Part shown: one piece after another, positions 1 to 64,000 of the stretch
How positions within the stretch are numbered: position 1 is the stretch's first letter
Layout of the letters: every line of letters starts with the position of its first letter
NCBI GenBank assembly: GCA_964392985.1
Contig: CAYMSF010000019.1
Location: 1,160-65,159 of the forward strand
Reading direction: 5' to 3'
DNA from: an uncultured Victivallaceae bacterium
Lineage (GTDB): Bacteria > Verrucomicrobiota > Lentisphaeria > Victivallales > Victivallaceae
DNA length: 64,000 bases
The notes under the pieces: generated by a model
What the model was told of the DNA's origin: nothing
Database searches by the model: none
What the model saw: the letters and a program-made list of their open reading frames with translations, nothing else
Position numbers and translations under genes: made by a program

Positions 1-493
1 CTGTTTGTTCCAGATTAGGCTGGCTGTATCAAAACCGCTTTGCAAGTCACATGGACCCAGCGGGGTTTCTGTTCCCAATTCTTTCAAAACCAGTTGTCCA
101 AGTTCAAATACCCGTTGCAGGCATTCTGTTTTCCAGATATCCGGCACTTCAAGTTGGTCAGCCTCATCCGCGCTGTTGACCAGCGGCAAAGCGCATGGCT
201 TACTGTCCTTGAAAGAGTGCACTTCGCAACCAAATGCTTTCGCAAAGAGATGGGTTCCGGTGAGAAGCGACGCCAATGGCACACTGTCATCATGCAATGT
301 TTCCAGAGATTCCACCCTGCGCCGGTAATTTTCAACAACGAATGGCACCCACTCTTTTACGGGTTTGTCTGATACGGTATAATCATCAAACATTTGCGGT
401 ATTGGCGGATGGCAGATAAAACCATGACGGTCAGCCTTGCCGGAAAGAATAGCGCGGGTAAATGCTTTGTTCTTTTCAATTAGAGAATTCATT
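1..493 (-). CDS. uroporphyrinogen decarboxylase (URO-D)/MtaA-like family protein, C-terminal part cut off by window edge
   Basis: Absent from the ORF track because it runs off the window. My minus-strand translation from ATG 493-491 reads MNSLIEKNKAFTRAILSGKADRHGFICHPPIPQMFDDYTVSDKPVKEWVPFVVENYRRRVESLETLHDDSVPLASLLTGTHLFAKAFGCEVH... and stays open to position 1. It is divergent from the AraC gene. The family assignment is by N-terminal resemblance only. Confidence 0.5.
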
Positions 494-568
494 TAATATA
501 TTCCTTCGTTGTATTTATCCAGTTTACAGGGTATAATATATTGATAAAGAGCATTATAATCCTTGATT

Positions 569-599
569 ATATTATCAACAATTAGCACAATATTATCAA
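569..599 (+). promoter_or_regulatory. candidate AraC-type tandem half-sites (ATATTATCAA x2, 21-bp period)
   Basis: Exact 10-mer ATATTATCAA at 569-578 and 590-599, immediately upstream of the AraC ATG (601). An inverted TTGATAA lies at 541-547. Confidence 0.3.
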
Positions 600-600
600 A

Positions 601-1464
601 ATGAGTGATATCTATAAATATGCTTCCGGCCCGGAGGATGTTATTATCAAGAAGGGCGTTATGACGCGGGAATCTTTTCCTCTGCATTGCCATGATTTCT
701 GCGAAATTGCGATTATACAAAGCGGGCGGGGCGTATATACTGACAATTACGGAGAACGGCCCCTGCTGCCGGGGGATGTGTTTATTCTTCGCAAGCCGGA
801 ATTTCATGGTTTCAGCAAGTTGGAGCGGATGCATATCGTCAATATTTGCTTTGTGCCGGAACGGTTATCGCTGCCTTACGATGAACTGAGAAAAATAAGC
901 GGTTACAACGTGCTTTTTGAAATAGAACCGTTATTTCGCGGGGGGTTAAGTCGTGCCAGTTTGAATTTATCCCCGGAAGAGTTGCATAAACTAAACGATT
1001 ATGTTAAAATAATTGAACAGGAGCAGGAGCAGCAAAAACCTGGGTACCGCATTAAATTGAAATCATTATTGCTGGATGTGATTATATTGCTGTCCCGGAT
1101 ATATTCTTCCGAAACGGACAGCAAAGGGACATATTGCAGTCATTTACTCGGCGAAACCATTGCCTACATAAAAATTCATTACCGTGAAAAGCATACCCTG
1201 GACTCACTTTCACGCCGTGCCGGCATGTCCAAACCGCATTTTATCCGGATGTTCAAAAAAATTACCGGACTGCCACCGGTTGATTATATTAACCAGACGA
1301 GAATTGACCAGGCATGTAAATTGTTAGGCAGAGATGAATACAGTATTGCCCGGGTAGCGACTGAATCCGGTTTCCCTGACAGCAACTATTTCAGTCGCAC
1401 TTTCAAAAAACATCTTGGAATGTCGCCGCGTCAATATGTCAATTCCTATCTGAAGCCCGGTTAA
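601..1464 (+). CDS. AraC family transcriptional regulator (cupin sensor + HTH)
   Basis: N-terminal cupin-like HCHDFCEI. C-terminal AraC HTH: LDSLSRRAGMSKPHFIRMFKKITGLPPVDYINQTRIDQACKLL...SGFPDSNYFSRTFKKHLGMSPRQY. Confidence 0.9.
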   Translation: MSDIYKYASGPEDVIIKKGVMTRESFPLHCHDFCEIAIIQSGRGVYTDNYGERPLLPGDVFILRKPEFHGFSKLERMHIVNICFVPERLSLPYDELRKISGYNVLFEIEPLFRGGLSRASLNLSPEELHKLNDYVKIIEQEQEQQKPGYRIKLKSLLLDVIILLSRIYSSETDSKGTYCSHLLGETIAYIKIHYREKHTLDSLSRRAGMSKPHFIRMFKKITGLPPVDYINQTRIDQACKLLGRDEYSIARVATESGFPDSNYFSRTFKKHLGMSPRQYVNSYLKPG

Positions 1465-1486
1465 CGCTTTACAAAACAGTATCAGT

Positions 1487-2749
1487 CTAGCGCAAAACTC
1501 TGGCATAAAGACATTTAAGGTAATGAGATTCCTTGAATTTAGCCGGGTGGTCAACGGCGTGATCAGTGCGTTGCAACTCCTCAAGCGGTTTGCCGGCGGA
1601 TGACGCGGTTTGGTGTACAACATCAAAAAGTTCGTCAGCATTAACCCGGCTGGAGCATGAAGCGAAAACAAGTGTGCCATTTTTCCGGATAAGCTTTACT
1701 GCGGCCTGAGCCAGACGGGCGTAAGATTTCATCGCCGTCATATTTTCCGCCACGGATTTAGCAAATGACGGAGGATCGACGACGACAATGTCGAATATTT
1801 TTTTCTCTTTTTCAAGCTTTTCCATTACCGCAAAGGCGTCGCCGGAAATTCCAATGTGCCGGCACGAGACGATATTAATATCTTTGCTGTTCAGCGTAAA
1901 ATTATGATTGGCGGCAGCGATGGCGTGTTTGTTGATATCAACACTGTAAACTTCTTTCGCGCCAGTCCGCGCAGCATAGAGTGAAAATCCTCCGGAATAC
2001 GAAAATAAATTAAGGAATCTTTCACATCCTTTAGATAACTCGCCAACCCTGGCGCGATTATCGCGCTGATCAAGAAAAAATCCGGTTTTCTGTCCGGATT
2101 TCACATCAGCCTCAAAAATTATTCCATTTTCCAAAAACTGTACGGTCCCGTCCCAATCCGGAGAATCTGAAGTAAACAGGGTGCCGTCAACCAACCCGCG
2201 TCTTATTTCTTCCGGCATGCGTTGGATTTCCCGTGAAAAACGCACCGCCAACCGCCGGAGTTCAGGATAAAGTTCAAAAATAGTGTCGGCAATATCACCA
2301 AGCCAGGGAATAAATGCCGGAGTGTAAACTTTCAGCACTAACACGTCGGCATACTTGTCGGCGACCAGACCGGGGAAAGCGTCTGACTCACCGTTTAATA
2401 ATCGCCATGCGGTGATGCCGGGAGGAATTTTTCCTTCCCGCAGTATTTTAGCTTCACGGCATAGTTGTCGAAAAAGATCTGTTCCAACTGGAATTTTTGA
2501 AGCGCCAAATGAAAGAATCTTCACTCTTACCGGCGAATACGGATCGTATAGCCCGGCGCCGAGAACGGACTTATTGTCATCGAAAACAACCGCAATCTCT
2601 CCCGAAGCGCCGTCGCGGGAAATTTTTCCAATCGAATCTTCAAACAGCCAGGGGTGTCCCCGACGCAAAGCCTGCGCGCCTTTAGTCTTAACTTTGACGG
2701 CAATTCTGTGCAATGAATCACCCCGTGGTAAATTATGCGGCAATATCAT
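1487..2749 (-). CDS. rlmI: class I SAM-dependent 23S rRNA (cytosine-C5) methyltransferase, RlmI-like (PUA + MTase)
   Basis: RGHPWLFEDSI PUA-type N-terminus, FLDQRDNR, NLFSYSGGFSLYA, VVVDPPSFAK SAM-MTase motifs. The 420-aa length matches RlmI. Confidence 0.8.
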   Translation of the reverse strand: MILPHNLPRGDSLHRIAVKVKTKGAQALRRGHPWLFEDSIGKISRDGASGEIAVVFDDNKSVLGAGLYDPYSPVRVKILSFGASKIPVGTDLFRQLCREAKILREGKIPPGITAWRLLNGESDAFPGLVADKYADVLVLKVYTPAFIPWLGDIADTIFELYPELRRLAVRFSREIQRMPEEIRRGLVDGTLFTSDSPDWDGTVQFLENGIIFEADVKSGQKTGFFLDQRDNRARVGELSKGCERFLNLFSYSGGFSLYAARTGAKEVYSVDINKHAIAAANHNFTLNSKDINIVSCRHIGISGDAFAVMEKLEKEKKIFDIVVVDPPSFAKSVAENMTAMKSYARLAQAAVKLIRKNGTLVFASCSSRVNADELFDVVHQTASSAGKPLEELQRTDHAVDHPAKFKESHYLKCLYARVLR

Positions 2750-2847
2750 TCCAGTCCTGTAGATAGCGATGTTATGGTGTGTTGCATTTCGACAGGGTAC
2801 AATCCGTGCGGTTGGCGCTCAAGGTTTGTTGTCGCGCTTTGCCGGGA

Positions 2848-4044
2848 TTATTTTACAGCATCGTCAGGCTCAATGGCCGTAACAAATTCCGGACCATAGC
2901 CACCAGTTTCCAGCTTAACAATTTCTTTGATAAAGATAGTTTTGATGGCATTACGTTCAGAGTTGATGCTAATATTTCCGGTTACGCCAGGGTAATTACT
3001 GATTTTATAAAGCCCTTTGCGGATATCGGAATCGAATACGCTGTTTTTGACGGCTTCGGCGATAATTCCGACGGTATCATAGCCCTGAGCTTGACACAAC
3101 GTTGGTTCAAGTCTTGTTTGCTGCTTAATTATGGCGAGAAATTTGCGAGTCTGTGGAGTGTCGTAACTTACGGCAAACATTGTACTGTAAAAACATTTTC
3201 CCGGCAAAGGCGAAATTTGTTCCAGGACAGACTTTTCATCCCAGCCGTCGCCACCGAAAATACAACCGCGGTAGCCAAGTTCGCGGGCTTCCTTGATCAT
3301 TGTAGCAGTCTCTTCCTGATATGCCGGAATGAAAATACCGTCAACGCCGGCATCCATAATTTTTTGTAATTGCGGAATAAATGTTTTAGCGTTGCGGTTA
3401 TAACCTTCTTTGGCAACGACTTTGCCACCGTTTTCAGCGATTGAATCGCAGGTGGCTTTGCCGAGGTCACGGCTGTAGGTGCCGTCCTCATCCATATTCA
3501 GCATCACGCCGATTTTCGTCAACTTTTTATGTTTGACGGCGTAATGTCCGAGAATCTTGCCCTGATAGGAATCAGAGAAACAACTGCGGAAAACATATTC
3601 GTTACGCTCTGTAATCAAATCATTCGTAGCCGTTGGCGCTACCACGGTGATCTTATACTTTTCCGCGTCGGCCTTCAACGATAACGTTGATGCGGTGGAA
3701 TAGGCTCCGATAACGATATAAATCTTGCTGTCGGCCATTTTTCGCATGGCAACAGCGGTCTTATTGGCCTTGCTTTCGTTGTCCAGCAAGGTCAGTTTCA
3801 GCTTTCTGCCTTCGATTCCGCCGGCCTTGTTGATTTCATCAATCTTAAGGTTAATACCATAGAGCAACTCTTTGCCGTAGCTTTTAAACTCTCCGCTCAT
3901 TGGCAGGATTGCGCCGATATTTACAGCTTTAGGTTCCGTTAGCGACGGCAATGTCTTTGGTGGCGGTAGAACGGTGCAGCCGCAGATAAATATTAATAAT
4001 GCAGAAAGCGACTGTAAATAGAACAAAAATTTCAATGACTTCAT
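2848..4044 (-). CDS. ABC transporter substrate-binding lipoprotein, LivK/branched-chain amino acid-binding family (orphan)
   Basis: Start moved to ATG 4044 (MKSLKFLFYLQSLSALLIFICGC, a lipobox), which is preceded by GGAG. IGAILPMSGEFKSYGKE...INKAGGIEGRKLKL is typical of the type-I periplasmic binding fold. No permease or ATPase genes are adjacent. Confidence 0.8.
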   Translation of the reverse strand: MKSLKFLFYLQSLSALLIFICGCTVLPPPKTLPSLTEPKAVNIGAILPMSGEFKSYGKELLYGINLKIDEINKAGGIEGRKLKLTLLDNESKANKTAVAMRKMADSKIYIVIGAYSTASTLSLKADAEKYKITVVAPTATNDLITERNEYVFRSCFSDSYQGKILGHYAVKHKKLTKIGVMLNMDEDGTYSRDLGKATCDSIAENGGKVVAKEGYNRNAKTFIPQLQKIMDAGVDGIFIPAYQEETATMIKEARELGYRGCIFGGDGWDEKSVLEQISPLPGKCFYSTMFAVSYDTPQTRKFLAIIKQQTRLEPTLCQAQGYDTVGIIAEAVKNSVFDSDIRKGLYKISNYPGVTGNISINSERNAIKTIFIKEIVKLETGGYGPEFVTAIEPDDAVK

Positions 4045-4215
4045 GTTTCGTCTCCTTGGAAAAACCGTTATTGATTTCATTGCATACATCGCAGTCTTAC
4101 AGCTTCTTGCGTTTTTAACATAACAATATAACAATATCACATCTTTATAACAATTACAAAAAACACCGGTAATAATGCAAAAAATTTTTTTGTCAGGATA
4201 GAAAACAGTTGAAAT

Positions 4216-5514
4216 TTACAAATCACGACTGACGCGCATTGAACAAAAATCCGGACCGCACATGGTACAGAAATGGTCACCCTTGTGTTCCGTATCTTTA
4301 TCCTGATTCATTTCCGCCATGGCCTGGTTGCGGAATTCTCTGGCCCGTTCCGGGTCAAGCGCCAGTTCAAACTGTTTTTCCCAGTCAAAATCTGCTCTGG
4401 CACGGCTGATGGCGTCATCACGATCGCGGGCTCCGGGAAGTTTTCTGGCGACATCGGCGGCGTGGGCCGCGATTTTATAGGCGATTACACCATTTCTGAC
4501 ATCTTCACTGTTCGGTAAACCGAGATGTTCCTTGGGGGTTACATAGCAAAGCATGGCAGCGCCATAGAAAGCGCCCATAGTCGCGCCGATGGCGCTGGTA
4601 ATGTGGTCATAGCCCGGGGCACAATCAATAACTACCGGACCGAGAATGTAAAATGGGGCTCCAGCGCAAATTTCATCTTCTTTCTTCATATTCATTTCAA
4701 TTTGATCAAATGGGACGTGTCCCGGGCCTTCAACCATTGCCTGCACTCCGGCGTTACGACAACGGGCAACCAGTTCTCCCAAAACGGCAAGTTCGGCAAA
4801 TTGGGCTTCATCAGACGCGTCGGCGAGGCAACCGGGCCTTAGTCCGTCGCCAAGAGACAACGTAACGTCATATTGGGCGCAAATTTCCAGTATGCTGTCA
4901 AAATTAGTATAAAAAGGGTTTTCCTGTTGATGTTCCTGCATCCATTTGGCGAGAATGGCGCCGCCGCGACTGACAATTCTCAGCATTCTTTTCTTTGCCA
5001 TTGGAATATGACTGCGGAGTAAACCGGCGTGAATAGTCATATAGTCAACGCCTTGCTCCGCCTGCTCCCGGATTACTTCCAGAATCAACTCCCCGGAAAG
5101 TTTATTGGCGCCGCCAACTTTGGCGAGAGCTTCATAGACTGGCACTGTGCCGATTGGAACGGTGCTGTTGGCAATAATCGTCTGACGGATATTGACAATA
5201 TTGGCGCCGGTACTTAAATCCATTACGGTATCAGCGCCATACTTCAAAGCGGCGTGTAATTTTTCCAATTCCTGTTTCGGGCAGCTCGAAAGAGACGAAT
5301 TGCCGATATTGGCGTTGATTTTAGTGCAGAGTGATTTGCCGATGCCGATGGGACTTAAAGATGAATGACGAATATTTGCCGGAATGACAATTGTGCCGGC
5401 GGCAACCTCTGCCCGGATTGATTCAGGGGTACGCTTTTCTTTATCTGCCACGGTTAGCATTGCCGTCGTAATCTCTCCGGCTTTAGCCCGGGCGGATTGA
5501 GTGATATTATTCAC
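4216..5514 (-). CDS. thiC: phosphomethylpyrimidine synthase ThiC (short, anaerobe-type)
   Basis: Full-length ThiC signature ending in [12 protein letters not shown] (radical-SAM-like C-terminal cluster). The GTG start overlaps the waaA stop as GTGA. Confidence 0.95.
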
Positions 5515-6782
5515 AATAATTTCTCCAGTGAGTTGATGGTTTGAATTACTGCGCCGCGATGTTCGGTAATGGCCGCGAAGGCATTGGCGCCAAGTCTTTG
5601 TTGTTGTTCAGGGTCATTAAATAATGTACGAATTGCTGGCGCCAAGTCATCATCATTTTCAACCGTCAACAACGCCTGATGTTTTGTCAGCGTATCCATG
5701 ACAAAACGAAAATTTTTCAGAGTTGCCCCGGTGATAATGGGTTTGGCGAGCAAGGCCGGTTCTATCAAATTATGTCCTTCATCGTGTCCGGCAAGGCTTT
5801 TGCCCATAATGACGGCATCAGATTGACGGATGAATGAGAGCATTTCGCCAGTAGTATCGGCAAGCAGGCAATCCGCATTTTCCGGGTTTGCCGCTGCTGT
5901 CCGGCGCGCAAAGGTAATGTCCACTCTTTTCAACATGGCGGCAATTTCCTGACCGCGTTCGGCGTGTCGCGGAATAATCACCAGCTTCACGTCACGGTGT
6001 TCCTTGCGCAACTTCAGCCAGGCACCGGCAATTAATTCCTCTTCGCCCGGATGCGTACTCGCCGCCAGCAAAACGCGGAATGGCGTACTGCCAAAATAGC
6101 GGCAAAGGTCAATCTCCGGCAGGTTTTCCGGGATAGGCTGGTCAAATTTCATATTTCCGCAGACGGTCAACGGGGCATCCGGCGCGACTTTGCAGTAGCG
6201 TTGCCGGTCAAGTTCAGTCTGAACACAGATGAGATTGAATTTTTCCAGTAACGGACGGAAGAAAATGCGGAAACGGTAATAACCGCGGGATGATTTATCC
6301 GACATTCTGGCATTTACGAGCGCCAACTTTGCTCCGCGTCTTACGGCTTCGCTGATCATTTCCGGCCAGATTTCCGTTTCCAGAATTACCAGCATCGAGG
6401 GTTTTAATAAAGAAAAGACCCGGCGGACTATAAAGATCAGGTCAATCGGGGAAAAAAATACGACAACATTTTCCGGCGCTTTTTCCATTGCCAGCGCCTG
6501 ACCGGTAGTTGTGGTCGTGGACAAAACAAATTTGCGTTCAGGGTGAAGTTCCTGCCATTTTTTCAGCAGAGACAGTGCCACCATCGTTTCGCCGACACTG
6601 ACCGCATGAATCCATACTGCGCCGTGAGAAGAACGTAACGCTTCACGTTTCTCCTTGGAAAATATTGCGAAGCGTTCAGCAAATGTCCGTTTCTGTCCCG
6701 GGCGCCGGATAAGTTTAATGACAATGCCGGGAATAAACAGCAGAAATATCAGCGGAAACAGTAAATTATAAAACAACAGCAT
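5511..6782 (-). CDS. waaA: 3-deoxy-D-manno-octulosonic acid (Kdo) transferase
   Basis: N-terminal TM segment, [10 protein letters not shown] motif, GT30 layout, 423 aa. Confidence 0.9.
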
Positions 6783-6810
6783 TCTTTTTCTCTTATTTTG
6801 TCGCGACGGG

Positions 6811-8658
6811 CTATTCTACTGTAACACTTTTTGCCAGATTGCGCGGCTGGTCTATTTCACAACCGCGTTCGCGGGCAATATAGTATGAAAGCAACTGCAG
6901 CGCGACAACTGTCGGCAGTGGCGCCGTAAACTGTGAACACGGTGGCAGCCAGATGATATCTTCGGCGACATCTTTGACTTCTTTATCGCCTTCTGTCGCG
7001 GTGATGATGACGGGTGAATGTCTGGCATGACATTCTTGAATATTGCCGAGAATTTTATCTTTGCCGGGGATATCATTCGCGAGCGCAAGTACAGGAACTT
7101 TAGCTTCCAGCAGGGCAATCGGTCCATGTTTCAGTTCGGCGGCGTGATAACCTTCGGCATGAATGTAACTGATTTCTTTGAGTTTTAACGCTCCTTCCAG
7201 GGCGACCGGATAGAGGCAACCGCGTCCGATGAAGAAAAAGTCTTCGGCGCGAGCATATTTTTTTGCAATATTTTCAATTTCGCTTTTACGCTCCAGAACT
7301 TGACGAATTAAATCAGGAATTCTGTTAACATCATCAATAATCCTCAATCCATCCTCACGGGACAGTCTGCGGTTACGGCCGAATAACAGCGCCATCATCA
7401 ATAATACAGTTACCTGACAGGTGAAAGCCTTTGTTGATGCAACGCCGATTTCCGGACCGGCGTGAAGGTAAATACCGCGCCCGGCTTCACGGGCAATCGT
7501 AGAACCGACAACATTGCATATTGACACAACCGTAGCACCTTTTGTCGCAGCCTCGCGTACTGCCGCAAGTGTATCGGCAGTTTCTCCTGACTGGCTGATC
7601 GGTATCACCAGTGAATTCGGTTCAATAATCGGATTCCGGTAGCGGAATTCCGCCGCCTGTTCAATCTCCACCGGTATTCCGGCAAGCTCTTCAAAGAAAT
7701 AACGTCCGACCATTCCGGCATGCATGCTGGTGCCGCAGGCGGCGATAATTATCCTGCTGACCTGCGCCAGATCTTTTGATGTCATATTTAAACCAGAGAA
7801 TACTGAGGTGACAGTATTCCGGTCCAGACGGCCGCGAATAGAATTGCTGACGGCATCGGGTTGTTCGCAAATTTCCTTCAGCATAAAATGTTCGTAGCCA
7901 CTTTTTTCTGCTGCTTCCGGGGACCAGTCAATATTGGCAATTTCGCGGGCGACGGGAATATTTTCAATATTTCTTATATCAATATCAGTGGCGGTAATTC
8001 TGGCCACGTCATGATCGTTGAGGTAAATCACCCGGCGGGTATATGCCGCCAGGGCGGCGATGTCACTGGCAACGAAGGTTTCATTTTCGCCGACACCGAT
8101 AACCAGCGGGCTGCCTTGGCGGGCGACAATAATTGTTCCAGGAGCGTCTTCGGCAATGACAGCCAGACCGTAAGTGCCCTTGACTCGCTTTAAGGCCGCC
8201 GCGACAGCGCTGAACAGATCACCTTCGTAGCACTCGGAAATCAGATGTGCCAGCACTTCGGTATCGGTTTCAGAAACAAATTTGCGTCCTTTTTCCTGCA
8301 GATGGGCACGTAAGCTGGCATAATTCTCAATGATGCCGTTATGGACTATGGCAAAACGACCGGAATCATCACAATGCGGATGAGCATTCGGTACCGTCGG
8401 CGGTCCGTGTGTCGCCCAACGGGTATGGGCAATGCCGACTGTCGCAGTCGTTGCAAGTTCAGGTCCCAATTCCTGGACGATTTTGATTTCCAGCTCTTTA
8501 CTGACTTTGCCGATGGCCTTGATAACTTTTATTGCTGGTTGCTCAAGCAAGGCGATACCTGCCGAGTCGTAACCACGGTATTCCAATCGCTTTAATCCGT
8601 CAACAAGAGTTCTTACCAGATTGCGTTTACTGCCAGCATAACCTACTATTCCACACAT
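6811..8658 (-). CDS. glmS: glutamine--fructose-6-phosphate aminotransferase (isomerizing)
   Basis: MCGIVGY Ntn start at 8658 with AGGAG upstream (the track ORF extends to 8721). Two SIS domains. C-terminal ...NLAKSVTVE. Confidence 0.95.
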   Translation of the reverse strand: MCGIVGYAGSKRNLVRTLVDGLKRLEYRGYDSAGIALLEQPAIKVIKAIGKVSKELEIKIVQELGPELATTATVGIAHTRWATHGPPTVPNAHPHCDDSGRFAIVHNGIIENYASLRAHLQEKGRKFVSETDTEVLAHLISECYEGDLFSAVAAALKRVKGTYGLAVIAEDAPGTIIVARQGSPLVIGVGENETFVASDIAALAAYTRRVIYLNDHDVARITATDIDIRNIENIPVAREIANIDWSPEAAEKSGYEHFMLKEICEQPDAVSNSIRGRLDRNTVTSVFSGLNMTSKDLAQVSRIIIAACGTSMHAGMVGRYFFEELAGIPVEIEQAAEFRYRNPIIEPNSLVIPISQSGETADTLAAVREAATKGATVVSICNVVGSTIAREAGRGIYLHAGPEIGVASTKAFTCQVTVLLMMALLFGRNRRLSREDGLRIIDDVNRIPDLIRQVLERKSEIENIAKKYARAEDFFFIGRGCLYPVALEGALKLKEISYIHAEGYHAAELKHGPIALLEAKVPVLALANDIPGKDKILGNIQECHARHSPVIITATEGDKEVKDVAEDIIWLPPCSQFTAPLPTVVALQLLSYYIARERGCEIDQPRNLAKSVTVE

Positions 8659-8845
8659 TTTAAGGCTCCTTGAAATTAAAAAAAGCTCTCTAAATGTAAT
8701 GCCTGAAACCTCTTTTAGCAAGAGCTTCAGCTAAAATCCGGGCATATTTTCTCAATATACAGCCAGGCAAAGTTCTATATTTTAAAAGCGCGTATTGTTT
8801 AGACTTGATAACTTTTATGTTCCCTTTTGGCATATTCAATTATTG

Positions 8846-8891
8846 TTGACAAAATTGTAACGACACATTGTCGCATTGACAAAAATGTAAC
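8846..8891 (+). promoter_or_regulatory. pair of 16-mer direct repeats, candidate upstream activator sequence for a sigma-54 activator
   Basis: TTGACAAAATTGTAAC (8846-8861) and TTGACAAAAATGTAAC (8876-8891), with palindrome CGACAcatTGTCG (8861-8873) between them. They lie 90-135 bp upstream of the sigma-54 promoter at 8981. A near-identical motif pair occurs upstream of the EBP gene at 35582-35637. Confidence 0.35.
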
Positions 8892-8980
8892 AATAGAGAA
8901 AGGTAAACTGCATGATTAATGAAGCCACAAAAAACATAAAATGCTTATGATTAATTATTTACATATATTAATACAATAGT

Positions 8981-8996
8981 TGGCATTGTAATTGCT
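8981..8996 (+). promoter_or_regulatory. sigma-54 (RpoN) -24/-12 promoter
   Basis: TGGCAT-TGTAA-TTGCT, with GG (8982-8983) and GC (8994-8995) separated by exactly 10 nt. This matches TGGCAC-N5-TTGCW at all key positions. It is oriented toward the secretin-like genes. Confidence 0.55.
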
Positions 8997-9054
8997 TAAA
9001 AGGTTTTGTCTTCAGTGAATTTGTCAACGGAACCAATTTAAAGTGAGGTATACT

Positions 9055-9164
9055 ATGCGACAACAACAAAACAGTTTAATGTAAGGTGCGGAATGCCGGA
9101 GATCACCCCCTTTCCCGGCATTCCGACAACCCTTACAAGAGCGGGAATCCCGGCATCGGGATTC
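9055..9164 (+). promoter_or_regulatory. structured 5' leader: mini-ORF plus two hairpins with alternative pairing
   Basis: GAGG-N7-ATG mini-ORF MRQQQNSLM* (9055-9084). Hairpin GTAAGG..GGAATGCCGG(9090-9099)/CCGGCATTCC(9115-9124)..CCTTAC(9131-9136). Second hairpin GAATCCC(9145-9151)/GGGATTC(9158-9164), whose loop region CCGGCAT could pair with the first 5' arm instead. Confidence 0.3.
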
Positions 9165-9233
9165 AGAATGTAGTTATATGATAATTAAGTTTTAAGTAGT
9201 TGAAACCAAATAAATAAGTTAAAAAAGGAAAAG

Positions 9234-10817
9234 ATGAAAACAATATTTAAGACAGTATTGTTGTTGCTGATGGCGTTATGCTTCAGCGTACAGGCGGAAA
9301 AAGTAAAGAAACTTCGATTAAATCAGGATGATGCGCAGTCGTTCCTGGTCTCAAAGACCTACGAATTGAAGCACACCCGGGCATGTGATATTGCCCCGTT
9401 CGTCGAAGGCGCGGTAAAACGCTATAACGTTGACTCCAATGTTCAGCGGCTTGACTTTAAAGCCGGCGGCAAGGAGATTCTGGTAGTCAGTACCGGCGTG
9501 GATATGATGCCTTATATTGACGACATGATTGCCAAGGTTGACATTCCCGGGGTAAAAGATGTTTCCGGTTCCGTTGTTGAAGGAACCGGGATCAGCCGTT
9601 TTGCCTATTATCCTAAAAATCGTGCAACAAAAGATATGTTGAAGGTTTTGCGGAATAATGTACTGCCTGGCAATAGTGCAGTATTTCTTGATGAAAGCGT
9701 TTCGATGTTGTATTGGAAATGTTCAAAATCCGATGGCGACATGGTGATGCGTTGGATTAACGAGCTTGACCGTCCGGTACCGCAGGTACAGGTGAAGATG
9801 CGGGTGTATGAAGTTCGCGACAGCGATCTGACTGATATCGGTATCAATTATATTGCCTGGAAAAACGGACCGGGTATGGACTTGTTCGGCGCCGGGCTTG
9901 AAGCCATCAGCCTTTCCGGCTGGGACGAAGTTGTTAAAGCTGCCGCCTTCCAGGGAGCAAACGTCATGAGCCAGGCCAGTTGGGCATGGGGCGGTTTCTT
10001 CTGCGCGCCGCAGTTTGATTTCAGCTTTGTCCGGATGCTTGCCCAGGACGGTAAAGCCAGAATTGCTGATTCCGGCAGTTTGACGGTTGTAAACGATTTT
10101 GACAACTCATATTCCATTAAATTTACTCCGGATTTTCAGAATATCATCAAAACGCCGGATACTGACCAGATGAGCGTTGAACCCAGTTCACCGTCAATCT
10201 TTGAAATGACGATCAACCAGCCGGTAATCTGTTTCAAAGGCGCTGGTAACACTGTAACAGAATCTGCAGACGACCGGCGTTATGACGAAGAGAAAGCGTC
10301 AACGACTGAAGGAACAATTATGTTCAACTATTTTGTTTCTAAAGCTGATCCGGTTGAACGCAATAACTTTGGACAGGAACTTTATCAGACGATGAACGCT
10401 TCGTCAAATCTGACATTGGCCGTTGGTAATGAACGTTTACTGGCAACCTGGAAAAAGGAATATGACACAGAGCAGACCATTGGTATGCCATTCCTTTCCG
10501 ACATTCCGATATTAAAATATCTCTTTGGCACAACGACGAAAATTAAGTCCACCAATTATTACTTCGTCACCGTCAAAGCGGAATGGGTCATGCCGGATGC
10601 AGAACTCGCCGGATGGGCAGGTAAATTACTGTCTCAGGAAATGCTGATTAAAAAACCCGCAGATAAAACTGCAACTGTAGCTGCAGCACCTGTCGCTCCG
10701 GTAGCGGCACCAGCTCCTGCGGCTCCGTCTGCTCCAGTAGTACCACCAGCGACACCGGCAGTTCCGGCAACTCCTGCCGCTCCGGTAGCAGTCGCTCCGG
10801 CTGCCGCAGCTAAATAA
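9234..10817 (+). CDS. secretin-family outer-membrane channel protein (GspD/PilQ-like) with C-terminal Pro/Ala-rich tail
   Basis: Signal peptide. NolW-like N-domain (FLVSKTYELKHTRACDIAPFVEGAV). Secretin domain onset VQVKMRVYEVRDSDLTDIGINY. C-terminal secretin motif GMPFLSDIPILKYLFG. About 45-aa tail AAAPVAPVAAPAPAAPSAPVVPPATPAVPATPAAPVAVAPAAAAK. Confidence 0.75.
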   Translation: MKTIFKTVLLLLMALCFSVQAEKVKKLRLNQDDAQSFLVSKTYELKHTRACDIAPFVEGAVKRYNVDSNVQRLDFKAGGKEILVVSTGVDMMPYIDDMIAKVDIPGVKDVSGSVVEGTGISRFAYYPKNRATKDMLKVLRNNVLPGNSAVFLDESVSMLYWKCSKSDGDMVMRWINELDRPVPQVQVKMRVYEVRDSDLTDIGINYIAWKNGPGMDLFGAGLEAISLSGWDEVVKAAAFQGANVMSQASWAWGGFFCAPQFDFSFVRMLAQDGKARIADSGSLTVVNDFDNSYSIKFTPDFQNIIKTPDTDQMSVEPSSPSIFEMTINQPVICFKGAGNTVTESADDRRYDEEKASTTEGTIMFNYFVSKADPVERNNFGQELYQTMNASSNLTLAVGNERLLATWKKEYDTEQTIGMPFLSDIPILKYLFGTTTKIKSTNYYFVTVKAEWVMPDAELAGWAGKLLSQEMLIKKPADKTATVAAAPVAPVAAPAPAAPSAPVVPPATPAVPATPAAPVAVAPAAAAK

Positions 10818-10862
10818 CTGAAAGCGAGAGAAACTAAAATGACAATAAAGGAGAACATAAAA

Positions 10863-12806
10863 ATGAATCGAAGTATGCTAGTTTTAATGGCGGCTTCCGC
10901 ATGCGGGCTGTTATTCTGCTCGAGCCTTTCGGCGCAGCAGATGGCGGGCAGAAACTATTCTGCCATAGATCCTGCGTCGCAGGTAAGAAGTAAAAACGTA
11001 AATCCCAGCTCACCGTATGAAAAGACCCAGGTTCAGGCGAATATTCTGATGAATCTGGACCGTGATACGGATCAGTTCCACTTCATCCGGGATAACAATG
11101 ACCCCTACGTTGTGACCAAAACGTATGTGTTGAAGAATGCTGATCCTTACGAAATCAGACCATTTGTCCGCAGTGCGGTAATGGCTAACCGGGTTAAAGA
11201 AAACAACACCACTGTTGAATGTATTAAATACAATGACGGTAAAGGAGTGTTGATTGTCTCGGCGGAAGAATATCGTTTCAAAAGTCACGACAACGGCATG
11301 AGCATTGACGAAATTGTAGCGGCCCTGGATAAGCCCTCCGTCACTTCTTCGTCAGGACAGACCACCTTCGTCTATTTCCCGAAATACTGGACTTCGCGGG
11401 ATTTGGCGCAGTTGGTAAAGAATGTCGGTGCGAACATTGAAGGTGATGATGTCGAATTACAGCGCGGTATGGACCATATTGATTATGATTCCGGTCTTAA
11501 CTGCATGTTCATGTATATTCCGCGTTATGGCCAGAAGAATATTGAAAAAATGCTCAAACTGTATGACACCCCGACTTATGAAGTTGAAGTAAAATACAGC
11601 GTGTATGAAATTTACGCTGAAAATGATGCCAAAATCGGTGCGGATTTCCAGGCGTGGAAAAACAATGGCGGCTCAGATCTGTTTGCCGCCGGCGGCCGTT
11701 ACCGTGATAACTGGAGTGCCACCTGGGATGGCGGCGCCAGCAAGAACGGCAGCAACAATACCGGATATGTAAATTTCAATCCGAAATGGAATACCCGTTA
11801 CCTTGATTTCCTGGTATCAACCGGGAAGAGCAGTGTCGTTACTTCCGGAGAATTGCTGGTCATGAATCAGGCTACGGGAAAAGTTGAATGCCGTACCAAT
11901 ATGTATAACTTTGAAAACGGCGACAAGATTCCTGATAAAGCAGTTATTTCCGGATGTATGTTCCCGTCAGGAAACTTCTACGTAAGCACTACGGCGGCTG
12001 CAGCAGGAATTGAAGGTGGATACCGGATCGTCGCCTGCGACAGTTCAGGTACCCCGGTAGACTTCGCCGCGGATTTTGCCGGTCAGATTACGGTATCTAG
12101 AATTCAGAATGCTACAATAACCTCATATTTTGTGCGAGTATCTTCCGGCAGCGGAAATCTCGTCAAAAATGGTTCGAGTGTAGGTTCAAACGCGCAGTGC
12201 TTCTCGTTTTCTCTTGAAAAAGTTGTAAAAGTTGCAGACCCGATTACATCTTCGTACAATTACGAATGGGTTGCACAGACTGACTGGAGCAATGCAATTG
12301 ATATGGTCACTTACAAGGATACAAAAGTTGTGACCAATCCTGCAACTGTCGGTTACGGGTTCACTATGACGTTAGTGCCTGTTATCTGCGAGGAGTCCAG
12401 TACTGTTTCAATCAGTATGCTCAATGACAGCTTGACCGGATGGAATTCCAACGGAACTCCGCGCATTACCAGAGACAGCTCTGTGAATACTAAGGTGATG
12501 TTGAGTAACAAAGGCAGTCAGTTTGTCATCGGCGGATTGGAAAAGAAGAATGTCGTCAAGGGCGTGAGTGGAGTACCGTTCCTGAAAAGCATCCCGTTCC
12601 TCGGCTACCTCTTCTCGACCGAATCTGAATCCACGAAGAAAGCTCAGTTGGTTCTGGTTATTGACCTGAAACTCAAAGATCCGGATTCCCCGGTAAAGAG
12701 TCCTGTCAGCGAAGATTTGCTGGCGGTAAACAAAAAGACTGTTGATGCCGGAGTCAAAATTGAGTATGGATTTGATCAGTACTATCTTGACAAGGACAAA
12801 AAGTAA
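10863..12806 (+). CDS. secretin-family outer-membrane channel protein, paralog of the upstream gene
   Basis: Start at ATG 10863 (AAGGAG 8 nt upstream; the track ORF starts at 10839). YVVTKTYVLKNADPYEIRPFVRSAV, YEVEVKYSVYEIYAENDAKIGADF and GVSGVPFLKSIPFLGYLFS are collinear with the upstream protein. It carries a Ser/Thr/Gly-rich insertion of roughly 180 aa. Confidence 0.75.
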   Translation: MNRSMLVLMAASACGLLFCSSLSAQQMAGRNYSAIDPASQVRSKNVNPSSPYEKTQVQANILMNLDRDTDQFHFIRDNNDPYVVTKTYVLKNADPYEIRPFVRSAVMANRVKENNTTVECIKYNDGKGVLIVSAEEYRFKSHDNGMSIDEIVAALDKPSVTSSSGQTTFVYFPKYWTSRDLAQLVKNVGANIEGDDVELQRGMDHIDYDSGLNCMFMYIPRYGQKNIEKMLKLYDTPTYEVEVKYSVYEIYAENDAKIGADFQAWKNNGGSDLFAAGGRYRDNWSATWDGGASKNGSNNTGYVNFNPKWNTRYLDFLVSTGKSSVVTSGELLVMNQATGKVECRTNMYNFENGDKIPDKAVISGCMFPSGNFYVSTTAAAAGIEGGYRIVACDSSGTPVDFAADFAGQITVSRIQNATITSYFVRVSSGSGNLVKNGSSVGSNAQCFSFSLEKVVKVADPITSSYNYEWVAQTDWSNAIDMVTYKDTKVVTNPATVGYGFTMTLVPVICEESSTVSISMLNDSLTGWNSNGTPRITRDSSVNTKVMLSNKGSQFVIGGLEKKNVVKGVSGVPFLKSIPFLGYLFSTESESTKKAQLVLVIDLKLKDPDSPVKSPVSEDLLAVNKKTVDAGVKIEYGFDQYYLDKDKK

Positions 12807-12816
12807 TTAAACCGAA

Positions 12817-12855
12817 CTCGGGCGCAGAATCCGTCAGGTTATGCGCCTGAGTTTT
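12817..12855 (+). terminator. rho-independent terminator candidate
   Basis: CTCGGGCGC / GCGCCTGAG 9-bp stem (one G-U pair), 17-nt loop, followed by TTTT. Confidence 0.5.
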
Positions 12856-12885
12856 AAACAAATAACAAAAACGATAAGTTTTTTA

Positions 12886-12913
12886 GGCCGGTCCCCCTCC
12901 GGCCGTTTTTTTT
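12886..12913 (+). terminator. rho-independent terminator
   Basis: GGCCGG-tccccct-CCGGCC followed by GTTTTTTTT. Confidence 0.8.
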
Positions 12914-13048
12914 GCCCGTAATTCCACATTAAAGTCCATCAAAATCTTGTTTTTAAATGCTTTACTATTGACAAATTTCCGAAACGCAGTATTCGTAATT
13001 GATCACTATTCCTTAAGTTAATTAAAATAATAACCATGGGGTGCTGGA

Positions 13049-13867
13049 ATGAAAAGTTTAATCAGTATGTTCAAAGTCGGATCAGTTGCTATTGCGATAA
13101 TGTCTGGTAACGTGCTGTTTGCTGAAGACGCCACGGTACTGAATCCGAAGACTTGTGCCGAATGGACCTGGGGCTGGAATACTAAAGCGGTGAATGCGGT
13201 TGAAAGTGAAAATGCGTTGTCCTGTCAAGGCGCGACCGATATGATTTCCAAAGAAGGAATAAAAATTGAACCGGATAAGAGTTATAAAATTTCCGGCTCA
13301 TTTAAGCTGGCGCCGGATTCTAAGCCATCAAAATTTTATCTGTCCATAATGCCGCTTGATAGCAAAGGACAACCGATATCTTCTGAAAGCGTCGGCGTAA
13401 TAGCAGGAACTGAAACTGAATTGGCCGCAGATTGCAACCCGGATGATTTGGTCATTAAAATAAAAAATGGCGAAAAATGGAAGCCGGAAAATTACGGCAG
13501 GATCGCCTTTAATGTTGATGACTCCGGAAAAAAGGCCGACTTGCCGAATAATGAGCTTTCCGGCACCGGTATCACGAAGGTTGAGAAAAAAGACGACGTT
13601 TTTGAATTAACCCTTAAAAATAAATGCGGGAAGAAATATCCGGCCGGAACAAAAATTCGTGAACATAAATCAGGCGCAACCTATATTTACATTGGCGCGA
13701 TGAATAAAGATGTTCCTGCAGACTGGACGGAAGTTTCCGGAGTATTCAAAAAAGAAAATCTCTGGCTTGCCTCCTGCGGGGCTAAAATTGTTGTCCGCGC
13801 CAACTTCAGCGGCAAACCCGACCAGACAATGTTGCTGAAAGACGTCAAAATTGAAGAAGTAAAATAG
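13049..13867 (+). CDS. hypothetical secreted protein
   Basis: 272-aa ORF with an N-terminal signal-like segment (VGSVAIAIMSGNVLFAED). I recognise no motif. It is followed by a strong terminator. Confidence 0.7.
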   Translation: MKSLISMFKVGSVAIAIMSGNVLFAEDATVLNPKTCAEWTWGWNTKAVNAVESENALSCQGATDMISKEGIKIEPDKSYKISGSFKLAPDSKPSKFYLSIMPLDSKGQPISSESVGVIAGTETELAADCNPDDLVIKIKNGEKWKPENYGRIAFNVDDSGKKADLPNNELSGTGITKVEKKDDVFELTLKNKCGKKYPAGTKIREHKSGATYIYIGAMNKDVPADWTEVSGVFKKENLWLASCGAKIVVRANFSGKPDQTMLLKDVKIEEVK

Positions 13868-13887
13868 TTTTAACGTTTATTATCTCA

Positions 13888-13923
13888 ATGGCTGACGAAA
13901 AAATTCCGTCAGCCATTTTTTTT
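13888..13923 (+). terminator. rho-independent terminator
   Basis: ATGGCTGACG-aaaaaattc-CGTCAGCCAT followed by TTTTTTT. Confidence 0.85.
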
Positions 13924-13929
13924 GAAATA

Positions 13930-13985
13930 ACAAAAATGCCAGACAGATTTAACTGCGGAATACTCTGACTGCACGGGAAAATTAA
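13930..13985 (+). repeat. 56-bp intergenic repeat, copy A
   Basis: ACAAAAATGCCAGACAGATTTAACTGCGGAATACTCTGACTGCACGGGAAAATTAA. It is 53/56 identical to 21874-21929 in the same orientation. Confidence 0.85.
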
Positions 13986-14281
13986 AACATTATTATCTTG
14001 CATTTCTTGAGTATACGGGGAATATTTTAAGCCAAGCAGACGATGCAGGTGAAGCCGACACTAAAAAATATCTTAAAATCATTTTTGGGCAGGAAAAAAT
14101 TGATTTATTACAGAAAAATAACTTAAAAATGGTTGTTTGACAATAATAATGGCTGTTGCAGTAACATTGTTTTCATGAATATCTATAATATGAAAGGAAA
14201 ATACGGTTGCTTTCATGTCGTCGCAAATTGTCACGCAGTAATGGATAGCTTCACGGACTTGTGACTATTAAGTTATGTATT

Positions 14282-15322
14282 TTATATTTTGAAATTTCTG
14301 ACTTCATTGGCAGCTTCCAGCATTGCCAAATAATTTTCAGGAGGAATATAGCTTGTGATGGAATTGCCAGTGCCCAAAGCATATCCATAAGAGTAATTTC
14401 GCGATTCTTTGGCCATTTTTCTGACTAGCTCTTTGATTTCAGACGGCGAAGACATGCAAATTATGTTCATATCAATTCCGCCGAGTAGCGCAATTCTTTC
14501 TCCGTATAACTCCTGCCATTTCTCGAATGGAGCAATCGCATCTTCATTGGAATGTTTGGCGTCAATTCCGGCTGCAATCAGATCATCCATTACTTCAAAA
14601 ATGCATCCGCATGAGTGAAGAATGAACGGTTTATCATAAGACTTGCAAAGCGAGATGATGCGTTTATACTGTGGAATAATATGTTCCCTGACTGTTGATG
14701 GCATGGTCAGCAAAGAAGTGCGGAATCCTAAATCATCTCCCATCCTGGATGCACAGTAGGCATTGCCGTATGTTGCCAGAAATCTGGTCCATAAAGAAAC
14801 CATCAGATCGCCGATTTTGCGATACAAGTCAGCATAAAGTTCCGGATCGTCAACTTCAATAAACGGCAAATATTCCAATCCGACAAGCGCTTCCGAAATC
14901 TCAAAGATTCCGTTGCCTACTCCACCGACGGCTTTCATGCCAGGCACCATGGAGTCTTGCAACTCCTCGAAAATTGGACGGCTGTTATTCCAGTATTGTT
15001 CCTCCAGGTCACTCCACGAAAACAATTCAAAGTCTCTGCGGGATTGAATCGGCCCCTGTTTGCCGCCATACAGCGCGTTGTCAGGAATCATGCCGCAAAC
15101 GCCGCATTCCCAGGAAAGCGTGTCATAACCGTGAGCAGCAAGAAACTCGCTGTAGGCATGAAAGAAGTCGCGCCATGCCTTCTGTTCCACCATTTTGTCC
15201 AGTTGCTGCCCTGAAACCTGCGACAGCACATTGACCGCCATTCCATGCTCGTACAACACAAGACATTCCGGGCGCCGGTTGTTCATGACTTGCAGAAAGC
15301 GATTATAATCCGGTTTTCTCAT
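14282..15322 (-). CDS. uroporphyrinogen decarboxylase (URO-D) family protein
   Basis: 346 aa. URO-D/MtaA-like C-terminal half (ILHSCGCIFEVMDDLIAAGIDAKHSNEDAI...LLGGIDMN...GYALGTGNSITSYIPPENYLAM). Confidence 0.75.
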   Translation of the reverse strand: MRKPDYNRFLQVMNNRRPECLVLYEHGMAVNVLSQVSGQQLDKMVEQKAWRDFFHAYSEFLAAHGYDTLSWECGVCGMIPDNALYGGKQGPIQSRRDFELFSWSDLEEQYWNNSRPIFEELQDSMVPGMKAVGGVGNGIFEISEALVGLEYLPFIEVDDPELYADLYRKIGDLMVSLWTRFLATYGNAYCASRMGDDLGFRTSLLTMPSTVREHIIPQYKRIISLCKSYDKPFILHSCGCIFEVMDDLIAAGIDAKHSNEDAIAPFEKWQELYGERIALLGGIDMNIICMSSPSEIKELVRKMAKESRNYSYGYALGTGNSITSYIPPENYLAMLEAANEVRNFKI

Positions 15323-15341
15323 TATATTTCCAAATGCGATA

Positions 15342-17783
15342 CTATTTCTTTTCCAGAATATCCAGAATATCCATCCTGGCCTTGTCCGCCAGCGCGCATG
15401 GAGTCTTGTCAGTTTTCCATTGACTCCAGTATCTCTTTCCGGACATGCGCGAGGAGCCTTCCGTTACCCCTGCCGCGATGGACCTGGCGGCGTCCTCCCT
15501 GCCGGAGGCTTTCAGCATGACCAGATAATTATAATCCTGGATGCCTTCACGGATGGCTTCCATCTGCTTGGCCGGGGTGACAGAATCCGGAGAAATATAG
15601 GCGGGACTGTAGTCGTAACGAAACAAGTTGGTATATGGGTTCCAGTTGGAATCCAGACGGCTAGTGTCGCTGAAGCTCCAGAAGCCGGAACCAGTGGCAT
15701 TCAAAATGAAAGCCTGCCATGGCTGAAGCCGGAAGTATGACGGATCAAAATCGCGGTTAGGTTGAATGCAGAAATATAACCATAACTCACCGTTTTTTTT
15801 GAGATGATCTTCAAAGACTTTACGAATATCTTTATTGCTGTTGTATTCCTCAATATGCTGCACTAGATGCGAGCATATGACATCCGCGTCTTTTAAAGAT
15901 GTAGAGATGCGCCCGAAGGTTTTATTTCTGGCGATTTCTGAAGGATCTGAGAAAATCGTGATTCCGGTGTTGGCTGCTTTGACGGCGGCAATCCATTTTT
16001 CCAGAATATCATAATGTGCATTGGTCTGAGGTTCGTCAAGAATGTTCAATTGTATTTGCGAAGGCTTCAATCCTTTGGATTTTGCATGTTCACTGAGCTT
16101 CTTCACCCATTGTCCGACGCCGTTGTTGAATTCCGGCGACCCCGGTTTAGCGCCGGCAAAATTCTGATTTGCCGATGTCACATGCAGGAAGATATGATAA
16201 ATCTTAGCTCCGCTCCATGCCTGAATCCATTTGTCAAAGTTGGAGAAATCCGGTTCTCCAAGCAGATTGCCTGACGCGTCAACATCCTTCGCCTCGGGCA
16301 ATCCTGAGACATTGCGGTTCCCCACCGCCACATTGGTCAAATACTCTTTCATCATGGCTACTGCCTGGGCACGATTGCCATCTTTAATGGCATACCAGTT
16401 ATCGGTTGCATAATCCCAAAGCAGACTCTTGAAATCAGCCGCAGCATACTTCACCGGAGAAACAGTCAATGTCACCGGCACAGATTTCACTTCATTCACG
16501 CCGGAGAAAAATTTGATTTCGCCTTTATAGATTCCAGGAGCGACATTTTCAGGGCGGAACGAAAACCATAACTGCCTGGTCATGCCCGCAGGGACACTAA
16601 TCGCATAGCTGCCGTCCGCTGCCGGCCTGGCTTCAAGCATAGCGGAGAAACTCACCACCAATTGTTTGGTGTCTACGCCTTCAATCTGATATACTCTGAA
16701 ACATTGCGGAACTCCACTGGTCTTCATCGTCAGTTTCGTGTCAGCCTGGTTGGCATTGGTAATATTCAGCACATCGCCCCGGCTCTCGCCGTTCATCATC
16801 CTCACCGCCATCTCCGCAGGAGCTTGGCCCGGCAGTTCAAACATCGCCAGTCGCTCATAACGGTTTTTATGCCAGAAAGTGAGTCCAGGGAAACCGTTTG
16901 CCGAAATTACTTGCGAATAAAGCGCGATAATTGCGGCATGAAGTTCGTTTTCCGGAATAACCGCCTTGAAATCAGCCGGATCGCCTTTGAACTCATAATT
17001 CAATGCTTCCTGACGCAATGCCGCCAACTTTTGCAGCAGTTGCTTTCTGTCGCTCTCTGTCAATTTTGATTTTTCAGCCAGTTTCCTGATTGCGATAATA
17101 TCATTCAGCATCCGACGCTTAATCATTTTAACAGTAAATATTTTCCCCATTTCCTTGTCTGAAAGTTTCTTAGCAGCCGGACGCTCCGCATTCATATTTT
17201 CATTCGGCCCGGCAAAAACTTGAATTTCATCACAAAAGATATAGGCAGGCGAGGCATAACAATGAAACTTGACATAGCGCCCTTTAGTCTTCAAATTTTC
17301 AGCACGGTACGTATAAATCCGGCAGCCATCTTCCTGTAAGGGCTGTTCCGCCAGATTGCAATCTGTCAAGTCAACAACATCAAAGAAATCTTTGTTGTCA
17401 TCGCTGACAAGCACTTTAATCATTGGCGGCCAGTTGACGCCGCCGCCGATATTTCCCCCGGTGGTATTAAAAGAAAAACCGGAAATCGGCTTTATCTCGC
17501 CCAGGTCAATCGTTATCTCCACATCTTTTTTTTCCTGCCAGCCGACGGTGTTACCCTTGTCCAGCAAAAAACCGACGTTATTGTTATTTGCGGTCTTGAG
17601 TGATTTGCCATCTGTCAGCTGTAACATATCGCCCTGGTCGGTACAACCTCCATAATTAGGTTTTACGCTAAAAGTATATGGTTTGTTCAATGCCAGATTT
17701 TCTGGAGAATCACCTGCTGAAAACACTGGCGAGAACATACTTGAAGATAACACTAACGATACAATAACAATGGGGAAACGCAT
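15342..17783 (-). CDS. secreted putative glycoside hydrolase (DUF4091/GH123-like) with N-terminal F5/8 type C (discoidin) domain
   Basis: Start at ATG 17783 (MRFPIVIVSLVL signal peptide, GAGG upstream; the track ORF extends to 17819). Discoidin-like N-terminus (LTDGK...VEITIDLGEIKPISGFSF). C-terminal part has LNILDEPQ and ELWLYFCIQP...GSGFWSF. The family call is tentative. Confidence 0.6.
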   Translation of the reverse strand: MRFPIVIVSLVLSSSMFSPVFSAGDSPENLALNKPYTFSVKPNYGGCTDQGDMLQLTDGKSLKTANNNNVGFLLDKGNTVGWQEKKDVEITIDLGEIKPISGFSFNTTGGNIGGGVNWPPMIKVLVSDDNKDFFDVVDLTDCNLAEQPLQEDGCRIYTYRAENLKTKGRYVKFHCYASPAYIFCDEIQVFAGPNENMNAERPAAKKLSDKEMGKIFTVKMIKRRMLNDIIAIRKLAEKSKLTESDRKQLLQKLAALRQEALNYEFKGDPADFKAVIPENELHAAIIALYSQVISANGFPGLTFWHKNRYERLAMFELPGQAPAEMAVRMMNGESRGDVLNITNANQADTKLTMKTSGVPQCFRVYQIEGVDTKQLVVSFSAMLEARPAADGSYAISVPAGMTRQLWFSFRPENVAPGIYKGEIKFFSGVNEVKSVPVTLTVSPVKYAAADFKSLLWDYATDNWYAIKDGNRAQAVAMMKEYLTNVAVGNRNVSGLPEAKDVDASGNLLGEPDFSNFDKWIQAWSGAKIYHIFLHVTSANQNFAGAKPGSPEFNNGVGQWVKKLSEHAKSKGLKPSQIQLNILDEPQTNAHYDILEKWIAAVKAANTGITIFSDPSEIARNKTFGRISTSLKDADVICSHLVQHIEEYNSNKDIRKVFEDHLKKNGELWLYFCIQPNRDFDPSYFRLQPWQAFILNATGSGFWSFSDTSRLDSNWNPYTNLFRYDYSPAYISPDSVTPAKQMEAIREGIQDYNYLVMLKASGREDAARSIAAGVTEGSSRMSGKRYWSQWKTDKTPCALADKARMDILDILEKK

Positions 17784-17905
17784 AAAATTAACCTCGTTGA
17801 TATTTTGAATACTTTGCAATAAACCGAACCTATGAACTGAAGCTGACTGTAAGAGTCGGCTTGTTCTTTAAGTCCTTTGTGTTCAGTTATACGCTGCTGC
17901 TGGCA

Positions 17906-18670
17906 TTACTTTGACAGCGGATTCCAGCGATTGTCTGTTGTCGTTGTATAATTGCCAAGAGTGGCGCCGACTCCATTGTAGAGTGGTTGTGACGTTCCGT
18001 TGGAAGATTTAACTGTAGCTACATGACCGTCAAGCCATAACACATTACAATAATATCTGGAATGAATCGGGTAAGCCAACCCGTTGTCGGCGCTAGCTGT
18101 ATATGATGCATAAATGTATTCCACAGGCATAAATGGCGACCAGAACGCAGCCGTGGGAACTGTATTGGTGACCTTGGTATCGGTAGCATAAACTTTGCGT
18201 GATGGACGTACTACTTCTGTAACCTTGTAACGGCGCTTGGGAAATCCCACTACATTATAATCGAACGCTGTGGCAATATTAATGCCATAAGAGAGATATT
18301 CGGTTGAAATTAACCGCTTAACATCACCAACGGCCTTCAGCGTTTCAGGGCAAAGCAGTGGCTTGACCGTGTCGAAGTATTTCAAATACGATAATACACC
18401 GCCCCAGCGGCACCGTCTCCAGTCGCCAGATATTGCCGCCGGTGCTCCGTATCCTGAAAGCGTATAACGAATAATATAGTCCTGATTGTCGCTGGAGTAA
18501 TTTGACAGCCCCAGCCCGGCTTGTTTCAGGTTTGAAGTGCACTGCGCTGTCGTAGCCGTCGCTCTTGCTTTGTTAAGAGCTGGCAGCAACATTGATGCGA
18601 GAATCGCTATGATAGCGATCACCACGAGGAGTTCGATGAGTGTGAAATTTTTACTTTTAAACAGTTTCAT
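17906..18670 (-). CDS. prepilin-type N-terminal cleavage/methylation domain protein (DUF1559-type pseudopilin)
   Basis: Start at ATG 18670 (GGAAGG upstream). [31 protein letters not shown]-terminal NVLWLDGHV motif. Confidence 0.9.
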
Positions 18671-18793
18671 TGGTACATACCTTCCGTTATTTTTAGTTTG
18701 TAAATATATTATACATGAAATCATTTCATATGTCAAGTATTATTTAAAAAAAACTTTAAAATTTTGTATTTTTCATAAATAGGAAGTACATTA

Positions 18794-18807
18794 ATGAAAA
18801 GTTTCAT
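18794..18807 (+). promoter_or_regulatory. candidate LacI-family operator
   Basis: Palindrome ATGAAA-AG-TTTCAT in the divergent pseudopilin/lacI intergenic region. A related palindrome lies at 21725-21739. Confidence 0.4.
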
Positions 18808-18833
18808 ATTGTTATGAATAATACTGTCATTTT

Positions 18834-19796
18834 ATGAATAAAAAAAAGAAAATTTCAGATATAGCGACATCTGCTGGAGTTTCTCCAGCCACTGTTTCGC
18901 GAGTTTTTAACCGTCACCCGTATGTCAAGGATGAAATACGGAATAGGGTTCTGGAAGTTGCGCGCCGGATGAAATATTCTCCCAAGTTCAGTGCCACCAA
19001 AAACAACATCGGGATAGTTGTAAACGGGATTGACGGCATCAACCTGGGGCAATTTGAAGTATTAATGATAACTGCGCTTTCACAGCTATTCTTTAAACGC
19101 AGTTACGCTTTTGAAATCATTCCGCATACATCTGTTCCGATGTTACATAACACTTCACTGAAGGGATTGATCGCGATTTCATCCGCCGCCGCTAACGCGC
19201 TTAAAGGGTTGGATATTCCAATGCTGACAGTAAACCACGAAATTGAAGGGATTCCATCTGTTTCTACCGACCACCGGCAGGGATTGAAAATGGCGGTTGA
19301 TTATTTATTTTCCAAAGGGCATCGGCAAATTGCTTACATAGGAGAAACACCAGACTCAGGGGCATGGGGGATGGCTGAACGTACGAGCGGTTATCGTGAC
19401 GGTCTTGCTGCCAACGGCTTGGAATTCGAGCCGTTATTTACAAAGAAAGTTGAAGAATCGCTACTTGAAGCTTCTGCGCGCATCGCAAAAACCGGTTGCA
19501 CTGCAGTTATCGTTGGCTGCGAAGGTATTGTTCCTCAGTTCTGCTATATGATGTATTTGATGAACAAGTCAATTCCGGCAGACATTTCAACTGTATCTTT
19601 TGAAACCGCCAATCTCTCGCAATATATTGTTCCGCCACAGACGACGATAGACCAGAATTTTCCAACACTTGCCGAGACCGTGGTCAACCGCTTGGATGAA
19701 CTGATTGCGGGGAAAACGCTTGATCCGGTTAACCTGCGCCTGGCAAACCGGCTGATTGAGAGGGAATCTGTGCTCAATATGATTAAACGCTCTTAA
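18834..19796 (+). CDS. LacI family transcriptional regulator
   Basis: ISDIATSAGVSPATVSRVFN HTH plus a periplasmic-binding-fold sugar sensor domain. Confidence 0.9.
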   Translation: MNKKKKISDIATSAGVSPATVSRVFNRHPYVKDEIRNRVLEVARRMKYSPKFSATKNNIGIVVNGIDGINLGQFEVLMITALSQLFFKRSYAFEIIPHTSVPMLHNTSLKGLIAISSAAANALKGLDIPMLTVNHEIEGIPSVSTDHRQGLKMAVDYLFSKGHRQIAYIGETPDSGAWGMAERTSGYRDGLAANGLEFEPLFTKKVEESLLEASARIAKTGCTAVIVGCEGIVPQFCYMMYLMNKSIPADISTVSFETANLSQYIVPPQTTIDQNFPTLAETVVNRLDELIAGKTLDPVNLRLANRLIERESVLNMIKRS

Positions 19797-21708
19797 TCAT
19801 TTTGACGATTGCCGCGTCATTGCCGCCAATACTCAGGCTTTTTCCGGCGCGCTGTCCAGCAATTATGTCCGCAATTTTCCATCCACGGCTTACAGCAGGA
19901 GTGATTTCAAACTTCTCAGGGCTGTAGTTAATCAATATCGCAACTGCCTCTTTCGGGGACATGAAATGCTCCGTGACGCCTACTTGCGGGTTCCCGGAAG
20001 CAATGATCCTGCGAACCCCGGCTATCTCAGCCGCCATGGCGTAAAGTTTCCAATACGGCTTAACATCCGAACGGTTGAAAATGCCCGGAGTGTCACTCAA
20101 ATACTTCTCCAGCGGGGCATTCAGGAACAACATTTTACCCTTGCCGTATTTATTGCAGGTAAACAGCGGATTGCCTTTTAAATCCGCCAGCAGCATTTCT
20201 GATTCAGTACACTTCAACCGGAGTATTATATCAGTGTACGCGCAACTCAAAGTTGCGTTGTCCAGTTTAAAACTCTCAGGATGCAAAGTTTTTTCGCGGG
20301 ATTCCACTTCCAGGCCAAAAACGCTCTCAAACGGTTGAAAAAACGCGTTATCATAAGTCACCAGCGCTGTGGCTCCTGCTTTGACACAATCAAGCAGCGC
20401 CAGCCATTCCGAACGGTAAATCGGATTACTGCCGGCCACCGACGGCACAATATAGAAGTTTGATTTCTTCAGCGGCTGGTCAACATACTGGAATTCGATA
20501 TCATAACCGGCCTGTTTGGCAAGAATGAACGAACTGAATGCAACACTCCACTGGTCCTGAGTGCGGGTAAGAATGCATACGGCATTTTTTCTGAATTCCG
20601 GCAGCTTTTTGAATGGCATTTTTTTCAGCATCCTGCCAAAATCACACATTGCATCACAAACGGGTTTGCTTTGGCGGTTATTGCGGATTAACCCCAGTTC
20701 CCGCTCAAGCCCATTCCATTCGTAAGGCGGGAAATCCAGGTGATCCTGGTCGTAAGCACACCACCAGAGCAATCCGCGGCAGTCATGCGCCCAACTTGAG
20801 AACATTGCTGTCCGAAGATACGCCGCCGCAGTTTTCTCATTGGAGATTACTGGGCCAAGCGTTCCAAGTTCTTCCGGAATACAGGGGCGGTTGCCGACAT
20901 CGCCATACAGCCGGGATTCCGCTGTTGCATGAAGCCCGGGACGGATAGTGTTAAGCTGATCCTGTCCGCACTTAGGAGTGAATTTAGGATACGGGTGAGT
21001 TGTAAGAACATCGGTCAGTTCAGACTGATCGGAAATGAGCCAACTGCCGTTTTCGCATTGAATGCTGTGCATATCGGATATTACGGCCCGTTCCGGGTCC
21101 GACTCGCGGATTGCAGCGGAAATCGTGTTAGTCCAAACCCATGCCTGGTCTCTGGTCAAACCTGTCCCCATGCAATTGCACTCATTGCCAAGTCCCCATG
21201 AATCAATAGATTTATGCTCTTTGAATGTCTTGACAAAATAGCTGACAAAACGCTTTTGCCATTTAATTGCAGTGGAATCTGTAAGCACATTGCAGCCTTC
21301 AAATGCAGGTGGCACAAACAGCCTGCCGCTCATCCAGCCGGTAACCAGCGAAACAGTTAATTTTAAATTATATTTCTCCGCCAAATCAGCAAAAATGCGG
21401 AATTTTTCCATTGCTTCTGATGAAACACCAACCTTTCCGGCGGTGTTGTGCCCCAATGGCTTATCACCAAACCTGAGTTCTTGCGTCTCTGCGCTTTTCC
21501 ATGGAATAAGCGCTACTGTAAGCGGTTGAAATACCGGCCATAGCGGAAATACACGCAAAAGATGCATCCCCGAATTGGATAATTGTTTGAGGTCATGTTC
21601 TACAACTTCAGGTCGCCAGTCTTCCCACATTCTAAGTCCAGCATGAGATGCCCAATAATTACAGCCAATATGGAAACTGCCGGAGTCCAGCAAAATAGAT
21701 TTTTTCAT
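19783..21708 (-). CDS. clan GH-A glycoside hydrolase (GH5/GH42-like TIM barrel plus C-terminal domains)
   Basis: IGCNYWASHAGLRMWEDW...EHDLKQLSNSGMHLLRVFPLW, GLGNECN (acid/base NE), IPEELG (candidate nucleophile). No signal peptide. The exact family is not resolvable by eye. Confidence 0.65.
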   Translation of the reverse strand: MKKSILLDSGSFHIGCNYWASHAGLRMWEDWRPEVVEHDLKQLSNSGMHLLRVFPLWPVFQPLTVALIPWKSAETQELRFGDKPLGHNTAGKVGVSSEAMEKFRIFADLAEKYNLKLTVSLVTGWMSGRLFVPPAFEGCNVLTDSTAIKWQKRFVSYFVKTFKEHKSIDSWGLGNECNCMGTGLTRDQAWVWTNTISAAIRESDPERAVISDMHSIQCENGSWLISDQSELTDVLTTHPYPKFTPKCGQDQLNTIRPGLHATAESRLYGDVGNRPCIPEELGTLGPVISNEKTAAAYLRTAMFSSWAHDCRGLLWWCAYDQDHLDFPPYEWNGLERELGLIRNNRQSKPVCDAMCDFGRMLKKMPFKKLPEFRKNAVCILTRTQDQWSVAFSSFILAKQAGYDIEFQYVDQPLKKSNFYIVPSVAGSNPIYRSEWLALLDCVKAGATALVTYDNAFFQPFESVFGLEVESREKTLHPESFKLDNATLSCAYTDIILRLKCTESEMLLADLKGNPLFTCNKYGKGKMLFLNAPLEKYLSDTPGIFNRSDVKPYWKLYAMAAEIAGVRRIIASGNPQVGVTEHFMSPKEAVAILINYSPEKFEITPAVSRGWKIADIIAGQRAGKSLSIGGNDAAIVKMIKSV

Positions 21709-21724
21709 AAATAAATCCCTTTTA

Positions 21725-21739
21725 ATGAAATCTTTTCAT
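21725..21739 (+). promoter_or_regulatory. candidate LacI-family operator
   Basis: Palindrome ATGAAA-TCT-TTTCAT, 17 nt upstream of the GH start codon (21708, minus strand). Confidence 0.4.
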
Positions 21740-21873
21740 AAATATACTGTTTGTTCCGATTCTTTTCAATATGAGATGTAAAAAATCACAGCATGATTTG
21801 TTGGAGACGGGCAATTTCTCTAAGGGGCATTCGGATCAGACCACAAAACATTTTTAACTGATTGAATTTGTAG

Positions 21874-21929
21874 ACAAAAGTGCCAGACAGATTTAACTGT
21901 GGAATACTCTGACAGCACGGGAAAATTAA
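21874..21929 (+). repeat. 56-bp intergenic repeat, copy B
   Basis: ACAAAAGTGCCAGACAGATTTAACTGTGGAATACTCTGACAGCACGGGAAAATTAA. It is 53/56 identical to 13930-13985. Confidence 0.85.
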
Positions 21930-22102
21930 GAAGAATATTCCAAAATGATATCGGCGTGAATAAGCTTGGAGTCAACGCTCGCATGGTTGACGACAAAATG
22001 CATTTTTCATACCCGATTTCAATTTATATGGCAGTCAAGCCAGACATATAATCTTTTGCCGTAAATGGCTGTAAACAGTGCGAATACAATACTCTGCAGG
22101 AA

Positions 22103-23518
22103 TCAGTTATTATTGATTTTTAGACCGAGATTCTGCGGGATGAAATTTTTAGCGAATTCCGGGCTGATTTTTGCGTGAATGGAGAGCTTTTTATCTTTGA
22201 ATCTTGTGGTTATCAGAGATGGAACGGTGTTGGGTTGATGCTGCAGAATGATTTCAATGGGATTCTTATTATCCAGCGCCTTCAAGCATTCCGGATTTTC
22301 AGCTTCATGGAATAACTCTGCGGCCTGGACAGCAGATATCTTACCTGAAATTACCGCTATTGAATTCTGATAAAGCTTACAATAGACGGAAGATTTGTCT
22401 CCGGAAGTGCTTTCTTTCACGGTGAAAGTATTTGTTTCAAAGGGTTTAATTTCGCCCATCGCAAGATTGTTGCGGAGGAAGGATATTTTGTCGGCAATCG
22501 GCCATGTTTTTACATAAAAAACTGGTGTGCCGTTATAGACATTGGTGTAGTAGGATAAACGCTCTCCTATCGCTGTGGCAAGTATTTTTAACAATTTTTT
22601 CTCAGTTTCGGTCGTTTCCGGATGTTTAAAATCAGCGATAAGACCCGGGAGGTGATAAATAAAATCCTCTGATGATTTTAACTCAGCCGCAGCCGCAATA
22701 TCTTTATCTTTAACTACCGGAGGCAGATTGATGGCGGGTGAATTCAATTCCTGCTTGTCAATAAATTTTGCCAGTTCGGAGTTGGCTGCAGGAATAATTT
22801 CAAACTGAAAAACAAGGTATTCGGGTTTAAAATAAATATTCAGTGAAATTTCCTTTATCTGGCGGATGGCATTCTCAAGGTCATTTACTGTGGAGAGCAT
22901 TTTTGCGGCAGCAGCATCGCCATGTTTTTTTTGCAGGTTTTTGAGCAATGCGGTTTCGATGTACTTCTGGCGGAATTCGGCGTAATGACTTGGACACAAT
23001 TCCAAATAACGTGAAACTTTCATGAAAAAGGTTATACTTGAATCGCCGGAATCTTTATTTATTGGTGGCAACTTAGAAATATAGTCAAGCAGGATTTTGG
23101 AATGGCTCAACAGCAGCCGGGAATCCATTTTTTTAACGTACGCTGGTTCGCCCATAAACTTTATTGAGACCGGTATTTTTTCATTATTATTGTATCCGAC
23201 GACAGTACACCATTGGGCTTGAGATGAAGCGGCGTACATATACATCGAGATGCGCCCGGAAAGATCGAGTGCAAGGTATTCCGGATTCATGGTCAGCGCG
23301 ATAACGGCAAGAAACGGCAGTGATTCAAGCGAAGGGGAAATCTTTTTCGCAAAAGCTCCGGCATCCCCGGCTAAATCGGTCAATGACGAAATTTCCGCCT
23401 TGCCCAGTTGCTCATAGTTGGTACTCGCGGCGTGGATTTCTACTATTGTCACCGGCATGACTGCCGCAACAAATAAAATTACCCGGAAAAACCTGCGGCG
23501 GAAAAATAATCTATACAT
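22103..23518 (-). CDS. hypothetical secreted protein
   Basis: 471-aa ORF with an N-terminal hydrophobic signal-like segment. No recognisable motif. Confidence 0.7.
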   Translation of the reverse strand: MYRLFFRRRFFRVILFVAAVMPVTIVEIHAASTNYEQLGKAEISSLTDLAGDAGAFAKKISPSLESLPFLAVIALTMNPEYLALDLSGRISMYMYAASSQAQWCTVVGYNNNEKIPVSIKFMGEPAYVKKMDSRLLLSHSKILLDYISKLPPINKDSGDSSITFFMKVSRYLELCPSHYAEFRQKYIETALLKNLQKKHGDAAAAKMLSTVNDLENAIRQIKEISLNIYFKPEYLVFQFEIIPAANSELAKFIDKQELNSPAINLPPVVKDKDIAAAAELKSSEDFIYHLPGLIADFKHPETTETEKKLLKILATAIGERLSYYTNVYNGTPVFYVKTWPIADKISFLRNNLAMGEIKPFETNTFTVKESTSGDKSSVYCKLYQNSIAVISGKISAVQAAELFHEAENPECLKALDNKNPIEIILQHQPNTVPSLITTRFKDKKLSIHAKISPEFAKNFIPQNLGLKINNN

Positions 23519-23787
23519 AATTAGACCTGAAAATTATTAGTTACCCTAATATAGCACCCTGTAACTATTGGGCAAGGATGAATCTTTAATCTTTACTCTA
23601 TTTGTAAAAGTCCTAGATGTTGCAATTTCAGCCCGACATGCTGATTTGGCAAGAATTAATAAAAATTTATCGTTGATTTCAGTTTATCATATTGCGAAAT
23701 TAAAATTCGGAGTTAGTTTAATGACTTAACAAAGTTCGCCAGTTTGTGGCAATAATATTAGTATTTTAACATTACAGGAGTCAGGAT

Positions 23788-24669
23788 ATGGACTATATCG
23801 CGCAAATGCAGAGTTTGTCTAAGGAACACGAATTTTTTATTGGTTTTGACAGTGACGGTTGTATTTTTGATACGATGGAGATTAAGCAGAAAGAATGTTT
23901 CTGTCCTAACTTTGTCAATTTTTTCGGAATGCAGGCGGCAAGTAAATACGCACGGGAAGTTTGGGAATTTGTCAATCTTTACAGCAAGACCCGTGGATGC
24001 AACCGGTTTCTGGCGGTACAACGGGCATTGCAGTTATTGCAGGAACGCAAAGAAATCAAAGAGCGCAACGTTGTTGTTCCGTTGATGAATGAGCTTGATC
24101 TCTGGATCAAAGAGGAAAGCAAACTGGGCAATCCGGCCTTGAAGGCAAAAGTAGCGGCCTGTCCGACCGAACAGATGAAAATGCTGTTGGCGTGGAGTAT
24201 TGCCGTGAATGAAGATATCGCAGATATGGTACATGGCATTCCGCCGTTTCCCGGAGTGAAAGAAGTTCTCGCTGCCGCAGCGCCGCTGGCGGATATGATT
24301 GTGGTATCGCAGACGCCGTTGGAAGCATTGACCCGTGAGTGGGAGGAAAACAAGATTGAGCATTATCTGAAACTGATCTGCGGTCAGGAACACGGCACCA
24401 AGACCGAACACCTGAGATACGTCACAAAAGACAAATATTCCCCGGACAAAGTGTTGATGGTGGGAGATGCTCCCGGCGACCAGAAAGCCGCACAAAGCAA
24501 TGGCGTGCTCTTTTTCCCGATAATTCCCGGACAGGAAGAAAAATACTGGGCGGAATTGAAGAACGAGGGATTAAACCGTTTCTTCAAAGGTACCTATGCC
24601 GGAGCATATCAGGACCGTTTGTTGCGTGAATTTGACTTGGCTTTACCGGAGAAGCCGCACTGGAACTGA
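23788..24669 (+). CDS. HAD superfamily hydrolase
   Basis: FIGFDSDGCIFDT (DxD motif I) and MVGDAPGDQKAA (motif IV). Confidence 0.8.
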   Translation: MDYIAQMQSLSKEHEFFIGFDSDGCIFDTMEIKQKECFCPNFVNFFGMQAASKYAREVWEFVNLYSKTRGCNRFLAVQRALQLLQERKEIKERNVVVPLMNELDLWIKEESKLGNPALKAKVAACPTEQMKMLLAWSIAVNEDIADMVHGIPPFPGVKEVLAAAAPLADMIVVSQTPLEALTREWEENKIEHYLKLICGQEHGTKTEHLRYVTKDKYSPDKVLMVGDAPGDQKAAQSNGVLFFPIIPGQEEKYWAELKNEGLNRFFKGTYAGAYQDRLLREFDLALPEKPHWN

Positions 24670-24759
24670 GAAAATTCATAACAATTCAATTTTTTTTGCA
24701 ATTTGATTTTAAATATTGATATTCTAATGATAGATTATCCAAAGTCGGCCTTTTTATGA

Positions 24760-25833
<1,074 letters not shown>

Positions 25834-26004
25834 TTCCGGATAATTCAGTTCTGCTTCAGAGCGGTTTTTATCTTTTCTTTTTGTATTCACAGGCATAGTG
25901 TTTTTAATGAATTTTTAATAATATCTTAATCGTAACTTAACATTGCCGGTTTATTATATATAGTAAAGTTATTTTAATATTTATATAACGGGATAGAGTT
26001 ACTC

Positions 26005-26703
26005 ATGGCAAAAGAAAAAATTCTGGTGATTGAGGACGAGGAAGATATTCAGGAATTGATTAAGTACAACCTGCGCAAAGAGGGTTACGAAAATCTCCAG
26101 TTTGCCGATTCCGGTGAAGACGGTCTGCGTCTTGCCAATACATTCATGCCGGATATTATTTTACTTGACCTGATGTTGCCGGGAATGGACGGATTATCGG
26201 TCTGCCGTAACCTAAAAAGCAAACCCGAAACATCCAAAATAGCTGTCATCATGCTGACGGCAAAGAGCGAAGAAACCGATGTGATTATCGGTTTGGAAAT
26301 GGGCGCTGATGACTACATTCCGAAACCATTCAGCCCCAAAATACTCATTGCCAGAATAAAAGCTGCGTTACGCCGGAATGCCGAGGTACAGGATAACGGC
26401 TCAAAAAACATTGTTAAACGGGGCCCCCTGGTCTTAAATAAAGGGAAACGGGAGGCGAGTCTCGCCGGGAAACCGCTGGTGCTGACATTTTCTGAGTTTG
26501 AAATTTTGTACTTTTTGGCGCGACGTCCCGGTTGGGTTTACACTAGAAATCAAATTGTGAATGCGGTCAAGGGCGATGATTATCCGGTTACCGAACGTTC
26601 AATAGATGTGCAAGTTGTCGGATTGCGCAAAAAGCTTGGCGATGCCGGCGAACTTATTGAAACGGTGCGTGGTGTCGGTTACAGATTCATAGAAACATAT
26701 TAG
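26005..26703 (+). CDS. OmpR/PhoB family response regulator
   Basis: REC domain (ILVIEDEEDI...LLDLMLPGMDG...MLTAK) plus winged-helix output (ETVRGVGYRF). Confidence 0.92.
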   Translation: MAKEKILVIEDEEDIQELIKYNLRKEGYENLQFADSGEDGLRLANTFMPDIILLDLMLPGMDGLSVCRNLKSKPETSKIAVIMLTAKSEETDVIIGLEMGADDYIPKPFSPKILIARIKAALRRNAEVQDNGSKNIVKRGPLVLNKGKREASLAGKPLVLTFSEFEILYFLARRPGWVYTRNQIVNAVKGDDYPVTERSIDVQVVGLRKKLGDAGELIETVRGVGYRFIETY

Positions 26704-26719
26704 GAATCTAAATTCAGCT

Positions 26720-28510
26720 ATGAAACGTGACTTATTCTATTTTCTGCCGCTGATTATTGTGTTTTCAACCGTTGCCCTGCTCGGATTTGTCTGGTATGAA
26801 TCTACTACTACAGAACAAATCTACCTCGAAGAAGTTGAGCATAATCTGCTCATAAGGGCAAATTTACTCAAACGGGAAGTTGTCAAGGCAATAAGTGGCG
26901 CCGGCGGTATTGACGAGGCCATTAAATATTGTGCCAGCGCCCATCAGGATTCAGAAGCCAGGCTTACGTTGATTGCCCCGGATGGCAAAGTTATTTATGA
27001 TTCCGACAGCAACGCGGATAAGTTGCCGACGCACGCCTCCAGGCCGGAAATAATCGAGGCGCATAAAGGTCATGTCGCTTTTGCCGACCGTTTCAGCTCC
27101 ACTCTAAACCAGCGCATGATATATGTCGCCGTTCCTGTCAGCGTCACGGGGAATAATAATTTCTATGTTCTAAGAATTGCGGCTTCTTTTCATGTTATTG
27201 ACAGCATGTTGAGCAGTTCGCGCCGCCAGATTTTGTTCGCCGGCCTTCTGGCTGCCGGCATAGTAGCTATTCTCAGTTTTGTCATTGTAAACCATCTTAG
27301 CAAGGCGGTTTCAGAGTTGCAGGAAAATGCGGCGAAGATTGCTGCCGGGAATCTGGATATCAAGCTTCCCGTACCGACGCGCGGCGCCATGCACGGTCTG
27401 GCTATTTCACTGAATAATATGGCGGAACAACTCAAACAGCGGATTAGCGAGATAACAAATAAAAAAAATGAGCGCGATGTTATTTTCTCCAACATGACAG
27501 AAGGGGTTATTGCCGTTGATTTAAGCGGAAAAATTCTTGACATAAATACCGCCGCAGTTAAAATTTTTGATTTACCGGCGAATGCGACCGGATTATCTTT
27601 TTACGGAGTCATCCGTAATCCGCAAATGCAGAATTTTCTCAATCAGATTATCACTGAAAAGAAAATGCTGGAAAGTGAATTTATTATTCACTCGCTGCAG
27701 GAACGTTTTTTGCGTGCGCGTGGCGCTTGTATAAAAATTGACGAGGATAATATCAATGCAGTGCTTATCGTTGTTTCAGACGTTACCCGCATTAAAAAGC
27801 TTGAAAACTTCCGCCGCGATTTTATCGCTGATGTTTCCCATGAAATAAAAACTCCGCTCACCGCCATCAAAGGCGCGGTGGAAACACTCAACGACGGCGC
27901 TATCAATGATCCGGCAACAGCGACCAAATTCATGGATATTATTTCACGCCATGCCGACCGGATGAATGCTTTGGTCAGAGATATACTCAGCCTTTCCGAA
28001 CTGGACCGCCGGGCGAACGGAGATGAAATCCCGTTTGACGTCATTAAAATTGCGGCGCCGGTCAACAGTGCCGTAGAATTTTGCCGCGATCGCGCGGTTG
28101 AGAAAAATATGATTATTGAACTGCAACCAGTACCTGCCATAAAAATTAAAGGTGACGCGCAATTACTTGAGCAGGCGGTGTCAAATCTGATTGATAATGC
28201 TATTAAGTATAATCCAGAAGGCACGTCCATAAAAGTGGCGGTATATCAGGATGGCAAAGATGTTGTCATCAGCGTTACTGACAACGGATGCGGCATTGAA
28301 GCCGAACATTTGCCACGGTTGTTTGAACGGTTCTACCGCGTTGACCGCGCCAGAAGCCGGAAACTGGGCGGAACCGGACTCGGATTAGCGATTGTCAAAC
28401 ACATTGCACACGTTCATAAAGGCTTTGCTGATGTTGAAAGTACTGTAGGTAAAGGCAGTAAATTTATTATCCGCATAACTTCGACTGGCCTTGAAGGTTC
28501 CTCTATTTGA
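26720..28510 (+). CDS. sensor histidine kinase (periplasmic sensor-HAMP-PAS-HisKA-HATPase)
   Basis: FIADVSHEIKTPLT H-box, DNAIKYN N-box, GGTGLGLAIV G-box. Two TM segments flank a loop of roughly 150 aa. Confidence 0.92.
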   Translation: MKRDLFYFLPLIIVFSTVALLGFVWYESTTTEQIYLEEVEHNLLIRANLLKREVVKAISGAGGIDEAIKYCASAHQDSEARLTLIAPDGKVIYDSDSNADKLPTHASRPEIIEAHKGHVAFADRFSSTLNQRMIYVAVPVSVTGNNNFYVLRIAASFHVIDSMLSSSRRQILFAGLLAAGIVAILSFVIVNHLSKAVSELQENAAKIAAGNLDIKLPVPTRGAMHGLAISLNNMAEQLKQRISEITNKKNERDVIFSNMTEGVIAVDLSGKILDINTAAVKIFDLPANATGLSFYGVIRNPQMQNFLNQIITEKKMLESEFIIHSLQERFLRARGACIKIDEDNINAVLIVVSDVTRIKKLENFRRDFIADVSHEIKTPLTAIKGAVETLNDGAINDPATATKFMDIISRHADRMNALVRDILSLSELDRRANGDEIPFDVIKIAAPVNSAVEFCRDRAVEKNMIIELQPVPAIKIKGDAQLLEQAVSNLIDNAIKYNPEGTSIKVAVYQDGKDVVISVTDNGCGIEAEHLPRLFERFYRVDRARSRKLGGTGLGLAIVKHIAHVHKGFADVESTVGKGSKFIIRITSTGLEGSSI

Positions 28511-28830
28511 TAACGTTTCCGGGGAATTAACATATTTTTTCAACCGCCTGCCATTAATTAAGTTCAGCCTTTTCAACCTTATTGACAATAGAGGAAATGG
28601 CGGATATTTTTAATTTTCTTCCAACTTTAGTGGTAAATTTTTACTAATTTAACTTGAAGCATTGTTATCACACAACTAGATTAAATGTTTATAAGCTCAT
28701 AGGCTTTGCCCATTTCCCAGCCATCAGTCTGTAAATAATGCGGTGGCCGGTTTTATTATTGCCAAGTTGCATCGTTACAATCCAAACAGAAACGCTAATA
28801 TAGTAATTTTAAAAGGAACGGAGGTTTTTT

Positions 28831-30657
28831 ATGAAAAAAACAATGTTTACATTTGTACTTTCCGGGTCGTTATCAACGTTGTTTTTAATTTTAAGCCCGG
28901 TTGCGAATGGAGAGGTCGATTCAAAACGCTCCACCGTTGAGGCAATTGACGAGGCGCATTCCGCACTTATGAACAAGTTTGTTGATAAGCACGGAGTGAT
29001 TCTTGATTTTGTCGGGGAGATTCCAACGCCGGAAGAGTGTGCGCTGGGAAAACCCAATGCGTTAGGATGGTTCTGCCCTATTGAGAATGGTCCGATGTTC
29101 ACCGGGATGTATCTTCCGGCAGTATGCGAGCGGGCGCGCCGGAGTGGCTCCTCCACAGATAAAGAACAGGCAAAAAAATTAGCACAAGGACTTCTCAAGT
29201 GTGCTTCAGTATCAGATGTCCCGGGTATGATTGTACGTGGAATGGCAACGGACGGCAAAAGCCACTATCCACTCGGTTCCGATGACCAGACCCATCCCTG
29301 GTTTCTTGGTCTATATGTCTACTGGAAAAGCGGAATTCCGTCAGAAACAGAAAAAAAAGAGATTGTCAATAAGGTCAGAGAGGTAGCAACTGTTCTTGAA
29401 GCAAACGGCTGGAAAGGACCTTGTGACGGAGATTTTAAAGGACAATTCCGGGGAGGGTTTAAAGGGGAAGGTTTTCGCGATGCCGCCCGATACTTGTTTA
29501 TGTTGAGAGCTGTCTATGAAATGACAGGTGATGCCATCTGGCTGGAGCGGTATAAAAAGGCGATGACAGAACGTCCCGGCAAACGCGGAATGAGCCGTCT
29601 CGAAATATGTGCCGCCGGATATGAACCGGATATTGCCCGGAACAACTGGAGTCGGCAGAATGGTAATTTTTTTAATTGGATATATGTGGGTGCGCATTAT
29701 TCTCTGAGGCAGCTTATCGAAATGGAAACGGATGCTGCGGTTAAAGAACAGTTGCAAATTGGATTGGATGCCAGCGCGAAAGAGGCGTTGCCCGGCATTG
29801 CCGACTCGAGTAAGTTTGACAATAATGACACAAAGGTTTTTGGAACTGCCAATTGGCGTGAGATATATACCCAGTGGTTCCCGCAAAAAACGCAAGCCGA
29901 GGCAATGAAACTTTCGGGAATGGTTGATTACAAGAAGCGCGGAGAACGCGGTAACTATGAGGGTCGGTTTGTTAACACCCCGCTGGCAGCGGCAGCCATC
30001 GTGGCGATGGCGGGAGATCCTTCACATCGTGATATTATTGAAAAGGCAGTAAGGCACTATGATTACAATAAACTTTACTCCTCACGATTCTTTTTTGCAG
30101 AATGCGCCTACTATGCCCCGGTATCAAGAGTCGCGCCACGACCCGGGGTTGGACCGGCAAAACAAGATATCACAGTAACAAACGCGAATGAAACTGCAGT
30201 TGCTTCGCCGGCAAAAAATGACGTGAAAAAGTCGGTACCGGGCGAAGTGTTGATTGACAACAACTCTACTGATGTCACGGTTAATGGTGAATGGGGCTTA
30301 AGCAAGACCAGTTCCGTTCGTATTGGCGAAGATTATCTGCACGACAAAAATAAAGACAAGGGCGGTAAAAGTGTTACCTACAAGGCTCAGTTGCCCGGAG
30401 CTGGGAAATATTGTGTGTACCTGTCCTGGACTGGTGGAGAAGCGCGTGCTTCTCGCGTTCCTGTTGACATTATTACGAAAAATGACAAACAAACGGTTTA
30501 TGTGAATCAAAAAACGACGGGAAATCCCTGGAATTTGCTTGGTGAGTTTGAGTTTGCCGATCCGAATGTTTGTATAACAATTCGCACTGATGATGCGGAG
30601 GGTTATGTCATTGCCGATGCGGTTAAATTTGTTCCAGTGACATCAGCAGCAAAGTAG
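28831..30657 (+). CDS. secreted protein of unnamed family with C-terminal golvesin-C-like (carbohydrate-binding-type) domain
   Basis: Signal peptide. The core of roughly 400 aa is about 70% identical to 34048-35376. The extra C-terminal domain (GEWGLSKTS...LPGAGKYCVYLSW...RASRVPVDI...VYVNQKTTGNPWNLLGEFEF...GYVIADAVKFVP) fits the golvesin C-terminal-like pattern. Confidence 0.7.
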   Translation: MKKTMFTFVLSGSLSTLFLILSPVANGEVDSKRSTVEAIDEAHSALMNKFVDKHGVILDFVGEIPTPEECALGKPNALGWFCPIENGPMFTGMYLPAVCERARRSGSSTDKEQAKKLAQGLLKCASVSDVPGMIVRGMATDGKSHYPLGSDDQTHPWFLGLYVYWKSGIPSETEKKEIVNKVREVATVLEANGWKGPCDGDFKGQFRGGFKGEGFRDAARYLFMLRAVYEMTGDAIWLERYKKAMTERPGKRGMSRLEICAAGYEPDIARNNWSRQNGNFFNWIYVGAHYSLRQLIEMETDAAVKEQLQIGLDASAKEALPGIADSSKFDNNDTKVFGTANWREIYTQWFPQKTQAEAMKLSGMVDYKKRGERGNYEGRFVNTPLAAAAIVAMAGDPSHRDIIEKAVRHYDYNKLYSSRFFFAECAYYAPVSRVAPRPGVGPAKQDITVTNANETAVASPAKNDVKKSVPGEVLIDNNSTDVTVNGEWGLSKTSSVRIGEDYLHDKNKDKGGKSVTYKAQLPGAGKYCVYLSWTGGEARASRVPVDIITKNDKQTVYVNQKTTGNPWNLLGEFEFADPNVCITIRTDDAEGYVIADAVKFVPVTSAAK

Positions 30658-30736
30658 GGTTGATGAATAGAAATATCTGATTTCAAATAATAAAAATGTG
30701 ATTTGTTCCGGATTTAATTACACAACGGGGTTTATT

Positions 30737-33700
30737 ATGACAGTTCAAACAAATTGTTGCCGGCTGATAATCAGCGTGATGGTTTTTTCTCTGATGACGG
30801 TTACGTTGCTGGCGCAAAACGCAGACAATGTCCCTTTTGAAAAAATTGTGCCGGCAAATTTGACTCCGGAACAACGTGACAGCGTCAATCTTGAACCTGA
30901 ATACTCTGATGCTTTTTATGGTCAAGTGGATCGTCTCTACCTTAATGGATTCTGGAAGTTCAAACCAGTGTTGAACCTGTTAAAACGTGACGGCAGTAAA
31001 ATTGTTGCGATTGATCCTAAAGCAATTACTCCGCCAGTTTCTGACGTTGGTCTGGAAAAAGGTTATTTCCGCGCGGATTATGATGTTTCCGGATGGGAAG
31101 ATATGCCAGTGCCATGGACATGGAACATGCCCGTGGACAGGGGGTTTAAGAAAACTGCTTTTGCCGGTCTGGGATATTACCGTACCGCGTTTCAGATTCC
31201 CGCGGACAAGAAAGGCAAGCGGGTTGTTCTCCATTTTGATTCGGTCAACACCGAATGCAAAGTGTGGCTCAATGGTGTCTTTATCGGCGAACACAAAAAT
31301 GCTCGTTACACCCGTACCATGCCTAATATGATCGGGCGGAAACTGTGGATGGATCAATTTGAACTGGACATTACCGATGTGGCAACTTTTGGACACGTGA
31401 ACACTTTGACTCTGCGCGTTTATGACAGCGGTCAACCGATAGAATGGAACAATATTCCAAACGAAGGTGGTATTGTAGGTCCTGTTCAGGTTGATTTTCG
31501 TGAAACCGTGGATTTTGATGAAATATTGATTACTGCAAGTCCTGACAGCGGCATTGTGACTATCCAGGCGCATGCCGTGAACAAAGGTACTGAACCTGTT
31601 ACTCTTGCGCTGTCGGCGCAAGTTGAACCGTTCAAGTCGAAATTTTATACGCCTCCGGCATCGGCATCGGGTACGGTTGTAGAACTGGGCAAAGTGACCT
31701 TTCCTAAAGGCGAAAGCCGTCATTCATTTTCTTTCAAGATAAAAAATCCGGTATTATGGGACATTAACTGTCCTGCGCTGTACCGGTTGCGCCTTGTTGA
31801 TGGCAAACGGATACTTGGACAGTCACGTTTCGGTTTCCGCAAGATGGAAGTGGCGGGAAAACAGTTTATGCTCAATGGACGCCCGATTTTTCTGCAGGGG
31901 CTTCAGGCGGAACCCTGGGGCATGTATCAACAAATACTGGTGTTCAACAAGGCGGACATCATTCGGCAGGGATGTATATTGTTGAAAGAGGCCGGCTTCA
32001 ACTCCTGGCGGGATAACGGTGGTTTTCAACCCCAGAATCTTACTAAAGTAGTGTTGGATATTCTTGATGAACTTGGTTTTGTCGTCCAAACCGATTTTTC
32101 TCCGGAACTTCGCATGCTGGATCCGGACGAACGCCGCCCGGAAGCAATTACCGCGGTGAAGCTTGGCGATATTCTCAATCCTGACAATTCGATCAGTCCC
32201 TACGGTCAGGCGACACTGCGGCAGTGGCTGGTCTATACCTACAATCACCCGGCAATCTGCCTTTTTACCGGTGGCAATGAAATCGGCTTCCCGAAAGGCG
32301 AAACGGAGAAGACGATGGCAGATTATTTGACGGCCTTTTATGGATACATGAAGGCCAACGACATGCAGAAACGTCCAGTGACATCTTCGGCGGGCTTGAT
32401 GATTTATGGCAAGTGGAAAACTCCGGTTCCCGCCGACTATTATGATTATCACTGTTATGCTGAAGAGGTTATGGGACACATGGATTTCACAACTACCAAT
32501 CAAAACGCGGTATTTAAACGATTGGCGGGTATATATGGCTCGATTGACAAACCGGTAATTCTTGGCGAATGCTGCGGCTACACCTCGGCCAATAATAATC
32601 TCCGTCCTGATTTGCAGGCACTTTTGAAGTCGGATAACATCGACAAGAGCGCTTATGTAAACTGGGCAAATCTTAACAATAACTCTCCGCTGAAGGATTA
32701 TTGGGATATTGTTGCGCGGCAGGGATATGTCACTTATGCCGGAATCCGTTCTGCTGTCAGTCATGAGGCGTTGGTGGAATCCACTGCGAAATTAACAAGC
32801 GAATTTATCCGGCGCTTACGTTCTGATACAGATTTCCATGCCGGTTTTATGACGACGCGACTTGATTTTACCCGGTGGGGACTTGTGCCGGCAAATGCAT
32901 TTTTAACATCCGGCGGGGTGTTGGATATGATTGCAAAAGTGCGGACCAATCCTGAATTTATCGCTCAACGTCAGGCCTTGGCGCCATTGACGGCAATACC
33001 CAATTTGCATGACCGTCACTTTTTTGCCGGAGAGAACGCGAAGATTAAAATTATGTTGCTCAATCAACAGTATGCAACCACAGAAACCAATCTTACCGTC
33101 AATCTCTTAATAAAAGACGGCAATGGGAAAACAATATCTTTTGCTAATGAATCTTATCCGCAAGTACCGGAATATGCCCGCATTGAGCGAACTGTTACGC
33201 GGACCATTCCAACTGATTGTCCTGCCGGAGATTACTCGCTGGTTGTATCATTGCGGCGTGGCGATGGGGTCGTTAATGAAATCGCCACACCGATATCCGT
33301 ATTTGTCCGGAATAAACCTGCGGTGGAGGTGGTTCGTAAAATAGCGTTTTATAATCGGGAGACGAAGGGCGAAAAGTCAACACGACATCTTCTCGAAGAT
33401 CTGGCAATACCTCATACTCCGGTTAATGATATGCATCGAATTGACGACTTCGATTTGCTGATTATTGGTGCAAATTCCCTTGATTCAACTTTTACAAATA
33501 ACGTTAGCGTGGAAAAAATAGAGAAATGGTTGAAAAATGGCGGGCGCATCGTCTGCTTTGAACAAGCCAAAGAAGGAGCAGTACCATTTGTTGAGGGAAT
33601 GAAATATAAACCTGCCGGAAATATGCTCTTTGCCGATGTCATTGACGGTGTTCATCCCGTTTTGTCAGGGTTGAACCGTGGAAACTGGGAACTTTGGAAC

Positions 33701-34051
33701 GGTGAAGGAGTGAAGACCGGTCATGCTGTCGATGCCGGTCCAAAATCAGTTTACAGGACATTGTTGATACCGATGCCGCAAAGTGTGGTTATCAGTGGCG
33801 CAAACCGTACCTGGCGGGACAAAGATCCGCTGATTTTCGGGATGGTTGCAGGCGAAGTGAAAGTTGGCAAAGGCATGGTTTTCTTCTCTCAACCATTGGC
33901 AACTGCCCGTTACGGCAGCGACCCGGTTGCAACTGTTTATTTACAGAATGTCTTGCAATATACCCTTGGCAAGCAGTGGACTGGCGAATTTGCCAAACCT
34001 GTAAACAATGTCAATAATAGTCAAGATATGAAGAAAGAGACAATAAAATGA
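30737..34051 (+). CDS. glycoside hydrolase family 2 protein (beta-galactosidase/mannosidase/glucuronidase-type)
   Basis: Start at ATG 30737 (signal peptide; the track ORF starts at 30698). GH2 sugar-binding domain: GWEDMPVPWTW...YYRTAFQIPADKKGKRVVLHFDSVNTECKVWLNGVFIGEH...FELDIT. Ends in an ATGA overlap with the next gene. Confidence 0.85.
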   Translation: MTVQTNCCRLIISVMVFSLMTVTLLAQNADNVPFEKIVPANLTPEQRDSVNLEPEYSDAFYGQVDRLYLNGFWKFKPVLNLLKRDGSKIVAIDPKAITPPVSDVGLEKGYFRADYDVSGWEDMPVPWTWNMPVDRGFKKTAFAGLGYYRTAFQIPADKKGKRVVLHFDSVNTECKVWLNGVFIGEHKNARYTRTMPNMIGRKLWMDQFELDITDVATFGHVNTLTLRVYDSGQPIEWNNIPNEGGIVGPVQVDFRETVDFDEILITASPDSGIVTIQAHAVNKGTEPVTLALSAQVEPFKSKFYTPPASASGTVVELGKVTFPKGESRHSFSFKIKNPVLWDINCPALYRLRLVDGKRILGQSRFGFRKMEVAGKQFMLNGRPIFLQGLQAEPWGMYQQILVFNKADIIRQGCILLKEAGFNSWRDNGGFQPQNLTKVVLDILDELGFVVQTDFSPELRMLDPDERRPEAITAVKLGDILNPDNSISPYGQATLRQWLVYTYNHPAICLFTGGNEIGFPKGETEKTMADYLTAFYGYMKANDMQKRPVTSSAGLMIYGKWKTPVPADYYDYHCYAEEVMGHMDFTTTNQNAVFKRLAGIYGSIDKPVILGECCGYTSANNNLRPDLQALLKSDNIDKSAYVNWANLNNNSPLKDYWDIVARQGYVTYAGIRSAVSHEALVESTAKLTSEFIRRLRSDTDFHAGFMTTRLDFTRWGLVPANAFLTSGGVLDMIAKVRTNPEFIAQRQALAPLTAIPNLHDRHFFAGENAKIKIMLLNQQYATTETNLTVNLLIKDGNGKTISFANESYPQVPEYARIERTVTRTIPTDCPAGDYSLVVSLRRGDGVVNEIATPISVFVRNKPAVEVVRKIAFYNRETKGEKSTRHLLEDLAIPHTPVNDMHRIDDFDLLIIGANSLDSTFTNNVSVEKIEKWLKNGGRIVCFEQAKEGAVPFVEGMKYKPAGNMLFADVIDGVHPVLSGLNRGNWELWNGEGVKTGHAVDAGPKSVYRTLLIPMPQSVVISGANRTWRDKDPLIFGMVAGEVKVGKGMVFFSQPLATARYGSDPVATVYLQNVLQYTLGKQWTGEFAKPVNNVNNSQDMKKETIK

Positions 34052-35376
34052 TGTTAAATAAAATACTAAAAAGTGTTATATCAGTGGCGATTTTGATGGC
34101 TTTGATTATGACCGTTACCGCTAATGATGATGTTTCCGGCACAAAACAATCAACCAGTGACGTTATCGAAAAAGCGCATAATGTCCTTTGGAGTTTCTTT
34201 GTTGACCGGCATGGCATTATTTTGGATTATGTCGGAGAAGTACCAACACCGGAAGATTGCGCATTGGGAAAACCGAATGCCATCGGATGGTGGAGCCCAA
34301 TTGAAAATGGTCCGATGTACACCGGTGTCTATCTGGCGGCAATGTGCGAACGTGCGCGACGCACCGGCGAACCCGCAGATAAGGGCAACGCAAAAACACT
34401 GGCAAAAGGATTACTAAAATGTGCATCGGTGTCGGATGTGCCTGGAATGATTGTGCGGGGCATAGCCAGTGACGGCAAAAGCCATTATCCGCTCGGTTCT
34501 GATGACCAGACCCATCCATGGTTTCTCGGCCTGTATGTTTACTGGAAGAGTGATCTCTCCTCAGAAACAGAGAAAAAGGAAATCGTCAATAAGGTAAAGG
34601 AAGTTGCCGGGGCGCTTGAGTCAAATGGCTGGAACTGCCCCTGTGACGGCGCTTTCAAAAAACAATTCCGTGGAGGATTTAATGAAGGCGATTTTCGAGC
34701 CGCGGTGCGCTATTTATTCATGCTGAAAGCCGTTTACGAAATGACTGGTGACGCTGTCTGGTTGGAACGTTATAAAACTGCGATGACCGAACGCCCTGGA
34801 AAACGCGGACTTACTCGGTTGGAATTATGTTCTGCCGGTTATGGTCCTGACATCGAATACCACAAATGGGATAAAAAAACATGGGCGTGGTGGACTTGGA
34901 TATACGTTGGCGCGCAGTCATCATTAAAGCAGCTTGTCGATATGGAAACAGATCCGGAGATCAAGGCAAAGTATCAGGCCGGGCTTGCTGCCAGTGCCAA
35001 AGAAGCACTGAAAGAACTGGCCCAATACAATAAATTTGATAATCAGGATACTAAACTTTTCGGAGAGAGCAAATGGCGTGAAGTATATACCGAGTGGTTT
35101 CCGCAAAAAACTCAGGCAGACGCGGGAAAACTTTCTGACCGTCGTAATCAACAGAAAGGCGGTGAGCGTTCTAACTACGAAAAACGATTAATGGGATCGC
35201 CGTTGGCGGCAGCGGTTATCGTGGCAACCGCCGGTAATCCTGCACACTTTGAGCTGGTGGCAAAAGCCATAAATCATTACGACTATGAAAAACTTTTTCA
35301 ATCGCGTTTCCTCTATGCGGAATGCGCTTATTACGCCTGTCCTGCAGGTTTTGATTCTAATAAAACCGGTAAATAA
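34048..35376 (+). CDS. secreted protein of unnamed family (paralog of 28831-30657, lacks the C-terminal domain)
   Basis: Collinear with and roughly 70% identical to the 28831 product (e.g. GKSHYPLGSDDQTHPWFLGLYVYWKS is identical in both). Translationally coupled to GH2. Confidence 0.8.
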   Translation: MMLNKILKSVISVAILMALIMTVTANDDVSGTKQSTSDVIEKAHNVLWSFFVDRHGIILDYVGEVPTPEDCALGKPNAIGWWSPIENGPMYTGVYLAAMCERARRTGEPADKGNAKTLAKGLLKCASVSDVPGMIVRGIASDGKSHYPLGSDDQTHPWFLGLYVYWKSDLSSETEKKEIVNKVKEVAGALESNGWNCPCDGAFKKQFRGGFNEGDFRAAVRYLFMLKAVYEMTGDAVWLERYKTAMTERPGKRGLTRLELCSAGYGPDIEYHKWDKKTWAWWTWIYVGAQSSLKQLVDMETDPEIKAKYQAGLAASAKEALKELAQYNKFDNQDTKLFGESKWREVYTEWFPQKTQADAGKLSDRRNQQKGGERSNYEKRLMGSPLAAAVIVATAGNPAHFELVAKAINHYDYEKLFQSRFLYAECAYYACPAGFDSNKTGK

Positions 35377-35581
35377 ATATATATACTCAACCTTATTGAG
35401 TATAACATAGACTTGGTTTAATGTCTTGAGTTGTCCATTTAGCAACATATTAATTGCCTGTCTCCGAAATGACACGGGCAAGGCAAGACAAAGACAGCAA
35501 TTGTCTCGTATTATTGACACTGCTGGATGATGAATTGGAACAAAAATTAAACTATATAGGAACAATATCTACCATTTTGCA

Positions 35582-35637
35582 TTAACAAATTTGTAATAAA
35601 AACCGGAATGGCTATATTAATTTAACAAATTTGTAAT
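35582..35637 (+). promoter_or_regulatory. pair of 16-mer repeats upstream of the sigma-54 activator gene (candidate autoregulatory sites)
   Basis: TTAACAAATTTGTAAT at 35582-35597 and 35622-35637 (exact copies, 40-bp period). The core ACAAATTTGT is a perfect palindrome. 13/16 match to the 8846 motif. Confidence 0.35.
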
Positions 35638-35697
35638 TCTGTGGGTTGGGTTTATTGATTAAATAACAGTGTAACAATTTTATAGGGGGGGAATTTG

Positions 35698-37230
35698 ATG
35701 GATAAGCCTGGAAACCTTGAAATGGCGGTCTTAAATCAGATCAGCCATGTATTAGTGCATCAAAAAAATGTTTCGGCATTGATGAAAGAGATTTTGGATA
35801 TTCTTTACCGCGAAATGGGGTTAAAGCGCGGAACTTTCACGCTACGACGCGGAGATGTACTGTTTATTGAAGCGTCTCACGGGTTGAGTGATGCTGAAAT
35901 AACCCGGGGCAAATATCATATTGGCGAGGGCATTACCGGAAAGGTGGCGGCGACATGTCAACCACTGGTCATTCCGGATATTTCTCAGGAACCTGGATTC
36001 CTGGATCGTACTCAGGCGCGTTCTACCGAGAGGAACATTGCGTTCATTTGTGTTCCTGTTATCCATGATGGCGAAGCAATCGGAACATTGAGTATTGACC
36101 GGGAGCGGAGTGCTAATATTAACCTGGACCGGGATTTATATCTGGTGGAAACGGTGGCGAACATCGTTGCAGATGCCGTTGCGATGAGCGTGAAAGAACT
36201 TGAAGAACGGGAAAAACTGCTGGATGAAAACCGGCGTTTGAAGATTGAACTTGATAAAAATTTACGCCCGGGAAATATTGTCGGCAATTGCAGCAGTATG
36301 CGCGCTATTTACGCGATGATTGCTCAGGTTGCGGACAGTAGCGCAACAGTGCTGATTCGCGGCAGTTCCGGAACGGGAAAAGAGTTGGTGGCGCGAGCGA
36401 TTCACCATTCCAGCATTCGCAAAGATAAACCGTTCGTCGCGGTTAATTGCGCGGCGCTACCGGAAAATCTGATTGAAAGTGAATTGTTCGGACATGAAAA
36501 GGGTTCGTTTACCGGCGCCGTCAGCCGTCGTACCGGCAGAATTGAATCTGCCAACAACGGGACGTTGTTTCTTGATGAAATTGGTGATCTTGGTCAGGCG
36601 GTACAGGTAAAGTTGCTACGGTTCCTTCAAGAGAAAACTTTTGAGCGCATCGGCAGCAATGAAGAGATCAAAGTCGACGTTAGAATTCTTGCCGCGACCA
36701 GCCGTAATCTGGAAAAATTAATGGTGGAAAACCGTTTTCGTGAAGATTTGTATTACCGGCTGAATGTTTTCCCCATCCACGTTCCTGACTTGAAGGACCG
36801 TCGCGCTGACATCATGTTGCTGGCAGATAACTTTCTCGAAAAATATAACCGGATGTATGACCGCACTATCAAGCGGATTTCAACACCGGCAATCAATATG
36901 ATGATGGCATATCATTGGCCCGGCAATGTCCGGGAGCTGGAAAACTGCATTGAAAGAGCCGTTCTGACTGCCAATGACGATGTTATTCATGGTTATAACC
37001 TGCCTCCGTCTCTGCAAACGGGTCAGGCGACAAATACGGCTACGATTGTTCCAGAGAAAAATGCCGACATGGATACTTTGGTCTCATCGTTTGAGCGTGA
37101 ATTGATCGTTGATGCTTTAAAACTGAAGCGCGGCAACGTTGCGGCCGCCGCCAGACAACTCGGCATTACTCAGCGTATAATTCATTATAAAATAAAAAAA
37201 CTGGCGATATGCAGCACGATGTACACATGA
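35698..37230 (+). CDS. sigma-54-dependent transcriptional activator, GAF-AAA+-Fis HTH (NifA-like architecture)
   Basis: GAF N-terminus. Walker [24 protein letters not shown] (GAFTGA variant). C-terminal [20 protein letters not shown]. An ATG at 35698 follows TTG 35695, with AGGGGGG upstream. Confidence 0.9.
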
Positions 37231-37298
37231 AGCATCACCGGTTATGCTGGAACATTGGCAATAACAAGCAATAAACCGGACATTTAAGGGGTATTTTT

Positions 37299-39509
37299 AT
37301 GTTGCTGGATCAGTTAGTCGGCTCTTGCCGCCATAACGTGGTTGCCATTGAACCCGGCGCCACGTCCGGTGCGGTTATCTATTCCCGTGATTCTGTCGGG
37401 GTTAAACGTGAAGATATTTCTTTTCAACCTTTCATTCTAATCGCTGATACCGGGCTGATGAGTGGAATTAATGTACCCTTTGAGGTTGACCAACTGTCCG
37501 GAGAAAATAAATTCAAATACCGCATCCGGGTTTCGGATTTTTCAGGATATAATGCCGCGTTGGACTGGCTGAAACTAAAAGCCGGATTAAGTAACTCCGC
37601 CACCAATAACTCTTATCGGATTTTTTCAGATGAGATTCAACAAATTCTTACCGCTGGCGGTTTCAGGTCTTTCCGGGGCATGAACTTTGGTGATTTGCGC
37701 CGGATGCAATTTGATATTGAAACGCTCAAAGCGCCGGGGTTTGAATTTTCCAACCCGGAACGCGAGGAGGATGCAATTATTGTTATCGCGATGTCCGACA
37801 GCACCGGCTGGGAACAACTTTTGAGTACGGATAACATGAGCGAAAAGGAGTTGCTTGAACGTTTTGTCGCAACCGTCATTGAACGCGACCCTGATGTGCT
37901 TGAGGGACATAATATTTGCCGGTTCGATTTGCCGTTCATAGAAACCAGAGCGAAACGGCACCGGGTAAAACTTAAGCTTGGTCGCGATAACAGCATAATA
38001 GCCAAACGCAATTCGCGTTTCAATGCCGCAGAACGTACTATTAATTATGTTCGTTATGACATTTTCGGTCGACATGTTGTTGACACATATCATCAGACGC
38101 TCTTTTACGATATCAGTCATCGCAATCTGGAAAGTTACGGTTTAAAATATGTGGCAAAACACTTTGGAGTTGCCGCACCGAACCGCACCTATCTTGACGG
38201 GAAAGATATTGACCACGCCTGGCATAATGACCGTCAACGTCTGCTGGCTTATGCTTTAGATGACGTCCGGGAAACCAGAGCAATCAGTAATATCTTTTCG
38301 CCAAGTTATTTCTATCAGGCGCAATTGATTCCAATGAAGTATCAGGACTGTGTAATCCGTGGAAATGCCACCTGCATTGACGCACTGTTGACGGCGGAAT
38401 ATTTATCCGCCGGCGCCAGTTTGCCGGAACCGGAGTCGCCAAAACCTTTTGCCGGAGGCTTGACACAATCGTTTAAAACAGGAGTTTTCAAAAACGTATG
38501 GCATTGTGACGTACGTTCACTTTATCCCTCAATTATTCTTGCCTCAAGATGGTGTCCGCGCCAGGATTATATGAACACGTTTCCCCGTTTGCTCTGTGCC
38601 TTGCGGCAGTTCAGATTGAATGCCAAGGATGCGGAAAAGGCAGCGACCGACCCGGCTGAAAAGGATGGATTTAATGCACTGCAGACAACATTTAAGATTC
38701 TGATCAATTCTTTTTACGGTTATCTGGGGTTCGGGCAGGGTACATTCAACGATTATGATATGGCGGAGCGGGTTACCGCGCAAGGTCGTGAAATTTTGAC
38801 GACCATGCTTGACACCTTGAATAAAACAGGTGCAAATGTACTGGAAATGGACACGGACGGTATCTATTTCCAACCGCCGGACCATATTGCGGAGACCGCC
38901 ACGATTGAAAAGATTGTCCAAAGTTCACTGCCGGAAGGAATTGATGTTGAACTTGATGACACTTATCCCGCGATGTTCTGCTACAAAAGTAAAAATTATG
39001 CGCTGCTTGAACAGGACGGGGCTATTTCTTTAACCGGGGCGGCGCTCAAATCACGTGGTCTTGAGGCGTTTCAACGCGAATTTATTGAGAGCTTATTGAC
39101 TCATCTGCTCCGGGAGGAACCGGAAAAGATTTCGTTGCTTATCAGCGAATTCCGTGATGCCATCGCCAATCACAAATGGCCCCTGGAAAAGCTGGCCAAA
39201 ACCGAAACACTGAGCGATTCAATTGACTCATATAAGAAAAAAATTGCCGGAGGCGATTCACGCCGGAGCGCCGCCTATGAACTGGCAATCGCCTCAAAAC
39301 GGGATTACCGGCGCGGCGATCAAGTATCATTTTACATTACAGGAAACAAACGCAAGGCCTCTGTCGTTGATAATGCCAGATTGCTTGCCGATGCCATACC
39401 CGAACTACGGGATGAAAATATTCCATATTACAGTGGAAAACTTGAAGAACTTATTGAGAAATTTGCAGAATTTATTCCGCATCAGAAAAAAGACGGACAA
39501 TTATTGTAG
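37299..39509 (+). CDS. polB: family B DNA polymerase (Pol II-like)
   Basis: Exo I FDIET, Exo II HNICRFDLPF, Exo III YALDDVRET. Pol motif A DVRSLYPSII, motif B KILINSFYGYLG, motif C EMDTDGIYF. All catalytic residues are present. Confidence 0.9.
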   Translation: MLLDQLVGSCRHNVVAIEPGATSGAVIYSRDSVGVKREDISFQPFILIADTGLMSGINVPFEVDQLSGENKFKYRIRVSDFSGYNAALDWLKLKAGLSNSATNNSYRIFSDEIQQILTAGGFRSFRGMNFGDLRRMQFDIETLKAPGFEFSNPEREEDAIIVIAMSDSTGWEQLLSTDNMSEKELLERFVATVIERDPDVLEGHNICRFDLPFIETRAKRHRVKLKLGRDNSIIAKRNSRFNAAERTINYVRYDIFGRHVVDTYHQTLFYDISHRNLESYGLKYVAKHFGVAAPNRTYLDGKDIDHAWHNDRQRLLAYALDDVRETRAISNIFSPSYFYQAQLIPMKYQDCVIRGNATCIDALLTAEYLSAGASLPEPESPKPFAGGLTQSFKTGVFKNVWHCDVRSLYPSIILASRWCPRQDYMNTFPRLLCALRQFRLNAKDAEKAATDPAEKDGFNALQTTFKILINSFYGYLGFGQGTFNDYDMAERVTAQGREILTTMLDTLNKTGANVLEMDTDGIYFQPPDHIAETATIEKIVQSSLPEGIDVELDDTYPAMFCYKSKNYALLEQDGAISLTGAALKSRGLEAFQREFIESLLTHLLREEPEKISLLISEFRDAIANHKWPLEKLAKTETLSDSIDSYKKKIAGGDSRRSAAYELAIASKRDYRRGDQVSFYITGNKRKASVVDNARLLADAIPELRDENIPYYSGKLEELIEKFAEFIPHQKKDGQLL

Positions 39510-39573
39510 GCAATCAGGACAGATTTTGTTTGTTGCAAGCAGTAAGATTTTTTTGGTTTTTTTAAATTAATTT

Positions 39574-39601
39574 GTAACCTTTTTATGACAGATGACGACT
39601 A
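39574..39601 (+). promoter_or_regulatory. candidate ECF-type autoregulated promoter
   Basis: GTAACC (-35-like AAC), then a 17-nt spacer, then CGACTA (-10-like CG-C), about 45 nt upstream of the ECF sigma ATG. Confidence 0.3.
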
Positions 39602-39647
39602 ACAGTTAAAAGCGTGTCGGATATATTGACACGGTTTGGTAATTTAC

Positions 39648-40232
39648 ATGAGTGAACTGAGTGACGCCGAAATAGTCGGCAGTGTGCTTAATGGCGATAT
39701 TGATGCGTTTGGATTGCTGGTAGATCGTTATCAGGCGAAAGTTCTCGCGATTGCCGGACGACGCGTTCCATCATCAGAAGCGCAGGAGATTGCGCAAAGA
39801 ATTTTCATTGCGGCATTCAAGAGTCTGGGCGGGTTTTCCCGGAAAAAACCTTTTGAGCACTGGCTGGCGGGGATTGCTGTACGTAGTTGTTGTGATTACT
39901 GGCGTTCCAGCGGTTACAGCCGGTCGTTACGGTTGGAACCGGACGAAGATTATTGCAACTGGTTTGAAGAAATCGGTCAAGCCAGTTCGGTTGAGCATTG
40001 CGCAACGTTGTTGCAACGGCAGGAGACGGTTGAGATTATGAATTTATGTCTTTCTCAACTAAAACCGGAAGACCGGGCAGTTTTAGAGCTGGTATATTTT
40101 GAAGATTTACCTTTAAAGGAAGTTGCCGGTATGATGGAATGGGGTTTGGCTAAAACTAAAATTAAAGCAATGCGCGCAAGGAATAAGTTGCGGGAGAATA
40201 TAAAACAATTGATGAAGGAACATAAAATATGA
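39648..40232 (+). CDS. ECF (RpoE-like) sigma-70 family sigma factor
   Basis: Region 2 (FGLLVDRYQAKV...FEHWLAGIAVRSCCDYWR) and region 4 (LELVYFEDLPLKEVAGMMEWGLAKTKIKAMRARNKL). ATG at 39648 (the track starts at TTG 39636). Confidence 0.9.
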   Translation: MSELSDAEIVGSVLNGDIDAFGLLVDRYQAKVLAIAGRRVPSSEAQEIAQRIFIAAFKSLGGFSRKKPFEHWLAGIAVRSCCDYWRSSGYSRSLRLEPDEDYCNWFEEIGQASSVEHCATLLQRQETVEIMNLCLSQLKPEDRAVLELVYFEDLPLKEVAGMMEWGLAKTKIKAMRARNKLRENIKQLMKEHKI

Positions 40233-40648
40233 AAAAAGAGATAATAAACTTCCGGTTCAGCAGGTTTCGACGTATTGTCCGCGGTTTTTTTACCGGAAAT
40301 AATTCTGACGTTGATTTGTGTCAGGAAGATTCTCCGGCTGTTGATAATGTTATCGTTGATAATATCGAAAAAGTTTTTAAGTCTGCCTATCAATCATTAC
40401 CCGACACTGTTCATCCATCGGCGGAACTGCGCAGCAATGTGATGAATGCAATCCGCCGGGTAAACCTGCCTAAATCAATATTCCCCTACGAAGAAATAGT
40501 TTGTTGGCGCGCAGCATGGACTTCATTGGCCGCGACCCTGATAATCGCCTCATTGATAGGTTTCATTAATTTAAGGGAGGATGATGGCACGGGCGAGTCC
40601 AGAATTGCTGATAAAATGGTAGCGTATAACGACAACGCTCAGGAGTAA
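40229..40648 (+). CDS. putative anti-sigma factor (single-pass membrane protein)
   Basis: ATGA overlap with the sigma gene. One TM segment (AAWTSLAATLIIASLIGFI). The call rests on position. No zinc-binding anti-sigma motif is seen. Confidence 0.55.
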   Translation: MKKEIINFRFSRFRRIVRGFFTGNNSDVDLCQEDSPAVDNVIVDNIEKVFKSAYQSLPDTVHPSAELRSNVMNAIRRVNLPKSIFPYEEIVCWRAAWTSLAATLIIASLIGFINLREDDGTGESRIADKMVAYNDNAQE

Positions 40649-40658
40649 AGATAATATT

Positions 40659-41057
40659 ATGAAAATGTTTCCTAAATCTAAAAAATTGCGTATTGCGATT
40701 GCAATATTTTTTCTTTCCGGGTTGATTCTCGGTACAACTTGCGGATACTACTGGGGAAAAAACACCCGGCGTGCCAGAATGGCGCCTGGTGAGTTTAAGC
40801 GGTATTTACATGAAAAAACCGTCTCCGAATTGGAATTGACGCCGGAACAGGAAAAACAGATTACCCCGATATTGGAAAGAAAATTTGAGAAGATTAATCA
40901 GATTCGGACACAATCATCCGGTGAACTGATAAAAATCGTTGCCGCCAGTTATGATGAGATGAAAGTTTTTTTAAAACCGGAGCAACAGCCTAAGTTGGAA
41001 GCGATGAAACAACGGAGCGTTACTCGTCTGCAGGAAAAAATCAGGGAGAAATTATAA
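40659..41057 (+). CDS. periplasmic Spy/CpxP-family (LTxxQ) protein
   Basis: N-terminal anchor or signal. LELTPEQEKQITPIL and LKPEQQPKLEAM resemble the paired LTxxQ motifs. Confidence 0.6.
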   Translation: MKMFPKSKKLRIAIAIFFLSGLILGTTCGYYWGKNTRRARMAPGEFKRYLHEKTVSELELTPEQEKQITPILERKFEKINQIRTQSSGELIKIVAASYDEMKVFLKPEQQPKLEAMKQRSVTRLQEKIREKL

Positions 41058-41059
41058 CA

Positions 41060-41338
41060 ATGAAAAGAATGTACAGATTATATCTCGTGCTGACTGCCGG
41101 GTGTTTGATTTTAATTGGCGGAGGCTGTGCGCTCGTCAATGAAGTTAAGGATTCCAATCGGCAATACGATGAAAAGCAGAAGGAAAAAAAGGCCAATCCG
41201 CAGGAAAAAAGTTTATTGCCTCCATCCATGGCGAATTATAATGATACCGAAAAACAGGAACTTGAGGCATTTTACAAACATACAGATCAGGAACGCAAGG
41301 CGATTAAAAAACAGGTTTATGGCGGACTTATGCCATAA
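41060..41338 (+). CDS. small lipoprotein
   Basis: MKRMYRLYLVLTAGCLILIGGGC lipobox-like N-terminus. Charged, Lys/Glu-rich remainder. Confidence 0.55.
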   Translation: MKRMYRLYLVLTAGCLILIGGGCALVNEVKDSNRQYDEKQKEKKANPQEKSLLPPSMANYNDTEKQELEAFYKHTDQERKAIKKQVYGGLMP

Positions 41339-41415
41339 CTGGAATAACAACAGAAACCTGTTAGTAATACTATAATATTTAAAGTTATTTTTAAAAACAT
41401 ATAGAAAGGGTTATC

Positions 41416-41949
41416 ATGTTAAGAAGAAAATTTACATTAATCGAATTGCTCACCGTAATTACGATTATCTCGCTTTTGGCGGCAATGTTACTGCCGGGTT
41501 TGAATAAAGCGAGAAAGTCCGCCCGGAGTACTGCCTGTAAAAATAATCTGCGTCAGATTGGCATTATGATTAAGAGCTATTTTGGTGATTATAAAACGAT
41601 GCCGGTGGCGGCAATGAAGCCGACGGTGAACGCTGATGATAAACCCATCCATGTCGTATTGAAGCCATATTACGAAAATCAAAAGGTTTTTTTCTGTACG
41701 GAAGATGTTTACAAGCAGTATAGCGATACCTACCCTGCACAAAATGGGAAAACTTTTTTTGAGTCGGAAGGCACCAGCTATGAATATGATTATCAGTCGA
41801 TGCGAGCCCGCGGATTACAGCATGCTGAGCGTTCTACCTCTGTAACCATGTGCGATTTTGAATGTTTTCATGCCAAACCGATGGCCAAAGGGGCGAAGAA
41901 CTATCTGTTTGGTGATGGTCATGTCGGTGATCCTTTGGACCAACTATAA
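41416..41949 (+). CDS. prepilin-type N-terminal cleavage/methylation domain protein (DUF1559-type pseudopilin)
   Basis: RKFTLIELLTVITIISLLAAMLLPGLNKARK. C-terminal NYLFGDGHV. Confidence 0.9.
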   Translation: MLRRKFTLIELLTVITIISLLAAMLLPGLNKARKSARSTACKNNLRQIGIMIKSYFGDYKTMPVAAMKPTVNADDKPIHVVLKPYYENQKVFFCTEDVYKQYSDTYPAQNGKTFFESEGTSYEYDYQSMRARGLQHAERSTSVTMCDFECFHAKPMAKGAKNYLFGDGHVGDPLDQL

Positions 41950-41974
41950 AATTTAATAAAACAGGGTAAATATC

Positions 41975-42676
41975 ATGGCAATCAGTGCAAACAGTAAAAA
42001 AATTCCTTTAAAGGGCGGGTTGGCTAAAAACAATAGTAAAAAGCCGGCAGTTAAACGCAATAAACTTATTTGGATTGGTATTCCGGCAACGTTGCTGGTG
42101 ATTGCATCAGTGGCTGGATCGGTTTACTGGTTGACCCGTCCAAGCTTGAAGGACGCACCGAAGAAGACTGAACCTAAACAGGTAGCGGCTTACCTTGCTT
42201 CCGACAAATTTAATCAATTGTCAATGGAAGACAAGAAAACCTATGTTTCACAAATATCGGACGGACAACCGCCGTGGCAAATTATGCGCCAATCAGCAGA
42301 ATTGCCCAAGGCAGACAGGGAAAAATTACATAGTAACATGGAGCCGGTCATGCATGCGGTAATGAAAGAACGACTGAATAATTTCTTTAAAATGTCGAAA
42401 GAAGATCAGCAAAAAGAACTGGAAAAAATGATGGCTCAAAGAAACCAGTACCGTGGTCAGGGGGGACAGCGACCGGCTCAACCGGCAGGAGGAACAGCAG
42501 TCGCAGCCAACAGTAATCCAGGTCAACCGCCGGCGGGTGGTGGCGGCGGTCGCGGCGGTGGTCGTTCTCCTGTACAACGCAAAGCCCGCTTTGAAACGGT
42601 TGATTCAAATACTCGTGCTCAAGGCGTTGAATTCCGGAAATTGATGATGCAACAGCGTCAACAACAGGGACGTTGA
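41975..42676 (+). CDS. membrane-anchored hypothetical protein with Gly/Gln/Arg-rich C-terminus
   Basis: One TM segment (LIWIGIPATLLVIASVAGSVYWL). Low-complexity GQGGQRPAQPAGG...PPAGGGGGRGGGRSP. Confidence 0.6.
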   Translation: MAISANSKKIPLKGGLAKNNSKKPAVKRNKLIWIGIPATLLVIASVAGSVYWLTRPSLKDAPKKTEPKQVAAYLASDKFNQLSMEDKKTYVSQISDGQPPWQIMRQSAELPKADREKLHSNMEPVMHAVMKERLNNFFKMSKEDQQKELEKMMAQRNQYRGQGGQRPAQPAGGTAVAANSNPGQPPAGGGGGRGGGRSPVQRKARFETVDSNTRAQGVEFRKLMMQQRQQQGR

Positions 42677-42684
42677 TTAAGTGT

Positions 42685-45600
42685 TTACTGTTGTTCATTC
42701 AGTAATTTATAAACCCTGAACAATTCCGTAACTCCCCACGCCTGAGCGCCACAACCGCGCCAATGATGGGGATAGTCACCATCCATTATTTCAGGGGTAT
42801 GGCCCGGCACGCCACAGTTAACTTGCTCCGTCGCCGACATTAAAATAGCGGCAGCGCGTTTCCGGCAGGATTCCCCGCCAGTTATAAATAAAGCTTCACA
42901 ATATGAGGGGAATGGCCATGACCAGGCCGTGCCGTTGTGATATGCCGGTTTTCTTCTGGTATCTTCATCGCCGAGATAGTGCCCCCAGTAGGGGTGAACC
43001 GGATCATTCAGTAAGACGTTATTAAAGTAAACCGGGAGCGGATACTTTACCGGCAATGCTGCCAGAGAACGGATCCCGCCGGGAATGAGCAATTGTTCAC
43101 AATCCCGTAATATTTCAATCATAATTTTCTCGCCGGTTACGAGTCCCAGAGTTATTGCAAACAACTGGTTGCAACGACAGGCATCGTCAGCAACTGCCTC
43201 CAGCGCAGAAATTCCTGGTTTGGCATGAAGACAATCACTCATCCGCTTTAATTCATGCAGATAAAATAGCTGTTGTACACTATTTTTCACCTGTTTAGCC
43301 AGTTCTGCGAATTCATGGTTGCCGGTGATTTTGCTCATAAACCGGAGCGCGGCAAACCAGAGCGCCTGAATTTCAATGGGATAACCTTCACGGGGTGAAC
43401 CTGCCGGGAAGTTGGTATCCATCCACGTATAATGTCCGGGACTGAAAATCAAACCGGTTTTTGGGTCCATTGCGATGCCATTCGGAGTACCGGAACGGTA
43501 ATGTTTGATGATAGACTCGAGCACTTGACGCAAGTCACGGCCTCCGCAATTTTCATCGAGAATTGATTTTCCTGCGACATGCACATAGTCGGCAACGGCG
43601 GTGAAAAACCATAATGGCGCGTCACTCGTATCCCGGTTGGAATTATCACTTCCTCTAATCATGTTCGGCAAAGTGCCGTGGCGTTCAAATTTTGCAAACT
43701 GGTGAATTATTTCGCGAGATTCCTGCATGAATCCGGCGGCAATCATGCCGCGCAGACAAATAAAGGTGTCGCGCCCCCAATCAAGAAACCAGGGATAACC
43801 GGCAATGACGGTACGGGAATCGTCACGCTTGACGATAAAATGACGGATTGCTGCCCGCAGCGTAGTTTCCGGCGCCAGACGTTGTGGAACCTCCGGTAAG
43901 GGTTGCTCTGTGAAAGTTGCCGGACAATTTATCCCGGCGGCGAGAATAACTTTACCGTCGCCTTCGAGTTCTGCGCTGAAAAATCCCGGACTGAATAAAT
44001 CGGTATGACATTCCATGCCGCGTTCAGATTCCATCGGCAGATATTCCATATAATGCCATTCGTGTTGTTCTGCAAAACAGCCGGGGGAAATGGTTAACGC
44101 CAGATTTCGTTTTTTTGACGGATTGAAATCAAAGCCGTCTTTTCTGGCAAAAACGGCAGCGCGGAAAGCATTCTCGGGACCGGAAATAGCCTTGGTAACT
44201 TCGTGTACACTGCGGTCTTCAATATCGGGCCGGAGAATTATTTTTACCGGTTCAGCGTCAACCAGTGCTGTCGTTCCGTCATCCGCGGCAGGAAGCCGGT
44301 GAAAGATGAGCTGAATAAGATTTTTGTCTTCTGACATTTGCAGTGTCATTTGCAATTTAATAGTTTTCCCCTGTCCCACCGGAACGGAAAAGAGCCATTG
44401 TGATTCATTGTTGATGCCGGAGATAAATTCTTGTGTACATAACTGATTAATTTCCTGCGAATAGTCACGATAAACAACCCAGCCGCGACAGCGTGAAAAC
44501 ATAACCTGGCGATCGACGGGAAATGACGGGTTACAATTACCTGCCAGTATGGCATCATATTTACTGTTAAGAATGCCCCATGCCCCGCAGATTTGACTCA
44601 TTCCGCCAAGGTCATTGGTGCATAATGAATAAAGCAACTTCCGTCTGGTTTCAATACCGGTAAACGATGCATTGAAACTGGTATCGCCGGAGGCTGCCAG
44701 AAGTAGTAACGGGGCGGTTGAACGTTTTGTTTTACCTGGAGCATAACTGATAAACAGCAAATCCATTGCCAGATGCTTTTCCGGTGTTTCGGCAAAAAAT
44801 GCAATGGCAAAATGTCTGCCGTCTTTAAGGGGAAAGCTTTCCATGGTGCTTCTGGTCATACTGTCCAGTTTAATTTCAGCGCGGAAAGGATGTTGTGACC
44901 ACAGAATCAGGTTATGGTTCGGGGGAATCATCACCTGCCGGTTCTGGTCGATGCCGTCATGCCAATTTACTACTGGAGGCAAATCCGTCGCGAAAATTTC
45001 TTCGCAGGCGGTTAATGGAGATTTTGCCAGCAATAGCGCCAAACGTTTTACCTCATCATTCTCTTCAATCAGCGGTTGTGAACTGCCGGTAGTTGCCAGT
45101 AATTTTAAAGCAAGATGGCGGAATCTCTGTTCAATTATTTTTGCGGCCGGTAATAATTTGGCATTTACAGCTTTGTTCAGTTCATTTAAATCCTCAGTCC
45201 GGGATGAAAGGCAGTAAACTTGACCCGGGGGTAAATGGCAATAAAGGTTTTCTCCACGGTCTTCACAGAAAATTTCACCTTCGCTAAGCAGGTCGATAAA
45301 TCCTCCGGGCGGAACATCGAACAATTTTTTCTTCCAGAAAATACCGTTGGCATTGTGTTCATCCAGATTGACAAGAATAAGTAATGTCCGGTTGTGTTCA
45401 GCGGCGTGTCTCAACAGTGCCAGATTATTTCCTGATCCCGCTTGAATCAGTTCCAGTGTCGCGCCGGCAAAAAATACTGGATGGATTGTGAGGATTGTCT
45501 GCAGGCGGCGAATAAGTTCAACCTGATTTTCCGTCGCGTTCCAGTTCAAAGGTGTGGCACCGTGGACATCAACTTTTGCCGTGGCAAACCATTCCACGCC

Positions 45601-46944
45601 ATTGGTAATACCAAAACCACCGTTTTGTGAGAACAACGCACACATTGCGGTGCGCATACCGGCATATTTAATGTTTCTGGCAGCCAGACGGCTGTTATCA
45701 TGAGTTTCGGCGAAGTGAACTTGTAACCCCTTGCGGTATCCGGTCCGGATTGTTCCCGGCAGATAGTTTTCAATCTGACTCCGGTCATAGTTTTGGAACA
45801 ACTCTGAATACGCCCAATTCAGCCCGGCATCAACCAGCAGATGTTCCGTTACTGAAACCAGCCCGCCCAGCCCTTCAAGCAGAAAAATGGTTTCAGGATA
45901 TTCCCGGCGTACTTTGGCGACGATATATTCCCAGGCTTCGTATGGCAGCATATAACCGGCATCACAGCGGAAACCGTCAACCCCGTGGCGGCACCAGAAG
46001 AGGAAAACATCAGCCATCAAGGCATGAACTTCGGCATTTTTATAATTGAGTTTGCACAAATCCTCCCATGTAACGCCCCAGGCTCCCGGACTTACAAAGG
46101 TACCGTCATCCCGTCGGACAAACCATTCCGGATGCTCTATCTGTTCGCGCGAAGCCCAGCCGGTATGATTGACGGGAATGTCAATAAATAACCTGGCATC
46201 ATGCGAGTGGATGGCATCAACTAATTCAATGAATTGTTCCAGCGGGGTTGCCTTAGGGTCAAATTCAGCGTAAGCCGGATTGACATTAAAGAAATCCAGC
46301 GCTGCGAAAGGACTGCCGAACCGTCCCATTCTTCCGTATGTTGTCGGCTCAGGATGTATCGGCAGCAACTGAATTATCCGGCTGCGCAAAGTGTTCGTAA
46401 TGAAATCCAGATGACGGGTGACAGCGCGAAAAGTGCCGGATGGCGGAATTACCGTATAGCCGGCCTGGTCCAGTTCAGCGAGATTCGTGGAATTCAAAAA
46501 TGAATCAGTTTTGTTTTCCAATTGCGGACCGAATTGACGGACGAATGCGGTATAGATGGTGTTGGCACAGACTCCGGATGACGGTTCCACTTTAATTTTG
46601 GTGTTTTCGCCTTCCACCCACAAGGGAGTGTTGGAGCCTTTTGGCAGATACCAGGCTTTTGCTGCAAAACAACCGACCTCAACTAAAGGCAGAGTAAGCC
46701 GGAAATGACCGGGATTTATCTGGTGCATCGGCAAATCATGCCAATCGCGGGCCAGAACCGGCTCGTCATTTTCGGTATGTCCGATAATTTCGTCCCGCCT
46801 TACTGCCGCATAACCGATATTGGTCCGCAAAAATGCCATTCCTCCGGCGTGCAAACCGGTTTCCAGCTCAAACTTGAGGCAATCTCCACAATAACGCAAA
46901 ATTTCTAAACTTGATTCCGGTGTCTGTTTCAATTCTATTTCCAA
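42685..46944 (-). CDS. glycogen debranching enzyme-like fusion: GH13 alpha-amylase-family domain + amylo-alpha-1,6-glucosidase (GH133/GDE_C) domain
   Basis: GH13 regions I-IV: FIDIPVNHTG, VDGFRCDAGYM, FLLEGLG, FAETHDN. C-terminal GDE_C: GYPWFLDWGRDTFICLRG, YTWMD, YPIEIQALWF, YHNGTAWSWPF. One uninterrupted 1419-aa ORF. Confidence 0.85.
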   Translation of the reverse strand: MEIELKQTPESSLEILRYCGDCLKFELETGLHAGGMAFLRTNIGYAAVRRDEIIGHTENDEPVLARDWHDLPMHQINPGHFRLTLPLVEVGCFAAKAWYLPKGSNTPLWVEGENTKIKVEPSSGVCANTIYTAFVRQFGPQLENKTDSFLNSTNLAELDQAGYTVIPPSGTFRAVTRHLDFITNTLRSRIIQLLPIHPEPTTYGRMGRFGSPFAALDFFNVNPAYAEFDPKATPLEQFIELVDAIHSHDARLFIDIPVNHTGWASREQIEHPEWFVRRDDGTFVSPGAWGVTWEDLCKLNYKNAEVHALMADVFLFWCRHGVDGFRCDAGYMLPYEAWEYIVAKVRREYPETIFLLEGLGGLVSVTEHLLVDAGLNWAYSELFQNYDRSQIENYLPGTIRTGYRKGLQVHFAETHDNSRLAARNIKYAGMRTAMCALFSQNGGFGITNGVEWFATAKVDVHGATPLNWNATENQVELIRRLQTILTIHPVFFAGATLELIQAGSGNNLALLRHAAEHNRTLLILVNLDEHNANGIFWKKKLFDVPPGGFIDLLSEGEIFCEDRGENLYCHLPPGQVYCLSSRTEDLNELNKAVNAKLLPAAKIIEQRFRHLALKLLATTGSSQPLIEENDEVKRLALLLAKSPLTACEEIFATDLPPVVNWHDGIDQNRQVMIPPNHNLILWSQHPFRAEIKLDSMTRSTMESFPLKDGRHFAIAFFAETPEKHLAMDLLFISYAPGKTKRSTAPLLLLAASGDTSFNASFTGIETRRKLLYSLCTNDLGGMSQICGAWGILNSKYDAILAGNCNPSFPVDRQVMFSRCRGWVVYRDYSQEINQLCTQEFISGINNESQWLFSVPVGQGKTIKLQMTLQMSEDKNLIQLIFHRLPAADDGTTALVDAEPVKIILRPDIEDRSVHEVTKAISGPENAFRAAVFARKDGFDFNPSKKRNLALTISPGCFAEQHEWHYMEYLPMESERGMECHTDLFSPGFFSAELEGDGKVILAAGINCPATFTEQPLPEVPQRLAPETTLRAAIRHFIVKRDDSRTVIAGYPWFLDWGRDTFICLRGMIAAGFMQESREIIHQFAKFERHGTLPNMIRGSDNSNRDTSDAPLWFFTAVADYVHVAGKSILDENCGGRDLRQVLESIIKHYRSGTPNGIAMDPKTGLIFSPGHYTWMDTNFPAGSPREGYPIEIQALWFAALRFMSKITGNHEFAELAKQVKNSVQQLFYLHELKRMSDCLHAKPGISALEAVADDACRCNQLFAITLGLVTGEKIMIEILRDCEQLLIPGGIRSLAALPVKYPLPVYFNNVLLNDPVHPYWGHYLGDEDTRRKPAYHNGTAWSWPFPSYCEALFITGGESCRKRAAAILMSATEQVNCGVPGHTPEIMDGDYPHHWRGCGAQAWGVTELFRVYKLLNEQQ

Positions 46945-47061
46945 TTTAAAAAATATTTATATCAAACTAAAAAAGTGTCATCTTGAAAATTATCGCAATA
47001 TTTCTAATATTCAAACTGTATGTCCGGCAACATTACGGCAATAATTGTCTATTTTTATACT

Positions 47062-48816
47062 CTATAAATGCGGCAACTCTGCCGGTAGAGTTGCCGCCCA
47101 CTTGGGGATACCGCGTCCGCGCAATTTTTTGACTGTTTTTCTGTGATGTTCAATTATCCATTCCCGTTCATGTTTTAAACCCGGATCACGATATGGCACT
47201 CCTGCCGTTGATTGCATAATGATATTCATCTCTTTTGTCGACAGTTGCGGAACATTGAGCATTTCTGTCCTGGTCGCACAAGTACCGCCGCGTTTTCTGC
47301 CGAATGGAGTTATTTCCGAGCAGAAAAACTGATTTTTGAGTAATGCGCCCCGGACAGGATAGGCACTGCTGTAAGTTAAAAGCATTCCCTGCGGTTTCAT
47401 TAAGGACTTTAACAGCCTGAAAAAGTCGAAAGTCCAAAGTTCAGGATTCACTTCTGCAGAAAATGCGTCCAGGAAAATCAGGTCAAACTGTCCACCTGAT
47501 GCGGTCGTAGCGGTTATTCTGGCATCGCCGGCAATCAAAGAGAGGTCTACATATTCATGCCGCCATATCTTTTTCTCATATAATTGCTGCAGTATCTCCC
47601 GTTCCATCGGGTCGATGCCATCGAGCGCTGCTGCAGCTTTAAGGACACGCAAATCATTTTCCAGCGCAACGATTGACAATTTTCCTGTGGCCTGTTCGAT
47701 TGCGGCGCGTACCGCGGCAAAACTGTTATAGCCAAGCCCGTAACCGACATCCAGCAACCGGATATTTTCGCCATTTTTTAACCTTTCAGCCAGTCGGGAA
47801 GGTTTTACAAACTTTAATTCGGCTTCTGAAACCGCGCCGGCGATAGAGTGGAAGTGCTGCCGGTATGCTGGATGATAAAGCGTCTTTGAACCGTCTGCGG
47901 TAACAACTCCGGTCAGTCCGGATTCAGTGTTTTGCATTTTGTCAATGATGAGTTGAATAACCTGACTTTTCTTCATCCACCATTTGGGTGCGATAAGTTC
48001 ATTAGCGTCAGCATCGGCAACCAGACGCATAATGACCCAGTCCCCGGGCAGTTGGCGCAGAAAAGCAACTGCGGCATCAGCATATTCATATTCATTCAGC
48101 GTTACCAGCCATTTCTCTCCTTGTTGAGCGTATAATTTTGCCAGCTCCGTATTTTTTAAAACCTGGAGTTGATGAAGTTTAATTCCGCTAAATGGCAAAT
48201 CAGCGACCCTTGCTGCAGTTTGTGCAAAATCAACCGGAGTTTCCCCGGGCAAACCGAGAATAAGGTGCGCCGCCACCGGAATCTGGCGTTCCGCCAGTTG
48301 GCGTACTACTTTTTCAACGGCTCCAAAATCATGGCCTCGCTTGATTAGTTTTAAGGTTTCATCATTTGCAGTTTGAACACCGAGTTCAATCCACACTTCA
48401 TATCTGGAGCGATACGACTCAAGTAAAGTTTGCACCTCATCGTTCAGGCAATCCGGCCTGGTTGAGATAATCATCATTTTAAAGTCCGCCAGTCCCAGAA
48501 CTTCATCATAATAACGTTGCAGCATTTTCACCGGAGCATAAGTATTGGTAAATGACTGAAAGTAGGCAATATAGGGCGGTCTTGCGTCATAACGTTCGCG
48601 GAGATATCGTTTGCCCGATTCAACCTGATCGGTGAGATTCAAGTTGTACTGCAAATGTTTTGCGCGGTTGCCGTCCTCCGCGCAATAAATACAGCCATTG
48701 CCAAAACGTTGTTCCCGGTTCGGGCATCCCAGCGGCAGATCTATCGCGATGCGTTGCAACTGCTGCCCATAACGTTTCTGTAAATAATCTTTGAAGAAAA
48801 AGAGTTTGTTCATCAT
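47062..48816 (-). CDS. fusion of TIGR01212-family radical SAM protein (YhcC/YtqA-like) and MnmC-type (MnmD/DUF752) SAM-dependent methyltransferase
   Basis: N-terminus: LPLGCPNREQRFGNGCIYC...SFTNTYAP...ISTRPDC...WIELGVQT. C-terminus: DGSKTLYHPAYRQHFHSIAGA...IRLLDVGYGLGYNSFA...FDLIFLDAFSAEVNPELWTFDFF...GMLLTYSSAYPVRGALL. Confidence 0.8.
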   Translation of the reverse strand: MMNKLFFFKDYLQKRYGQQLQRIAIDLPLGCPNREQRFGNGCIYCAEDGNRAKHLQYNLNLTDQVESGKRYLRERYDARPPYIAYFQSFTNTYAPVKMLQRYYDEVLGLADFKMMIISTRPDCLNDEVQTLLESYRSRYEVWIELGVQTANDETLKLIKRGHDFGAVEKVVRQLAERQIPVAAHLILGLPGETPVDFAQTAARVADLPFSGIKLHQLQVLKNTELAKLYAQQGEKWLVTLNEYEYADAAVAFLRQLPGDWVIMRLVADADANELIAPKWWMKKSQVIQLIIDKMQNTESGLTGVVTADGSKTLYHPAYRQHFHSIAGAVSEAELKFVKPSRLAERLKNGENIRLLDVGYGLGYNSFAAVRAAIEQATGKLSIVALENDLRVLKAAAALDGIDPMEREILQQLYEKKIWRHEYVDLSLIAGDARITATTASGGQFDLIFLDAFSAEVNPELWTFDFFRLLKSLMKPQGMLLTYSSAYPVRGALLKNQFFCSEITPFGRKRGGTCATRTEMLNVPQLSTKEMNIIMQSTAGVPYRDPGLKHEREWIIEHHRKTVKKLRGRGIPKWAATLPAELPHL

Positions 48817-49091
48817 AAAACCGGGTTAGGAAAAAGTTGAAACTTCGTGATAATAAATATTTTTTAACAGTGCCATTTCAGTTAGCATCCGCTGCGGGAT
48901 TAAATTTTGGAATGACACCTTGCCTCCTGTGATAAATTATTTCAGTTTGCGCAATAATTTTTGTTGTCAAATAATTTAGTCTATAGCCGATAAAATTCAA
49001 ACCCCCACCATCAACCGCTTGGTTTATACCCTATAATGTTGAAAAATGTTGAAAAATTAACAAAAAAACTTACATATCTAATATTTATCTA

Positions 49092-49119
49092 TTGACAAAT
49101 AGCGACAATAGATTATAAT
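49092..49119 (+). promoter_or_regulatory. sigma-70-type promoter for the IclR gene
   Basis: TTGACA (49092-49097), 16-nt spacer, TATAAT (49114-49119). Confidence 0.6.
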
Positions 49120-49127
49120 TATAGTTA

Positions 49128-49150
49128 CAAATTCTAATATATAGAATTTG
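49128..49150 (+). promoter_or_regulatory. 23-bp perfect palindrome, candidate IclR operator
   Basis: CAAATTCTA-ATATA-TAGAATTTG starts 9 nt after the -10 hexamer, overlapping the predicted transcription start. Confidence 0.55.
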
Positions 49151-49187
49151 CATTTGCGATTTTAAGGTTTTTGAATAATAATAAGCG

Positions 49188-49952
49188 ATGAATAACACAC
49201 TGCAAAATGGATTTATGCTGCTGGAGCATCTGGCGGCAACTGCGGATGAATGTTCAGTCAAAGAGTTGGCGGAACATTTCAAATTGCCGAACAGTCATGT
49301 GTGCCGGTTATTGAAGACGCTGACAGAGTCGGGTTATTTGCAACAAACGCCAGGTTCACGCAAATACCGGATCAGTTTAAAGATTTTTTGTCTTTCCAAT
49401 GCGCGGTTGCGGAAGCTTACGTTACGGCAAAAGGCTCACGGATATTTGCAGAAACTGGCGGCAAAAACCGAAACACAAGTATATTTAAGCGCACCGTTCA
49501 ATGGTTTGTCAATAGTTATTGATACTTTTTTTCCAGTGGCATGCGCAGATGATGCCGGGTTGGCGATTGGGCAGGTACATCCGGTAAATCGCAGCGCCTG
49601 CGGAAAAGTCTGTGCGGCCTATGTGCAAGATGACCAGATTGATGCTTTTCTTGCCGGAGTTGACTGGAGCGCCAGAACAACTCATACCATCACTTCGCCG
49701 GAACAATTCAAACTGGAACTGGCGAAAGTGAGGCGGGAAAAAATTGCCACGGTAGCGGCGGAAACCGAATTAGGAGTGGGGGCAGTCGGCGCGCCGATTT
49801 TCAACGCGGCGGGGGAACTTGCCGGAGCGATTGGCGCGGTATTGCCGGTAAGATCTTCCTGGCCGGTTGAACTTTGGGATAAGTTTAAAACTGAAACCCG
49901 GTCAATTGCGGCATCAATTTCGCTTGCGCTCGGATATGAGATGAAATATTGA
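49188..49952 (+). CDS. IclR family transcriptional regulator
   Basis: Winged HTH (VKELAEHFKLPNSHVCRLLKTLTESGYLQQ) plus an IclR effector domain (ELGVGAVGAPIFNAAGELAGAIG). Confidence 0.9.
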   Translation: MNNTLQNGFMLLEHLAATADECSVKELAEHFKLPNSHVCRLLKTLTESGYLQQTPGSRKYRISLKIFCLSNARLRKLTLRQKAHGYLQKLAAKTETQVYLSAPFNGLSIVIDTFFPVACADDAGLAIGQVHPVNRSACGKVCAAYVQDDQIDAFLAGVDWSARTTHTITSPEQFKLELAKVRREKIATVAAETELGVGAVGAPIFNAAGELAGAIGAVLPVRSSWPVELWDKFKTETRSIAASISLALGYEMKY

Positions 49953-50032
49953 TTTTTTATAAATTTGGAATGTTTTATCGTTTTTAAATATAATGTCCCA
50001 AAATGTAAAAACTTAACAAAGGAGTTTTACAG

Positions 50033-50878
50033 ATGAACGCCGCACAAGTAAAAAAAGCCGCCAAGAAATTTGGCGCGGACCTGGTCGGAATTGCACCGAT
50101 ATCCCGTTTGGCACATCTCCCCAAAGAAAGTAACCCGCTGTCAATTTTCCCGGAAGCGAAATCGGTCATTGTCATCGGTCGCCGGATCCTGCGCGGTTCA
50201 CTGCGCGGGGTTGAAGAAGGCACCAGTTTTGACGGCACCTACCACTCATTCGGTTTCCGCTTTCTTGAAGACAATTTTCTGTCAAAAACCACCTATGATT
50301 TAAACTGCTGGATTGAAGCCCAGGGGTTTGAAGCTGTTCCGCTCTTTTCCTACGATCATGATGGCAGTGTTCAAGCGGTGCCGGTCGCGCCCGGAAAACC
50401 GGCGCCGAACGTTTATCTGAAATGGCAACTTTCCGCTCAAGCTGCCGGACTCGGTGAAATCGGATTGGGCGGTCTGTTCCTGACCCCGGAATTCGGACAT
50501 CGGCAACGTTTCGCCACCCTCCTTACCGATCAGGAACTAGAAGCCGACCCGGTAATGCCGCCGAAAACAATATGCAACAAATGCAAGGCCTGTATTGAAG
50601 CCTGCCCGTTGAATGCTTATGCCAAAACCACTCACAAAGAAGGCATCCCCGGCAGTGAATGTACCGTTGCCGATCTTGACGATAAAATTTGCGCAAAATG
50701 CGAGAACGGCGCCTGGATTCTACCGGGACGGTTCGATCATGTTGACCGCTGCGCCGCATCCTGCGGTCGTGCCTGCCTCGTCGCTTTGGAAACGAAAGGC
50801 GCGCTCTCAAATAAATTTGATAATGTATTCAGAAAACGTAGTGTCTGGAAGCGTTCTGTTCCCGGCCGCGCCAAGTAA
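50033..50878 (+). CDS. QueG/reductive-dehalogenase-superfamily Fe-S protein (single module, 281 aa)
   Basis: AKKFGADLVGIAPISR...AKSVIVIG, AAGLGEIGLGGLFLTPEFGHRQRFATLLTDQELEAD, CNKCKACIEACP, then RCAASCGRAC. No Tat or signal peptide. Confidence 0.7.
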   Translation: MNAAQVKKAAKKFGADLVGIAPISRLAHLPKESNPLSIFPEAKSVIVIGRRILRGSLRGVEEGTSFDGTYHSFGFRFLEDNFLSKTTYDLNCWIEAQGFEAVPLFSYDHDGSVQAVPVAPGKPAPNVYLKWQLSAQAAGLGEIGLGGLFLTPEFGHRQRFATLLTDQELEADPVMPPKTICNKCKACIEACPLNAYAKTTHKEGIPGSECTVADLDDKICAKCENGAWILPGRFDHVDRCAASCGRACLVALETKGALSNKFDNVFRKRSVWKRSVPGRAK

Positions 50879-50896
50879 CACTAAGGAGCAAATACC

Positions 50897-52033
50897 ATGA
50901 GCAAAAAATTAACCTCGCAGATGATCAAAGATCTGGCGAAAAAGATTGGTGCGGGCGGCGGCGGCGTGGATATCGTCGGCATCGCTAACATCGAACGTTT
51001 TGCCGGAGCTCCTGAACGGATGCATCCGAAGAATATTTTTCCGGATTGCAAGTCCGTAATCTCTATTGTGCAGCCAATTCCGCGAAGCACCTACCGCGGT
51101 ATCACTGAAGGCACCCACTGGTCAAATTACACCTATTACTCATACAACCGTCTCAATACGCTGTTCCGGCCCATGGTCACCTATGAATTGGCGCGGATGA
51201 TTGAAGACTGCGGCTTTGAAGCAGTTCCAGTCTTCCCCGGCGTGCCTGAAATGTATCCGAACAAACCCGATCCGGTCGCTCCCGACCGTCCGGTTCCGGA
51301 TGTATATCTGAATGTGCGTATTGCCGGAGTAGCTTGCGGTTTGGGTGAAATCGGCTGGTCAAAAGTCTTCATTCATCCGGTTTATGGACCGCGCGTCCGA
51401 TTGGGTACCATCCTGACTGATGCCGTATTAGAGCCTGACCCGTTGATTAAACCCAAAACATTATGCAAGCACTGCATGAAGTGTGTTCCGGACTGCCCGG
51501 GCAATGCGATTCCGCGAAAGGGCGAAAAACCGAGCATCAAAATTAATATTGAAGGGCAGGAATATGAGTGGGGCGATGTTCACATGGGTCGTTGTACCGC
51601 AACGCACCACGGCATTAACTACAAAGCCTCGCCATTCCTTAAACGCTATTTCCCGGGTTTCGATCTGGAGGTGACTGAAAGTAATATGTCTGAAGAACTG
51701 GCATATAGAATAACTTATACGATGGCGCAGGCCAACTGGTATCGTCAAAATCCGGAATTTCCCAGCAATGATTTGAATCCGTTTTACAAGCAGATCATGC
51801 AACATGTTGGATATTTTGCGGTTTGCGGCGCCAAAGGTTGCATCAGATCCTGTATGGAATTCCAGGAAAAGGCCAAAAACATCAAACAGCATACTTTCAA
51901 GACTCCGGTATTCCCCGGTCCGAAATGGGCATTGAAAAAACCAAGTGAGGATGAAACCGGCGGGATTGTTGAAAACAAGAAACTAAAAAAACTCTATCAG
52001 GATCCGGACTTGGATGCCGGTTGCTGGAAGTAA
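50897..52033 (+). CDS. QueG/reductive-dehalogenase-superfamily Fe-S protein (single module, 378 aa)
   Basis: VDIVGIANIERF...CKSVISIV, ACGLGEIGWSKVFIHPVYGPRVRLGTILTDAVLEPD, CKHCMKCVPDCP, GRCTATHHG, CGAKGCIRSC. Confidence 0.7.
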   Translation: MSKKLTSQMIKDLAKKIGAGGGGVDIVGIANIERFAGAPERMHPKNIFPDCKSVISIVQPIPRSTYRGITEGTHWSNYTYYSYNRLNTLFRPMVTYELARMIEDCGFEAVPVFPGVPEMYPNKPDPVAPDRPVPDVYLNVRIAGVACGLGEIGWSKVFIHPVYGPRVRLGTILTDAVLEPDPLIKPKTLCKHCMKCVPDCPGNAIPRKGEKPSIKINIEGQEYEWGDVHMGRCTATHHGINYKASPFLKRYFPGFDLEVTESNMSEELAYRITYTMAQANWYRQNPEFPSNDLNPFYKQIMQHVGYFAVCGAKGCIRSCMEFQEKAKNIKQHTFKTPVFPGPKWALKKPSEDETGGIVENKKLKKLYQDPDLDAGCWK

Positions 52034-52057
52034 TCAACCAGTTTAATGACAAAAAAT

Positions 52058-52091
52058 ATGCCCGGGAATTAATTCCCGGGCATTATTTTTT
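52058..52091. terminator. bidirectional rho-independent terminator between convergent genes
   Basis: ATGCCCGGGAATT/AATTCCCGGGCAT perfect 13-bp palindromic hairpin, flanked by AAAAAAT on one side and TATTTTTT on the other. Confidence 0.8.
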
Positions 52092-52103
52092 ACTGTAGTC
52101 CAA

Positions 52104-52850
52104 TCAATCAGCGAATGCAGCGTGAATACATTCAACGCATTGTTTTAACGCGGGAACAGGATTCTGCGCATCGCCTTCATATTCCAGAGTTACATAGCCG
52201 TCGAAATCAATTGATTTCAGAAAATCGGCGAGCCCTTTCAGATTCAGGTTGCCAGTACCGACGACGACATCCTCGGGTTTGCCGGCCCGGTTGAAAATAA
52301 AATCTTTCAGATGGAGACCGTAAAGCCGTTTTTGATGTTTTTTAGCGATTTCGAGCGGGTCAAAGCCGCTATCGAGCATCCATGCCGTATCGAGGCACAA
52401 CCCGACGCGGTTACTGCTCTTCTGTAACAGATTTTCTATCGCCCATGGTGCGCCCAACCGGTGATGTCTGCCGTGATTATGCAGTGCGAGTTTTTTGTTA
52501 TACTCTTCCGCCAGTTTTTCTGCTACCGCAAGACCGGCGTCATCGGCAAAATCAGCGGACAGCGTTGCAAAACCCGCCAATCTGGCAAATTCAAATGCCG
52601 GGCGCGCCAGCGCAACATCAGCACCGAAACCATGTACTCCGAAAGCGGAAATTGTGATTCCACCATCCTTGTAGGCTTTTAGTGTAGGGGCCGGATTATT
52701 GATATCGATATGCACGCCACAAATTTCGAGGTGATTCACACCGCATTCGCGCAATGCGGTAATCAGTTGCGGCGCATGTTTGAATTCACGAAAACACCAG
52801 CTTTGAATTGCCAGTCGAGAAACTATTTTACTGCCAGTAGACATAATCAT
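52104..52850 (-). CDS. sugar phosphate isomerase/epimerase (xylose isomerase-like TIM barrel)
   Basis: LALHNHG, CLDTAW, GLHLKD and VTLEYE are the metal-ligand pattern of the AP endonuclease 2/xylose isomerase-like fold. Confidence 0.8.
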   Translation of the reverse strand: MIMSTGSKIVSRLAIQSWCFREFKHAPQLITALRECGVNHLEICGVHIDINNPAPTLKAYKDGGITISAFGVHGFGADVALARPAFEFARLAGFATLSADFADDAGLAVAEKLAEEYNKKLALHNHGRHHRLGAPWAIENLLQKSSNRVGLCLDTAWMLDSGFDPLEIAKKHQKRLYGLHLKDFIFNRAGKPEDVVVGTGNLNLKGLADFLKSIDFDGYVTLEYEGDAQNPVPALKQCVECIHAAFAD

Positions 52851-52862
52851 CTTCCTTTATTG

Positions 52863-53888
52863 TTAAATTTTAGTCCAATCAAAAATCACCGTGGTATATT
52901 CATCCTTGCGATGCATCAAACCTTGATAAACATCCTGACACTGCGCCGGAGAAACGAGATGAGTCAGCAGCGGCTTGATTTTTAATCTGCCGGACTGAAT
53001 CAAATCCTTCAGAATATTACAATTCCTGGTCAAACTGTGTTTACAGCCACCTTCCGGACGGGTCGGATAACGCCATTCCAACGCACCTTTCACCGTAACA
53101 CAGCCGTGATCCCACAAATGTGAATAATTAAGGAATTTAGTCAGATTACACTGGTATTCACCGCGCGGAGAACCTAGCAATACCAATTCACTGCGTGGTC
53201 CGCCAAGTTGCGGCGCCTGTGCCGCTACGGCCGGAACGCCAGTTGCTTCGACAATAACATTAGCTTTGACGCCGCCAGTCAGTGCGAGCAGTTGTTCGAG
53301 CACATCGCCACAGGCGGGGTTGATGGTTTCAGTAATGCCGCAGGCGCGGGCTTGTTCAAGGCGGTGTTGCGCTAAATCAATGCCGATTACTCTGGCTCCG
53401 GCCAATTGGTAAAGCTGCGCCGCCAGATTGCCGATTGCTCCCATCCCGTAAACGACAACTATATCGCCAAGTTCAGGCGGTGATACGCGCAGCGCGGTGA
53501 TTGCCACTGCCGCCAGACGAATAAAGAGCAGTTCCGGCAGATTGCCGGATTCCGGCAATTTTACGGTAACATTGTAATTTGAGTCTAAATCCACGTTAGA
53601 GATTTCACGGTGCGCAGTATATGCGACCACGATTTCGCCGATTTCATAACCGGTTACGTCCGGTCCGATTGCGGTTACCTTGCCGACTGCGGCATAACCG
53701 AGATTAAACGGCAGTGGCGCCCAACTTTCCATCCCTTGATAAATGGCGAGCTCAGTTCCAGGGCTGACCAACGAATAGAGTGTTTTGATTTGGATTTGAC
53801 GCGCTCCAGGCGGTTGTTGCGAAGTTGCCTGCAGTTTGGCTTGCAACGGCTCAGTAATAATGATAGCTTGACTGTTCATGTTGTCCAT
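52863..53888 (-). CDS. medium-chain dehydrogenase/reductase (zinc-type alcohol dehydrogenase-like) oxidoreductase
   Basis: GroES-like N-terminus (SLVSPGTELAIYQG...GYAAVGKV). Rossmann VVVYGMGAIGNLAAQL. Confidence 0.8.
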   Translation of the reverse strand: MDNMNSQAIIITEPLQAKLQATSQQPPGARQIQIKTLYSLVSPGTELAIYQGMESWAPLPFNLGYAAVGKVTAIGPDVTGYEIGEIVVAYTAHREISNVDLDSNYNVTVKLPESGNLPELLFIRLAAVAITALRVSPPELGDIVVVYGMGAIGNLAAQLYQLAGARVIGIDLAQHRLEQARACGITETINPACGDVLEQLLALTGGVKANVIVEATGVPAVAAQAPQLGGPRSELVLLGSPRGEYQCNLTKFLNYSHLWDHGCVTVKGALEWRYPTRPEGGCKHSLTRNCNILKDLIQSGRLKIKPLLTHLVSPAQCQDVYQGLMHRKDEYTTVIFDWTKI

Positions 53889-53974
53889 CCTTGTAATAAT
53901 CAGGGTTTATAATATATTATAGCTTTATTCCGCATAATATCTTTAGCTGAAATTATCAAAATTTATCTGAAATT

Positions 53975-54868
53975 ATGATTTTAAATGAATTATCACCGCA
54001 TGTACGCAATATCAAAATAAATGTTTCTCGCGGACTTACTCCGGCATTTATTGATCCTGAACATGTCTTCACTTACCTGAAATCCGGTCATGGTTTTTTC
54101 AATATGGCAGATATGCAGTATGCGGTTCAACCCGGCGATATGATAATTATACCGCCATATCTTTTGCACATTATTAACTGTGCTAAAAATGAACCGCTGC
54201 TGCAATATGTCATTCATTTTGACTTGCGCTTTGACCCGGAAACCCCTGTCGCATTGACGCGCAAAGATGGAATGAGTTATAATCGGTCTGCTGAATGTTG
54301 CGGCAACTTATTTACGGACGTTCCCGCCGTGGTTTCAATTCCAGCGCCGGAGCGCCGCCGGGTTGAAGAAATTTTCCGCAGAATGGAGGATGAGGCTAAA
54401 CTTAAGACGGCATATTATGAATTACCGTTAAAGGCCGGTATGCTGGAACTTTTGACAATTTTTTTCCGGAACAGCCAGTTAAACAACACGCCGCCGCGTT
54501 GTGCCGGCGGAAAAACCTGGTTGAATCTGGAACGGGCGCTGCAATACATTCAAGCCCATTATCACGAACCGCTGGAGTTGGCGGCAGTCAGTCGGGAAGC
54601 GGGAGTGTCACTCAATTACCTCTGCCGGATATTCAAAGATTATACCAGCACTTCGATCCACCAGTATATCAATGCAGTACGCATCGTCGAAGCTAAACGC
54701 CGTATTGCTGCAACTGACTGCGGTTTTAAAGTAATTGCGGCGGAATGCGGTTTTTCCAGTGTACATCTGTTCAGCCGGATTTTTAAGTCTGTTTCCGGTC
54801 AGACACCGTCGGAATACCGGAATAAAATCCACGCACCGGAACAGAAACCGAAATCAATCGCTTTGTAA
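53975..54868 (+). CDS. AraC family transcriptional regulator
   Basis: Cupin-like N-terminus. C-terminal LAAVSREAGVSLNYLCRIFKDYT...IAAECGFSSVHLFSRIFKSVSGQTPSEY. Confidence 0.9.
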   Translation: MILNELSPHVRNIKINVSRGLTPAFIDPEHVFTYLKSGHGFFNMADMQYAVQPGDMIIIPPYLLHIINCAKNEPLLQYVIHFDLRFDPETPVALTRKDGMSYNRSAECCGNLFTDVPAVVSIPAPERRRVEEIFRRMEDEAKLKTAYYELPLKAGMLELLTIFFRNSQLNNTPPRCAGGKTWLNLERALQYIQAHYHEPLELAAVSREAGVSLNYLCRIFKDYTSTSIHQYINAVRIVEAKRRIAATDCGFKVIAAECGFSSVHLFSRIFKSVSGQTPSEYRNKIHAPEQKPKSIAL

Positions 54869-55051
54869 TAGTTGTCGTCGGGGCTGACTGGACAAGCTAG
54901 CTGTACGTCATACAGGCAATACGACCTATATGACCTGATGGTTCTGGATGTCCAATTACAAAAAAAGATACTTCAGGCGAACCTGAAGTATCTAAAAGTA
55001 ATCAACACAACATATTTCACTGCCTTGCTGAGAGTGACTCAGGCGGTGAAA

Positions 55052-57424
55052 TTACTTGGTTTTTTTGTTTGCTGCCGGACAATGTCTCAGGCACGGTTCC
55101 AGAATACAAGTACGGCATTTCATGACCGGATCTTTTTGACTGCAAGCATTGGCAAGATTTTCAATCGTAATTTCGCCTTTAGGAATTTTCGGATTGGTGG
55201 TGCTGCCGATCATCGCCGGACCTTCATCCGGATGCAGACTGTAACGTTTTGCCCAGTCACAACGATACCGCGGAATAATCGGATAATCAACCGTAACTCC
55301 GGCAACATTAATTTTAACACTTTTGCCCTTGATTGCTGACATCGGACATTTTTCCGTGCAAATTTTACATTTGCCGCAGACTTTAGCCGGTTTTGACGGC
55401 TGATCATAATCCAGTACAGCATCAGTAACGATACAAATCCGGCGTTGATGCGCTCCATGTTCAGGCGTTAACAAAGCGCCGCTGGTACCAATTTCGCCCA
55501 TTCCGGCGGCAACTGCTTCCAAAGCGCTGCATCTCATATCCGGCAACGGACCGCGCGGCGAGTCGGTATATGAACCGGCGCCGAGCAGATTTTGTGTCAT
55601 TATTGACTTGTAGCCCATTTTATCGAGGTAGGTGACCAGTTCAAAGGCGGCAAAAACCAGTTCAAACGCAGTTTGGAATTGATGGTAATTGTAGCAACCG
55701 ATCTGTTGGCTCTTTTCCAGTCCGGAATTGCGGATGAGTTCATCCGGATAGTGCATACCGAGAACGATAACCGATTTTGCGCCTTTAACGAAGTCTTTCG
55801 GTTTGCGGATTTTCAAATCCTCGTCAATAATTTGCGGTATGTATTTGCCGTGATAACTCAATTTAGCATTACTGTCAATGATTCTTTTTGATAGTTCTTT
55901 TTCATCAACAATTTTCTTCAATTGGTCGGCAACCGGGTCAAGGAGTGCCGCCGGAGCTACGCCGAACATACTGACCAGATTACTTTCCGCCAGCACTTCC
56001 AGTTTGCGACGTAACTGTTTACCGGAAAGCTTTTTCAACTTGTCGGTTTCCATTTTGCCGGAAATACGGTTGGATGAATCCACCGGGGCGCTCGTGGTAA
56101 TAACACCGACCATTTGATTGATACCGAATTCAGGTGTGACAAAAACGCCTTTTTCGATTTTGCCGAGGTCAGTCATGGCGGCTAATTCATCAGCGCGACT
56201 GTCTTTCGCCGGGGATCCGGTAATCGCAACCGCACTGTAACCATAATCTTCAATCATTCGAACAAGGCGTATCAGATTCCGTTGCATTTTTTGATGCGCA
56301 GCATGATCATAAGGCTGCTCGCATTTCTGTACTAATTTCGTCTGTTTGGCTTCGGGAGGAACCTGGAAGGCAAAAGCAAATACGGTCTTTACGCCGGGAG
56401 CTTCTTTTACCGCGAACTTGCCGGCTTTCGTATTTGTTTTCAACGGTGCCACCGCCACCAGATCAATGCCTAGTTCAACGGCACGGGCGGTAATGTCATC
56501 ACGCATCTTGCGCAATGTCGGCATCGTATCCGGATAACGCTGATTGATGCGGTTCTGAGCAATCATGCGGTCGCGACCAAAACTTTTCTTGTCGGTGCGT
56601 AAATGTGGCGGAATACAGACTTTCTGACAGACGCCACGTTCATGCCCACGTATACCGGCGCTATGCAGTTCATCTAAAATAACTTTCTCATCAATGTGTT
56701 TTCCGGCCTTCTTCAATGTATCTGAATTCAGGTCCAGGTTGAAATGTTCCGCCCAGGCGCAACGCCAGATATTTTTATTGGAATACTTATAGGTCTTGCC
56801 GCCAATTTCGACCACGTGCGGTTTCATCGAATTAAAATCGGTTTTCATGGCGCGGGAAGGACAATGCTTGATACATTCGCCGCACATATCGCAAAGGCGC
56901 GGACCATCATACATCGGAGTCGGCACCAGTTGCGCATCGGTAACAATGGAGATGAAACGGCAGCGACTGCCAAATTCAGGAGTAATCGTCAAACCCGACC
57001 AGCCGATTTCTCCCAAGCCTGCAGCAACTGCGGCATGCATGTGGGATAAATCAGGAGCAAACAGACTCGGAATGCCTTCATATTGACGGTAACGCCAGAT
57101 ATTGGAACTGACCACGGCTATCGCTTGATGGCTATGATCGTTCAACAACCTGACGACCCGGTAGGCGGCACGATCAAGCAACGAATTATGGTCCAACCAA
57201 CCGCCGGGACTGTGATCTTGCGGTTCTGGTTCACCGCCCATTTCGGTCCAGGTGTCGGTGATATGAATCGCCGCGACAATTACTGTCTTCGACTCTGGCA
57301 GAATCGCCTTGGGGCTGATCAGATAAGGTGCTTTGTCCCAGCGCTCAACCGGTCCGAAGCCAACCAGATCCATACCGTAATTCAACATTTCCGCTTTTAC
57401 TTTTTCTGTTAATACCCGGTTCAT
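55052..57424 (-). CDS. three-module QueG/reductive-dehalogenase-superfamily Fe-S protein (790 aa)
   Basis: Module 1: YGMDLVGFGPVERW, AAGLGEIGWSGLTITPEFGSRCRFISIVTDAQL, CDMCGECIKHCP, RCAWAEH. Module 2: ELGIDLVAVAPLK, VFVTPEFGINQMVGVITT, no Cys motif. Module 3: LVSMFGVAPAALLD, AAGMGEIGTSGALLTPEHGAHQRRICIVTDAVL, CGKCKICTEKCP, RCDWAKR, CRTCILEPCLRHCP. Confidence 0.7.
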   Translation of the reverse strand: MNRVLTEKVKAEMLNYGMDLVGFGPVERWDKAPYLISPKAILPESKTVIVAAIHITDTWTEMGGEPEPQDHSPGGWLDHNSLLDRAAYRVVRLLNDHSHQAIAVVSSNIWRYRQYEGIPSLFAPDLSHMHAAVAAGLGEIGWSGLTITPEFGSRCRFISIVTDAQLVPTPMYDGPRLCDMCGECIKHCPSRAMKTDFNSMKPHVVEIGGKTYKYSNKNIWRCAWAEHFNLDLNSDTLKKAGKHIDEKVILDELHSAGIRGHERGVCQKVCIPPHLRTDKKSFGRDRMIAQNRINQRYPDTMPTLRKMRDDITARAVELGIDLVAVAPLKTNTKAGKFAVKEAPGVKTVFAFAFQVPPEAKQTKLVQKCEQPYDHAAHQKMQRNLIRLVRMIEDYGYSAVAITGSPAKDSRADELAAMTDLGKIEKGVFVTPEFGINQMVGVITTSAPVDSSNRISGKMETDKLKKLSGKQLRRKLEVLAESNLVSMFGVAPAALLDPVADQLKKIVDEKELSKRIIDSNAKLSYHGKYIPQIIDEDLKIRKPKDFVKGAKSVIVLGMHYPDELIRNSGLEKSQQIGCYNYHQFQTAFELVFAAFELVTYLDKMGYKSIMTQNLLGAGSYTDSPRGPLPDMRCSALEAVAAGMGEIGTSGALLTPEHGAHQRRICIVTDAVLDYDQPSKPAKVCGKCKICTEKCPMSAIKGKSVKINVAGVTVDYPIIPRYRCDWAKRYSLHPDEGPAMIGSTTNPKIPKGEITIENLANACSQKDPVMKCRTCILEPCLRHCPAANKKTK

Positions 57425-57485
57425 CTTTTTTCTCCGTTGTTTAGGGAGCCATTAAAAAATACAAGAGTTACTTTTTTAAATAATC

Positions 57486-57502
57486 TTTCCATATTATGGA
57501 AA
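57486..57502. promoter_or_regulatory. 17-bp palindromic operator (promoter-proximal), candidate IclR site
   Basis: TTTCCATA-T-TATGGAAA, located about 20-40 nt downstream of the predicted start of the minus-strand transcript. Confidence 0.6.
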
Positions 57503-57529
57503 ATGCAAATTAATAAATTTACGTTTATA

Positions 57530-57558
57530 ATTATAACTGAGGTGACAGTCATTGTCAA
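57530..57558 (-). promoter_or_regulatory. consensus sigma-70-type promoter for the 790-aa gene
   Basis: Minus strand reads TTGACA (57558-57553), 17-nt spacer, TATAAT (57535-57530). Confidence 0.65.
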
Positions 57559-57582
57559 TTAAAACTATTTAAAAACCTGTAA

Positions 57583-57603
57583 ATTTTCCATATTATGGAA
57601 AAT
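57583..57603. promoter_or_regulatory. 21-bp palindromic operator (promoter-distal), candidate IclR site
   Basis: ATTTTCCATA-T-TATGGAAAAT has the same core as 57486-57502. Centres are 99 bp apart and bracket the promoter. Confidence 0.6.
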
Positions 57604-57617
57604 AGCCATTATAACAG

Positions 57618-58370
57618 TTATTCATTATACTGTAATTCGGCTATTTCCATAACGGCTTGACGCAAAACGGTAAGAATTTTTTCCTTTAACTGCTGACCGC
57701 ATCTGAACGCCGGCGAATAGCAACCGATTGCACCCAGGAGATGTTTACGGCTGTCTATCACCGGCATGGCAAATGAATTTACCCGGTTAGGATTAGGGTA
57801 AATGAGGCACTGGCGTTCTTTTCTGATTTTTACGATGTCGCGTTCATATCCCGGCCAGTTTTTTTCCGGTGGTCCATTGTTCTTAACAATGAGCTGGTAA
57901 TCTTCGGGAGTGGCAAAAGCGGTCAATACCCGACCAGTGGGTTGTTCATAAATACTGGTGGTTTCAACGACCTGCTGGTCAATGCGAATCACCTGCAGCG
58001 CCGGTTCGGTACGAATCAACACGACCCGTTTGCCGCCATGCAAAGTTACGAAAACCATCGCCTCATTAATTTCAGCGGTATAACGCTCCATTATTATTGA
58101 AAGATTTTCCTTGAAGAGGTTGTTTTCGACTTGATTGAGCAGTCCGAGGCGACGGCTTTTCGGTCCGGCAATATAACGACCGGCGGTATTCTGAGCCACA
58201 TACCCGCAAACTGACATCGTTTTAAGCAAATTATGTGCGGTATTGGGTGGTAATCCGAACCTGGCGGCGAGAACACCTAATTCAATCCCGCGCATTTCCT
58301 GATCTTCAAAAACGAGCAGGGAAAGGAGATCGAGCGCTTTTTTTACCGATTTTACCGGAACCTCTGCCAC
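57618..58370 (-). CDS. IclR family transcriptional regulator
   Basis: Winged HTH (GVLAARFGLPPNTAHNLLKTMSVCGYVAQ) plus an IclR effector domain (NSFAMPVIDSRKHLLGAIG). Confidence 0.9.
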   Translation of the reverse strand: MAEVPVKSVKKALDLLSLLVFEDQEMRGIELGVLAARFGLPPNTAHNLLKTMSVCGYVAQNTAGRYIAGPKSRRLGLLNQVENNLFKENLSIIMERYTAEINEAMVFVTLHGGKRVVLIRTEPALQVIRIDQQVVETTSIYEQPTGRVLTAFATPEDYQLIVKNNGPPEKNWPGYERDIVKIRKERQCLIYPNPNRVNSFAMPVIDSRKHLLGAIGCYSPAFRCGQQLKEKILTVLRQAVMEIAELQYNE

Positions 58371-58451
58371 AATATTTCCTGTTATTGAATATGATTGCCG
58401 AACAACATACCTGTTATTAAGTCTACGAATGTAAGATTTACCGCTGCCGGA

Positions 58452-58868
58452 TTATTTCCAAATCATAACGAGCGTTCCGGCAGTTATCAAACCGCCGGCA
58501 AGCATAGTTTTAAAAGTCAACTGTTCACCCAGAATAATAAAAGACAACAGCAAAGTAAGTACAATACTGCATTTGTCTATCGGGGCTACTTTAGAAACGT
58601 CACCCAGGGAAATTGCTTTGTAATAGAACAACCATGACAAACCGGTGGCCAAACCGGACAAGAGCAAAAAAGTCCAGTTGGTTTTATTCAATTTGCTGAT
58701 TCCGGCATGACCGCCTTGAGCAAAAACTATACCCCATGCCAGTAAAATAACTACGACAGTCCGGATTGCCGTGGCGAGATTGGAATCAACGCCTTTGATG
58801 CCGATTTTGGCTAAAATAGCAGTGAGGGCGGCAAACAACGCCGACAATAATGCAAATAACTGCCACAT
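58452..58868 (-). CDS. EamA-like (DMT superfamily) half-size transporter
   Basis: 138 aa with four predicted TM helices. LLSALFAALTAILAKIGIKGVDSNLATAIRT is typical of a single EamA domain. Confidence 0.75.
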   Translation of the reverse strand: MWQLFALLSALFAALTAILAKIGIKGVDSNLATAIRTVVVILLAWGIVFAQGGHAGISKLNKTNWTFLLLSGLATGLSWLFYYKAISLGDVSKVAPIDKCSIVLTLLLSFIILGEQLTFKTMLAGGLITAGTLVMIWK

Positions 58869-59115
58869 AATTTACCTTTCGGAACCCGGACAAATTGACA
58901 CTAAATAGACATCACGTAACAATATACTATTAAATTCGGCAAATAAAAACAGGACAATTCATCTCCGTTGTAATTTTGCCGGCTGGATTTGCTTTTTGCG
59001 ATAAAATTTATTTTTTTTAGATATTTTTGTTTATTTTTCCGGAAAATATACTATAATATAGACACGACTTAAGTGAATTGGAGTTTCCTGGCGTCTCACA
59101 TTTAACAGGGTTATC

Positions 59116-59370
59116 ATGACGGCTAAATATCAGTTTCGCAGAAGCGATGAGCCAAAATTACGTTTTCTGATTTGCCCGCAATGCGGCGAATCTTTAACTT
59201 CGACGGATATCGAAATATATCCGGCGTGCCCCTATTGTGATGTAATCCTTGAACGCAATCAAGAGTTGGAGGATTTTATTCTTCAACCACTTGTTGAACG
59301 CTGGGCAAGTCAGTATTCACCGATGACCGGTCGCAATCTTCCGCAACGCTTCCGCGGTTTTTCCGGTTAA
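59116..59370 (+). CDS. small zinc-ribbon protein
   Basis: CPQC-x18-CPYC. 84 aa. The upstream region has a TATAAT-like box. Confidence 0.5.
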   Translation: MTAKYQFRRSDEPKLRFLICPQCGESLTSTDIEIYPACPYCDVILERNQELEDFILQPLVERWASQYSPMTGRNLPQRFRGFSG

Positions 59371-59387
59371 AAACAAATTCAAAGTTT

Positions 59388-60263
59388 TCAATTGCGATGT
59401 TTATCATTATGATGAAACCTGCCACCGCAATGCGGGCAATTAATTTCACCGCCGGATTTGATTTGCTCCTGTTTGCGGCGTTGAATTGACTCAATGAATC
59501 CGGAACTGATGATACCGGCAGGGAGAGCGAACATTCCAATTCCGCTGATGGCAATTATTGAAGCAACCACCTTGCCCAGTGGAGTAATCGGATAGATATC
59601 ACCATAACCGACAGTAGTCAATGCCGTGACTGCCCACCACATTGAAGCAGGAATGCTGGAAAAAGCCTCAGGTTGCGCGGCATTCTCAATGAAATACAGC
59701 AGGCAGGCGGAAAATAACAGCAGAACCGCCATCATGACCAGTGACAGCACAATTTCTTCCCGTTTATCAGTAAAGACATAGCGGATTAATTTTAGCGAAG
59801 CATTGTAACGTCCGAATTTAAGCAAACGGAACACCCGGAACAGTCGTAATGCCCGGAGAAAACGTAAATCAAGTTTAATTGGAAGGTAAAATGGTAGAAT
59901 TGCCAGCAAATCCAGGATTGCCAGCGGTGTGAAGATGAATTTAATCCGCCCGAATAACCCGGATTTACTGTATTGCTCACTTGCGGTGCAACTCCAGACC
60001 CGGAGTGAGTATTCCACCGTAAAAATGCAAATTGAAATAATATCAAAAATTTCAAAAAATGGTCCCCAGTGTTTGTGGACAACAGCGACAGTGTCAAGCA
60101 CCAGCACCACAATATTCATGGCAATCAGCGACAGGATAAAAACCTCAAAGCGATACCCGGCCTGATCCGGTTTGTCGGGCTGGTCGGTTCTGCCGCCGTT
60201 TAATATTTCCCAGGTACGTTTTTGAATTGCGGAATATGACATGATGTTACCATTTTGCAGCAA
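59388..60263 (-). CDS. voltage-gated K+ channel (Kv/KvAP-like, 6TM) with C-terminal CxxC/His tail
   Basis: S4 RFLRALRLFRVFRLLKFGR. Selectivity filter TTVGYGD. C-terminal INCPHCGGRFHHNDKH. Confidence 0.85.
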   Translation of the reverse strand: MLQNGNIMSYSAIQKRTWEILNGGRTDQPDKPDQAGYRFEVFILSLIAMNIVVLVLDTVAVVHKHWGPFFEIFDIISICIFTVEYSLRVWSCTASEQYSKSGLFGRIKFIFTPLAILDLLAILPFYLPIKLDLRFLRALRLFRVFRLLKFGRYNASLKLIRYVFTDKREEIVLSLVMMAVLLLFSACLLYFIENAAQPEAFSSIPASMWWAVTALTTVGYGDIYPITPLGKVVASIIAISGIGMFALPAGIISSGFIESIQRRKQEQIKSGGEINCPHCGGRFHHNDKHRN

Positions 60264-60282
60264 CGTCCGGAATACCAGACTT

Positions 60283-61053
60283 TTATTTTTCCAAAATCAG
60301 CCGGGCATATTCTTCATAGATGTGCCAGTTTACATTAGACATTTTCGGGAATGCGCTCAACTCCTTAGAGGGCAGATATCTGGAATAGTTATATCTGGCG
60401 AGAAGGATAGTCCAGTTGGCGCTATTGTCAAACTTATCGCCGTAAACGGTAAGCTCTTTAACTGGAATCGCCATTTCCAAAGTCCAGGTGGTATCTCTGT
60501 CCTGCCATTTATTTAAAGTGCCGCCAACGGTAGCGGCAGTCATGAATGCATCCGGTTTATATTTATTGGCATCCGGCAATCCAACCCAACTGCGCGATGG
60601 ATAAAACAGCCATGTTTTCAGATTATTGCAACTGCCATATAATTCCCAGTAATAAGAAACCTGCTCCGGCTTGAGAAAAACTTCGAGCAAGTCGCCGGTA
60701 GAGTATAACATCTCTTGATCATTTTTGCCGAAATTAACGACATCGGAGTCTTCAAAAACAGCGCCGACGTAAAGATAATTATCATCCCAAAGCAGTTTAA
60801 CCTTGCAACCTTCGCGCAGGCTGTCGCCAATGGTTTTCTGTATTGATTCAGGCATCGTTGAATATGCCTTAAAGGGTAATTCCAGTGAATAAACTTTGGC
60901 ATTATTCCATTCCGGTTCATCCATACTGCCATCAATTTTGACCGGGACGGATGTGTACTTGGCAACGACATCCGGTTTAGCAATGCCAGTTTCCGCCATC
61001 ACACCGATACTAAATAATCCAATAATCAATCCAAGAATAATGTTTCTGCTCAT
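60283..61053 (-). CDS. secreted carbohydrate-binding family 9 (CBM9/DOMON)-like protein
   Basis: Signal peptide. VPVKIDGSMDEPEWNNAKVYSL resembles the CBM9-like IDG..DE..W opening. Assignment is tentative. Confidence 0.5.
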   Translation of the reverse strand: MSRNIILGLIIGLFSIGVMAETGIAKPDVVAKYTSVPVKIDGSMDEPEWNNAKVYSLELPFKAYSTMPESIQKTIGDSLREGCKVKLLWDDNYLYVGAVFEDSDVVNFGKNDQEMLYSTGDLLEVFLKPEQVSYYWELYGSCNNLKTWLFYPSRSWVGLPDANKYKPDAFMTAATVGGTLNKWQDRDTTWTLEMAIPVKELTVYGDKFDNSANWTILLARYNYSRYLPSKELSAFPKMSNVNWHIYEEYARLILEK

Positions 61054-61131
61054 GTTGAAGCCCTTTTGTATGGTTTTAATTTTAGGAAATCTATCACGGC
61101 GAACATAAAAAGCAAGCGCTTGATTACCATT

Positions 61132-62514
61132 TCAATTATCCTGTTCCGGAGTCTGTTCAAACTTGCGCATACATACCGCCAGAATCACAATCAACGCCAC
61201 GGCAGCAAGGACAAACGCCGAATACATGGCGATATTAAACCATTTTTTATCCGGCTCATATGGTTTACCTTTGAATTCAGGATTCTTCTGCGCCAGAGAG
61301 AGTTGCAGTTCGCTGCAGGAAAGATTTTTATATCGGCTGATTATCTCCTGAATATCATATTGCGGGGCAGGAATAGCATCACCGCCGTAGTAAACTTTTG
61401 CCGGAAGTTGTGCCGCCGCGCTCAAAAATAACGCGTGATTTACTTCAGCCGTCAGAACTATTTCGACGTTTTGCAATGCCGGATTGTCTTTGTTGAATAA
61501 AATCAGACGATAACGTTGCGCCCGATTTGCCGCAATTGACAACGACAATTCACTGCGTTTGACACCGGGCAGCAGGTAGGAATAAAATTTGCCGCCGGCC
61601 AGATAATGCCAGGTTTTACCGTCAATAGAGCATTCCAGAATACCATCACGCGCAAAATTCTGCGAACCCGTGGCGATGCTGACTGACACGACCGGGGATA
61701 ATGAGGTTGTAATGTCTAAAACCTGCCGTCCATCTTTTTCTCTGGTTTCAGTGAATGATGCGTTAATTCTCCCGGTTGCCGGGACGCTGATTTGTTGTTC
61801 TGCCGTTTTCGCCGTCAAGATAATGCTGTCAATTTTGAAATCATGCCGTTCATAAAACCGGTTGGTTTCAACTGCATTGCCCTCTTTGTCATTTTTTACA
61901 AGTTGAGAGAAACCTGATTGCTCTTTTATCTCAGAAAAGTTAAGCAATTCCAGTTTGAACATCCGGTAGCTGGAATCCGGTAACTTTATTTCAGTATTCC
62001 GCAAATTGGCGATGCTGGAATAATCATAGATTTTGATTCCGGCAGCCAGTTTTTTCCAGGTGGAACCGTCGGAACTGCCGTAAACGGTGACGCTTTTTTC
62101 AAAATTGGTTGCTGCCGTATTAATGGTTATGCGTTCCGCCGTAAAAACTTTGACGATATCGGGTTTCGGTCCGGAAACAATTATTTCCAGCCGGTTATTT
62201 TTTTCTGTTTCCGGCTGTATAAGTGATTCAATTCTGGCGGGATAAGTTTTTTCACTTTTCCGTAGAGCGGTGGTGAATTTCTGCCGTATAGTGAACGGAA
62301 CTTGCTGACCGGCGCTATCGTAAATGCGTAAATTGGAGTAAAGACCGTTCGTGCTGTTATATAAATCTTCATCCAGAACAAAGGCACAAATTGTTCCGGG
62401 TAAAGATTCGGCTTTTAAATTTGCCGTTCTTACATATTCGAGCGCGGATCTGAAATCACTTGCGCCGGAGACTGCAGCCATCAGCATAACAACGATATAA
62501 ATATATTTCTTCAA
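61132..62514 (-). CDS. DUF3999-like protein (signal peptide, C-terminal TM anchor)
   Basis: 460 aa with an N-terminal signal and a C-terminal TM (FNIAMYSAFVLAAVALIVILAVC). Immediately downstream of a DUF2339-like polytopic gene, a pairing I recall as conserved. The family call is tentative. Confidence 0.5.
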   Translation of the reverse strand: MKKYIYIVVMLMAAVSGASDFRSALEYVRTANLKAESLPGTICAFVLDEDLYNSTNGLYSNLRIYDSAGQQVPFTIRQKFTTALRKSEKTYPARIESLIQPETEKNNRLEIIVSGPKPDIVKVFTAERITINTAATNFEKSVTVYGSSDGSTWKKLAAGIKIYDYSSIANLRNTEIKLPDSSYRMFKLELLNFSEIKEQSGFSQLVKNDKEGNAVETNRFYERHDFKIDSIILTAKTAEQQISVPATGRINASFTETREKDGRQVLDITTSLSPVVSVSIATGSQNFARDGILECSIDGKTWHYLAGGKFYSYLLPGVKRSELSLSIAANRAQRYRLILFNKDNPALQNVEIVLTAEVNHALFLSAAAQLPAKVYYGGDAIPAPQYDIQEIISRYKNLSCSELQLSLAQKNPEFKGKPYEPDKKWFNIAMYSAFVLAAVALIVILAVCMRKFEQTPEQDN

Positions 62515-62526
62515 AATGACGCTCCG

Positions 62527-64000
62527 TTATTGTGATGGTTGTTTATCCGATCCGATTGGACCTTTGTTTTCAGTCTTAAACTGTTCGCGGAATTTCATAT
62601 AAATAAAGGCGCTGCAGATCATGACCACGCCGAGAATCGTAAATGCCACAATCCGGTAAATTTGCGACAGATGGCTTAAATCAACCATAAAAATTTTGAT
62701 AACATCAACGCTGAAAAGTAATAATCCTGCGTAACGCAAATAGCGGTTGTCCCGGCGCAAACCACGGAATATAAGCGTAAACGCAAATGCCCCCCATAAT
62801 ATGGAAATTCCGCCATCGCGGAATTCCGGAACATAATTAATCAGCAAAGTACTGGTCTCAAGCGTAAGGTACATAAATAGCAGACCTATTGAAACAATCC
62901 CCATGAGTGAATTTAACTTCACGCTTTGGCGAAAACGCAATTTGTTCATACAGAAAAAAGCTAAAGCAATCAATGCGATAAACTCAATAGCCCGCATACA
63001 AGTGTAATCCCACATCGGAGTACTGCAATAAGCGATACGGTTCATTCTGAAATTCCAGACATCAATATCAATTAACAGTTTGGTCAGCAGAATAGAACCG
63101 GAGACCAGAGTCAAGAGCAATAATCCCACGGACTTTAATCTGGCAGCGTTATGCGCCAGAATCGCAGTTGCCGCGCCCCATACCAGCATCACCGCCGGCT
63201 CTCGCAGCGGGAGATAAAAAGTTTCAGAAACCCGGAGCGCTTCAAGTGTGAAGTAACAGATCAACAGGAAAGACCCGCACCATAAAATGACGCCGGCAAT
63301 GATTGTCGCCGGCAAACCGAATTTCACATCATTATCGTCAGGAATAATCACGCGGTTGGTTTTCTCTCCATATTTTCTGAGCAGGAATCTGCCGGCGGCA
63401 AAGGCAGCGACGACGCTGCCAATCGTAATCAAACGTTCAATCATACCGGCAAAATAATCCTGCTGAACCGTTCTGAAGCTTCCGTCAACAGTTATAATCC
63501 GCAGTAACGCCAGAAAATAAATCAAAAATGAACAGTTTGAGAGGAAGCGGCTCCCAAGTCGCAAGCCAAGCCAGAGGAAAATAACTGCCAGCGCCGACCA
63601 GGAAAAGGTAATCCATTTACCGGACAACAGCAACGGAAACGTTACCGTAATCGAAAACGCCGACAGGGCAAACATTATCAGCAGCAGATTGCGGTCAAGA
63701 TATTTGCGTTTGAGAAAATAGATGATAAAAGCAATGAAAAATGCCGCAGCCCCAAGACTGAAAAAAGCGCCATAAGGACGGGGATATAGTGCCAACGTCA
63801 TTTCCCAGCCTTTATAGAACAACATGATTGTCCCGGCAAAGATAATCAATAGTTCGATTGTTGAAACCGGTTCCCGGTTACGGATATTGAAAATAATGGA
63901 CTGAATAAAAAAGACCGCAAAATAGATACAGAGAAAGGTTACCGCAACGGCATAATCTGTTTTCGGGTCGTAATAACTGTCCAATGCCATGAGATAAATC
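62527..64000 (-). CDS. DUF2339-like polytopic membrane protein, probably N-terminally truncated by window edge
   Basis: At least 12 hydrophobic helices in a repetitive pattern. The reading frame stays open upstream of ATG 63990 to the window end. Confidence 0.55.
   Translation of the reverse strand, partial: IYLMALDSYYDPKTDYAVAVTFLCIYFAVFFIQSIIFNIRNREPVSTIELLIIFAGTIMLFYKGWEMTLALYPRPYGAFFSLGAAAFFIAFIIYFLKRKYLDRNLLLIMFALSAFSITVTFPLLLSGKWITFSWSALAVIFLWLGLRLGSRFLSNCSFLIYFLALLRIITVDGSFRTVQQDYFAGMIERLITIGSVVAAFAAGRFLLRKYGEKTNRVIIPDDNDVKFGLPATIIAGVILWCGSFLLICYFTLEALRVSETFYLPLREPAVMLVWGAATAILAHNAARLKSVGLLLLTLVSGSILLTKLLIDIDVWNFRMNRIAYCSTPMWDYTCMRAIEFIALIALAFFCMNKLRFRQSVKLNSLMGIVSIGLLFMYLTLETSTLLINYVPEFRDGGISILWGAFAFTLIFRGLRRDNRYLRYAGLLLFSVDVIKIFMVDLSHLSQIYRIVAFTILGVVMICSAFIYMKFREQFKTENKGPIGSDKQPSQ

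Follow-up and report, generated by a model that had tools for sequence, protein, structure and literature searches.

A σ54 promoter with tandem upstream sites probably places a paired secretin-like operon of an uncultured Victivallaceae bacterium under nitrogen-assimilation control

Positions 8846-8996 of the window, by which we mean the whole 64-kb stretch of DNA analysed here (contig C19 of the assembly of an uncultured Victivallaceae bacterium), very probably control a secretin-like operon of two genes that belongs to a nitrogen-assimilation regulon governed by a NifA-like GAF activator. All genome-wide figures refer to the assembly searched, which comprises 5.36 Mb in 433 contigs, has a G+C content of 43.5% and is 95% complete. 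The initial annotation, made from the window, had proposed the promoter, the repeats upstream of it and their link to an activator gene in the same window; the positions and sequences that it gave for the promoter and for the four repeats were all exact (Table 1). What it missed is the identity of the regulon as one of nitrogen assimilation, comprising glnN, amtB and gltB.

Table 1. Coordinates of the promoters, activator sites and genes discussed in the text. Positions without a contig name are those of the window.
Feature	Coordinates	Strand	Details
σ70-like promoter element	8721-8693	-	TTGCTA-17-TACATT; about 35 nt 5' of the glmS start; conserved in G001
Distal activator site, UAS-1	8846..8861	.	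TTGACAAAATTGTAAC; PWM 18.7 bits; ACA..TTGT columns invariant in 4-genome alignment
Proximal activator site, UAS-2	8876..8891	.	TTGACAAAAATGTAAC; PWM 18.0 bits; ACA....TGTAA invariant in 4-genome alignment
σ54 (-24/-12) promoter	8981..8996	+	TGGCAT-TGTAA-TTGCT; GG 8982-83, GC 8994-95
Leader, 227 nt (predicted)	9007..9233	+	Mini-ORF, then stable hairpins
Mini-ORF	9055-9084	+	MRQQQNSLM and stop; behind a GAGG Shine-Dalgarno
Secretin-like gene 1, 527 aa	9234..10817	+	PF00263 31.6 bits (cut-off 27.5)
Secretin-like gene 2, 655 aa	10839..12806	+	PF00263 63.8 bits; 21 nt past gene 1
Intrinsic terminator	12886..12913	+	GGCCGG-tccccct-CCGGCC, then T8; ends the two-gene operon
Promoter-like element	12999-13028		TTGATC-18-TAAAAT; precedes the gene at 13049-13867
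Activator site 1 at activator gene	35582..35597	.	TTAACAAATTTGTAAT; PWM 20.8 bits
Weak σ70-like promoter of activator gene	35591-35618		TTGTAA-16-TATATT
Activator site 2 at activator gene	35622..35637	.	Identical TTAACAAATTTGTAAT, 40 bp 3' of the first; PWM 20.8 bits
One-component σ54 activator, GAF-AAA+-HTH_8	35698..37230	+	PF00158 244 bits; GAF; HTH_8 39 bits
glnN promoter	C3:81726-81883	-	TGGCATATAAGTTGCT; three sites and a weaker fourth
amtB promoter	C12:49820-49980	+	TGGCATGTTCTCTGCT; three sites
gltB promoter	C11:3562-3695	+	TGGCACGAAAAATGTT; two sites 17 bp apart; poor -12 element

Results

The σ54 promoter and the operon that it faces

The promoter departs from the consensus TGGCAC-N5-TTGCW at a single position and has the GG-N10-GC spacing. 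It is intergenic and co-oriented with the first secretin-like gene, whose start at 9234 lies 238 nt downstream, and the start of transcription is predicted near 9007. A genome-wide scan with the strict pattern TGGCAY-N5-TTGCW returned 30 matches, among which this promoter is one of only 7 that are intergenic. The initial annotation had made its reading, a σ54 promoter aimed at the secretin-like genes, depend on the presence of rpoN, and the gene is present on contig C8 as a 513-aa open frame (PF04552, 206 bits); the promoter is moreover conserved in orthologous loci, as described below. When the sequence was read by eye, no clear IHF site was found between the activator sites and the promoter, nor any σ54 promoter for glmS, the divergent neighbor.

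From promoter to terminator the operon consists of the two secretin-like genes only, and it holds no partner genes of a T2SS, T4P, T3SS or phage-export system, nor other secretion or pilus partners. The best solved relatives of the second product are the C-terminal domains of GspD and PilQ (E = 3e-8). The leader folds with -59.7 kcal/mol (z = -3.64 against shuffled controls), and no Rfam family was detected on either strand of 8600-9300. Its glutamine-rich mini-ORF, standing in the leader of an operon predicted to be nitrogen-regulated, suggests ribosome-mediated sensing of glutamine. Downstream of the terminator, the next gene (13049-13867, 272 aa) received no assignment in the family searches and has a promoter-like element of its own.

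On the other side, the intergenic region between the secretin-like operon and glmS spans 574 bp. The glmS gene is read from the minus strand (ATG at 8658-8656) and encodes SIS and GATase domains. The σ70-like element at 8721-8693 is probably its real promoter.

Activator sites and their distribution across the genome

The two sites upstream of the secretin-like operon are placed as enhancers of σ54 promoters commonly are, with at least two palindromes about 80-200 bp 5' of the promoter in whole-turn phasing. UAS-1 has the palindromic core tGACA-N4-TGTAa. Its center lies 129 bp 5' of the -24 GG and that of UAS-2 99 bp, which corresponds to about -154 and -124 relative to the predicted start; the period between the two sites is 30 bp, equal to three helical turns. 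The two identical sites in front of the activator gene agree with this pair at 13 of 16 positions.

The degenerate consensus TTRACAAAWWTGTAAY has exactly four matches in 5.36 Mb, namely the sites at 8846, 8876, 35582 and 35622, and the 16-mer is accordingly no common word of this genome. Because that consensus was built from the four sites themselves, the search was relaxed to the core ACAWWWWTGT, which occurs 142 times in the genome, 47 of them in intergenic DNA. Adjacent cores no more than 80 bp apart were observed 7 times genome-wide against 0.28 expected, and these pairs fall into just five clusters, located at the secretin-like operon, the activator gene, glnN, amtB and gltB. Three of the five clusters have a TGGCAY-N5-YTGCW element at the right distance and in the right orientation, with a P of about 5e-8 (calculated for at least three of five clusters having a correctly oriented element within 200 bp). 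The co-occurrence of repeats and σ54 promoters, for which the initial annotation had proposed a test, is found at glnN, amtB and gltB.

An 18-nt position weight matrix (PWM) was derived from 12 sites and has the consensus TATTACAAATTTGTAATA. Within the 64-kb window it gives 18.0-20.8 bits to the four sites, and the next best match scores 11.0. A further partial match, which the initial annotation had noted over a putative ECF promoter (39565-39579), reaches 4.9 bits, no more than a half-site, and is best treated as noise. Elsewhere in the genome there are 13 high-scoring intergenic sites that stand singly, all of them without a nearby σ54 element, and we took them as chance matches. A half-site-like sequence, AATTTGT(C/A)AAC, is also shared by the secretin (9019-9029) and glnN (C3) promoters, where it stands between a few and about 20 nt 3' of the point at which transcription is predicted to begin; its PWM score is under the threshold.

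Targets of the regulon

When the 22 intergenic promoters that fit a relaxed σ54-like pattern were inspected, strong multi-site clusters were seen only at the glnN, amtB and secretin promoters; the gltB promoter, whose -12 element is the non-canonical ATGTT, lies outside that pattern. At all four promoters the site clusters are situated 85-142 bp 5' of the -24 GG, in a similar geometry. For the 716-aa product encoded on contig C3, length and sequence were taken to indicate a type III glutamine synthetase (GlnN); the scores against glutamine synthetase models are weak (at most 47.5 bits, with cut-offs of at least 429). The target on contig C12 is an ammonium transporter (TIGR00836, 458 bits) that is followed by a second amtB, and the 1517-aa product on contig C11 is read, from sequence alone, as the large subunit of glutamate synthase (GltB). 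Since the clusters stand at the σ54 promoters of glnN, amtB and gltB, the regulon is one of nitrogen assimilation, with the secretin-like operon as a fourth predicted σ54 target. With the motif exclusive to these places in the genome and the same geometry at the nitrogen promoters, the view of the upstream repeats as an enhancer, already put forward in the initial annotation, gains considerably.

Two other consensus σ54 promoters, C206:2016 (+) and C92:4645 (-), lack the nitrogen motif and stand directly beside other enhancer-binding protein (EBP) genes, the latter being aimed at a small DnaQ-like exonuclease gene. They likely represent separate one-operon regulons.

The NifA-like activator

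Apart from the gene at 35698-37230, the 64-kb window encodes no PF00158 protein, and the genome as a whole has four true EBPs, this one included. The functional motifs of the protein are intact, including Walker A (GSSGTGKE), the σ54 contact loop (GSFTGA) and Walker B (LFLDEI). By their N-termini, the four EBPs comprise the window activator with a GAF domain, a PAS protein (C206), a receiver protein (C1) and one with no assigned domain (C92), so that the window activator is the only GAF-type EBP; its N-terminus does not carry an NtrC-type receiver domain. The top NCBIfam match is NifA TIGR01817, with 487.3 bits and thus under the cut-off of 528.85, and the best solved relative is NifA 9qq6, aligned over the full length (E = 2e-106). 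Nonetheless, nifH was not found in this 95%-complete assembly (best TIGR01287 score 33.8 bits, cut-off 394), and hence the activator is not a nif-specific regulator.

No nitrogen gene adjoins the activator gene in the window, and reading of the sequence by eye revealed no σ54 promoter 5' of it. Any autoregulation would therefore use the weak σ70-like promoter listed in Table 1, the -35 element of which is overlapped by the site at 35582, the site at 35622 lying just past its -10. The initial annotation had regarded the GAF gene as the cognate, self-regulating activator. The first part of this claim is strengthened by the enrichment of the motif at orthologues of the gene, described in the following section; the second part is plausible, through the weak σ70-like promoter, and the layout suggests that the effect would probably be repression.

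Orthologues of the activator carry the motif

Orthologues with 57-88% identity exist in 26 of the 30 relatives, as well as in another 80 public genomes; their hosts are Lentisphaerota, Kiritimatiellia and Verrucomicrobiota, together with some MAGs that bear a Deltaproteobacteria label. Of roughly 105 loci, about 35 have glnN, amtB or gltB beside the orthologue. In 36 of 98 loci, PWM sites scoring 12 bits or higher fall in the 300 bp 5' of the orthologue, and the density of the motif is 1.61/kb in the 300 bp upstream of orthologues against 0.010/kb elsewhere in the same loci, an enrichment of about 160-fold. Two spacings between sites are prominent, 29-31 bp (8 cases) and 40 bp (3 cases), and the latter, which is the spacing at the window activator gene, was seen again in L005, L062 and L065. 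Among the results that count against the regulon reading, no activator orthologue was found in the congener G001, whose assembly is 88% complete.

Several gene arrangements were also observed at these loci. A glutamine synthetase gene lies directly 5' of the activator gene in L004 and L067-L069, and the activator likewise adjoins nitrogen genes in L020, L087, L094, L099, L115 and L137. Where the activator and the nitrogen gene are divergent, a consensus σ54 promoter in the intergenic region that they share faces the nitrogen gene, and the same region contains a pair of sites spaced by about 30 bp. In two Verrucomicrobiota MAGs (L083 7586-9091 and L085 7527-9350), a GlmS-like gene stands directly 3' of the activator orthologue; these GlmS-like genes are 27-31% identical to glmS and represent a further connection to a glutamine amidotransferase.

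Conservation of the secretin-operon module

The first secretin-like gene has orthologues with 80-84% identity in G001, a member of the same genus, and in G031-G033, in which the promoter module is kept. A four-way alignment of the upstream regions is poor overall, with invariant islands at both ACA..TGT sites, at the TGGCAT..GCT of the promoter, and at the Shine-Dalgarno sequence with the mini-ORF start ATGCGACAACAA. TGGCAT, together with the GC at N10, is invariant in G001, G031, G032 and the metagenomic locus L142. The distances from the sites to the GG are 97/127 bp in G001, compared with 99/129 bp in the window, and in G031 and G032 the pair is followed, another 26 bp downstream, by a third site. 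L142, the sole useful locus obtained from a metagenome scan for orthologues (63% identity), presents one perfect TTACAAATATGTAA, a TGGCAT-N5-TAGCT promoter and the mini-ORF start.

The mini-ORF is part of this conservation. In the window, G001, G031 and G032, its Shine-Dalgarno sequence and ATGCGACAACAA are separated from the -12 element by a constant interval of about 60 nt. The start (MRQQ...) was located at L033 1281-1304, L184 1331, L185 1328 and L183 64, behind GAGG or AGGT as Shine-Dalgarno; in L142 (443) only ATGCGACAA (MRQ...) is present, and the truncated G033 locus retains the mini-ORF start only. The predicted peptides have 5-10 aa and diverge after residue 4.

In G001 the divergent neighbor is a ferritin/VIT1-like gene instead of glmS, and the module still accompanies the secretin pair; conversely, no activator sites were found at glmS of G001 and 20 other relatives. 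By this comparison, the sites and promoter form a module that belongs to the secretin operon. Neither the sites nor the promoter are present at the four other secretin-like paralogues of this genome or at most of those in relatives, and nitrogen control of secretin-like pairs is, as far as its predicted elements indicate, limited to one narrow clade. Separately, in G019, from another family (L055 777-869), a secretin-like homologue (45% identity) has one TTACATTATTGTCA and a TGGCATATTTAATGCT in front of it, about 370 nt 5' of its start, a case that may reflect an independent recruitment of nitrogen control.

Discussion

Proposed mechanism

In the standard model of σ54-dependent transcription, the polymerase forms a closed complex at the -24/-12 elements, and activator dimers bound upstream oligomerize, contact it by DNA looping and drive promoter opening with ATP. 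Applied to the secretin-like operon, σ54 RNA polymerase would wait at TGGCAT-N5-TTGCT (8981-8996) in a closed complex, and the two tTGACA-W4-TGTAAc palindromes, which share a helical face, would presumably be occupied by dimers of the window activator. The bound dimers would then assemble into an active AAA+ ring, loop out the AT-rich spacer and open the promoter at the expense of ATP. The predicted transcript would start near 9007, run through the leader with its Gln-rich mini-ORF and through both secretin-like genes, and stop at 12886-12913, while the two sites over the weak σ70-like promoter of the activator gene probably allow autoregulation. As the same sites stand at the σ54 promoters of glnN, amtB and gltB, the signal is most likely nitrogen limitation, and by analogy with the GAF domains of NifA proteins, the GAF domain of the activator is likely the nitrogen sensor.

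Alternative explanations

Even if the promoter and its sites are functional, the palindromes could be bound by another regulator, such as the receiver-type EBP encoded on C1 or a non-EBP nitrogen regulator acting alongside an activator. The genome does hold three further EBPs, and the DNA-binding domain (DBD) of the window activator is not closest to that of DVU1949, the regulator for which this motif has been published (see below). Set against this are the roughly 160-fold concentration of the motif just 5' of orthologues of this very activator in many genomes, its occurrence in divergent regions shared with σ54 promoters of nitrogen genes, and the two perfect sites in front of the activator gene although no nitrogen gene adjoins it; the C206 and C92 EBPs, for their part, have adjacent σ54 promoters of their own that are free of the motif. 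We consider binding by another regulator improbable.

Less can be said for treating the TTGACA repeats as ordinary σ70 elements, an objection raised by the initial annotation itself. On the minus strand the two repeats do create TTGTCA-17-TACAAT (8882-8854), a 10/12 match to the consensus that would drive glmS and leave no enhancer to explain. Yet σ70-like matches in the region are at the level of shuffled sequence (3 found, 2.8 expected), the plus strand offers no usable -10 element after either TTGACA, and the same palindromes recur at glnN, amtB and gltB. Given that glmS has a promoter-like TTGCTA-17-TACATT of its own that is conserved in G001, that glmS lacks the sites in 21 relatives, and that the sites stay with the secretin pair in G001, G031 and G032, the minus-strand match is most likely incidental, and we regard a role of the repeats as glmS promoter elements as very unlikely. 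As for a mere coincidence of AT-rich words, the intergenic DNA is indeed rich in A and T, with 47 single ACAWWWWTGT cores, but the statistics of the pairs, their co-occurrence with σ54 promoters and their conservation across genomes reduce its probability to almost nothing. The reading that we favor remains a σ54 control region served by the NifA-like GAF activator. Counting against it, besides the lack of an activator orthologue in G001, are the closer match of the DBD to DVU0569 than to DVU1949, the non-canonical -12 element at gltB, the narrow clade to which the predicted nitrogen control of secretin-like pairs is confined, and the failure to see a clear IHF site by eye.

Comparison with known systems

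The closest precedent is the DVU1949 regulon of Desulfovibrio vulgaris and other Desulfovibrionales, a computational prediction that comprises nine operons (Kazakov et al. 2015, PMC4641369). Its targets are filed under nitrogen metabolism and transport (Table 1 of that paper), autoregulation has been proposed for the DVU1952-DVU1949 operon, and the published sites include ATAACAAATTTGTAAT, ATTACAAAATTGTAAT, TTGACATATATGTCAA, TTGACATTTCTGTAAG and GTTACATTTTTGTAAT (PMC4641369). The likeness is extensive: in both cases a one-component σ54 activator is involved, the motif tTtACA-W4-TGTAAt is essentially the TATTACAAATTTGTAATA derived here, and the sites lie 5' of σ54 promoters of nitrogen operons as well as 5' of the operon of the regulator itself. 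Because the two motifs coincide, this type of circuit must be considered already predicted, by computation. The two systems differ in phylum, and no secretin-like genes are among the targets listed for DVU1949 (PMC4641369). In an alignment confined to the DNA-binding domains, the 42-aa DBD of the window activator matched best that of DVU0569 (score 120), with DVU1949 under 62; DVU0569 is a predicted regulator of alanine dehydrogenase with a different motif (PMC4641369). On this comparison the window activator is at best a putative orthologue of DVU1949.

With NifA the activator shares the GAF-AAA+-HTH architecture. The upstream activator sequence of NifA is TGT-N10-ACA, whereas the sites here read ACA-W4-TGT inside TTACA-N4-TGTAA, and the targets are assimilation genes instead of nif. 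The resemblance to NtrC is one of layout and physiology. At enterobacterial glnAp2 and glnK-amtB, tandem sites are located about 100-150 bp 5' of a σ54 promoter, nitrogen limitation switches on glutamine synthetase and ammonium transport, and at glnAp1/glnL the activator sites overlap a σ70 promoter, so that the layout at the window activator gene resembles repression by NtrC. NtrC sites have the form TGCACC-N5-GGTGCA, which is unrelated to the sequence found here, and NtrC has a phospho-receiver where the window activator has a GAF sensor, with no NtrB partner implied.

Both products of the operon have the C-terminal secretin domain of GspD, PilQ and pIV, but they differ from these proteins in their weak scores, in being paired, diverged paralogues and in their nitrogen-type promoter. 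We found no paper that treats nitrogen control by σ54 in Lentisphaerota or secretins regulated by nitrogen. What is new is the target, an orphan paired-secretin operon; the mechanism is not.

Biological meaning

A wider and more doubtful scenario would have a one-component NifA-like activator replacing NtrBC as the master regulator of ammonium assimilation in Lentisphaerota and their PVC relatives. Nitrogen starvation, acting through it, would turn on a two-subunit secretin-like gate in the outer membrane, for the uptake of nitrogen-rich macromolecules or for the export of scavenging enzymes, and the mini-ORF (MRQQ...) would add a readout of glutamine at the ribosome. We hold this combination to be unlikely in its entirety and offer it tentatively.

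At the level of the regulon, the analysis provides a sequence-level regulatory map for an uncultured lineage of Lentisphaerota, consisting of a promoter, two enhancer sites, an activator and four target operons. It also suggests that annotations of 'nif-specific NifA' in non-diazotrophs may designate general activators of ammonium assimilation. For the orphan family of paired secretins, the predicted co-expression with glutamine synthetase and AmtB is a first functional clue, and it favors a role in acquiring nitrogen through the outer membrane over one in classical secretion or pilus biogenesis.

Follow-up and report, generated by a model that had tools for sequence, protein, structure and literature searches.

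Tandem secretin paralogs in putative phosphate and nitrogen regulons of Lentisphaerota: candidate heteromeric channels for nutrient acquisition

Our data point, still tentatively, toward a nitrogen-limitation-induced and probably heteromeric secretin channel without N0 domains that serves nutrient acquisition in an uncultured Victivallaceae bacterium; taken as a whole, this is our best explanation, which we hold as plausible rather than probable. The channel would be encoded by two tandem, diverged secretin genes, sec1 and sec2, in the 64-kb window of DNA that was analysed (64,000 nucleotides of a single contig). In the textbook view, secretins are the homo-oligomeric exit gates of a secretion, pilus or phage machine. 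The pair family breaks three expectations: there are always two diverged subunits, several copies occur per genome, and the genes are unlinked to a machine but apparently wired to starvation, adjoining inner-membrane importers that match the phosphate and nitrogen starvation regulons. If the rings are indeed mixed, we know of no earlier example of a heteromeric secretin, and if they act in nutrient entry, the secretin fold would have a new role. The latter would bear on nutrient uptake by bacteria of the PVC group, whose outer-membrane transport is poorly understood. The initial annotation knew of no description of the architecture, and no account of a paired-secretin arrangement was found in the searchable literature.

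The first gene, sec1 (positions 9234 to 10817, forward strand), encodes a secretin paralog of 527 aa whose secretin domain is preceded by a signal peptide and two ring-building N-domains and followed by a C-terminal tail rich in Pro and Ala. Its neighbor sec2 (10863 to 12806, forward strand) encodes a paralog of 647 aa; this protein also begins with a signal peptide and two N-domains, and its secretin domain contains a folded, beta-rich insertion of ~115 to 150 aa. Alternative starts of sec2 are present at 10839 (the first ATG, 655 aa; ORF 10839 to 12806, forward strand) and at 10875; position 10863 was preferred because it has the best ribosome-binding site (AAGGAG-N8-ATG), and the length of 647 aa given in the initial annotation also agrees with a gene call by NCBI on a contig of 67,499 bp. 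Both C-terminal regions passed the gathering score of the Pfam Secretin profile PF00263 (27.5 bits), with 31.6 bits for sec1 and 63.8 bits for sec2, and the two collinear paralogs share 25% identity over 306 residues (BLASTP, E = 3e-22). With secretin folds also modelled for both, their description as two diverged secretin paralogs holds. Signal peptide cleavage at MKTIFKTVLLLLMALCFSVQA/EK in sec1 and at MNRSMLVLMAASACGLLFCSSLSA/QQ in sec2 is plausible, as judged by inspection only. The Pro/Ala tail noted earlier for sec1 is real (about residues 478 to 527), has a low pLDDT and varies in length across the family. A profile search with E values up to 1 found no N0/STN domain in either protein. 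An N-terminal motif is strongly conserved in both proteins.

AlphaFold2 models of sec1 and sec2 (pLDDT 68 and 72, respectively) have two beta-alpha-beta-beta-alpha N-domains (RBM) each and no more, and Foldseek matched them to GspD, ExeD, InvG, PilQ, pIV and RcpA (probability 1.00, E 1e-15 to 1e-6). Judging by these models, both proteins are predicted to have the secretin fold, in which N3-type ring-building domains stand before a double beta-barrel subunit. The N-domains that had been read from the sequence are therefore present in the models, but the Secretin_N profile stayed below its threshold in sec1 (17.7 versus 28.2 bits); PF03958 is present in many homologues. Likewise, the insertion in sec2 is real (~115 extra residues relative to ExeD/GspD), but it is not of low complexity and instead forms a confident beta-rich domain in the model (pLDDT ~90, residues ~335 to 490 in the numbering of the 643-aa form). 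The pair shares with the secretin superfamily (GspD/PulD, PilQ, InvG/YscC) the secretin domain, the predicted fold (Foldseek E 1e-15 to 1e-9 against solved rings), the N3-type domains and the VPFL..IP..LF loop, but differs in being always a tandem of diverged paralogs, in its lack of N0, its multiple copies and its starvation-regulon promoters, and in having no ATPase, platform or pilin genes encoded alongside. Membership in established families was rejected, all NCBIfam equivalog cutoffs lying far above the scores of sec1 and sec2. This applies to the T2SS secretin GspD (TIGR02517; 32.6 and 61.6 bits, cutoff 351; no N0/STN, no gspC-M near the pair), the T4P secretin PilQ (TIGR02515; 36.8 and 50.7 bits, cutoff 284; no pilMNOP genes in the vicinity, and the single PilM_2 hit of the window falls on MreB) and the Amuc_1098 family (15 and 28 bits, cutoff 750).

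The pair had been treated as a single odd locus, which did not survive comparison: in a survey of Lentisphaerota loci (the best 80 of 523 matches), it turned out to be a member of a multi-copy, phylum-level family that is so far restricted to Lentisphaerota. Within this sample, all 66 sec2-type genes with upstream DNA are directly preceded by a sec1-type gene, all 68 sec1-type genes are followed by sec2, and at least 20 assemblies have 2 to 4 pairs each. The two genes are separated by a short gap (median ~24 nt among the matches listed), the distance matrices of sec1 and sec2 are correlated (r = 0.94, co-divergence), and dN/dS values of 0.05 to 0.08 for both genes indicate strong purifying selection. 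Pairs of a single genome are paralogs of ~40% identity that are retained side by side. A recent duplication with one decaying copy does not apply; the duplication is ancient, and neither copy is decaying. Most likely, sec1 and sec2 co-assemble into one heteromeric outer-membrane channel, an idea of the initial annotation that is strongly, if indirectly, supported by the obligate pairing, the short gaps, the correlated divergence and the purifying selection on both genes. It is unlikely that they do not co-assemble and that each instead builds a homo-oligomeric ring of its own, the two rings being stacked or alternative, or that one of them is an assembly or pilotin-like helper. Secretins form 12- to 16-mer outer-membrane rings that are homo-oligomeric in all solved cases, and the extra domain is found in sec2 alone and the variable tail in sec1 alone, as separate rings would allow; however, an obligate complex would be expected to show the strict 1:1 pairing, the co-duplication and the correlated divergence seen throughout the family, and both proteins keep complete secretin domains with the AHL-type VPFL..IP motif at the C terminus.

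Closer inspection of the DNA around the pair revealed a sigma-54 type -24/-12 promoter (TGGCATTGTAATTGCT, 8981 to 8996, forward strand) that reads TGGCAT-N5-TTGCT. As the initial annotation had suspected, it appears genuine: no other intergenic match exists in 64 kb, and the GG-N10-GC spacing is kept in all four orthologous loci for which upstream DNA is available (L004, L005, L006 and L009), while the flanks have diverged. Two copies of a palindromic motif (ACAAAWWTGTAAY, 8849 to 8861 and 8879 to 8891, forward strand) lie 90 to 130 bp upstream of the promoter and are a candidate upstream activator site (8849 to 8891). Exact matches to the palindrome number four in 64 kb (0.03 expected) and are confined to two places, the sec promoter region and the DNA upstream of a gene for a NifA-like sigma-54 enhancer-binding protein (35695 to 37230, forward strand), where the same palindrome (ACAAATTTGTAAT) stands in two exact copies (35585 to 35637, forward strand). 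The NifA-like protein has GAF, AAA+ and Fis-type HTH domains (Pfam GAF, Sigma54_activat and HTH_8) and matches TIGR01817 NifA over its full length with 487 bits, below the cutoff of 529; by its domains and the shared palindrome, it is a candidate activator of the sec1-sec2 operon. The 5' leader contains a tiny upstream ORF (MRQQQNSLM, 9055 to 9084, forward strand) with its own GAGG ribosome-binding site, whose start, ATGCGACAACAA, is kept in five of five orthologous leaders, and two strong hairpins predicted by RNA folding (9074 to 9165, forward strand). The fold of positions 9000 to 9240 has a free energy of −63.9 kcal/mol (z = −3.7), which none of 200 shuffled sequences reached, and no Rfam family matched the leader. 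An intrinsic terminator (GGCCGG-loop-CCGGCC followed by T8; 12886 to 12914, forward strand; terminator scan and sequence) appears to close the operon. Judged from these elements, sec1-sec2 is a predicted bicistronic sigma-54 operon in the order activator sites, sigma-54 promoter, structured leader, sec1, sec2 and terminator, and its probable switch would be the GAF-containing NifA-like activator encoded 23 kb downstream.

The related loci place this operon in a wider context. Among the best 80 of 523 matches, pairs adjoin pstS, pstC, pstA, pstB and phoU at 15 loci, often with phoB/phoR, and amtB with P-II at 7 loci in at least 3 different arrangements; they stand beside or within the pstSCAB-phoU or amtB-glnK operons, and the identities of these pst/pho and amt/P-II neighbors are above the NCBIfam cutoffs. 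A Pho-box-like CTAACA repeat with an 11-bp period occurs 48 times in intergenic and 3 times in intragenic DNA, and its targets are SEC (20), PstS (13) and PhoB (4). Among the matches listed, the repeat precedes 23 of 55 pairs (<1 expected) and a sigma-54 promoter 10 to 13 of 55; the sigma-54 motif was found upstream of 14 of 63 pairs (~1 expected), and ~40% of the pairs have neither motif. Predicted divergent sigma-54 promoters serve amtB and sec1 at two loci (L027 and L034), and at two others (L032 and L033) a sigma-54 promoter stands at the head of amtB/glnK-sec1-sec2. In related loci, the palindrome is found ~45 to 180 bp ahead of the sigma-54 motifs of sec pairs and of amtB/glnK, and the combined signature was found before 20 sec pairs and 12 amtB/P-II genes. 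In the tree, the pair of the window falls inside a clade composed wholly of sigma-54 or amtB members, and N-class and P-class pairs occur together in five genomes. On motif evidence, the pairs appear to belong to Pho or nitrogen (sigma-54) regulons, with the pair of the window of the sigma-54 type, and candidate Pho-box and nitrogen-activator binding motifs can now be proposed for the phylum Lentisphaerota. P-class and N-class pairs differ in the variable mid-secretin segment of sec1, which is less negative in the former (median 0 versus −4; p = 0.0045, uncorrected, 13 tests); this difference lends weak support to a nutrient-related reading.

The placement of the pairs in the Pho and nitrogen regulons, beside pstSCAB and amtB-glnK, shifts the likeliest function from service to pseudopilins, as originally suggested, to nutrient acquisition. 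The former found no evidence, since DUF1559 genes are merely scattered near the pairs; two are present in the window (17906 to 18736, reverse strand, and 41416 to 41949, forward strand). In our model, the pair of the window would be the nitrogen-limitation member of the family, with nitrogen as the presumed signal, the same site-plus-promoter signature would drive amtB-glnK in relatives, and sister pairs of the same genomes, next to pstSCAB-phoU, would belong to the Pho regulon. The channel may thus be a starvation-induced outer-membrane gate through which the limiting nutrient, presumably inbound, is acquired, and we favor an import pore without an inner-membrane machine of its own. It would fill the regulon position held elsewhere by PhoE and OprP-type porins. 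PhoE and the tandem paralogs OprP/OprO of P. aeruginosa are outer-membrane channels induced together with the pst transporter under phosphate limitation, and the analogy with the pairs, which we infer to be functional, lies in the same genomic and regulatory niche and, for OprO/OprP, in the tandem arrangement; in contrast, these porins are 16-stranded trimeric barrels and not giant multimeric secretin rings. A more far-reaching version of this reading, possible but somewhat doubtful, is that stand-alone heteromeric channels with mixed rings, a remodelled gate and no inner-membrane type IV filament machine functionally replace such porins; Pho-regulated pairs would pass phosphate and feed PstSCAB, and sigma-54/NifA-like pairs, among them that of the window, would supply AmtB with ammonium or a different nitrogen compound. 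However, every characterised secretin known to us is partnered by an inner-membrane machine or a phage and none is a solute pore, and a ring of about a megadalton is a costly porin. Furthermore, the two periplasmic ring-building domains and the N-terminal motif are conserved in both proteins, which suggests a common periplasmic partner, and a conserved secretin-less Tad/Kil-like operon exists in Lentisphaerota (six of seven genomes examined). Pairs of this kind occur in cultured strains (Victivallis vadensis DSM 14823, WC36 and zth2), so that the prediction of a nutrient gate can be tested directly.

The same regulons would also suit gates for the uptake of nutrient polymers (extracellular DNA, polyphosphate or peptides) as P or N sources, acting in the manner of the competence secretins PilQ/HofQ and with a retractile pseudopilus, an explanation that we find improbable. 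A pore of secretin size fits polymers, both starvation regulons are implicated, the orthologous pairs of L005 and L008 have a PilT-like ATPase a few kb away, and there is weak NCBIfam similarity to the DNA uptake porin HofQ; yet the HofQ scores (23 to 26 bits) are far under the cutoff of 554, competence or pilus genes are not consistently linked, and the retention of ~40% identical paralogs side by side within one genome points to different specificities and not to one substrate.

Machine genes are absent from the surroundings of the pair. The earlier observation that the 64 kb contain no ATPase, platform or prepilin peptidase gene was confirmed: no T2SSE, T2SSF or prepilin peptidase gene was found among all ORFs of at least 150 aa in the window, nor any machine gene by tblastn with Tad proteins. 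Nor does a canonical secretion operon just outside account for the pair, as the source contig continues for only ~3.5 kb past the window, and secretion-machine genes are absent within 10 kb in 79 of 80 related loci (best 80 of 523 matches). It is nevertheless possible, though on balance we doubt it, that the pairs are interchangeable outer-membrane modules of a type IV filament machine encoded in trans, with starvation regulons choosing which gate is installed to extrude a pilus or to export scavenging enzymes. A precedent for starvation control is the Pho-regulated T2SS Hxc of P. aeruginosa, whose secretin HxcQ serves phosphate scavenging; unlike the solitary secretin pairs, the whole Hxc operon, with its single secretin, is co-regulated and co-located.

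The prime candidate for such a machine is the Tad/Kil-like operon (rcpC, FHA-cpaF, tadB, tadC, DUF192, FHA and PEGA), which in six of the genomes encodes RcpC yet lacks a secretin gene, whereas in the seventh (L002) a sec pair lies immediately upstream. The shared periplasmic partner suggested by the conserved N-domains would fit this candidate. The operon resembles the Kil system of M. xanthus, in which the ATPase is fused to FHA, the secretin (KilC) is short and lacks N0, the genes are split over clusters and starvation acts as the inducer (PMC8460266). Like KilC, RcpA and CpaC, sec1 and sec2, which have two N-domains only, are short secretins without N0. Kil and Tad systems, however, have one secretin gene within one of the clusters of the machine, whereas here several paired secretins are almost never adjacent to the operon. 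Adjacency is limited to 1 of 80 pair loci (best 80 of 523 matches) and 1 of 7 Tad-like operons, and it is not kept in the closest relatives of L002 (ATPase identity 85%, 77% and 73%). In L002 itself, a terminator-like hairpin separates sec2 from rcpC, and neither a sigma-54 nor a convincing Pho-box motif precedes rcpC in any of the seven operons. Moreover, several pairs per genome face apparently one FHA-fused CpaF ATPase, and this explanation would not account for pairs that lie inside amtB-glnK and pst operons. In these loci and operons, the pairs thus lack the consistent linkage to, or shared regulation with, rcpC/cpaB, cpaF and tadBC that marks a Tad/Kil secretin. Structurally, they match RcpA (8odn) less well than GspD. 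One AT-rich match to the Pho-box pattern before rcpC in L086 was judged spurious.

A prophage origin, with pIV-like secretins for the extrusion of filamentous phage, is very improbable. The best PDB sequence match of sec1 is pIV of phage f1 (E = 9e-15), and pIV, too, is a minimal secretin with few N-domains that is encoded apart from host machine genes. Furthermore, chronic phages are released by the Lentisphaerae strains WC36 and zth2, with secretion-system genes upregulated with laminarin (PMC11361711). However, pIV is single, phage-borne and partnered by phage pI/pXI. A phage pIV-type identity was rejected, since a search of 2.9 million IMG/VR viral contigs gave no relatives of the pair and no phage genes adjoin any pair among the matches listed; the pairs are chromosomal, in stable synteny with housekeeping, pst and amt genes.

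Our data firmly support the existence of a multi-copy family of secretins that lack an N0 domain and whose genes form obligate, co-evolving pairs. The two genes of the window lie in tandem on the plus strand, sec1 at 9234-10817 (527 amino acids) and sec2 at 10863-12806 (647 amino acids), in agreement with the initial annotation, which had placed two secretin-like genes of these lengths at 9234-12806; the open reading frames are at 9234-10817 and 10839-12806. The longest form of sec2 begins at 10839, and of its three candidate starts the one at 10863 has a strong ribosome-binding site (AAGGAG-N8-ATG); the resulting 647-residue form is also the NCBI gene call for the identical sequence on a 67,499-bp contig. 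Secretin identity was confirmed by the Pfam Secretin model (31.6 bits for sec1 and 63.8 bits for sec2 versus a gathering score of 27.5), and both proteins are far below all NCBIfam equivalog cutoffs for GspD, PilQ, MshL, SctC, and HofQ. The proposed collinear paralogy also held, with 25% identity over ~300 residues (E = 3e-22) and a shared C-terminal VPFL..IP..LF motif. In the AlphaFold2 models (pLDDT of 68 and 72 for sec1 and sec2, respectively), the beta-rich secretin domain of each protein is preceded by two beta-alpha-beta-beta-alpha N-domains, and both models match ExeD, GspD, PulD, InvG, PilQ, pIV, and RcpA in Foldseek with a probability of 1.00; no N0/STN domain was detected in either protein. 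The Pro/Ala tail described for sec1 exists, but it is poorly modelled and its length is not conserved. Likewise, sec2 does have an extra region, ~115 residues beyond the ExeD equivalent, but instead of a low-complexity linker, a confident beta domain is predicted there; its position relative to the gate and lip elements was mapped only coarsely, by HMM alignment. The gate-forming part of solved secretins cannot be aligned by sequence to sec1 or sec2 and is modelled with the lowest confidence in both proteins.

Relatives of sec2 number more than 1,000 in the protein collection, and those that are named belong to Victivallaceae or Lentisphaerae. When one genome per species was scanned, 523 relatives were obtained, and the best 80 loci are all from Lentisphaerota, with Victivallis vadensis DSM 14823 and two cultured strains, WC36 and zth2, among their sources. 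Among these 80 loci, a sec1-type gene directly precedes the sec2-type gene in 66 of the 66 cases where 1.7 kb or more of sequence is available upstream, and sec2 is the next gene downstream of sec1-type genes in 68/68 cases with room downstream; the intergenic gap has a median of ~24 nt. Pairwise distances of sec1 correlate with those of the partner sec2 (r = 0.94), which indicates that pairs duplicate and diverge as units. Duplication as a unit is also shown by two genomes with the order sec1-sec2-sec1-sec2 (locus L020, 1-6552, and locus L047, 8627-16138). At least 20 assemblies carry two to four pairs, counting only the best 80 of the 523 matches. A recent duplication with one decaying copy is ruled out by the separation of sec1 and sec2 types throughout the phylum and by dN/dS values of 0.05 to 0.08 for both genes (the window's pair versus orthologs at 81 to 86% identity), so that neither is decaying. 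Separate homo-oligomers of sec1 and of sec2, as formed if each protein built its own ring, are a less likely arrangement for these pairs. A search of 1.84 billion representatives clustered at 50% identity gave only 91 clusters at E ≤ 1e-30; the family is compact and has so far been seen only in Lentisphaerota. Phage origin is also less likely and was rejected, since there are no relatives of the pair among 2.9 million viral contigs.

The absence of a secretion machine in cis, already remarked on in the initial annotation, was borne out by a Pfam scan of all open reading frames of at least 150 amino acids and by tblastn of the window with Tad proteins, neither of which revealed a secretion ATPase, a platform protein, or a prepilin peptidase. 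A canonical machine just outside the window was rejected as well: the source contig is 67.5 kb long, and the 10-kb flanks of 79 of 80 related loci are without machine genes. Clustering of all flanking open reading frames gave no recurrent secretion-machine neighbour, and the lack of linkage of the pairs to machine genes is firmly supported. The window has two DUF1559 pseudopilins. These prepilin-like (SBP_bac_10) genes are found beside carbohydrate genes (15342-19796 and 39636-41949), one (17906-18736) between the gene for a GH123-like/F5_F8_type_C protein and a LacI regulator gene, and the other (41416-41949) with an ECF sigma factor gene ~1.2 kb before it; both loci look like sugar-utilisation loci rather than pilus operons.

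The genes that recur beside the pairs encode nutrient importers. Fifteen loci have the pair adjoining pstS, pstC, pstA, pstB, and phoU, mostly directly upstream of them and on the same strand, and a phoB/phoR pair and a metallophosphoesterase gene are often alongside. Seven loci combine the pair with amtB and a P-II gene. Their gene orders are of at least three kinds (amtB-glnK-sec1-sec2, glnK-amtB-sec1-sec2, and amtB divergent from sec1), and in the partial locus L051, sec2 is followed by glnK-amtB. PstS, PstC, PstB, PhoU, Amt, and P-II neighbours scored above their NCBIfam cutoffs. The first of two regulatory classes of pairs, the Pho class, has a CTAACA direct repeat of 11-bp period and Pho-box-like build. 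This repeat has 48 intergenic and 3 intragenic occurrences and is found upstream of sec pairs (20), pstS (13), phoB (4), and the metallophosphoesterase gene (2); a slightly looser pattern precedes 23 of 55 pairs versus fewer than 1 expected. The repeat is a candidate Lentisphaerota Pho box (e.g., in L027, L034, L058, L063, L067, and L074), and the metallophosphoesterase under it is PlcP/LpxH-like. In the tandem pairs of zth2, it precedes the second pair only. The window itself encodes an OmpR-type response regulator and an sCache-HAMP-PAS histidine kinase (26005-28510), 61% and 40% identical to PhoB/PhoR-like pairs adjoining pst operons in relatives; they adjoin neither pst genes nor a sec pair and are probably the PhoBR of this genome.

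A second class of pairs, of the sigma-54/amtB type (N-class), has the -24/-12 motif TGGCA-N8-GCT, which precedes 14 of 63 pairs when 450-nt upstream regions are considered (~1 expected) and 10 to 13 of 55 with 350-nt regions. Two amtB loci (L027 and L034) have divergent motifs, one for amtB and one for sec1, and in two others (L032 and L033) a single motif heads the amtB/glnK-sec1-sec2 string. Lentisphaera-type pairs (L038, L041, and L053), which were left out of this strict tally, have TTGGCAY-N7-TGTT ~40 to 70 nt upstream of sec1, possibly a sigma-54 promoter whose -12 element is a variant one. In a neighbour-joining tree of concatenated pairs, the window's pair groups with its orthologs L004-L007, then L018 and L022, then L001 and L010, a clade entirely of sigma-54 or amtB type; in L001 and L010, the pair follows amtB-glnK. 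Five genomes have an N-class pair together with a pair of the Pho class (P-class), i.e., one with the Pho-box-like repeat.

In the window, the order of elements is palindromes, sigma-54 promoter, leader, sec1, sec2, and terminator (12886-12914, intrinsic). The predicted promoter (8981-8996), the sole intergenic match in the 64 kb, had been proposed in the initial annotation and gains support from its GG-N10-GC spacing, which is kept in four orthologous loci despite diverged flanks. Upstream of it are two copies of the palindrome ACAAAWWTGTAAY (8849-8861 and 8879-8891). The window has four perfect matches to this palindrome versus 0.03 expected, a number reached in none of 100 shuffles, and the other two are 60 to 110 bp upstream of a gene (35695-37230) for a sigma-54 activator with GAF, AAA+, and HTH domains, which aligns with NifA over its full length (487 bits; cutoff, 529). 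This gene is the probable source of the activator of the window's pair. With one mismatch allowed, 33 of 48 palindromes across all loci are intergenic, mostly ~45 to 180 bp upstream of a sigma-54 motif, and they precede sec pairs (20) and amtB or P-II genes (12). In both operator and promoter type, the window's pair thus matches the ammonium-transporter operons of relatives, and this motif-based co-regulation with amtB-glnK, together with the NifA-like GAF architecture, suggests nitrogen status as its signal. The divergent glmS gene (6811-8721, minus strand) has a sigma-70-like promoter (8882-8854) that overlaps the candidate activator sites in the intergenic region (8722-9233); since the upstream neighbour differs in orthologous loci, the palindromic sites belong to the sec operon. 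The ~240-nt leader contains a tiny open reading frame, MRQQQNSLM (9055-9084), with its own Shine-Dalgarno sequence and with two to three Gln codons immediately behind its start; all five orthologous leaders conserve it. Leader hairpins are strong (z = -3.7); two follow the tiny frame (frame and hairpins together, 9055-9165), and their arms could pair alternatively. The element could act as an attenuator coupled to translation, with glutamine or nitrogen status as the sensed signal. A riboswitch or ribozyme was rejected, as the leader has no Rfam family match and the 512-nt glmS/sec1 intergenic region has none at E up to 1; a glmS ribozyme was not detected in 8722-9233.

From genomic context, there is firm support for pairs that appear embedded in phosphate and nitrogen starvation regulons. 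Taken together with the N0-less pairing and the missing machine linkage, this leads us to infer that sec1 and sec2 form a heteromeric channel for nutrient acquisition. We tentatively favour, at a little below an even chance, a gate that works without a machine of its own and would occupy the regulon position of PhoE/OprP-type porins. The reasons are that pairs are found inside importer operons in several independent arrangements, that separately regulated paralogs coexist in one genome, that many pairs face one Tad-like ATPase, and that the gate part is unalignable, least confidently modelled, and possibly different in charge between classes. The last point is only a hint: one segment differs between P-class and N-class pairs in the expected direction (p = 0.0045), a value that is lost once the 13 tests are corrected for and that phylogeny confounds. 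Uptake of polymers, as another kind of import through the pairs, is less likely. A stand-alone import role, if true, would be a new function for the secretin fold. The full-text literature, as far as our incomplete coverage allows (absence of evidence), describes no heteromeric, tandem, or orphan secretins like sec1-sec2, and nothing on secretin pairs of Lentisphaerae or Victivallis or on a secretin with pstS or a porin; the eLife paper on WC36 and zth2 (PMC11361711) merely notes up-regulated secretion-system genes.

The main rival, which we regard as somewhat less probable, takes the pairs to be alternative outer-membrane modules of a trans-encoded Tad/Kil-like or other type IV filament machine. 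In locus L002, a pair is directly upstream of rcpC, FHA-cpaF, tadB, tadC, DUF192, FHA-domain, and PEGA-domain genes (12091-20006). This seven-gene operon is also present in L086-L088 and L169-L171, is highly conserved in Lentisphaerota (ATPase 65 to 85% identical, apparently one copy per genome), and has no secretin, pilin, or prepilin peptidase gene in cis. CBM9 and Dus genes follow it in four of the seven loci (L002 and L169-L171). These bacteria thus possess a Tad/Kil-like machine in need of an outer-membrane partner. It resembles the Kil system of M. xanthus, in which the ATPase is fused to FHA, the secretin lacks N0, the genes are split between clusters, and starvation is the inducer (PMC8460266). 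The adjacency in L002 looked decisive at first, but the operon was rejected as a cis partner: no secretin gene adjoins it in the other six genomes, the closest relatives of L002 among them, and neither a sigma-54 nor a convincing Pho-box motif is upstream of it in any of the seven loci (one AT-rich Pho-box match in L086 was judged spurious). Furthermore, a terminator-like hairpin separates sec2 from rcpC in L002. What ties the machine to the pairs is one non-conserved adjacency. A metagenome scan with an FHA-CpaF alignment returned only generic CpaF loci of other phyla and was uninformative on the partner question. In zth2 (L086, 1-5120), an Akkermansia Amuc_1098-1102-like type IV pilus cluster with PilM_2/FtsA-like and Amuc_1102-family genes begins ~4.6 kb upstream of the Tad-like operon on the opposite strand; these bacteria thus have further filament systems, which may have a secretin of their own.

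Follow-up and report, generated by a model that had tools for sequence, protein, structure and literature searches.

A gene for a putative oxygen-independent MnmL-MnmC2 fusion enzyme of tRNA wobble-uridine modification in an uncultured Victivallaceae bacterium

In tRNA, the xnm5(s2)U34 modifications tune how split codon boxes are decoded. The question of how mnm5s2U is completed in anaerobes without the O2-dependent MnmC1 has been answered only recently, with the description of MnmL (2023–2026). In the 64,000 nucleotides from an uncultured Victivallaceae bacterium that we have analyzed here (the window), a first-pass annotation had marked an ORF at 47062..48816 on the minus strand as a radical SAM protein fused to an MnmC-type tRNA methyltransferase, i.e., as an oxygen-independent MnmC analogue in one protein. 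The locus raises the question of whether the fusion is real and, if so, whether a single polypeptide could finish the modification. We have confirmed that this is a genuine single gene in which a radical SAM enzyme (MnmL/YtqA) is joined to a tRNA methyltransferase (MnmC2). It is one open frame of 584 codons followed by a TAG stop, with no internal stops, and the Pfam and NCBIfam matches to both enzymes lie within it. The motifs quoted in the annotation (CPNREQRFGNGCIYC, LLDVGYGLGYN, FLDAFSAEVNPELWT and LLTYSS, the last one at residues 479–484 of the translated ORF) were all found where they had been placed. Translation probably begins at the second methionine (ATG at 48813), because a database copy (P0002) has 583 aa and the homologues begin with M-x-K.

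The N-terminal ~300 residues had been assigned to the TIGR01212 family, correctly as it turned out. The NCBIfam model, named "tRNA modification radical SAM protein MnmL/YtqA", matched residues 8–298 (47923..48795, minus strand) with 272.8 bits, over an equivalog cut-off of 180 bits, and the match covered positions 5–293 of the 302 in the model. In the same region Pfam located Radical_SAM (PF04055, residues 40–202, 52 bits) and Radical_SAM_C (PF16199, of the Elp3-like megacluster, residues 210–295, 67.4 bits). The [4Fe-4S]/SAM cluster motif CPNREQRFGNGCIYC (residues 31–45, 48682..48726, minus strand) has the form C31-x10-C42-x2-C45, and its three cysteines were invariant across 79 aligned homologues. 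Both Foldseek and the search of solved structures gave the Elp3 radical SAM domains as the nearest solved fold. B. subtilis MnmL (YtqA) and E. coli YhcC belong to the same equivalog family, and by analogy with them the expected reaction of this half would be the conversion of cmnm5s2U to nm5s2U without O2. As an MnmL, it is thus predicted to act on cmnm5(s2)U34 and to yield nm5(s2)U34.

The C-terminal half (residues 306–567, 47116..47901, minus strand) is an MnmC2-type domain, putatively a SAM-dependent nm5(s2)U34 methyltransferase of the Aquifex stand-alone (DUF752) type. Methyltransf_30 (PF05430) was found on residues 419–516 with 84.5 bits (Pfam cut-off 22 bits). The NCBIfam model for MnmC2, NF033855, gave 110.7 bits and remained under its cut-off of 136, though residues 314–516 covered model positions 2–208 of 209. 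This model appears to be tuned to proteobacterial MnmC, and the Aquifex-type MnmC2 is the better reference. Actually, residues 42–303 of the 308 in the Aquifex aeolicus MnmC2 structure 3VYW aligned with residues 297–561 of the window protein (E 7.9e-40), with 39% identity over 259 aligned columns, and when Foldseek was run with the AlphaFold2 model this half was again matched to 3VYW (TM 0.76 on the target). The MnmC-type identity given to the domain in the annotation was therefore upheld by Methyltransf_30 and by 3VYW but not at the threshold of NF033855. A GxGxG SAM-binding motif and a D-x-F-(S/A)...NPELW motif are both present. The former lies in motif I, LLDVGYGLGYN (residues 354–364, 47725..47757, minus strand), with G358, G360, G362 and N364 invariant in the alignment of 79 homologues, and the latter in the MnmC2 signature FLDAFSAEVNPELWT (residues 448–462, 47431..47475, minus strand), where D450, F452, S453 and N457–W461 were equally invariant. 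In the structure-database sequence alignment the FLDAFSAEVNPELWT block pairs with the DAFSPYKNPELWT block of 3VYW.

The methyltransferase had been drawn from about residue 310 to the end of the protein at 584. The identity of the domain holds but its extent does not: the fold stops at about residue 567, leaving a tail of ~17 residues with low confidence. We have also considered whether the ~70 C-terminal residues past Methyltransf_30 form an additional module, and this was ruled out, as residues 517–561 align with the C-terminal part of 3VYW and were modelled confidently. Since the alignment with 3VYW runs through to residue 561, residues 517–567 belong to the Aquifex-type MnmC2 fold and there is no added module.

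We have examined the source genome, a Lentisphaerota/Victivallales-like MAG of 433 contigs and ~95% completeness, for the remaining components of the pathway. Profile searches detected MnmG (746 bits), MnmE (342 bits) and MnmA (313 bits). The fusion gene carries the only Methyltransf_30 domain of the genome and its only TIGR01212 match above the cut-off. For the FAD-dependent MnmC1 (TIGR03197) the best score in the genome was 25.7 bits, located on dinucleotide-binding motifs, against a cut-off of 174, and for MnmM (PF06962) nothing was found above the cut-off; at ~95% completeness neither absence is absolute. However, none of the 41 genomes of the order had MnmC1 above the TIGR03197 cut-off, and Pfam and NCBIfam found no DAO/MnmC1 domain in the fusion protein itself. 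The two expectations attached to the annotation for this genome, that mnmE and mnmG would be present and an FAD-type mnmC(o) missing, agree with these results, and with a single PF05430 match in the genome there is no sign in it of a canonical full-length mnmC. Neither a haem-copper oxidase nor subunit I of a cytochrome bd oxidase was found in the source genome. By its gene content the organism looks like an anaerobe, and the lack of detected terminal oxidases fits an obligate anaerobe, one in need of an O2-independent route. Substrate tRNAs are encoded as well, specifically Glu-UUC (two copies), Lys-UUU, Gln-UUG, Arg-UCU and Leu-UAA. ARAGORN predicted 45 tRNA genes in the genome, among which tRNA-Gly(UCC), tRNA-Ala(UGC), tRNA-Ile and tRNA-Tyr were not found, most likely reflecting the incompleteness of the 433-contig MAG. 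The window itself contained no detectable tRNA genes or Rfam families.

We consider it very probable that the fusion is a bifunctional wobble-uridine enzyme, MnmL(YtqA)-MnmC2, that finishes mnm5(s2)U without oxygen in an anaerobic Lentisphaerota/Victivallales-like bacterium. In such a scheme, MnmE and MnmG (and MnmA for the 2-thio group) would first install cmnm5(s2)U34 on Glu-UUC, Lys-UUU, Gln-UUG, Arg-UCU, Leu-UAA and similar tRNAs. The radical SAM domain, with its [4Fe-4S] cluster held by C31, C42 and C45, would then cleave SAM reductively to a 5'-deoxyadenosyl radical, which would take a hydrogen atom from the cmnm5 side chain. Oxidative loss of the carboxymethyl group would then leave nm5(s2)U. 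This demodification would not require O2, in contrast to that of the FAD/O2-dependent MnmC1. The MnmC2 domain would finally use a second SAM as methyl donor and turn nm5(s2)U into mnm5(s2)U. The domain identities, the intact catalytic motifs, the conserved fusion, the full upstream pathway and the absence of MnmC1 and MnmM have been computed here; that both steps are carried out by this particular fused protein, and the site of hydrogen abstraction, we infer. The glycine alpha-carbon, the amine nitrogen and the C5-methylene are the candidate abstraction sites, and DFT favors N-H abstraction, after which an oxidative decarboxylation would give an imine that is hydrolyzed to nm5s2U (10.1101/2023.12.21.572861). 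The functional part of the first-pass annotation is in this way supported, with the activity remaining putative.

The alternative that survives best, although we regard it as unlikely, is that MnmC2 methylates nm5(s2)U made directly by MnmEG (the ammonium route, which has been proposed for Aquifex aeolicus), while the radical SAM half performs another tRNA or RNA reaction or has a regulatory or binding role. The methyltransferase half is indeed closest to the stand-alone MnmC2 of Aquifex, which works without a demodifying partner. In S. mutans and S. pneumoniae mnm5s2U persists after deletion of mnmL, but the ammonium route lacks direct evidence in vivo (10.64898/2026.05.18.725915). The subgroups of TIGR01212 were formerly considered not to be isofunctional (10.1101/2023.12.21.572861). 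However, the E. coli YhcC subgroup, formerly thought to be different, proved to be a true MnmL (10.64898/2026.05.18.725915), and at present TIGR01212 serves as an equivalog model for MnmL, whose cut-off is clearly exceeded by the window protein. Besides, that the fusion is stable across many lineages speaks for successive reactions on a single substrate.

Less probable still, to the point of being hard to sustain, is the reading of the C-terminal domain as a diverged Methyltransf_30 paralogue that acts on a substrate other than nm5(s2)U34. The sub-threshold score with NF033855 would agree with this, as would the finding of MnmC2-like domains fused also to TGT, YhdJ and MqnD, i.e., of a fold used in several contexts (10.1101/2023.12.21.572861). 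The identity with the characterized Aquifex MnmC2 nevertheless extends over nearly the whole length, neither the SAM motif nor D-x-F-S...NPELW varies among the homologues, and this domain is the sole candidate nm5U methyltransferase in the source genome.

A protein search returned 954 significant matches, and in all of the best 120 the three domains PF04055, PF16199 and PF05430 occurred together, mostly in proteins of 550–660 aa. Among the matches listed, the nearest one outside the protein's own cluster had 579 aa and was 90% identical, the next ones were at ~57%, and many others were at about 47–57%, some of them on megabase-length contigs. The named sources among these listed matches were Lentisphaerota, Victivallaceae or Victivallales MAGs. 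One of them, P0069, from Lentisphaerae bacterium GWF2_44_16, has 579 aa and shows 50% identity to the window protein across 98% of its length. The two halves are joined by a linker (NTESGLTGVV, residues 296–305, 47902..47931, minus strand) whose length and sequence vary among homologues (alignment columns ~297–320). In alignments of 18 and then 79 homologues it lies between the last conserved stretch of the radical SAM domain and the conserved start of MnmC2, T-x-DGS-x-T-L-Y-H-P. The linker region aligns among the homologues without a break in the frame. An AlphaFold2 model built on 79 homologues had a mean pLDDT of 92.2 and a pTM of 0.81, with disorder restricted to residues 578–584 and a drop of confidence at the linker, where pLDDT dips to 74. 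Foldseek against solved structures found none of MnmL or of an MnmL-MnmC2 fusion.

A sequencing frameshift joining two genes had been named beforehand as a danger to the fusion, and it was not found, given the same three-domain frame with an aligned linker in the best 120 of the 954 matches, from many genomes. The idea that the fusion is an artefact of assembly or sequencing, with a frameshift or missed stop merging two neighboring genes, has a negligible chance of being right and, judging from the conservation of the fusion, is effectively refuted: the source genome is a fragmented MAG (433 contigs), but the 90%-identical 579-aa copy comes from a separate source and has the same architecture, more than 100 homologues at 47–57% identity, most of them full length, share it, relatives with complete or near-complete genomes have it in one open frame, and cultured Victivallis and Kiritimatiella strains are on the published list of fusions (10.1101/2023.12.21.572861).

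The distribution of the MnmL-MnmC2 fusion was followed in a sample of 121 genomes of the phylum of the window. A full-length fusion was present in most genomes of its own family, in all those sampled from the order's two other families, and also in several more distant families of the phylum. The exception within the family was one genus of small genomes (seven genomes, 1.9–2.7 Mb), which lacked both the MnmL half and the MnmC2 half, while all the other sampled genera of the family retained the fusion. This suggests a lineage-specific loss of the last two steps, and without either half these organisms therefore probably stop at cmnm5s2U. Three genomes of another family of the phylum had separate MnmL-like (315–370 aa) and MnmC2-like (260–290 aa) genes on different contigs. 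Fused and split forms of the pair coexist in one phylum, and the split pairs show both activities occurring together without being fused.

The MnmL-MnmC2 type of fusion is already known, close relatives from the same group included, and the window gene is an ordinary orthologue. Jaroch et al. described 73 YtqA-MnmC2 fusions, three from COG genomes and 70 from InterPro; these, together with the clustering of ytqA and mnmM, pointed to YtqA as the enzyme that was missing, and this was then confirmed genetically (10.1101/2023.12.21.572861). The Supplemental data S4A of the same work lists the Lentisphaerae bacteria GWF2_38_69, GWF2_45_14 and GWF2_44_16, Victivallis vadensis (A0A2U1AFG2), V. lenta and Victivallales CCUG 44730, Kiritimatiella (K. 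glycovorans A0A0G3ECZ6), Kiritimatiellaceae and Tichowtungia, as well as Sulfurospirillum, Malaciobacter, Sulfurovum, Desulforhopalus and a Margulisbacteria MAG (10.1101/2023.12.21.572861). The Kiritimatiella, Victivallis and Sulfurospirillum entries noted in the network table of that work belong to SSN cluster 8 (10.1101/2023.12.21.572861). The window protein, encoded by one ORF in which a YtqA-type radical SAM domain precedes MnmC2, falls in this class of fusions; domain order, length (~550–600 aa), clade and predicted function are the same, and we have found no difference of substance, the protein being a further orthologue from an uncultured relative. A0A1G0YX84, one of the listed fusions (579 aa, GWF2_44_16), and P0069, also of 579 aa, are named after the same MAG.

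The fusion had also been put forward as independent genomic evidence for the role of MnmL, and the novelty implied by this does not stand. The same evidence had already been used by Jaroch et al., whose discussion states that MnmL/MnmC2 fusions suggest that the pair converts cmnm5s2U, with the predictions awaiting experimental validation (10.1101/2023.12.21.572861). Architecture, orthologues from this clade and interpretation were all there, and the implied novelty therefore fails. In the same way, the idea of an oxygen-independent MnmC analogue is the thesis of the 2026 preprint on YhcC, in which the O2 dependence of MnmC1 was demonstrated in vivo and in vitro, YhcC was identified as the MnmL of E. 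coli by the conversion of cmnm5s2U-tRNA to nm5s2U-tRNA in vitro, an anaerobic role was described for MnmL/YhcC, and MnmL-only organisms were seen to tend to be anaerobes (10.64898/2026.05.18.725915). In the literature search no later experimental work on a fused MnmL-MnmC2 enzyme was found. No new concept is thus involved: the class, its interpretation and its spread (Lentisphaerae, Kiritimatiellae, Campylobacterota, Desulfobacterota and Margulisbacteria) are already in the literature and in the NCBI family naming. What the window gene provides is an apparently clean example of the O2-independent solution on one polypeptide, in a host in which MnmC1, MnmM and terminal oxidases were not detected.

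The comparison with other systems concerns mainly how the two activities are put together. In Bacillota, where the activity of MnmL is supported genetically (that of E. coli YhcC having been shown in vitro; 10.64898/2026.05.18.725915), the partner methylase is the unrelated MnmM (YtqB in B. subtilis), encoded adjacent to MnmL or fused to it, whereas here MnmC2 is in cis and MnmM is absent. E. coli YhcC is a stand-alone protein relying in trans on the MnmC2 domain of MnmC, unlike the fused pair of the window. E. coli MnmC (PDB 3PS9/3AWI), with a homologous methyltransferase domain, resembles the window protein in having demodification and methylation on one chain, but its order is MnmC2-MnmC1, with the O2-requiring FAD oxidoreductase at the C-terminus, while in the window protein an unrelated radical SAM domain is located N-terminal of MnmC2. 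The closest solved relative of the C-terminal half, Aquifex aeolicus MnmC2 (DUF752, 3VYW), shares with it a helical C-terminal extension missing from E. coli MnmC2, and differs in being stand-alone, without a fused or known demodifying partner. The methyltransferase activity of this Aquifex protein has reportedly been characterized.

The two domains of E. coli MnmC act independently. The compact two-domain model of the fusion leaves room for a fixed arrangement of the domains, with both steps served by a single binding of the tRNA and the nm5 intermediate or the anticodon loop passed straight from the radical SAM site to that of the methyltransferase; we advance this tentatively, and on balance doubt it. 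If it were true, no system would be better suited than the Lentisphaerota/Kiritimatiellia fusion to a first MnmL-tRNA structure and to the mechanism. A single-chain two-step enzyme could also be convenient for the first biochemistry and structure of fused MnmL-MnmC2.

Concerning the neighborhood, we looked for a functional link of the fusion gene to the surrounding genes and found no supporting evidence, the QueG-like matches described below being weak and confined to the ferredoxin motif. The next gene downstream, separated from the fusion gene by 117 bp, is an ORF of 1419 aa (42685..46944, minus strand) with an N-terminal alpha-amylase catalytic domain (residues 146–333), the glycogen-debranching domain GDE_N (774–999) and GDE_C (amylo-alpha-1,6-glucosidase, 1035–1410), which by these domains is a predicted, unusually long fused glycogen/starch-processing enzyme. 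On the other side an IclR regulator (49188..49952) is divergently oriented. Downstream of this regulator two adjacent paralogous ORFs of 281 and 378 aa (50033..50878 and 50897..52033, plus strand) had no Pfam matches. Their local NCBIfam matches to TIGR02486 (reductive dehalogenase) and TIGR00276 (QueG) were weak (35–45 bits, far under the cut-offs) and corresponded only to the 4Fe-4S ferredoxin motif, so that these ORFs look like an uncharacterized pair of RdhA/QueG-like Fe-S proteins.

Follow-up and report, generated by a model that had tools for sequence, protein, structure and literature searches.

Two IclR-linked units encoding cytoplasmic, multi-module relatives of reductive dehalogenases and epoxyqueuosine reductase

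The window analysed here (the whole stretch of DNA, 64 kb), part of a Lentisphaerota genome, encodes three Fe-S proteins that resemble both reductive dehalogenases (RdhA) and epoxyqueuosine reductase (QueG), which raises the question of what these proteins are and whether they and their neighbours form one catabolic locus. All eight open reading frames of the preliminary description were found at the coordinates it gave.

49188..49952, plus strand: iclR1, IclR-family regulator, 254 aa (HTH_IclR 6e-14, IclR_C 1e-28)
50033..50878, plus strand: A subunit, 281 aa, RdhA/QueG-like module with two putative [4Fe-4S] sites (RDH 1.7e-9, QueG 5e-9)
50897..52033, plus strand: B subunit, 378 aa, RdhA/QueG-like module
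52104..52850, minus strand: xylose-isomerase-like TIM barrel, 248 aa (AP_endonuc_2 2e-17)
52863..53888, minus strand: MDR-family dehydrogenase, 341 aa (ADH_zinc_N 4e-19; otherwise generic MDR matches)
53975..54868, plus strand: AraC-family regulator, divergent from the MDR-TIM pair (HTH_18 9e-21, AraC_binding 4e-7)
55052..57424, minus strand: 790-aa protein of three RdhA/QueG-like modules
57618..58370, minus strand: iclR2, IclR-family regulator, 250 aa (HTH_IclR 3.5e-10)

The regulator, TIM and MDR assignments were above Pfam thresholds. For the three Fe-S proteins, the NCBIfam models RDH (TIGR02486) and QueG (TIGR00276) both matched, with E-values of 1e-9 to 3e-30, over the GLGEIG..TPEFG..TD and CxxCxxCxxxCP core, and all scores were lower than the curated cut-offs (160 and 200 bits, respectively). 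RDH was the top NCBIfam match for each protein (106 bits for the 790-aa protein), and TIGR00276 reached 33-56 bits. A Pfam search of the three proteins found neither the dehalogenase domain nor the HEAT-repeat. The PDB chains matched were PceA, NpRdhA and QueG: PceA was matched at 2e-9 by the N-terminal module of the 790-aa protein and at 8e-13 with the family profile, the QueG match to the family profile was restricted to residues 140-211, and identity to RdhA/QueG was restricted to the cluster-proximal core. Furthermore, Foldseek searches with the AF2 models of B and of the 790-aa protein returned 46 matches each at E<=1e-3, all of them QueG, PceA or NpRdhA, with CblC/CblD ranking after these and NfsA a weak match. 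QueG was best for B (5e-9), with PceA and NpRdhA also at the top, and NpRdhA was best for the 790-aa model (4e-13), over about 580 aligned columns versus 215-340 for QueG/PceA. These model, PDB and Foldseek matches bear out the preliminary view that the proteins belong to the RdhA/QueG superfamily as genuine though diverged members and are not generic ferredoxins. Their predicted cytoplasmic location also held, since none of the three N-termini has a twin-arginine or hydrophobic leader; each forms the first helix and strand of the predicted fold. Likewise, none of the genes is queG, given the TIGR00276 scores. Judged by sequence, the proteins are neither QueG nor model-defined RdhA, and they make up an uncharacterised clade within the class III cobalamin/[4Fe-4S] superfamily (RdhA, QueG). 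The family has no description in any curated model or in the literature searched, and full-text literature searches found no experiment or expression data on it.

Family HMMs built here detected exactly five modules in the whole 64-kb window, all in the three ORFs, the weakest being the middle of the 790-aa protein (A1 HMM, 4.7e-8). The modules of that protein are as follows.

56531..57424, minus strand: N-terminal module, aa 1-298, ligands C178/181/184/188, C222 and H261 (uncertain)/C266/C270
55991..56530, minus strand: middle module, about aa 299-478, one cysteine, no cluster motif, RdhA-type Arg replaced by Met
55052..55990, minus strand: C-terminal module, aa 479-790, ligands C683/686/689/693, C722 and C773/778/782

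Five Fe-S modules had been proposed; the number five stands, and four of the modules carry cluster ligands. The fifth, in the middle of the 790-aa protein, has the same fold, lacks Fe-S ligands and is clearly vestigial. The cysteines of A lie at 181/184/187/191, 220/223 and 244/248. B has ten invariant cysteines, including a 4+1+3 ligand pattern (C190/193/196/200, C233, C310/315/319) that recurs in both terminal modules of the 790-aa protein and resembles that of QueG (PMC5175355); the C-terminal module matched QueG chains at 1e-3. The equivalent of PceA Arg305 (G-x-R-x-R), an arginine of the RdhA active site that is absent from QueG (PMC4646009), is retained in the four cluster-bearing modules and gone from the cluster-less one. 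No equivalent of the RdhA/QueG catalytic Tyr could be mapped in the window proteins; the best-placed Tyr of the B family, at position 113, is Phe in the window B protein.

Conservation was distributed unevenly among the modules, and in each system one module was far more constrained than the rest. B had 825 homologs, the best 120 of which were 64-90% identical; across MAGs of ruminant gut, digesters, groundwater and lakes, identity was 65-90%. In the A/B family, mean pairwise identity was 75% for B versus 52% for A1 and 56% for A2 (52-59% among A-type orthologs). In the 790-aa family, it was 73% for the N-terminal module, where invariant residues were densest, 44% for the middle and 54% for the C-terminal module. 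All three genes are intact, and across phyla they show strong purifying constraint, which in B and the N-terminal module also extends outside the cluster region. B is probably the catalytic subunit, with A probably accessory and less constrained, and the N-terminal module is probably the catalytic part of the 790-aa protein. The modules of the 790-aa protein do not correspond one-to-one to A1/A2/B, so that the two systems are parallel only by analogy. The single constrained module per system recalls NpRdhA with its vestigial domain. The 790-aa model (pLDDT 88, pTM 0.92) indicates that its three modules are packed in one defined body. The B model is of moderate quality (pLDDT 77) and has low-confidence loops at 64-90 and 115-120, places where an active site could lie.

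Signals for transcription divide the region further.

49092..49119, plus strand: promoter P1 of the iclR1-A-B unit, TTGACA-16-TATAAT, 12/12 consensus, operator O1 directly downstream
49132..49146, no strand: operator O1, palindrome TTCTAATATATAGAA, one of three window matches to TTCYAWWWWWTRGAA
52058..52083, no strand: bidirectional intrinsic terminator between the convergent B and TIM genes, 11-bp stem, seven GC pairs, T-runs on both strands
54966..54993, minus strand: terminator downstream of the 790-aa gene, 12-bp stem, then a T-run on the minus strand
57487..57501, no strand: operator O2b, TTCCATATTATGGAA, downstream of promoter P2
57530..57558, minus strand: promoter P2 of the 790-aa gene, TTGACA-17-TATAAT, 12/12 consensus, between O2a and O2b
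57586..57600, no strand: operator O2a, TTCCATATTATGGAA, upstream of P2

The palindrome TTCYA-W5-TRGAA has three matches in the 64 kb, where 0.03 would be expected, and all of them are at the two reductase promoters, both of which are perfect sigma-70 promoters. An O1-like box (<=4/23 mismatches) lies directly upstream of iclR in about 30 related loci, and paired O2-type boxes occupy the same spacer in L005, L007, L009, L083 and L088-L091. The two IclR operators described earlier are therefore real and conserved, but they represent variants of a single motif, not two different ones; IclR1 and IclR2 themselves are 20% identical.

Among 214 genome matches, the best 80 loci were examined for A/B synteny, and the order iclR, one or two A genes, B was found in 49 three-gene and 23 two-gene loci. 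This unit occurs at about 70 distinct loci, mostly in Lentisphaerota and Kiritimatiellia, with otherwise unrelated flanking genes, and an IclR gene precedes A/B in most loci where upstream sequence is present. Of 41 loci with a 790-aa homolog, most have an iclR2-type gene as its immediate upstream neighbour. At about 9 of 38 loci, A/B and a 790-aa homolog are no more than 8 kb apart, and genomes carry several family paralogs. These results confirm that the genes are conserved elsewhere under dedicated one-component regulators; the conserved unit is smaller than the locus first described, namely iclR, the A gene or genes and B, with iclR2 and the 790-aa gene as a second unit.

From the homology, fold, module count, ligand patterns, synteny, operators, promoters and asymmetric conservation observed here, we infer, with a probability of about 0.58, two independently repressed units, each encoding a multi-module cytoplasmic ferredoxin-type class III reductase with an IclR/operator/corrinoid mechanism. 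Unit 1 would comprise P1-O1-iclR1-A-B, and unit 2 iclR2, then O2a-P2-O2b, then the 790-aa gene. Each enzyme would be an assembly of paralogous modules (a hetero-oligomer where A and B are separate). B or the N-terminal module would be the catalytic unit, and the remaining modules (A in one enzyme, middle and C-terminal in the other) would serve as pseudo-dimer partners and as additional [4Fe-4S] wires, comparable to the vestigial NpRdhA core domain. Each IclR protein would bind the TTCYA-W5-TRGAA boxes at its consensus promoter and free that promoter in the presence of a small molecule, probably the substrate. Low-potential electrons would run through the clusters to an active site, probably holding a base-off corrinoid, that would reduce a widespread, non-xenobiotic metabolite. 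That no Tyr equivalent could be mapped counts against this model, as do the moderate confidence of the B model around a possible active site, the lack of one-to-one correspondence between the modules of the two systems, the lack of a cobalamin riboswitch or uptake gene in the window, and the fact that corrinoid binding in this enzyme class is not marked by any sequence motif (PMC4646009). Because of the last point, and because the conserved GLGEIG loop may serve solely to shape the cluster environment, cobalamin is only a candidate cofactor.

Possibly, though this seems doubtful, the modules kept the RdhA/QueG fold and clusters and lost the corrinoid, and now function in electron transfer or as reductases that use Fe-S clusters alone or with the help of flavin. 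The nitroreductase/CblC-like fold, for which flavin binding is possible in relatives, and the weak NfsA match are consistent with such a loss, as are the vestigial state of at least one module, the limitation of identity to the cluster-proximal core and the lack of a nearby B12-related gene or riboswitch (no cobalamin riboswitch or uptake gene was found in the 64-kb window). However, all characterised proteins in which this fold is combined with a two-cluster ferredoxin domain bind cobalamin (PMC4646009). In addition, all four modules with clusters retain the active-site arginine of RdhA, and the constraint that B and the N-terminal module show beyond the cluster region points to a complex active site.

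It is unlikely that the whole 9 kb forms one inducible pathway, in which MDR and TIM prepare a sugar- or cyclitol-derived substrate for cobalamin/Fe-S reductases. In favour of this, the genes lie side by side in the window and its closest relatives (L005-L008, L088); in L001, A1-A2-B terminate a same-strand operon with IolM (507 bits; cut-off 450), a second MDR, IolO (322 bits; cut-off 300) and an IolN-like hydrolase; weak matches link the MDR of the window to IolM (7e-16) and its TIM to IolE (8e-10); and the QueG substrate is a carbocyclic epoxy-diol (PMC5175355). The best PDB relatives of the TIM barrel are uncharacterised sugar phosphate isomerase/epimerases. However, TIM, MDR and AraC accompany the reductases only in those closest relatives: about 65 of the 70 distinct loci with A/B lack them, as do 37 of the 38 loci found in metagenomes for the 790-aa family. 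TIM, MDR and AraC genes are very common in these genomes, and the L001 arrangement is unique among all loci fetched. In addition, a terminator separates B from TIM, and the AraC/MDR intergenic region contains no TTCYA-W5-TRGAA box. A TIM gene beside the 790-aa homolog in L002 was rejected as an ortholog (30% identity over 128 aa). The single integrated catabolic locus of the preliminary description is thus not upheld, and MDR-TIM-AraC is a separate neighbouring unit outside the conserved system.

Still less probable are genuine reductive dehalogenases of the catabolic, cytosolic type that use natural organohalides as substrates. They would account for RDH as best model, the Arg305 equivalent and the NpRdhA-like tandem modules, and cytosolic rdhA-like genes have been reported beside IclR or MarR regulators (PMC12219181). 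Against them, every score is under the RDH cut-off, the Pfam dehalogenase domain is unmatched and the hosts are fermentative glycan degraders; moreover, because B is so conserved across habitats, one ubiquitous substrate fits better than niche organohalides. That one gene is the organism's queG and the others decaying paralogs, as JGI pipeline labels of many family members ('epoxyqueuosine reductase') and weak TIGR00276 and DUF1730 matches might suggest, is hardly credible in view of the low TIGR00276 scores, the short QueG profile match, the unmatched HEAT-repeat, the intact, constrained genes and their dedicated IclR control.

Among known systems, the NpRdhA/BhbA-type cytosolic dehalogenases share with the window proteins a cytoplasmic location with no Tat signal or RdhB anchor, tandem CblC-like modules of which one is vestigial (cytosolic RdhA-like proteins >700 aa have a vestigial cobalamin-binding core domain; PMC12219181), a two-cluster ferredoxin domain, the active-site arginine, a nearby one-component regulator and the best Foldseek E-value for the 790-aa model. 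The window proteins differ in scoring under the RDH cut-off, in lacking a fused NAD(P)H reductase domain and evidence of a halogenated substrate, in having three modules (two cluster-bearing) or separate A and B polypeptides, and in occurring mostly in PVC phyla. QueG resembles them in its N-terminal cobalamin-domain fold and 4+1+3 cysteines, including the 'RC' fifth ligand, and is the best Foldseek match for B. In contrast to monomeric QueG, the window family has no HEAT-like tRNA-binding domain or DYH motif, has the RdhA-type arginine, and is multi-subunit or multi-module, predicted to be repressor-controlled and present as several paralogs per genome. Respiratory RdhA (PceA) with RdhB gives the strongest sequence match, over the GLGxxG..TPEFGxRxR..TD and CxxCxxCxxxCP core, and the PceA dimer is a precedent for partner contacts between such modules, whereas the window has no Tat leader, membrane anchor gene or respiratory context and has other insertions around the active site. 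Finally, CblC-CblD (MMACHC-MMADHC) is eukaryotic, lacks an Fe-S domain, functions in B12 trafficking and gives weaker Foldseek matches, but it likewise pairs one cofactor-binding and one vestigial nitroreductase-like module, in a heterodimer.

All eight ORFs that a preliminary description had placed at 49188-58370 were present, and Pfam identified among them two IclR regulators, one AraC regulator (53975-54868, + strand), an AP_endonuc_2 xylose-isomerase-like TIM barrel (TIM; 52104-52850, -) and an MDR dehydrogenase (MDR; 52863-53888, -). The other three products, A (281 aa; 50033-50878, +), B (378 aa; 50897-52033, +) and a 790-aa protein (55052-57424, -), gave weak ferredoxin matches only. 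A MAFFT alignment showed one scaffold common to all five putative modules of these proteins, and HMMs built from orthologs detected exactly five modules in the whole 64-kb window, spread over the three ORFs. Five Fe-S modules had been proposed; the number of modules held, but the one in the middle of the 790-aa protein contains only one cysteine and lacks a cluster motif, so the count becomes four Fe-S modules and one vestigial module. Neither an RR motif nor a hydrophobic region was found at the N-termini of A, B or the 790-aa protein, in agreement with the proposed cytoplasmic location without a Tat or Sec signal. In addition, no rdhB membrane-anchor gene adjoins the reductases, and the intergenic gaps of only 18 and 80 nt are too small to hold one.

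We compared the three proteins with the models that define reductive dehalogenases and QueG. The nearest NCBIfam model for all of them was TIGR02486 (reductive dehalogenase), with 38 bits for A, 45 for B and 106 for the 790-aa protein against a cut-off of 160.35 bits, which none of them reaches, and the Pfam dehalogenase-domain family had no match at E<=0.01 in any of the three. The second-nearest model was TIGR00276 (QueG; A 35.5, B 32.6 and 790-aa protein 56 bits), and all three again fell below the equivalog cut-off, here 200 bits. Matches to both models lay over the GLGEIG..TPEFG..TD segment and CxxCxxCxxxCP. In the PDB search, the stretch from GLGEIG to CxxCxxCxxxCP matched PceA at 2e-9 (8e-13 with the B-family profile) and also matched NpRdhA and QueG; the profile match to QueG chains was confined to residues 140-211. 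The QueG/RdhA core is thus matched beyond a generic ferredoxin, but the curated cut-offs are not reached. The HEAT-like tRNA-binding domain of QueG had no Pfam match in A, B or the 790-aa protein, and this, together with QueG scores of 33-56 bits against 200, bears out the earlier view that these are not queG genes for tRNA modification. The catalytic residues of QueG are a D-Y-H motif and Asp134 in B. subtilis numbering (PMC4646009, PMC5175355). D-Y-H is absent from B and the 790-aa protein, and A carries S-Y-D-H at 106-109, in an order that differs from that of QueG; these loop alignments were made without coordinates and are unreliable. None of the three proteins falls under RdhA or QueG as the models define them.

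A structural comparison with QueG and RdhA had been proposed. The AlphaFold2 model of B (pLDDT 77, pTM 0.78) matched only QueG (5e-9), PceA and NpRdhA at E<=1e-3 in Foldseek, with the B12 chaperones CblC and CblD as weaker next matches. The model of the 790-aa protein was confident (pLDDT 88, pTM 0.92), so that its three modules are predicted to pack as one defined body; every match at E<=1e-3 was again QueG, PceA or NpRdhA, followed by CblC/CblD. Its best matches were NpRdhA chains, over ~580 aligned columns versus 215-340 for PceA/QueG, and QueG aligned to only ~215-220 columns of it. These matches indicate a nitroreductase/CblC-like domain fused to a two-[4Fe-4S] ferredoxin domain. At the level of predicted fold, A, B and the 790-aa protein are therefore members of the class III superfamily of cobalamin-dependent enzymes, with base-off cobalamin as their putative cofactor, and in their working they would most resemble cytosolic RdhA of the NpRdhA type.

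B. subtilis QueG binds two clusters through C188-X2-C191-X2-C194-X3-C198...C214...C240-X2-C243-X3-C247 (PMC5175355). B shows a QueG-like 4+1+3 arrangement (C190/193/196/200, C233, C310/315/319) that is invariant in 30 orthologs, and the C-terminal module of the 790-aa protein is also 4+1+3 (C683/686/689/693, C722, C773/778/782). The N-terminal module has cysteines 178/181/184/188, 222 and 266/270, and an invariant His261 occupies the site of a Cys in the other modules, suggesting a putative His ligand there. The cysteines of A can be read as 4+2+2 or 4+2+3. The eight-ligand pattern CX2CX2CX3C...C...CXnCX3C occurs in B and, within the 790-aa protein, in the C-terminal module and (counting the putative His261 ligand) the N-terminal one; it is missing from the middle 790-aa module. 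Arg305 of PceA forms part of a proposed proton-transfer pair with the catalytic Tyr, and QueG does not have this Arg (PMC4646009). Its counterpart is an invariant Arg in the motif G-x-R-x-R of A, B and the N- and C-terminal modules: PceA GPNVR aligns with GSRCR in the N-terminal module and GPRVR in B, R156, R661 and R168 are invariant, and the position is Met in the cluster-less module. According to Payne et al. (PMC4646009), no sequence motif marks cobalamin binding in class III enzymes. Rfam had no match in the window, so there is no cobalamin riboswitch in it.

The regulatory features of the reductase genes are as follows.

Promoters, candidate operators and terminator at the reductase genes
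49092-49119, + strand, promoter P1, sigma-70, 12/12 consensus
49132-49146, no strand, candidate operator O1, TTCYA-W5-TRGAA, just downstream of P1
52058-52083, no strand, strong bidirectional terminator between B and TIM
57487-57501, no strand, candidate operator O2b, TTCYA-W5-TRGAA, brackets P2 together with O2a
57558-57530, - strand, promoter P2, sigma-70, 12/12 consensus
57586-57600, no strand, candidate operator O2a, TTCYA-W5-TRGAA

The TTCYA-W5-TRGAA box occurs three times in the 64-kb window, versus 0.03 copies expected by chance, and only at P1 and P2. In ~30 loci of differing lineages an O1-like box stands directly upstream of iclR, and paired O2 boxes recur between iclR2 and the 790-aa gene in related loci. 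Both regulators, IclR1 (before A and B) and IclR2 (before the 790-aa gene), have HTH_IclR and IclR_C domains. The two had been credited with distinct candidate operators; the boxes at both promoters are variants of a single motif. Their candidate half-sites are near-identical despite only 20% identity between IclR1 and IclR2, so cross-regulation between the two is possible. No box was found at the AraC/MDR promoter, and a further terminator follows the 790-aa gene. From the missing box and the terminators we concluded that 49188-58370 comprises three transcription units, of which only two belong to the reductase system.

Comparison of related loci gave the same division. Among ~70 distinct A/B loci, the sole conserved order was iclR, one or two A-type genes and then B (49 three-gene and 23 two-gene cases); the remaining surroundings varied. 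An IclR2-type gene lay directly upstream of the 790-aa homolog in most of 41 loci. The A/B unit was found within 8 kb of a 790-aa homolog in ~9 of 38 metagenome loci, so the two systems tend to travel together. The MDR-TIM-AraC trio joins the reductases in the nearest relatives only (loci L005-L008 and L088), and the TIM gene beside the 790-aa homolog of another locus, L002, is no ortholog of the window TIM. This does not support the single inducible catabolic locus proposed earlier; the conserved elements are the two iclR-reductase orders, and MDR, TIM and AraC stand apart from them. L007, L008 and L088 (JBAYIO010000088.1 and Ga0172379_10003539, both 24,674 bp) were counted as one locus; each end repeats the genes of the other in mirrored order, which makes the contig a large inverted duplication, probably an assembly palindrome. 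Beyond iclR, the only recurrent neighbour cluster was a prepilin-like DUF1559 protein, abundant in these genomes and rejected as a partner, and long antisense ORFs proved to be artefacts of ORF picking.

The window flanks are unrelated to the reductases (a glycogen debranching enzyme, a radical SAM-methyltransferase fusion, EamA and an ion channel). The 1,419-aa product of 42685-46944 (-) combines an alpha-amylase catalytic domain with glycogen debranching enzyme N- and C-terminal domains. Immediately upstream of the locus, 47062-48816 (-) encodes a 584-aa fusion of radical SAM (with Radical_SAM_C) and Methyltransf_30, by its Pfam name an S-adenosyl-L-methionine-dependent methyltransferase. 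Just past iclR2, 58452-58868 (-) encodes a half-size, 138-aa EamA-type transporter; it has no operator box nearby and is not conserved with the reductase system. A gene for a family B DNA polymerase that carries an RNase-H-like exonuclease domain (37299-39509, +) adjoins a low-GC stretch (40001-42000, GC 0.405) and may mark a mobile element.

The family is large. B has 825 homologs, the best 120 of which are 64-90% identical, have no precomputed Pfam domain and are labelled 'hypothetical', 'ferredoxin' or (JGI) 'epoxyqueuosine reductase'. For the 790-aa protein there are 383 homologs, of which the best 120 are 50-95% identical save one truncated 581-aa entry. When 1.84 billion cluster representatives were searched exhaustively with B, 2,103 matched at E<=1e-3, 106 of them at E<=1e-30, a mix of ~250-380-aa and ~730-830-aa proteins; the longer or distant members had no informative fused domains and were mostly fragments of multi-module proteins. 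The 214 matches of the genome scan were mostly from Lentisphaerota, including cultured Victivallis vadensis and Oligosphaera ethanolica DSM 24202, with some Kiritimatiellia and a few Planctomycetota, and the nearest relatives of the window genes were Lentisphaeria and Victivallaceae MAGs. OY787460.1, OY761536.1 and NZ_JAUSVL010000001.1 are among the sequences with the operon. Full-text literature searches found no description of the clade. Distant members (~36-41% identical to B) stand beside an AraC instead of an IclR regulator in one locus (L126, 1620-4744) and form three consecutive paralogous genes, one without CxxCxxCxxxCP, in another (L127, 3-2048). A further locus (L022, 1756-11134) has an iclR2, a divergent iclR1-A1-A2-B unit and, in tandem, two paralogs of the 790-aa protein (780 and 774 aa), so the family has expanded inside single genomes.

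To ask which module is catalytic, we compared conservation in matched genome sets. Mean pairwise identity was 75% for B, 52% for A1 and 56% for A2 (the A-type genes of relatives), and 73%, 44% and 54% for the N-terminal, middle and C-terminal modules of the 790-aa protein. In each system, then, a single module is under strong constraint and one or two more are under less, from which we infer that the constrained module would be catalytic and the others partners or wires. In profile-profile comparison, A1, A2 and A formed one clade and B another. A simple A1-A2-B fusion as origin of the 790-aa protein was rejected, its three modules being about equally distant from the A and B clades, and the one-to-one correspondence was dropped in favour of analogy alone.

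The window TIM was considered as CbiR, which belongs to the AP_endonuc_2 family and remodels cobamides (PMC7733943). This was dropped: the window gene has no cobamide gene context, and its relatives are only generic sugar isomerases. An inositol pathway was also considered. In L001 (Victivallales chromosome OY787460.1, 1235286-1256422), a same-strand operon at 296-11137 runs from a LacI/GntR-type regulator through IolM (scyllo-inosose 3-dehydrogenase; 507 bits, cut-off 450), a second MDR, IolO (322 bits, cut-off 300), an IolN-like creatininase-fold hydrolase and two unknown proteins of 389 and 427 aa to A1-A2-B, without iclR. Among the fetched loci this one alone connects the reductases with a pathway that can be recognised, the inositol route of Thermotoga type, and the window MDR and TIM weakly match IolM and IolE. 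The arrangement is found in no other fetched locus, so the lead was set aside as a hint only. The self-contained pairing of iclR with reductase points to an enzyme without dedicated pathway partners that draws electrons from a general ferredoxin. That B is so highly conserved in MAGs from gut, digesters, groundwater and lakes points to a common natural compound as its substrate, rather than niche organohalides.

To our knowledge, class III B12/Fe-S enzymes catalyse only two types of reaction, reductive dehalogenation and epoxyqueuosine reduction. The paper on the QueG structure predicts further class III families and attributes the difficulty of detecting them to the lack of a known cobalamin-binding motif (PMC4646009). 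The present clade offers itself as a concrete candidate by virtue of its strong conservation, unusual multi-module build, own sensor-regulator and occurrence in cultured strains. We give a probability of roughly 0.35 to the reading that it is a third functional class III family beside RdhA and QueG, made of obligate hetero-oligomers or fused pseudo-oligomers of paralogous modules with which anaerobic, glycan-degrading PVC bacteria would inducibly reduce some common natural metabolite, for instance by deoxygenating or dehydroxylating a compound derived from a cyclitol or sugar. The IclR ligand should name the substrate. The reaction, once found, would add to B12 enzymology and could bring to light an electron sink or a catabolic step so far overlooked in the PVC bacteria of gut and sediment. 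The automatic 'epoxyqueuosine reductase' labels are misleading and would inflate predictions of queuosine synthesis and B12 dependence.

Taken together, the original observation stands and its interpretation holds in part; the regulatory and architectural description is well supported, and our verdict on these putative B12/Fe-S reductases is a new variant inside a known superfamily. QueG differs from them in having a HEAT domain, and respiratory RdhA in having a Tat signal and an RdhB anchor. The constrained and loose modules can be likened to the PceA dimer, to the CblC-CblD pair and to the active and vestigial domains of NpRdhA. [quoted passage not shown]
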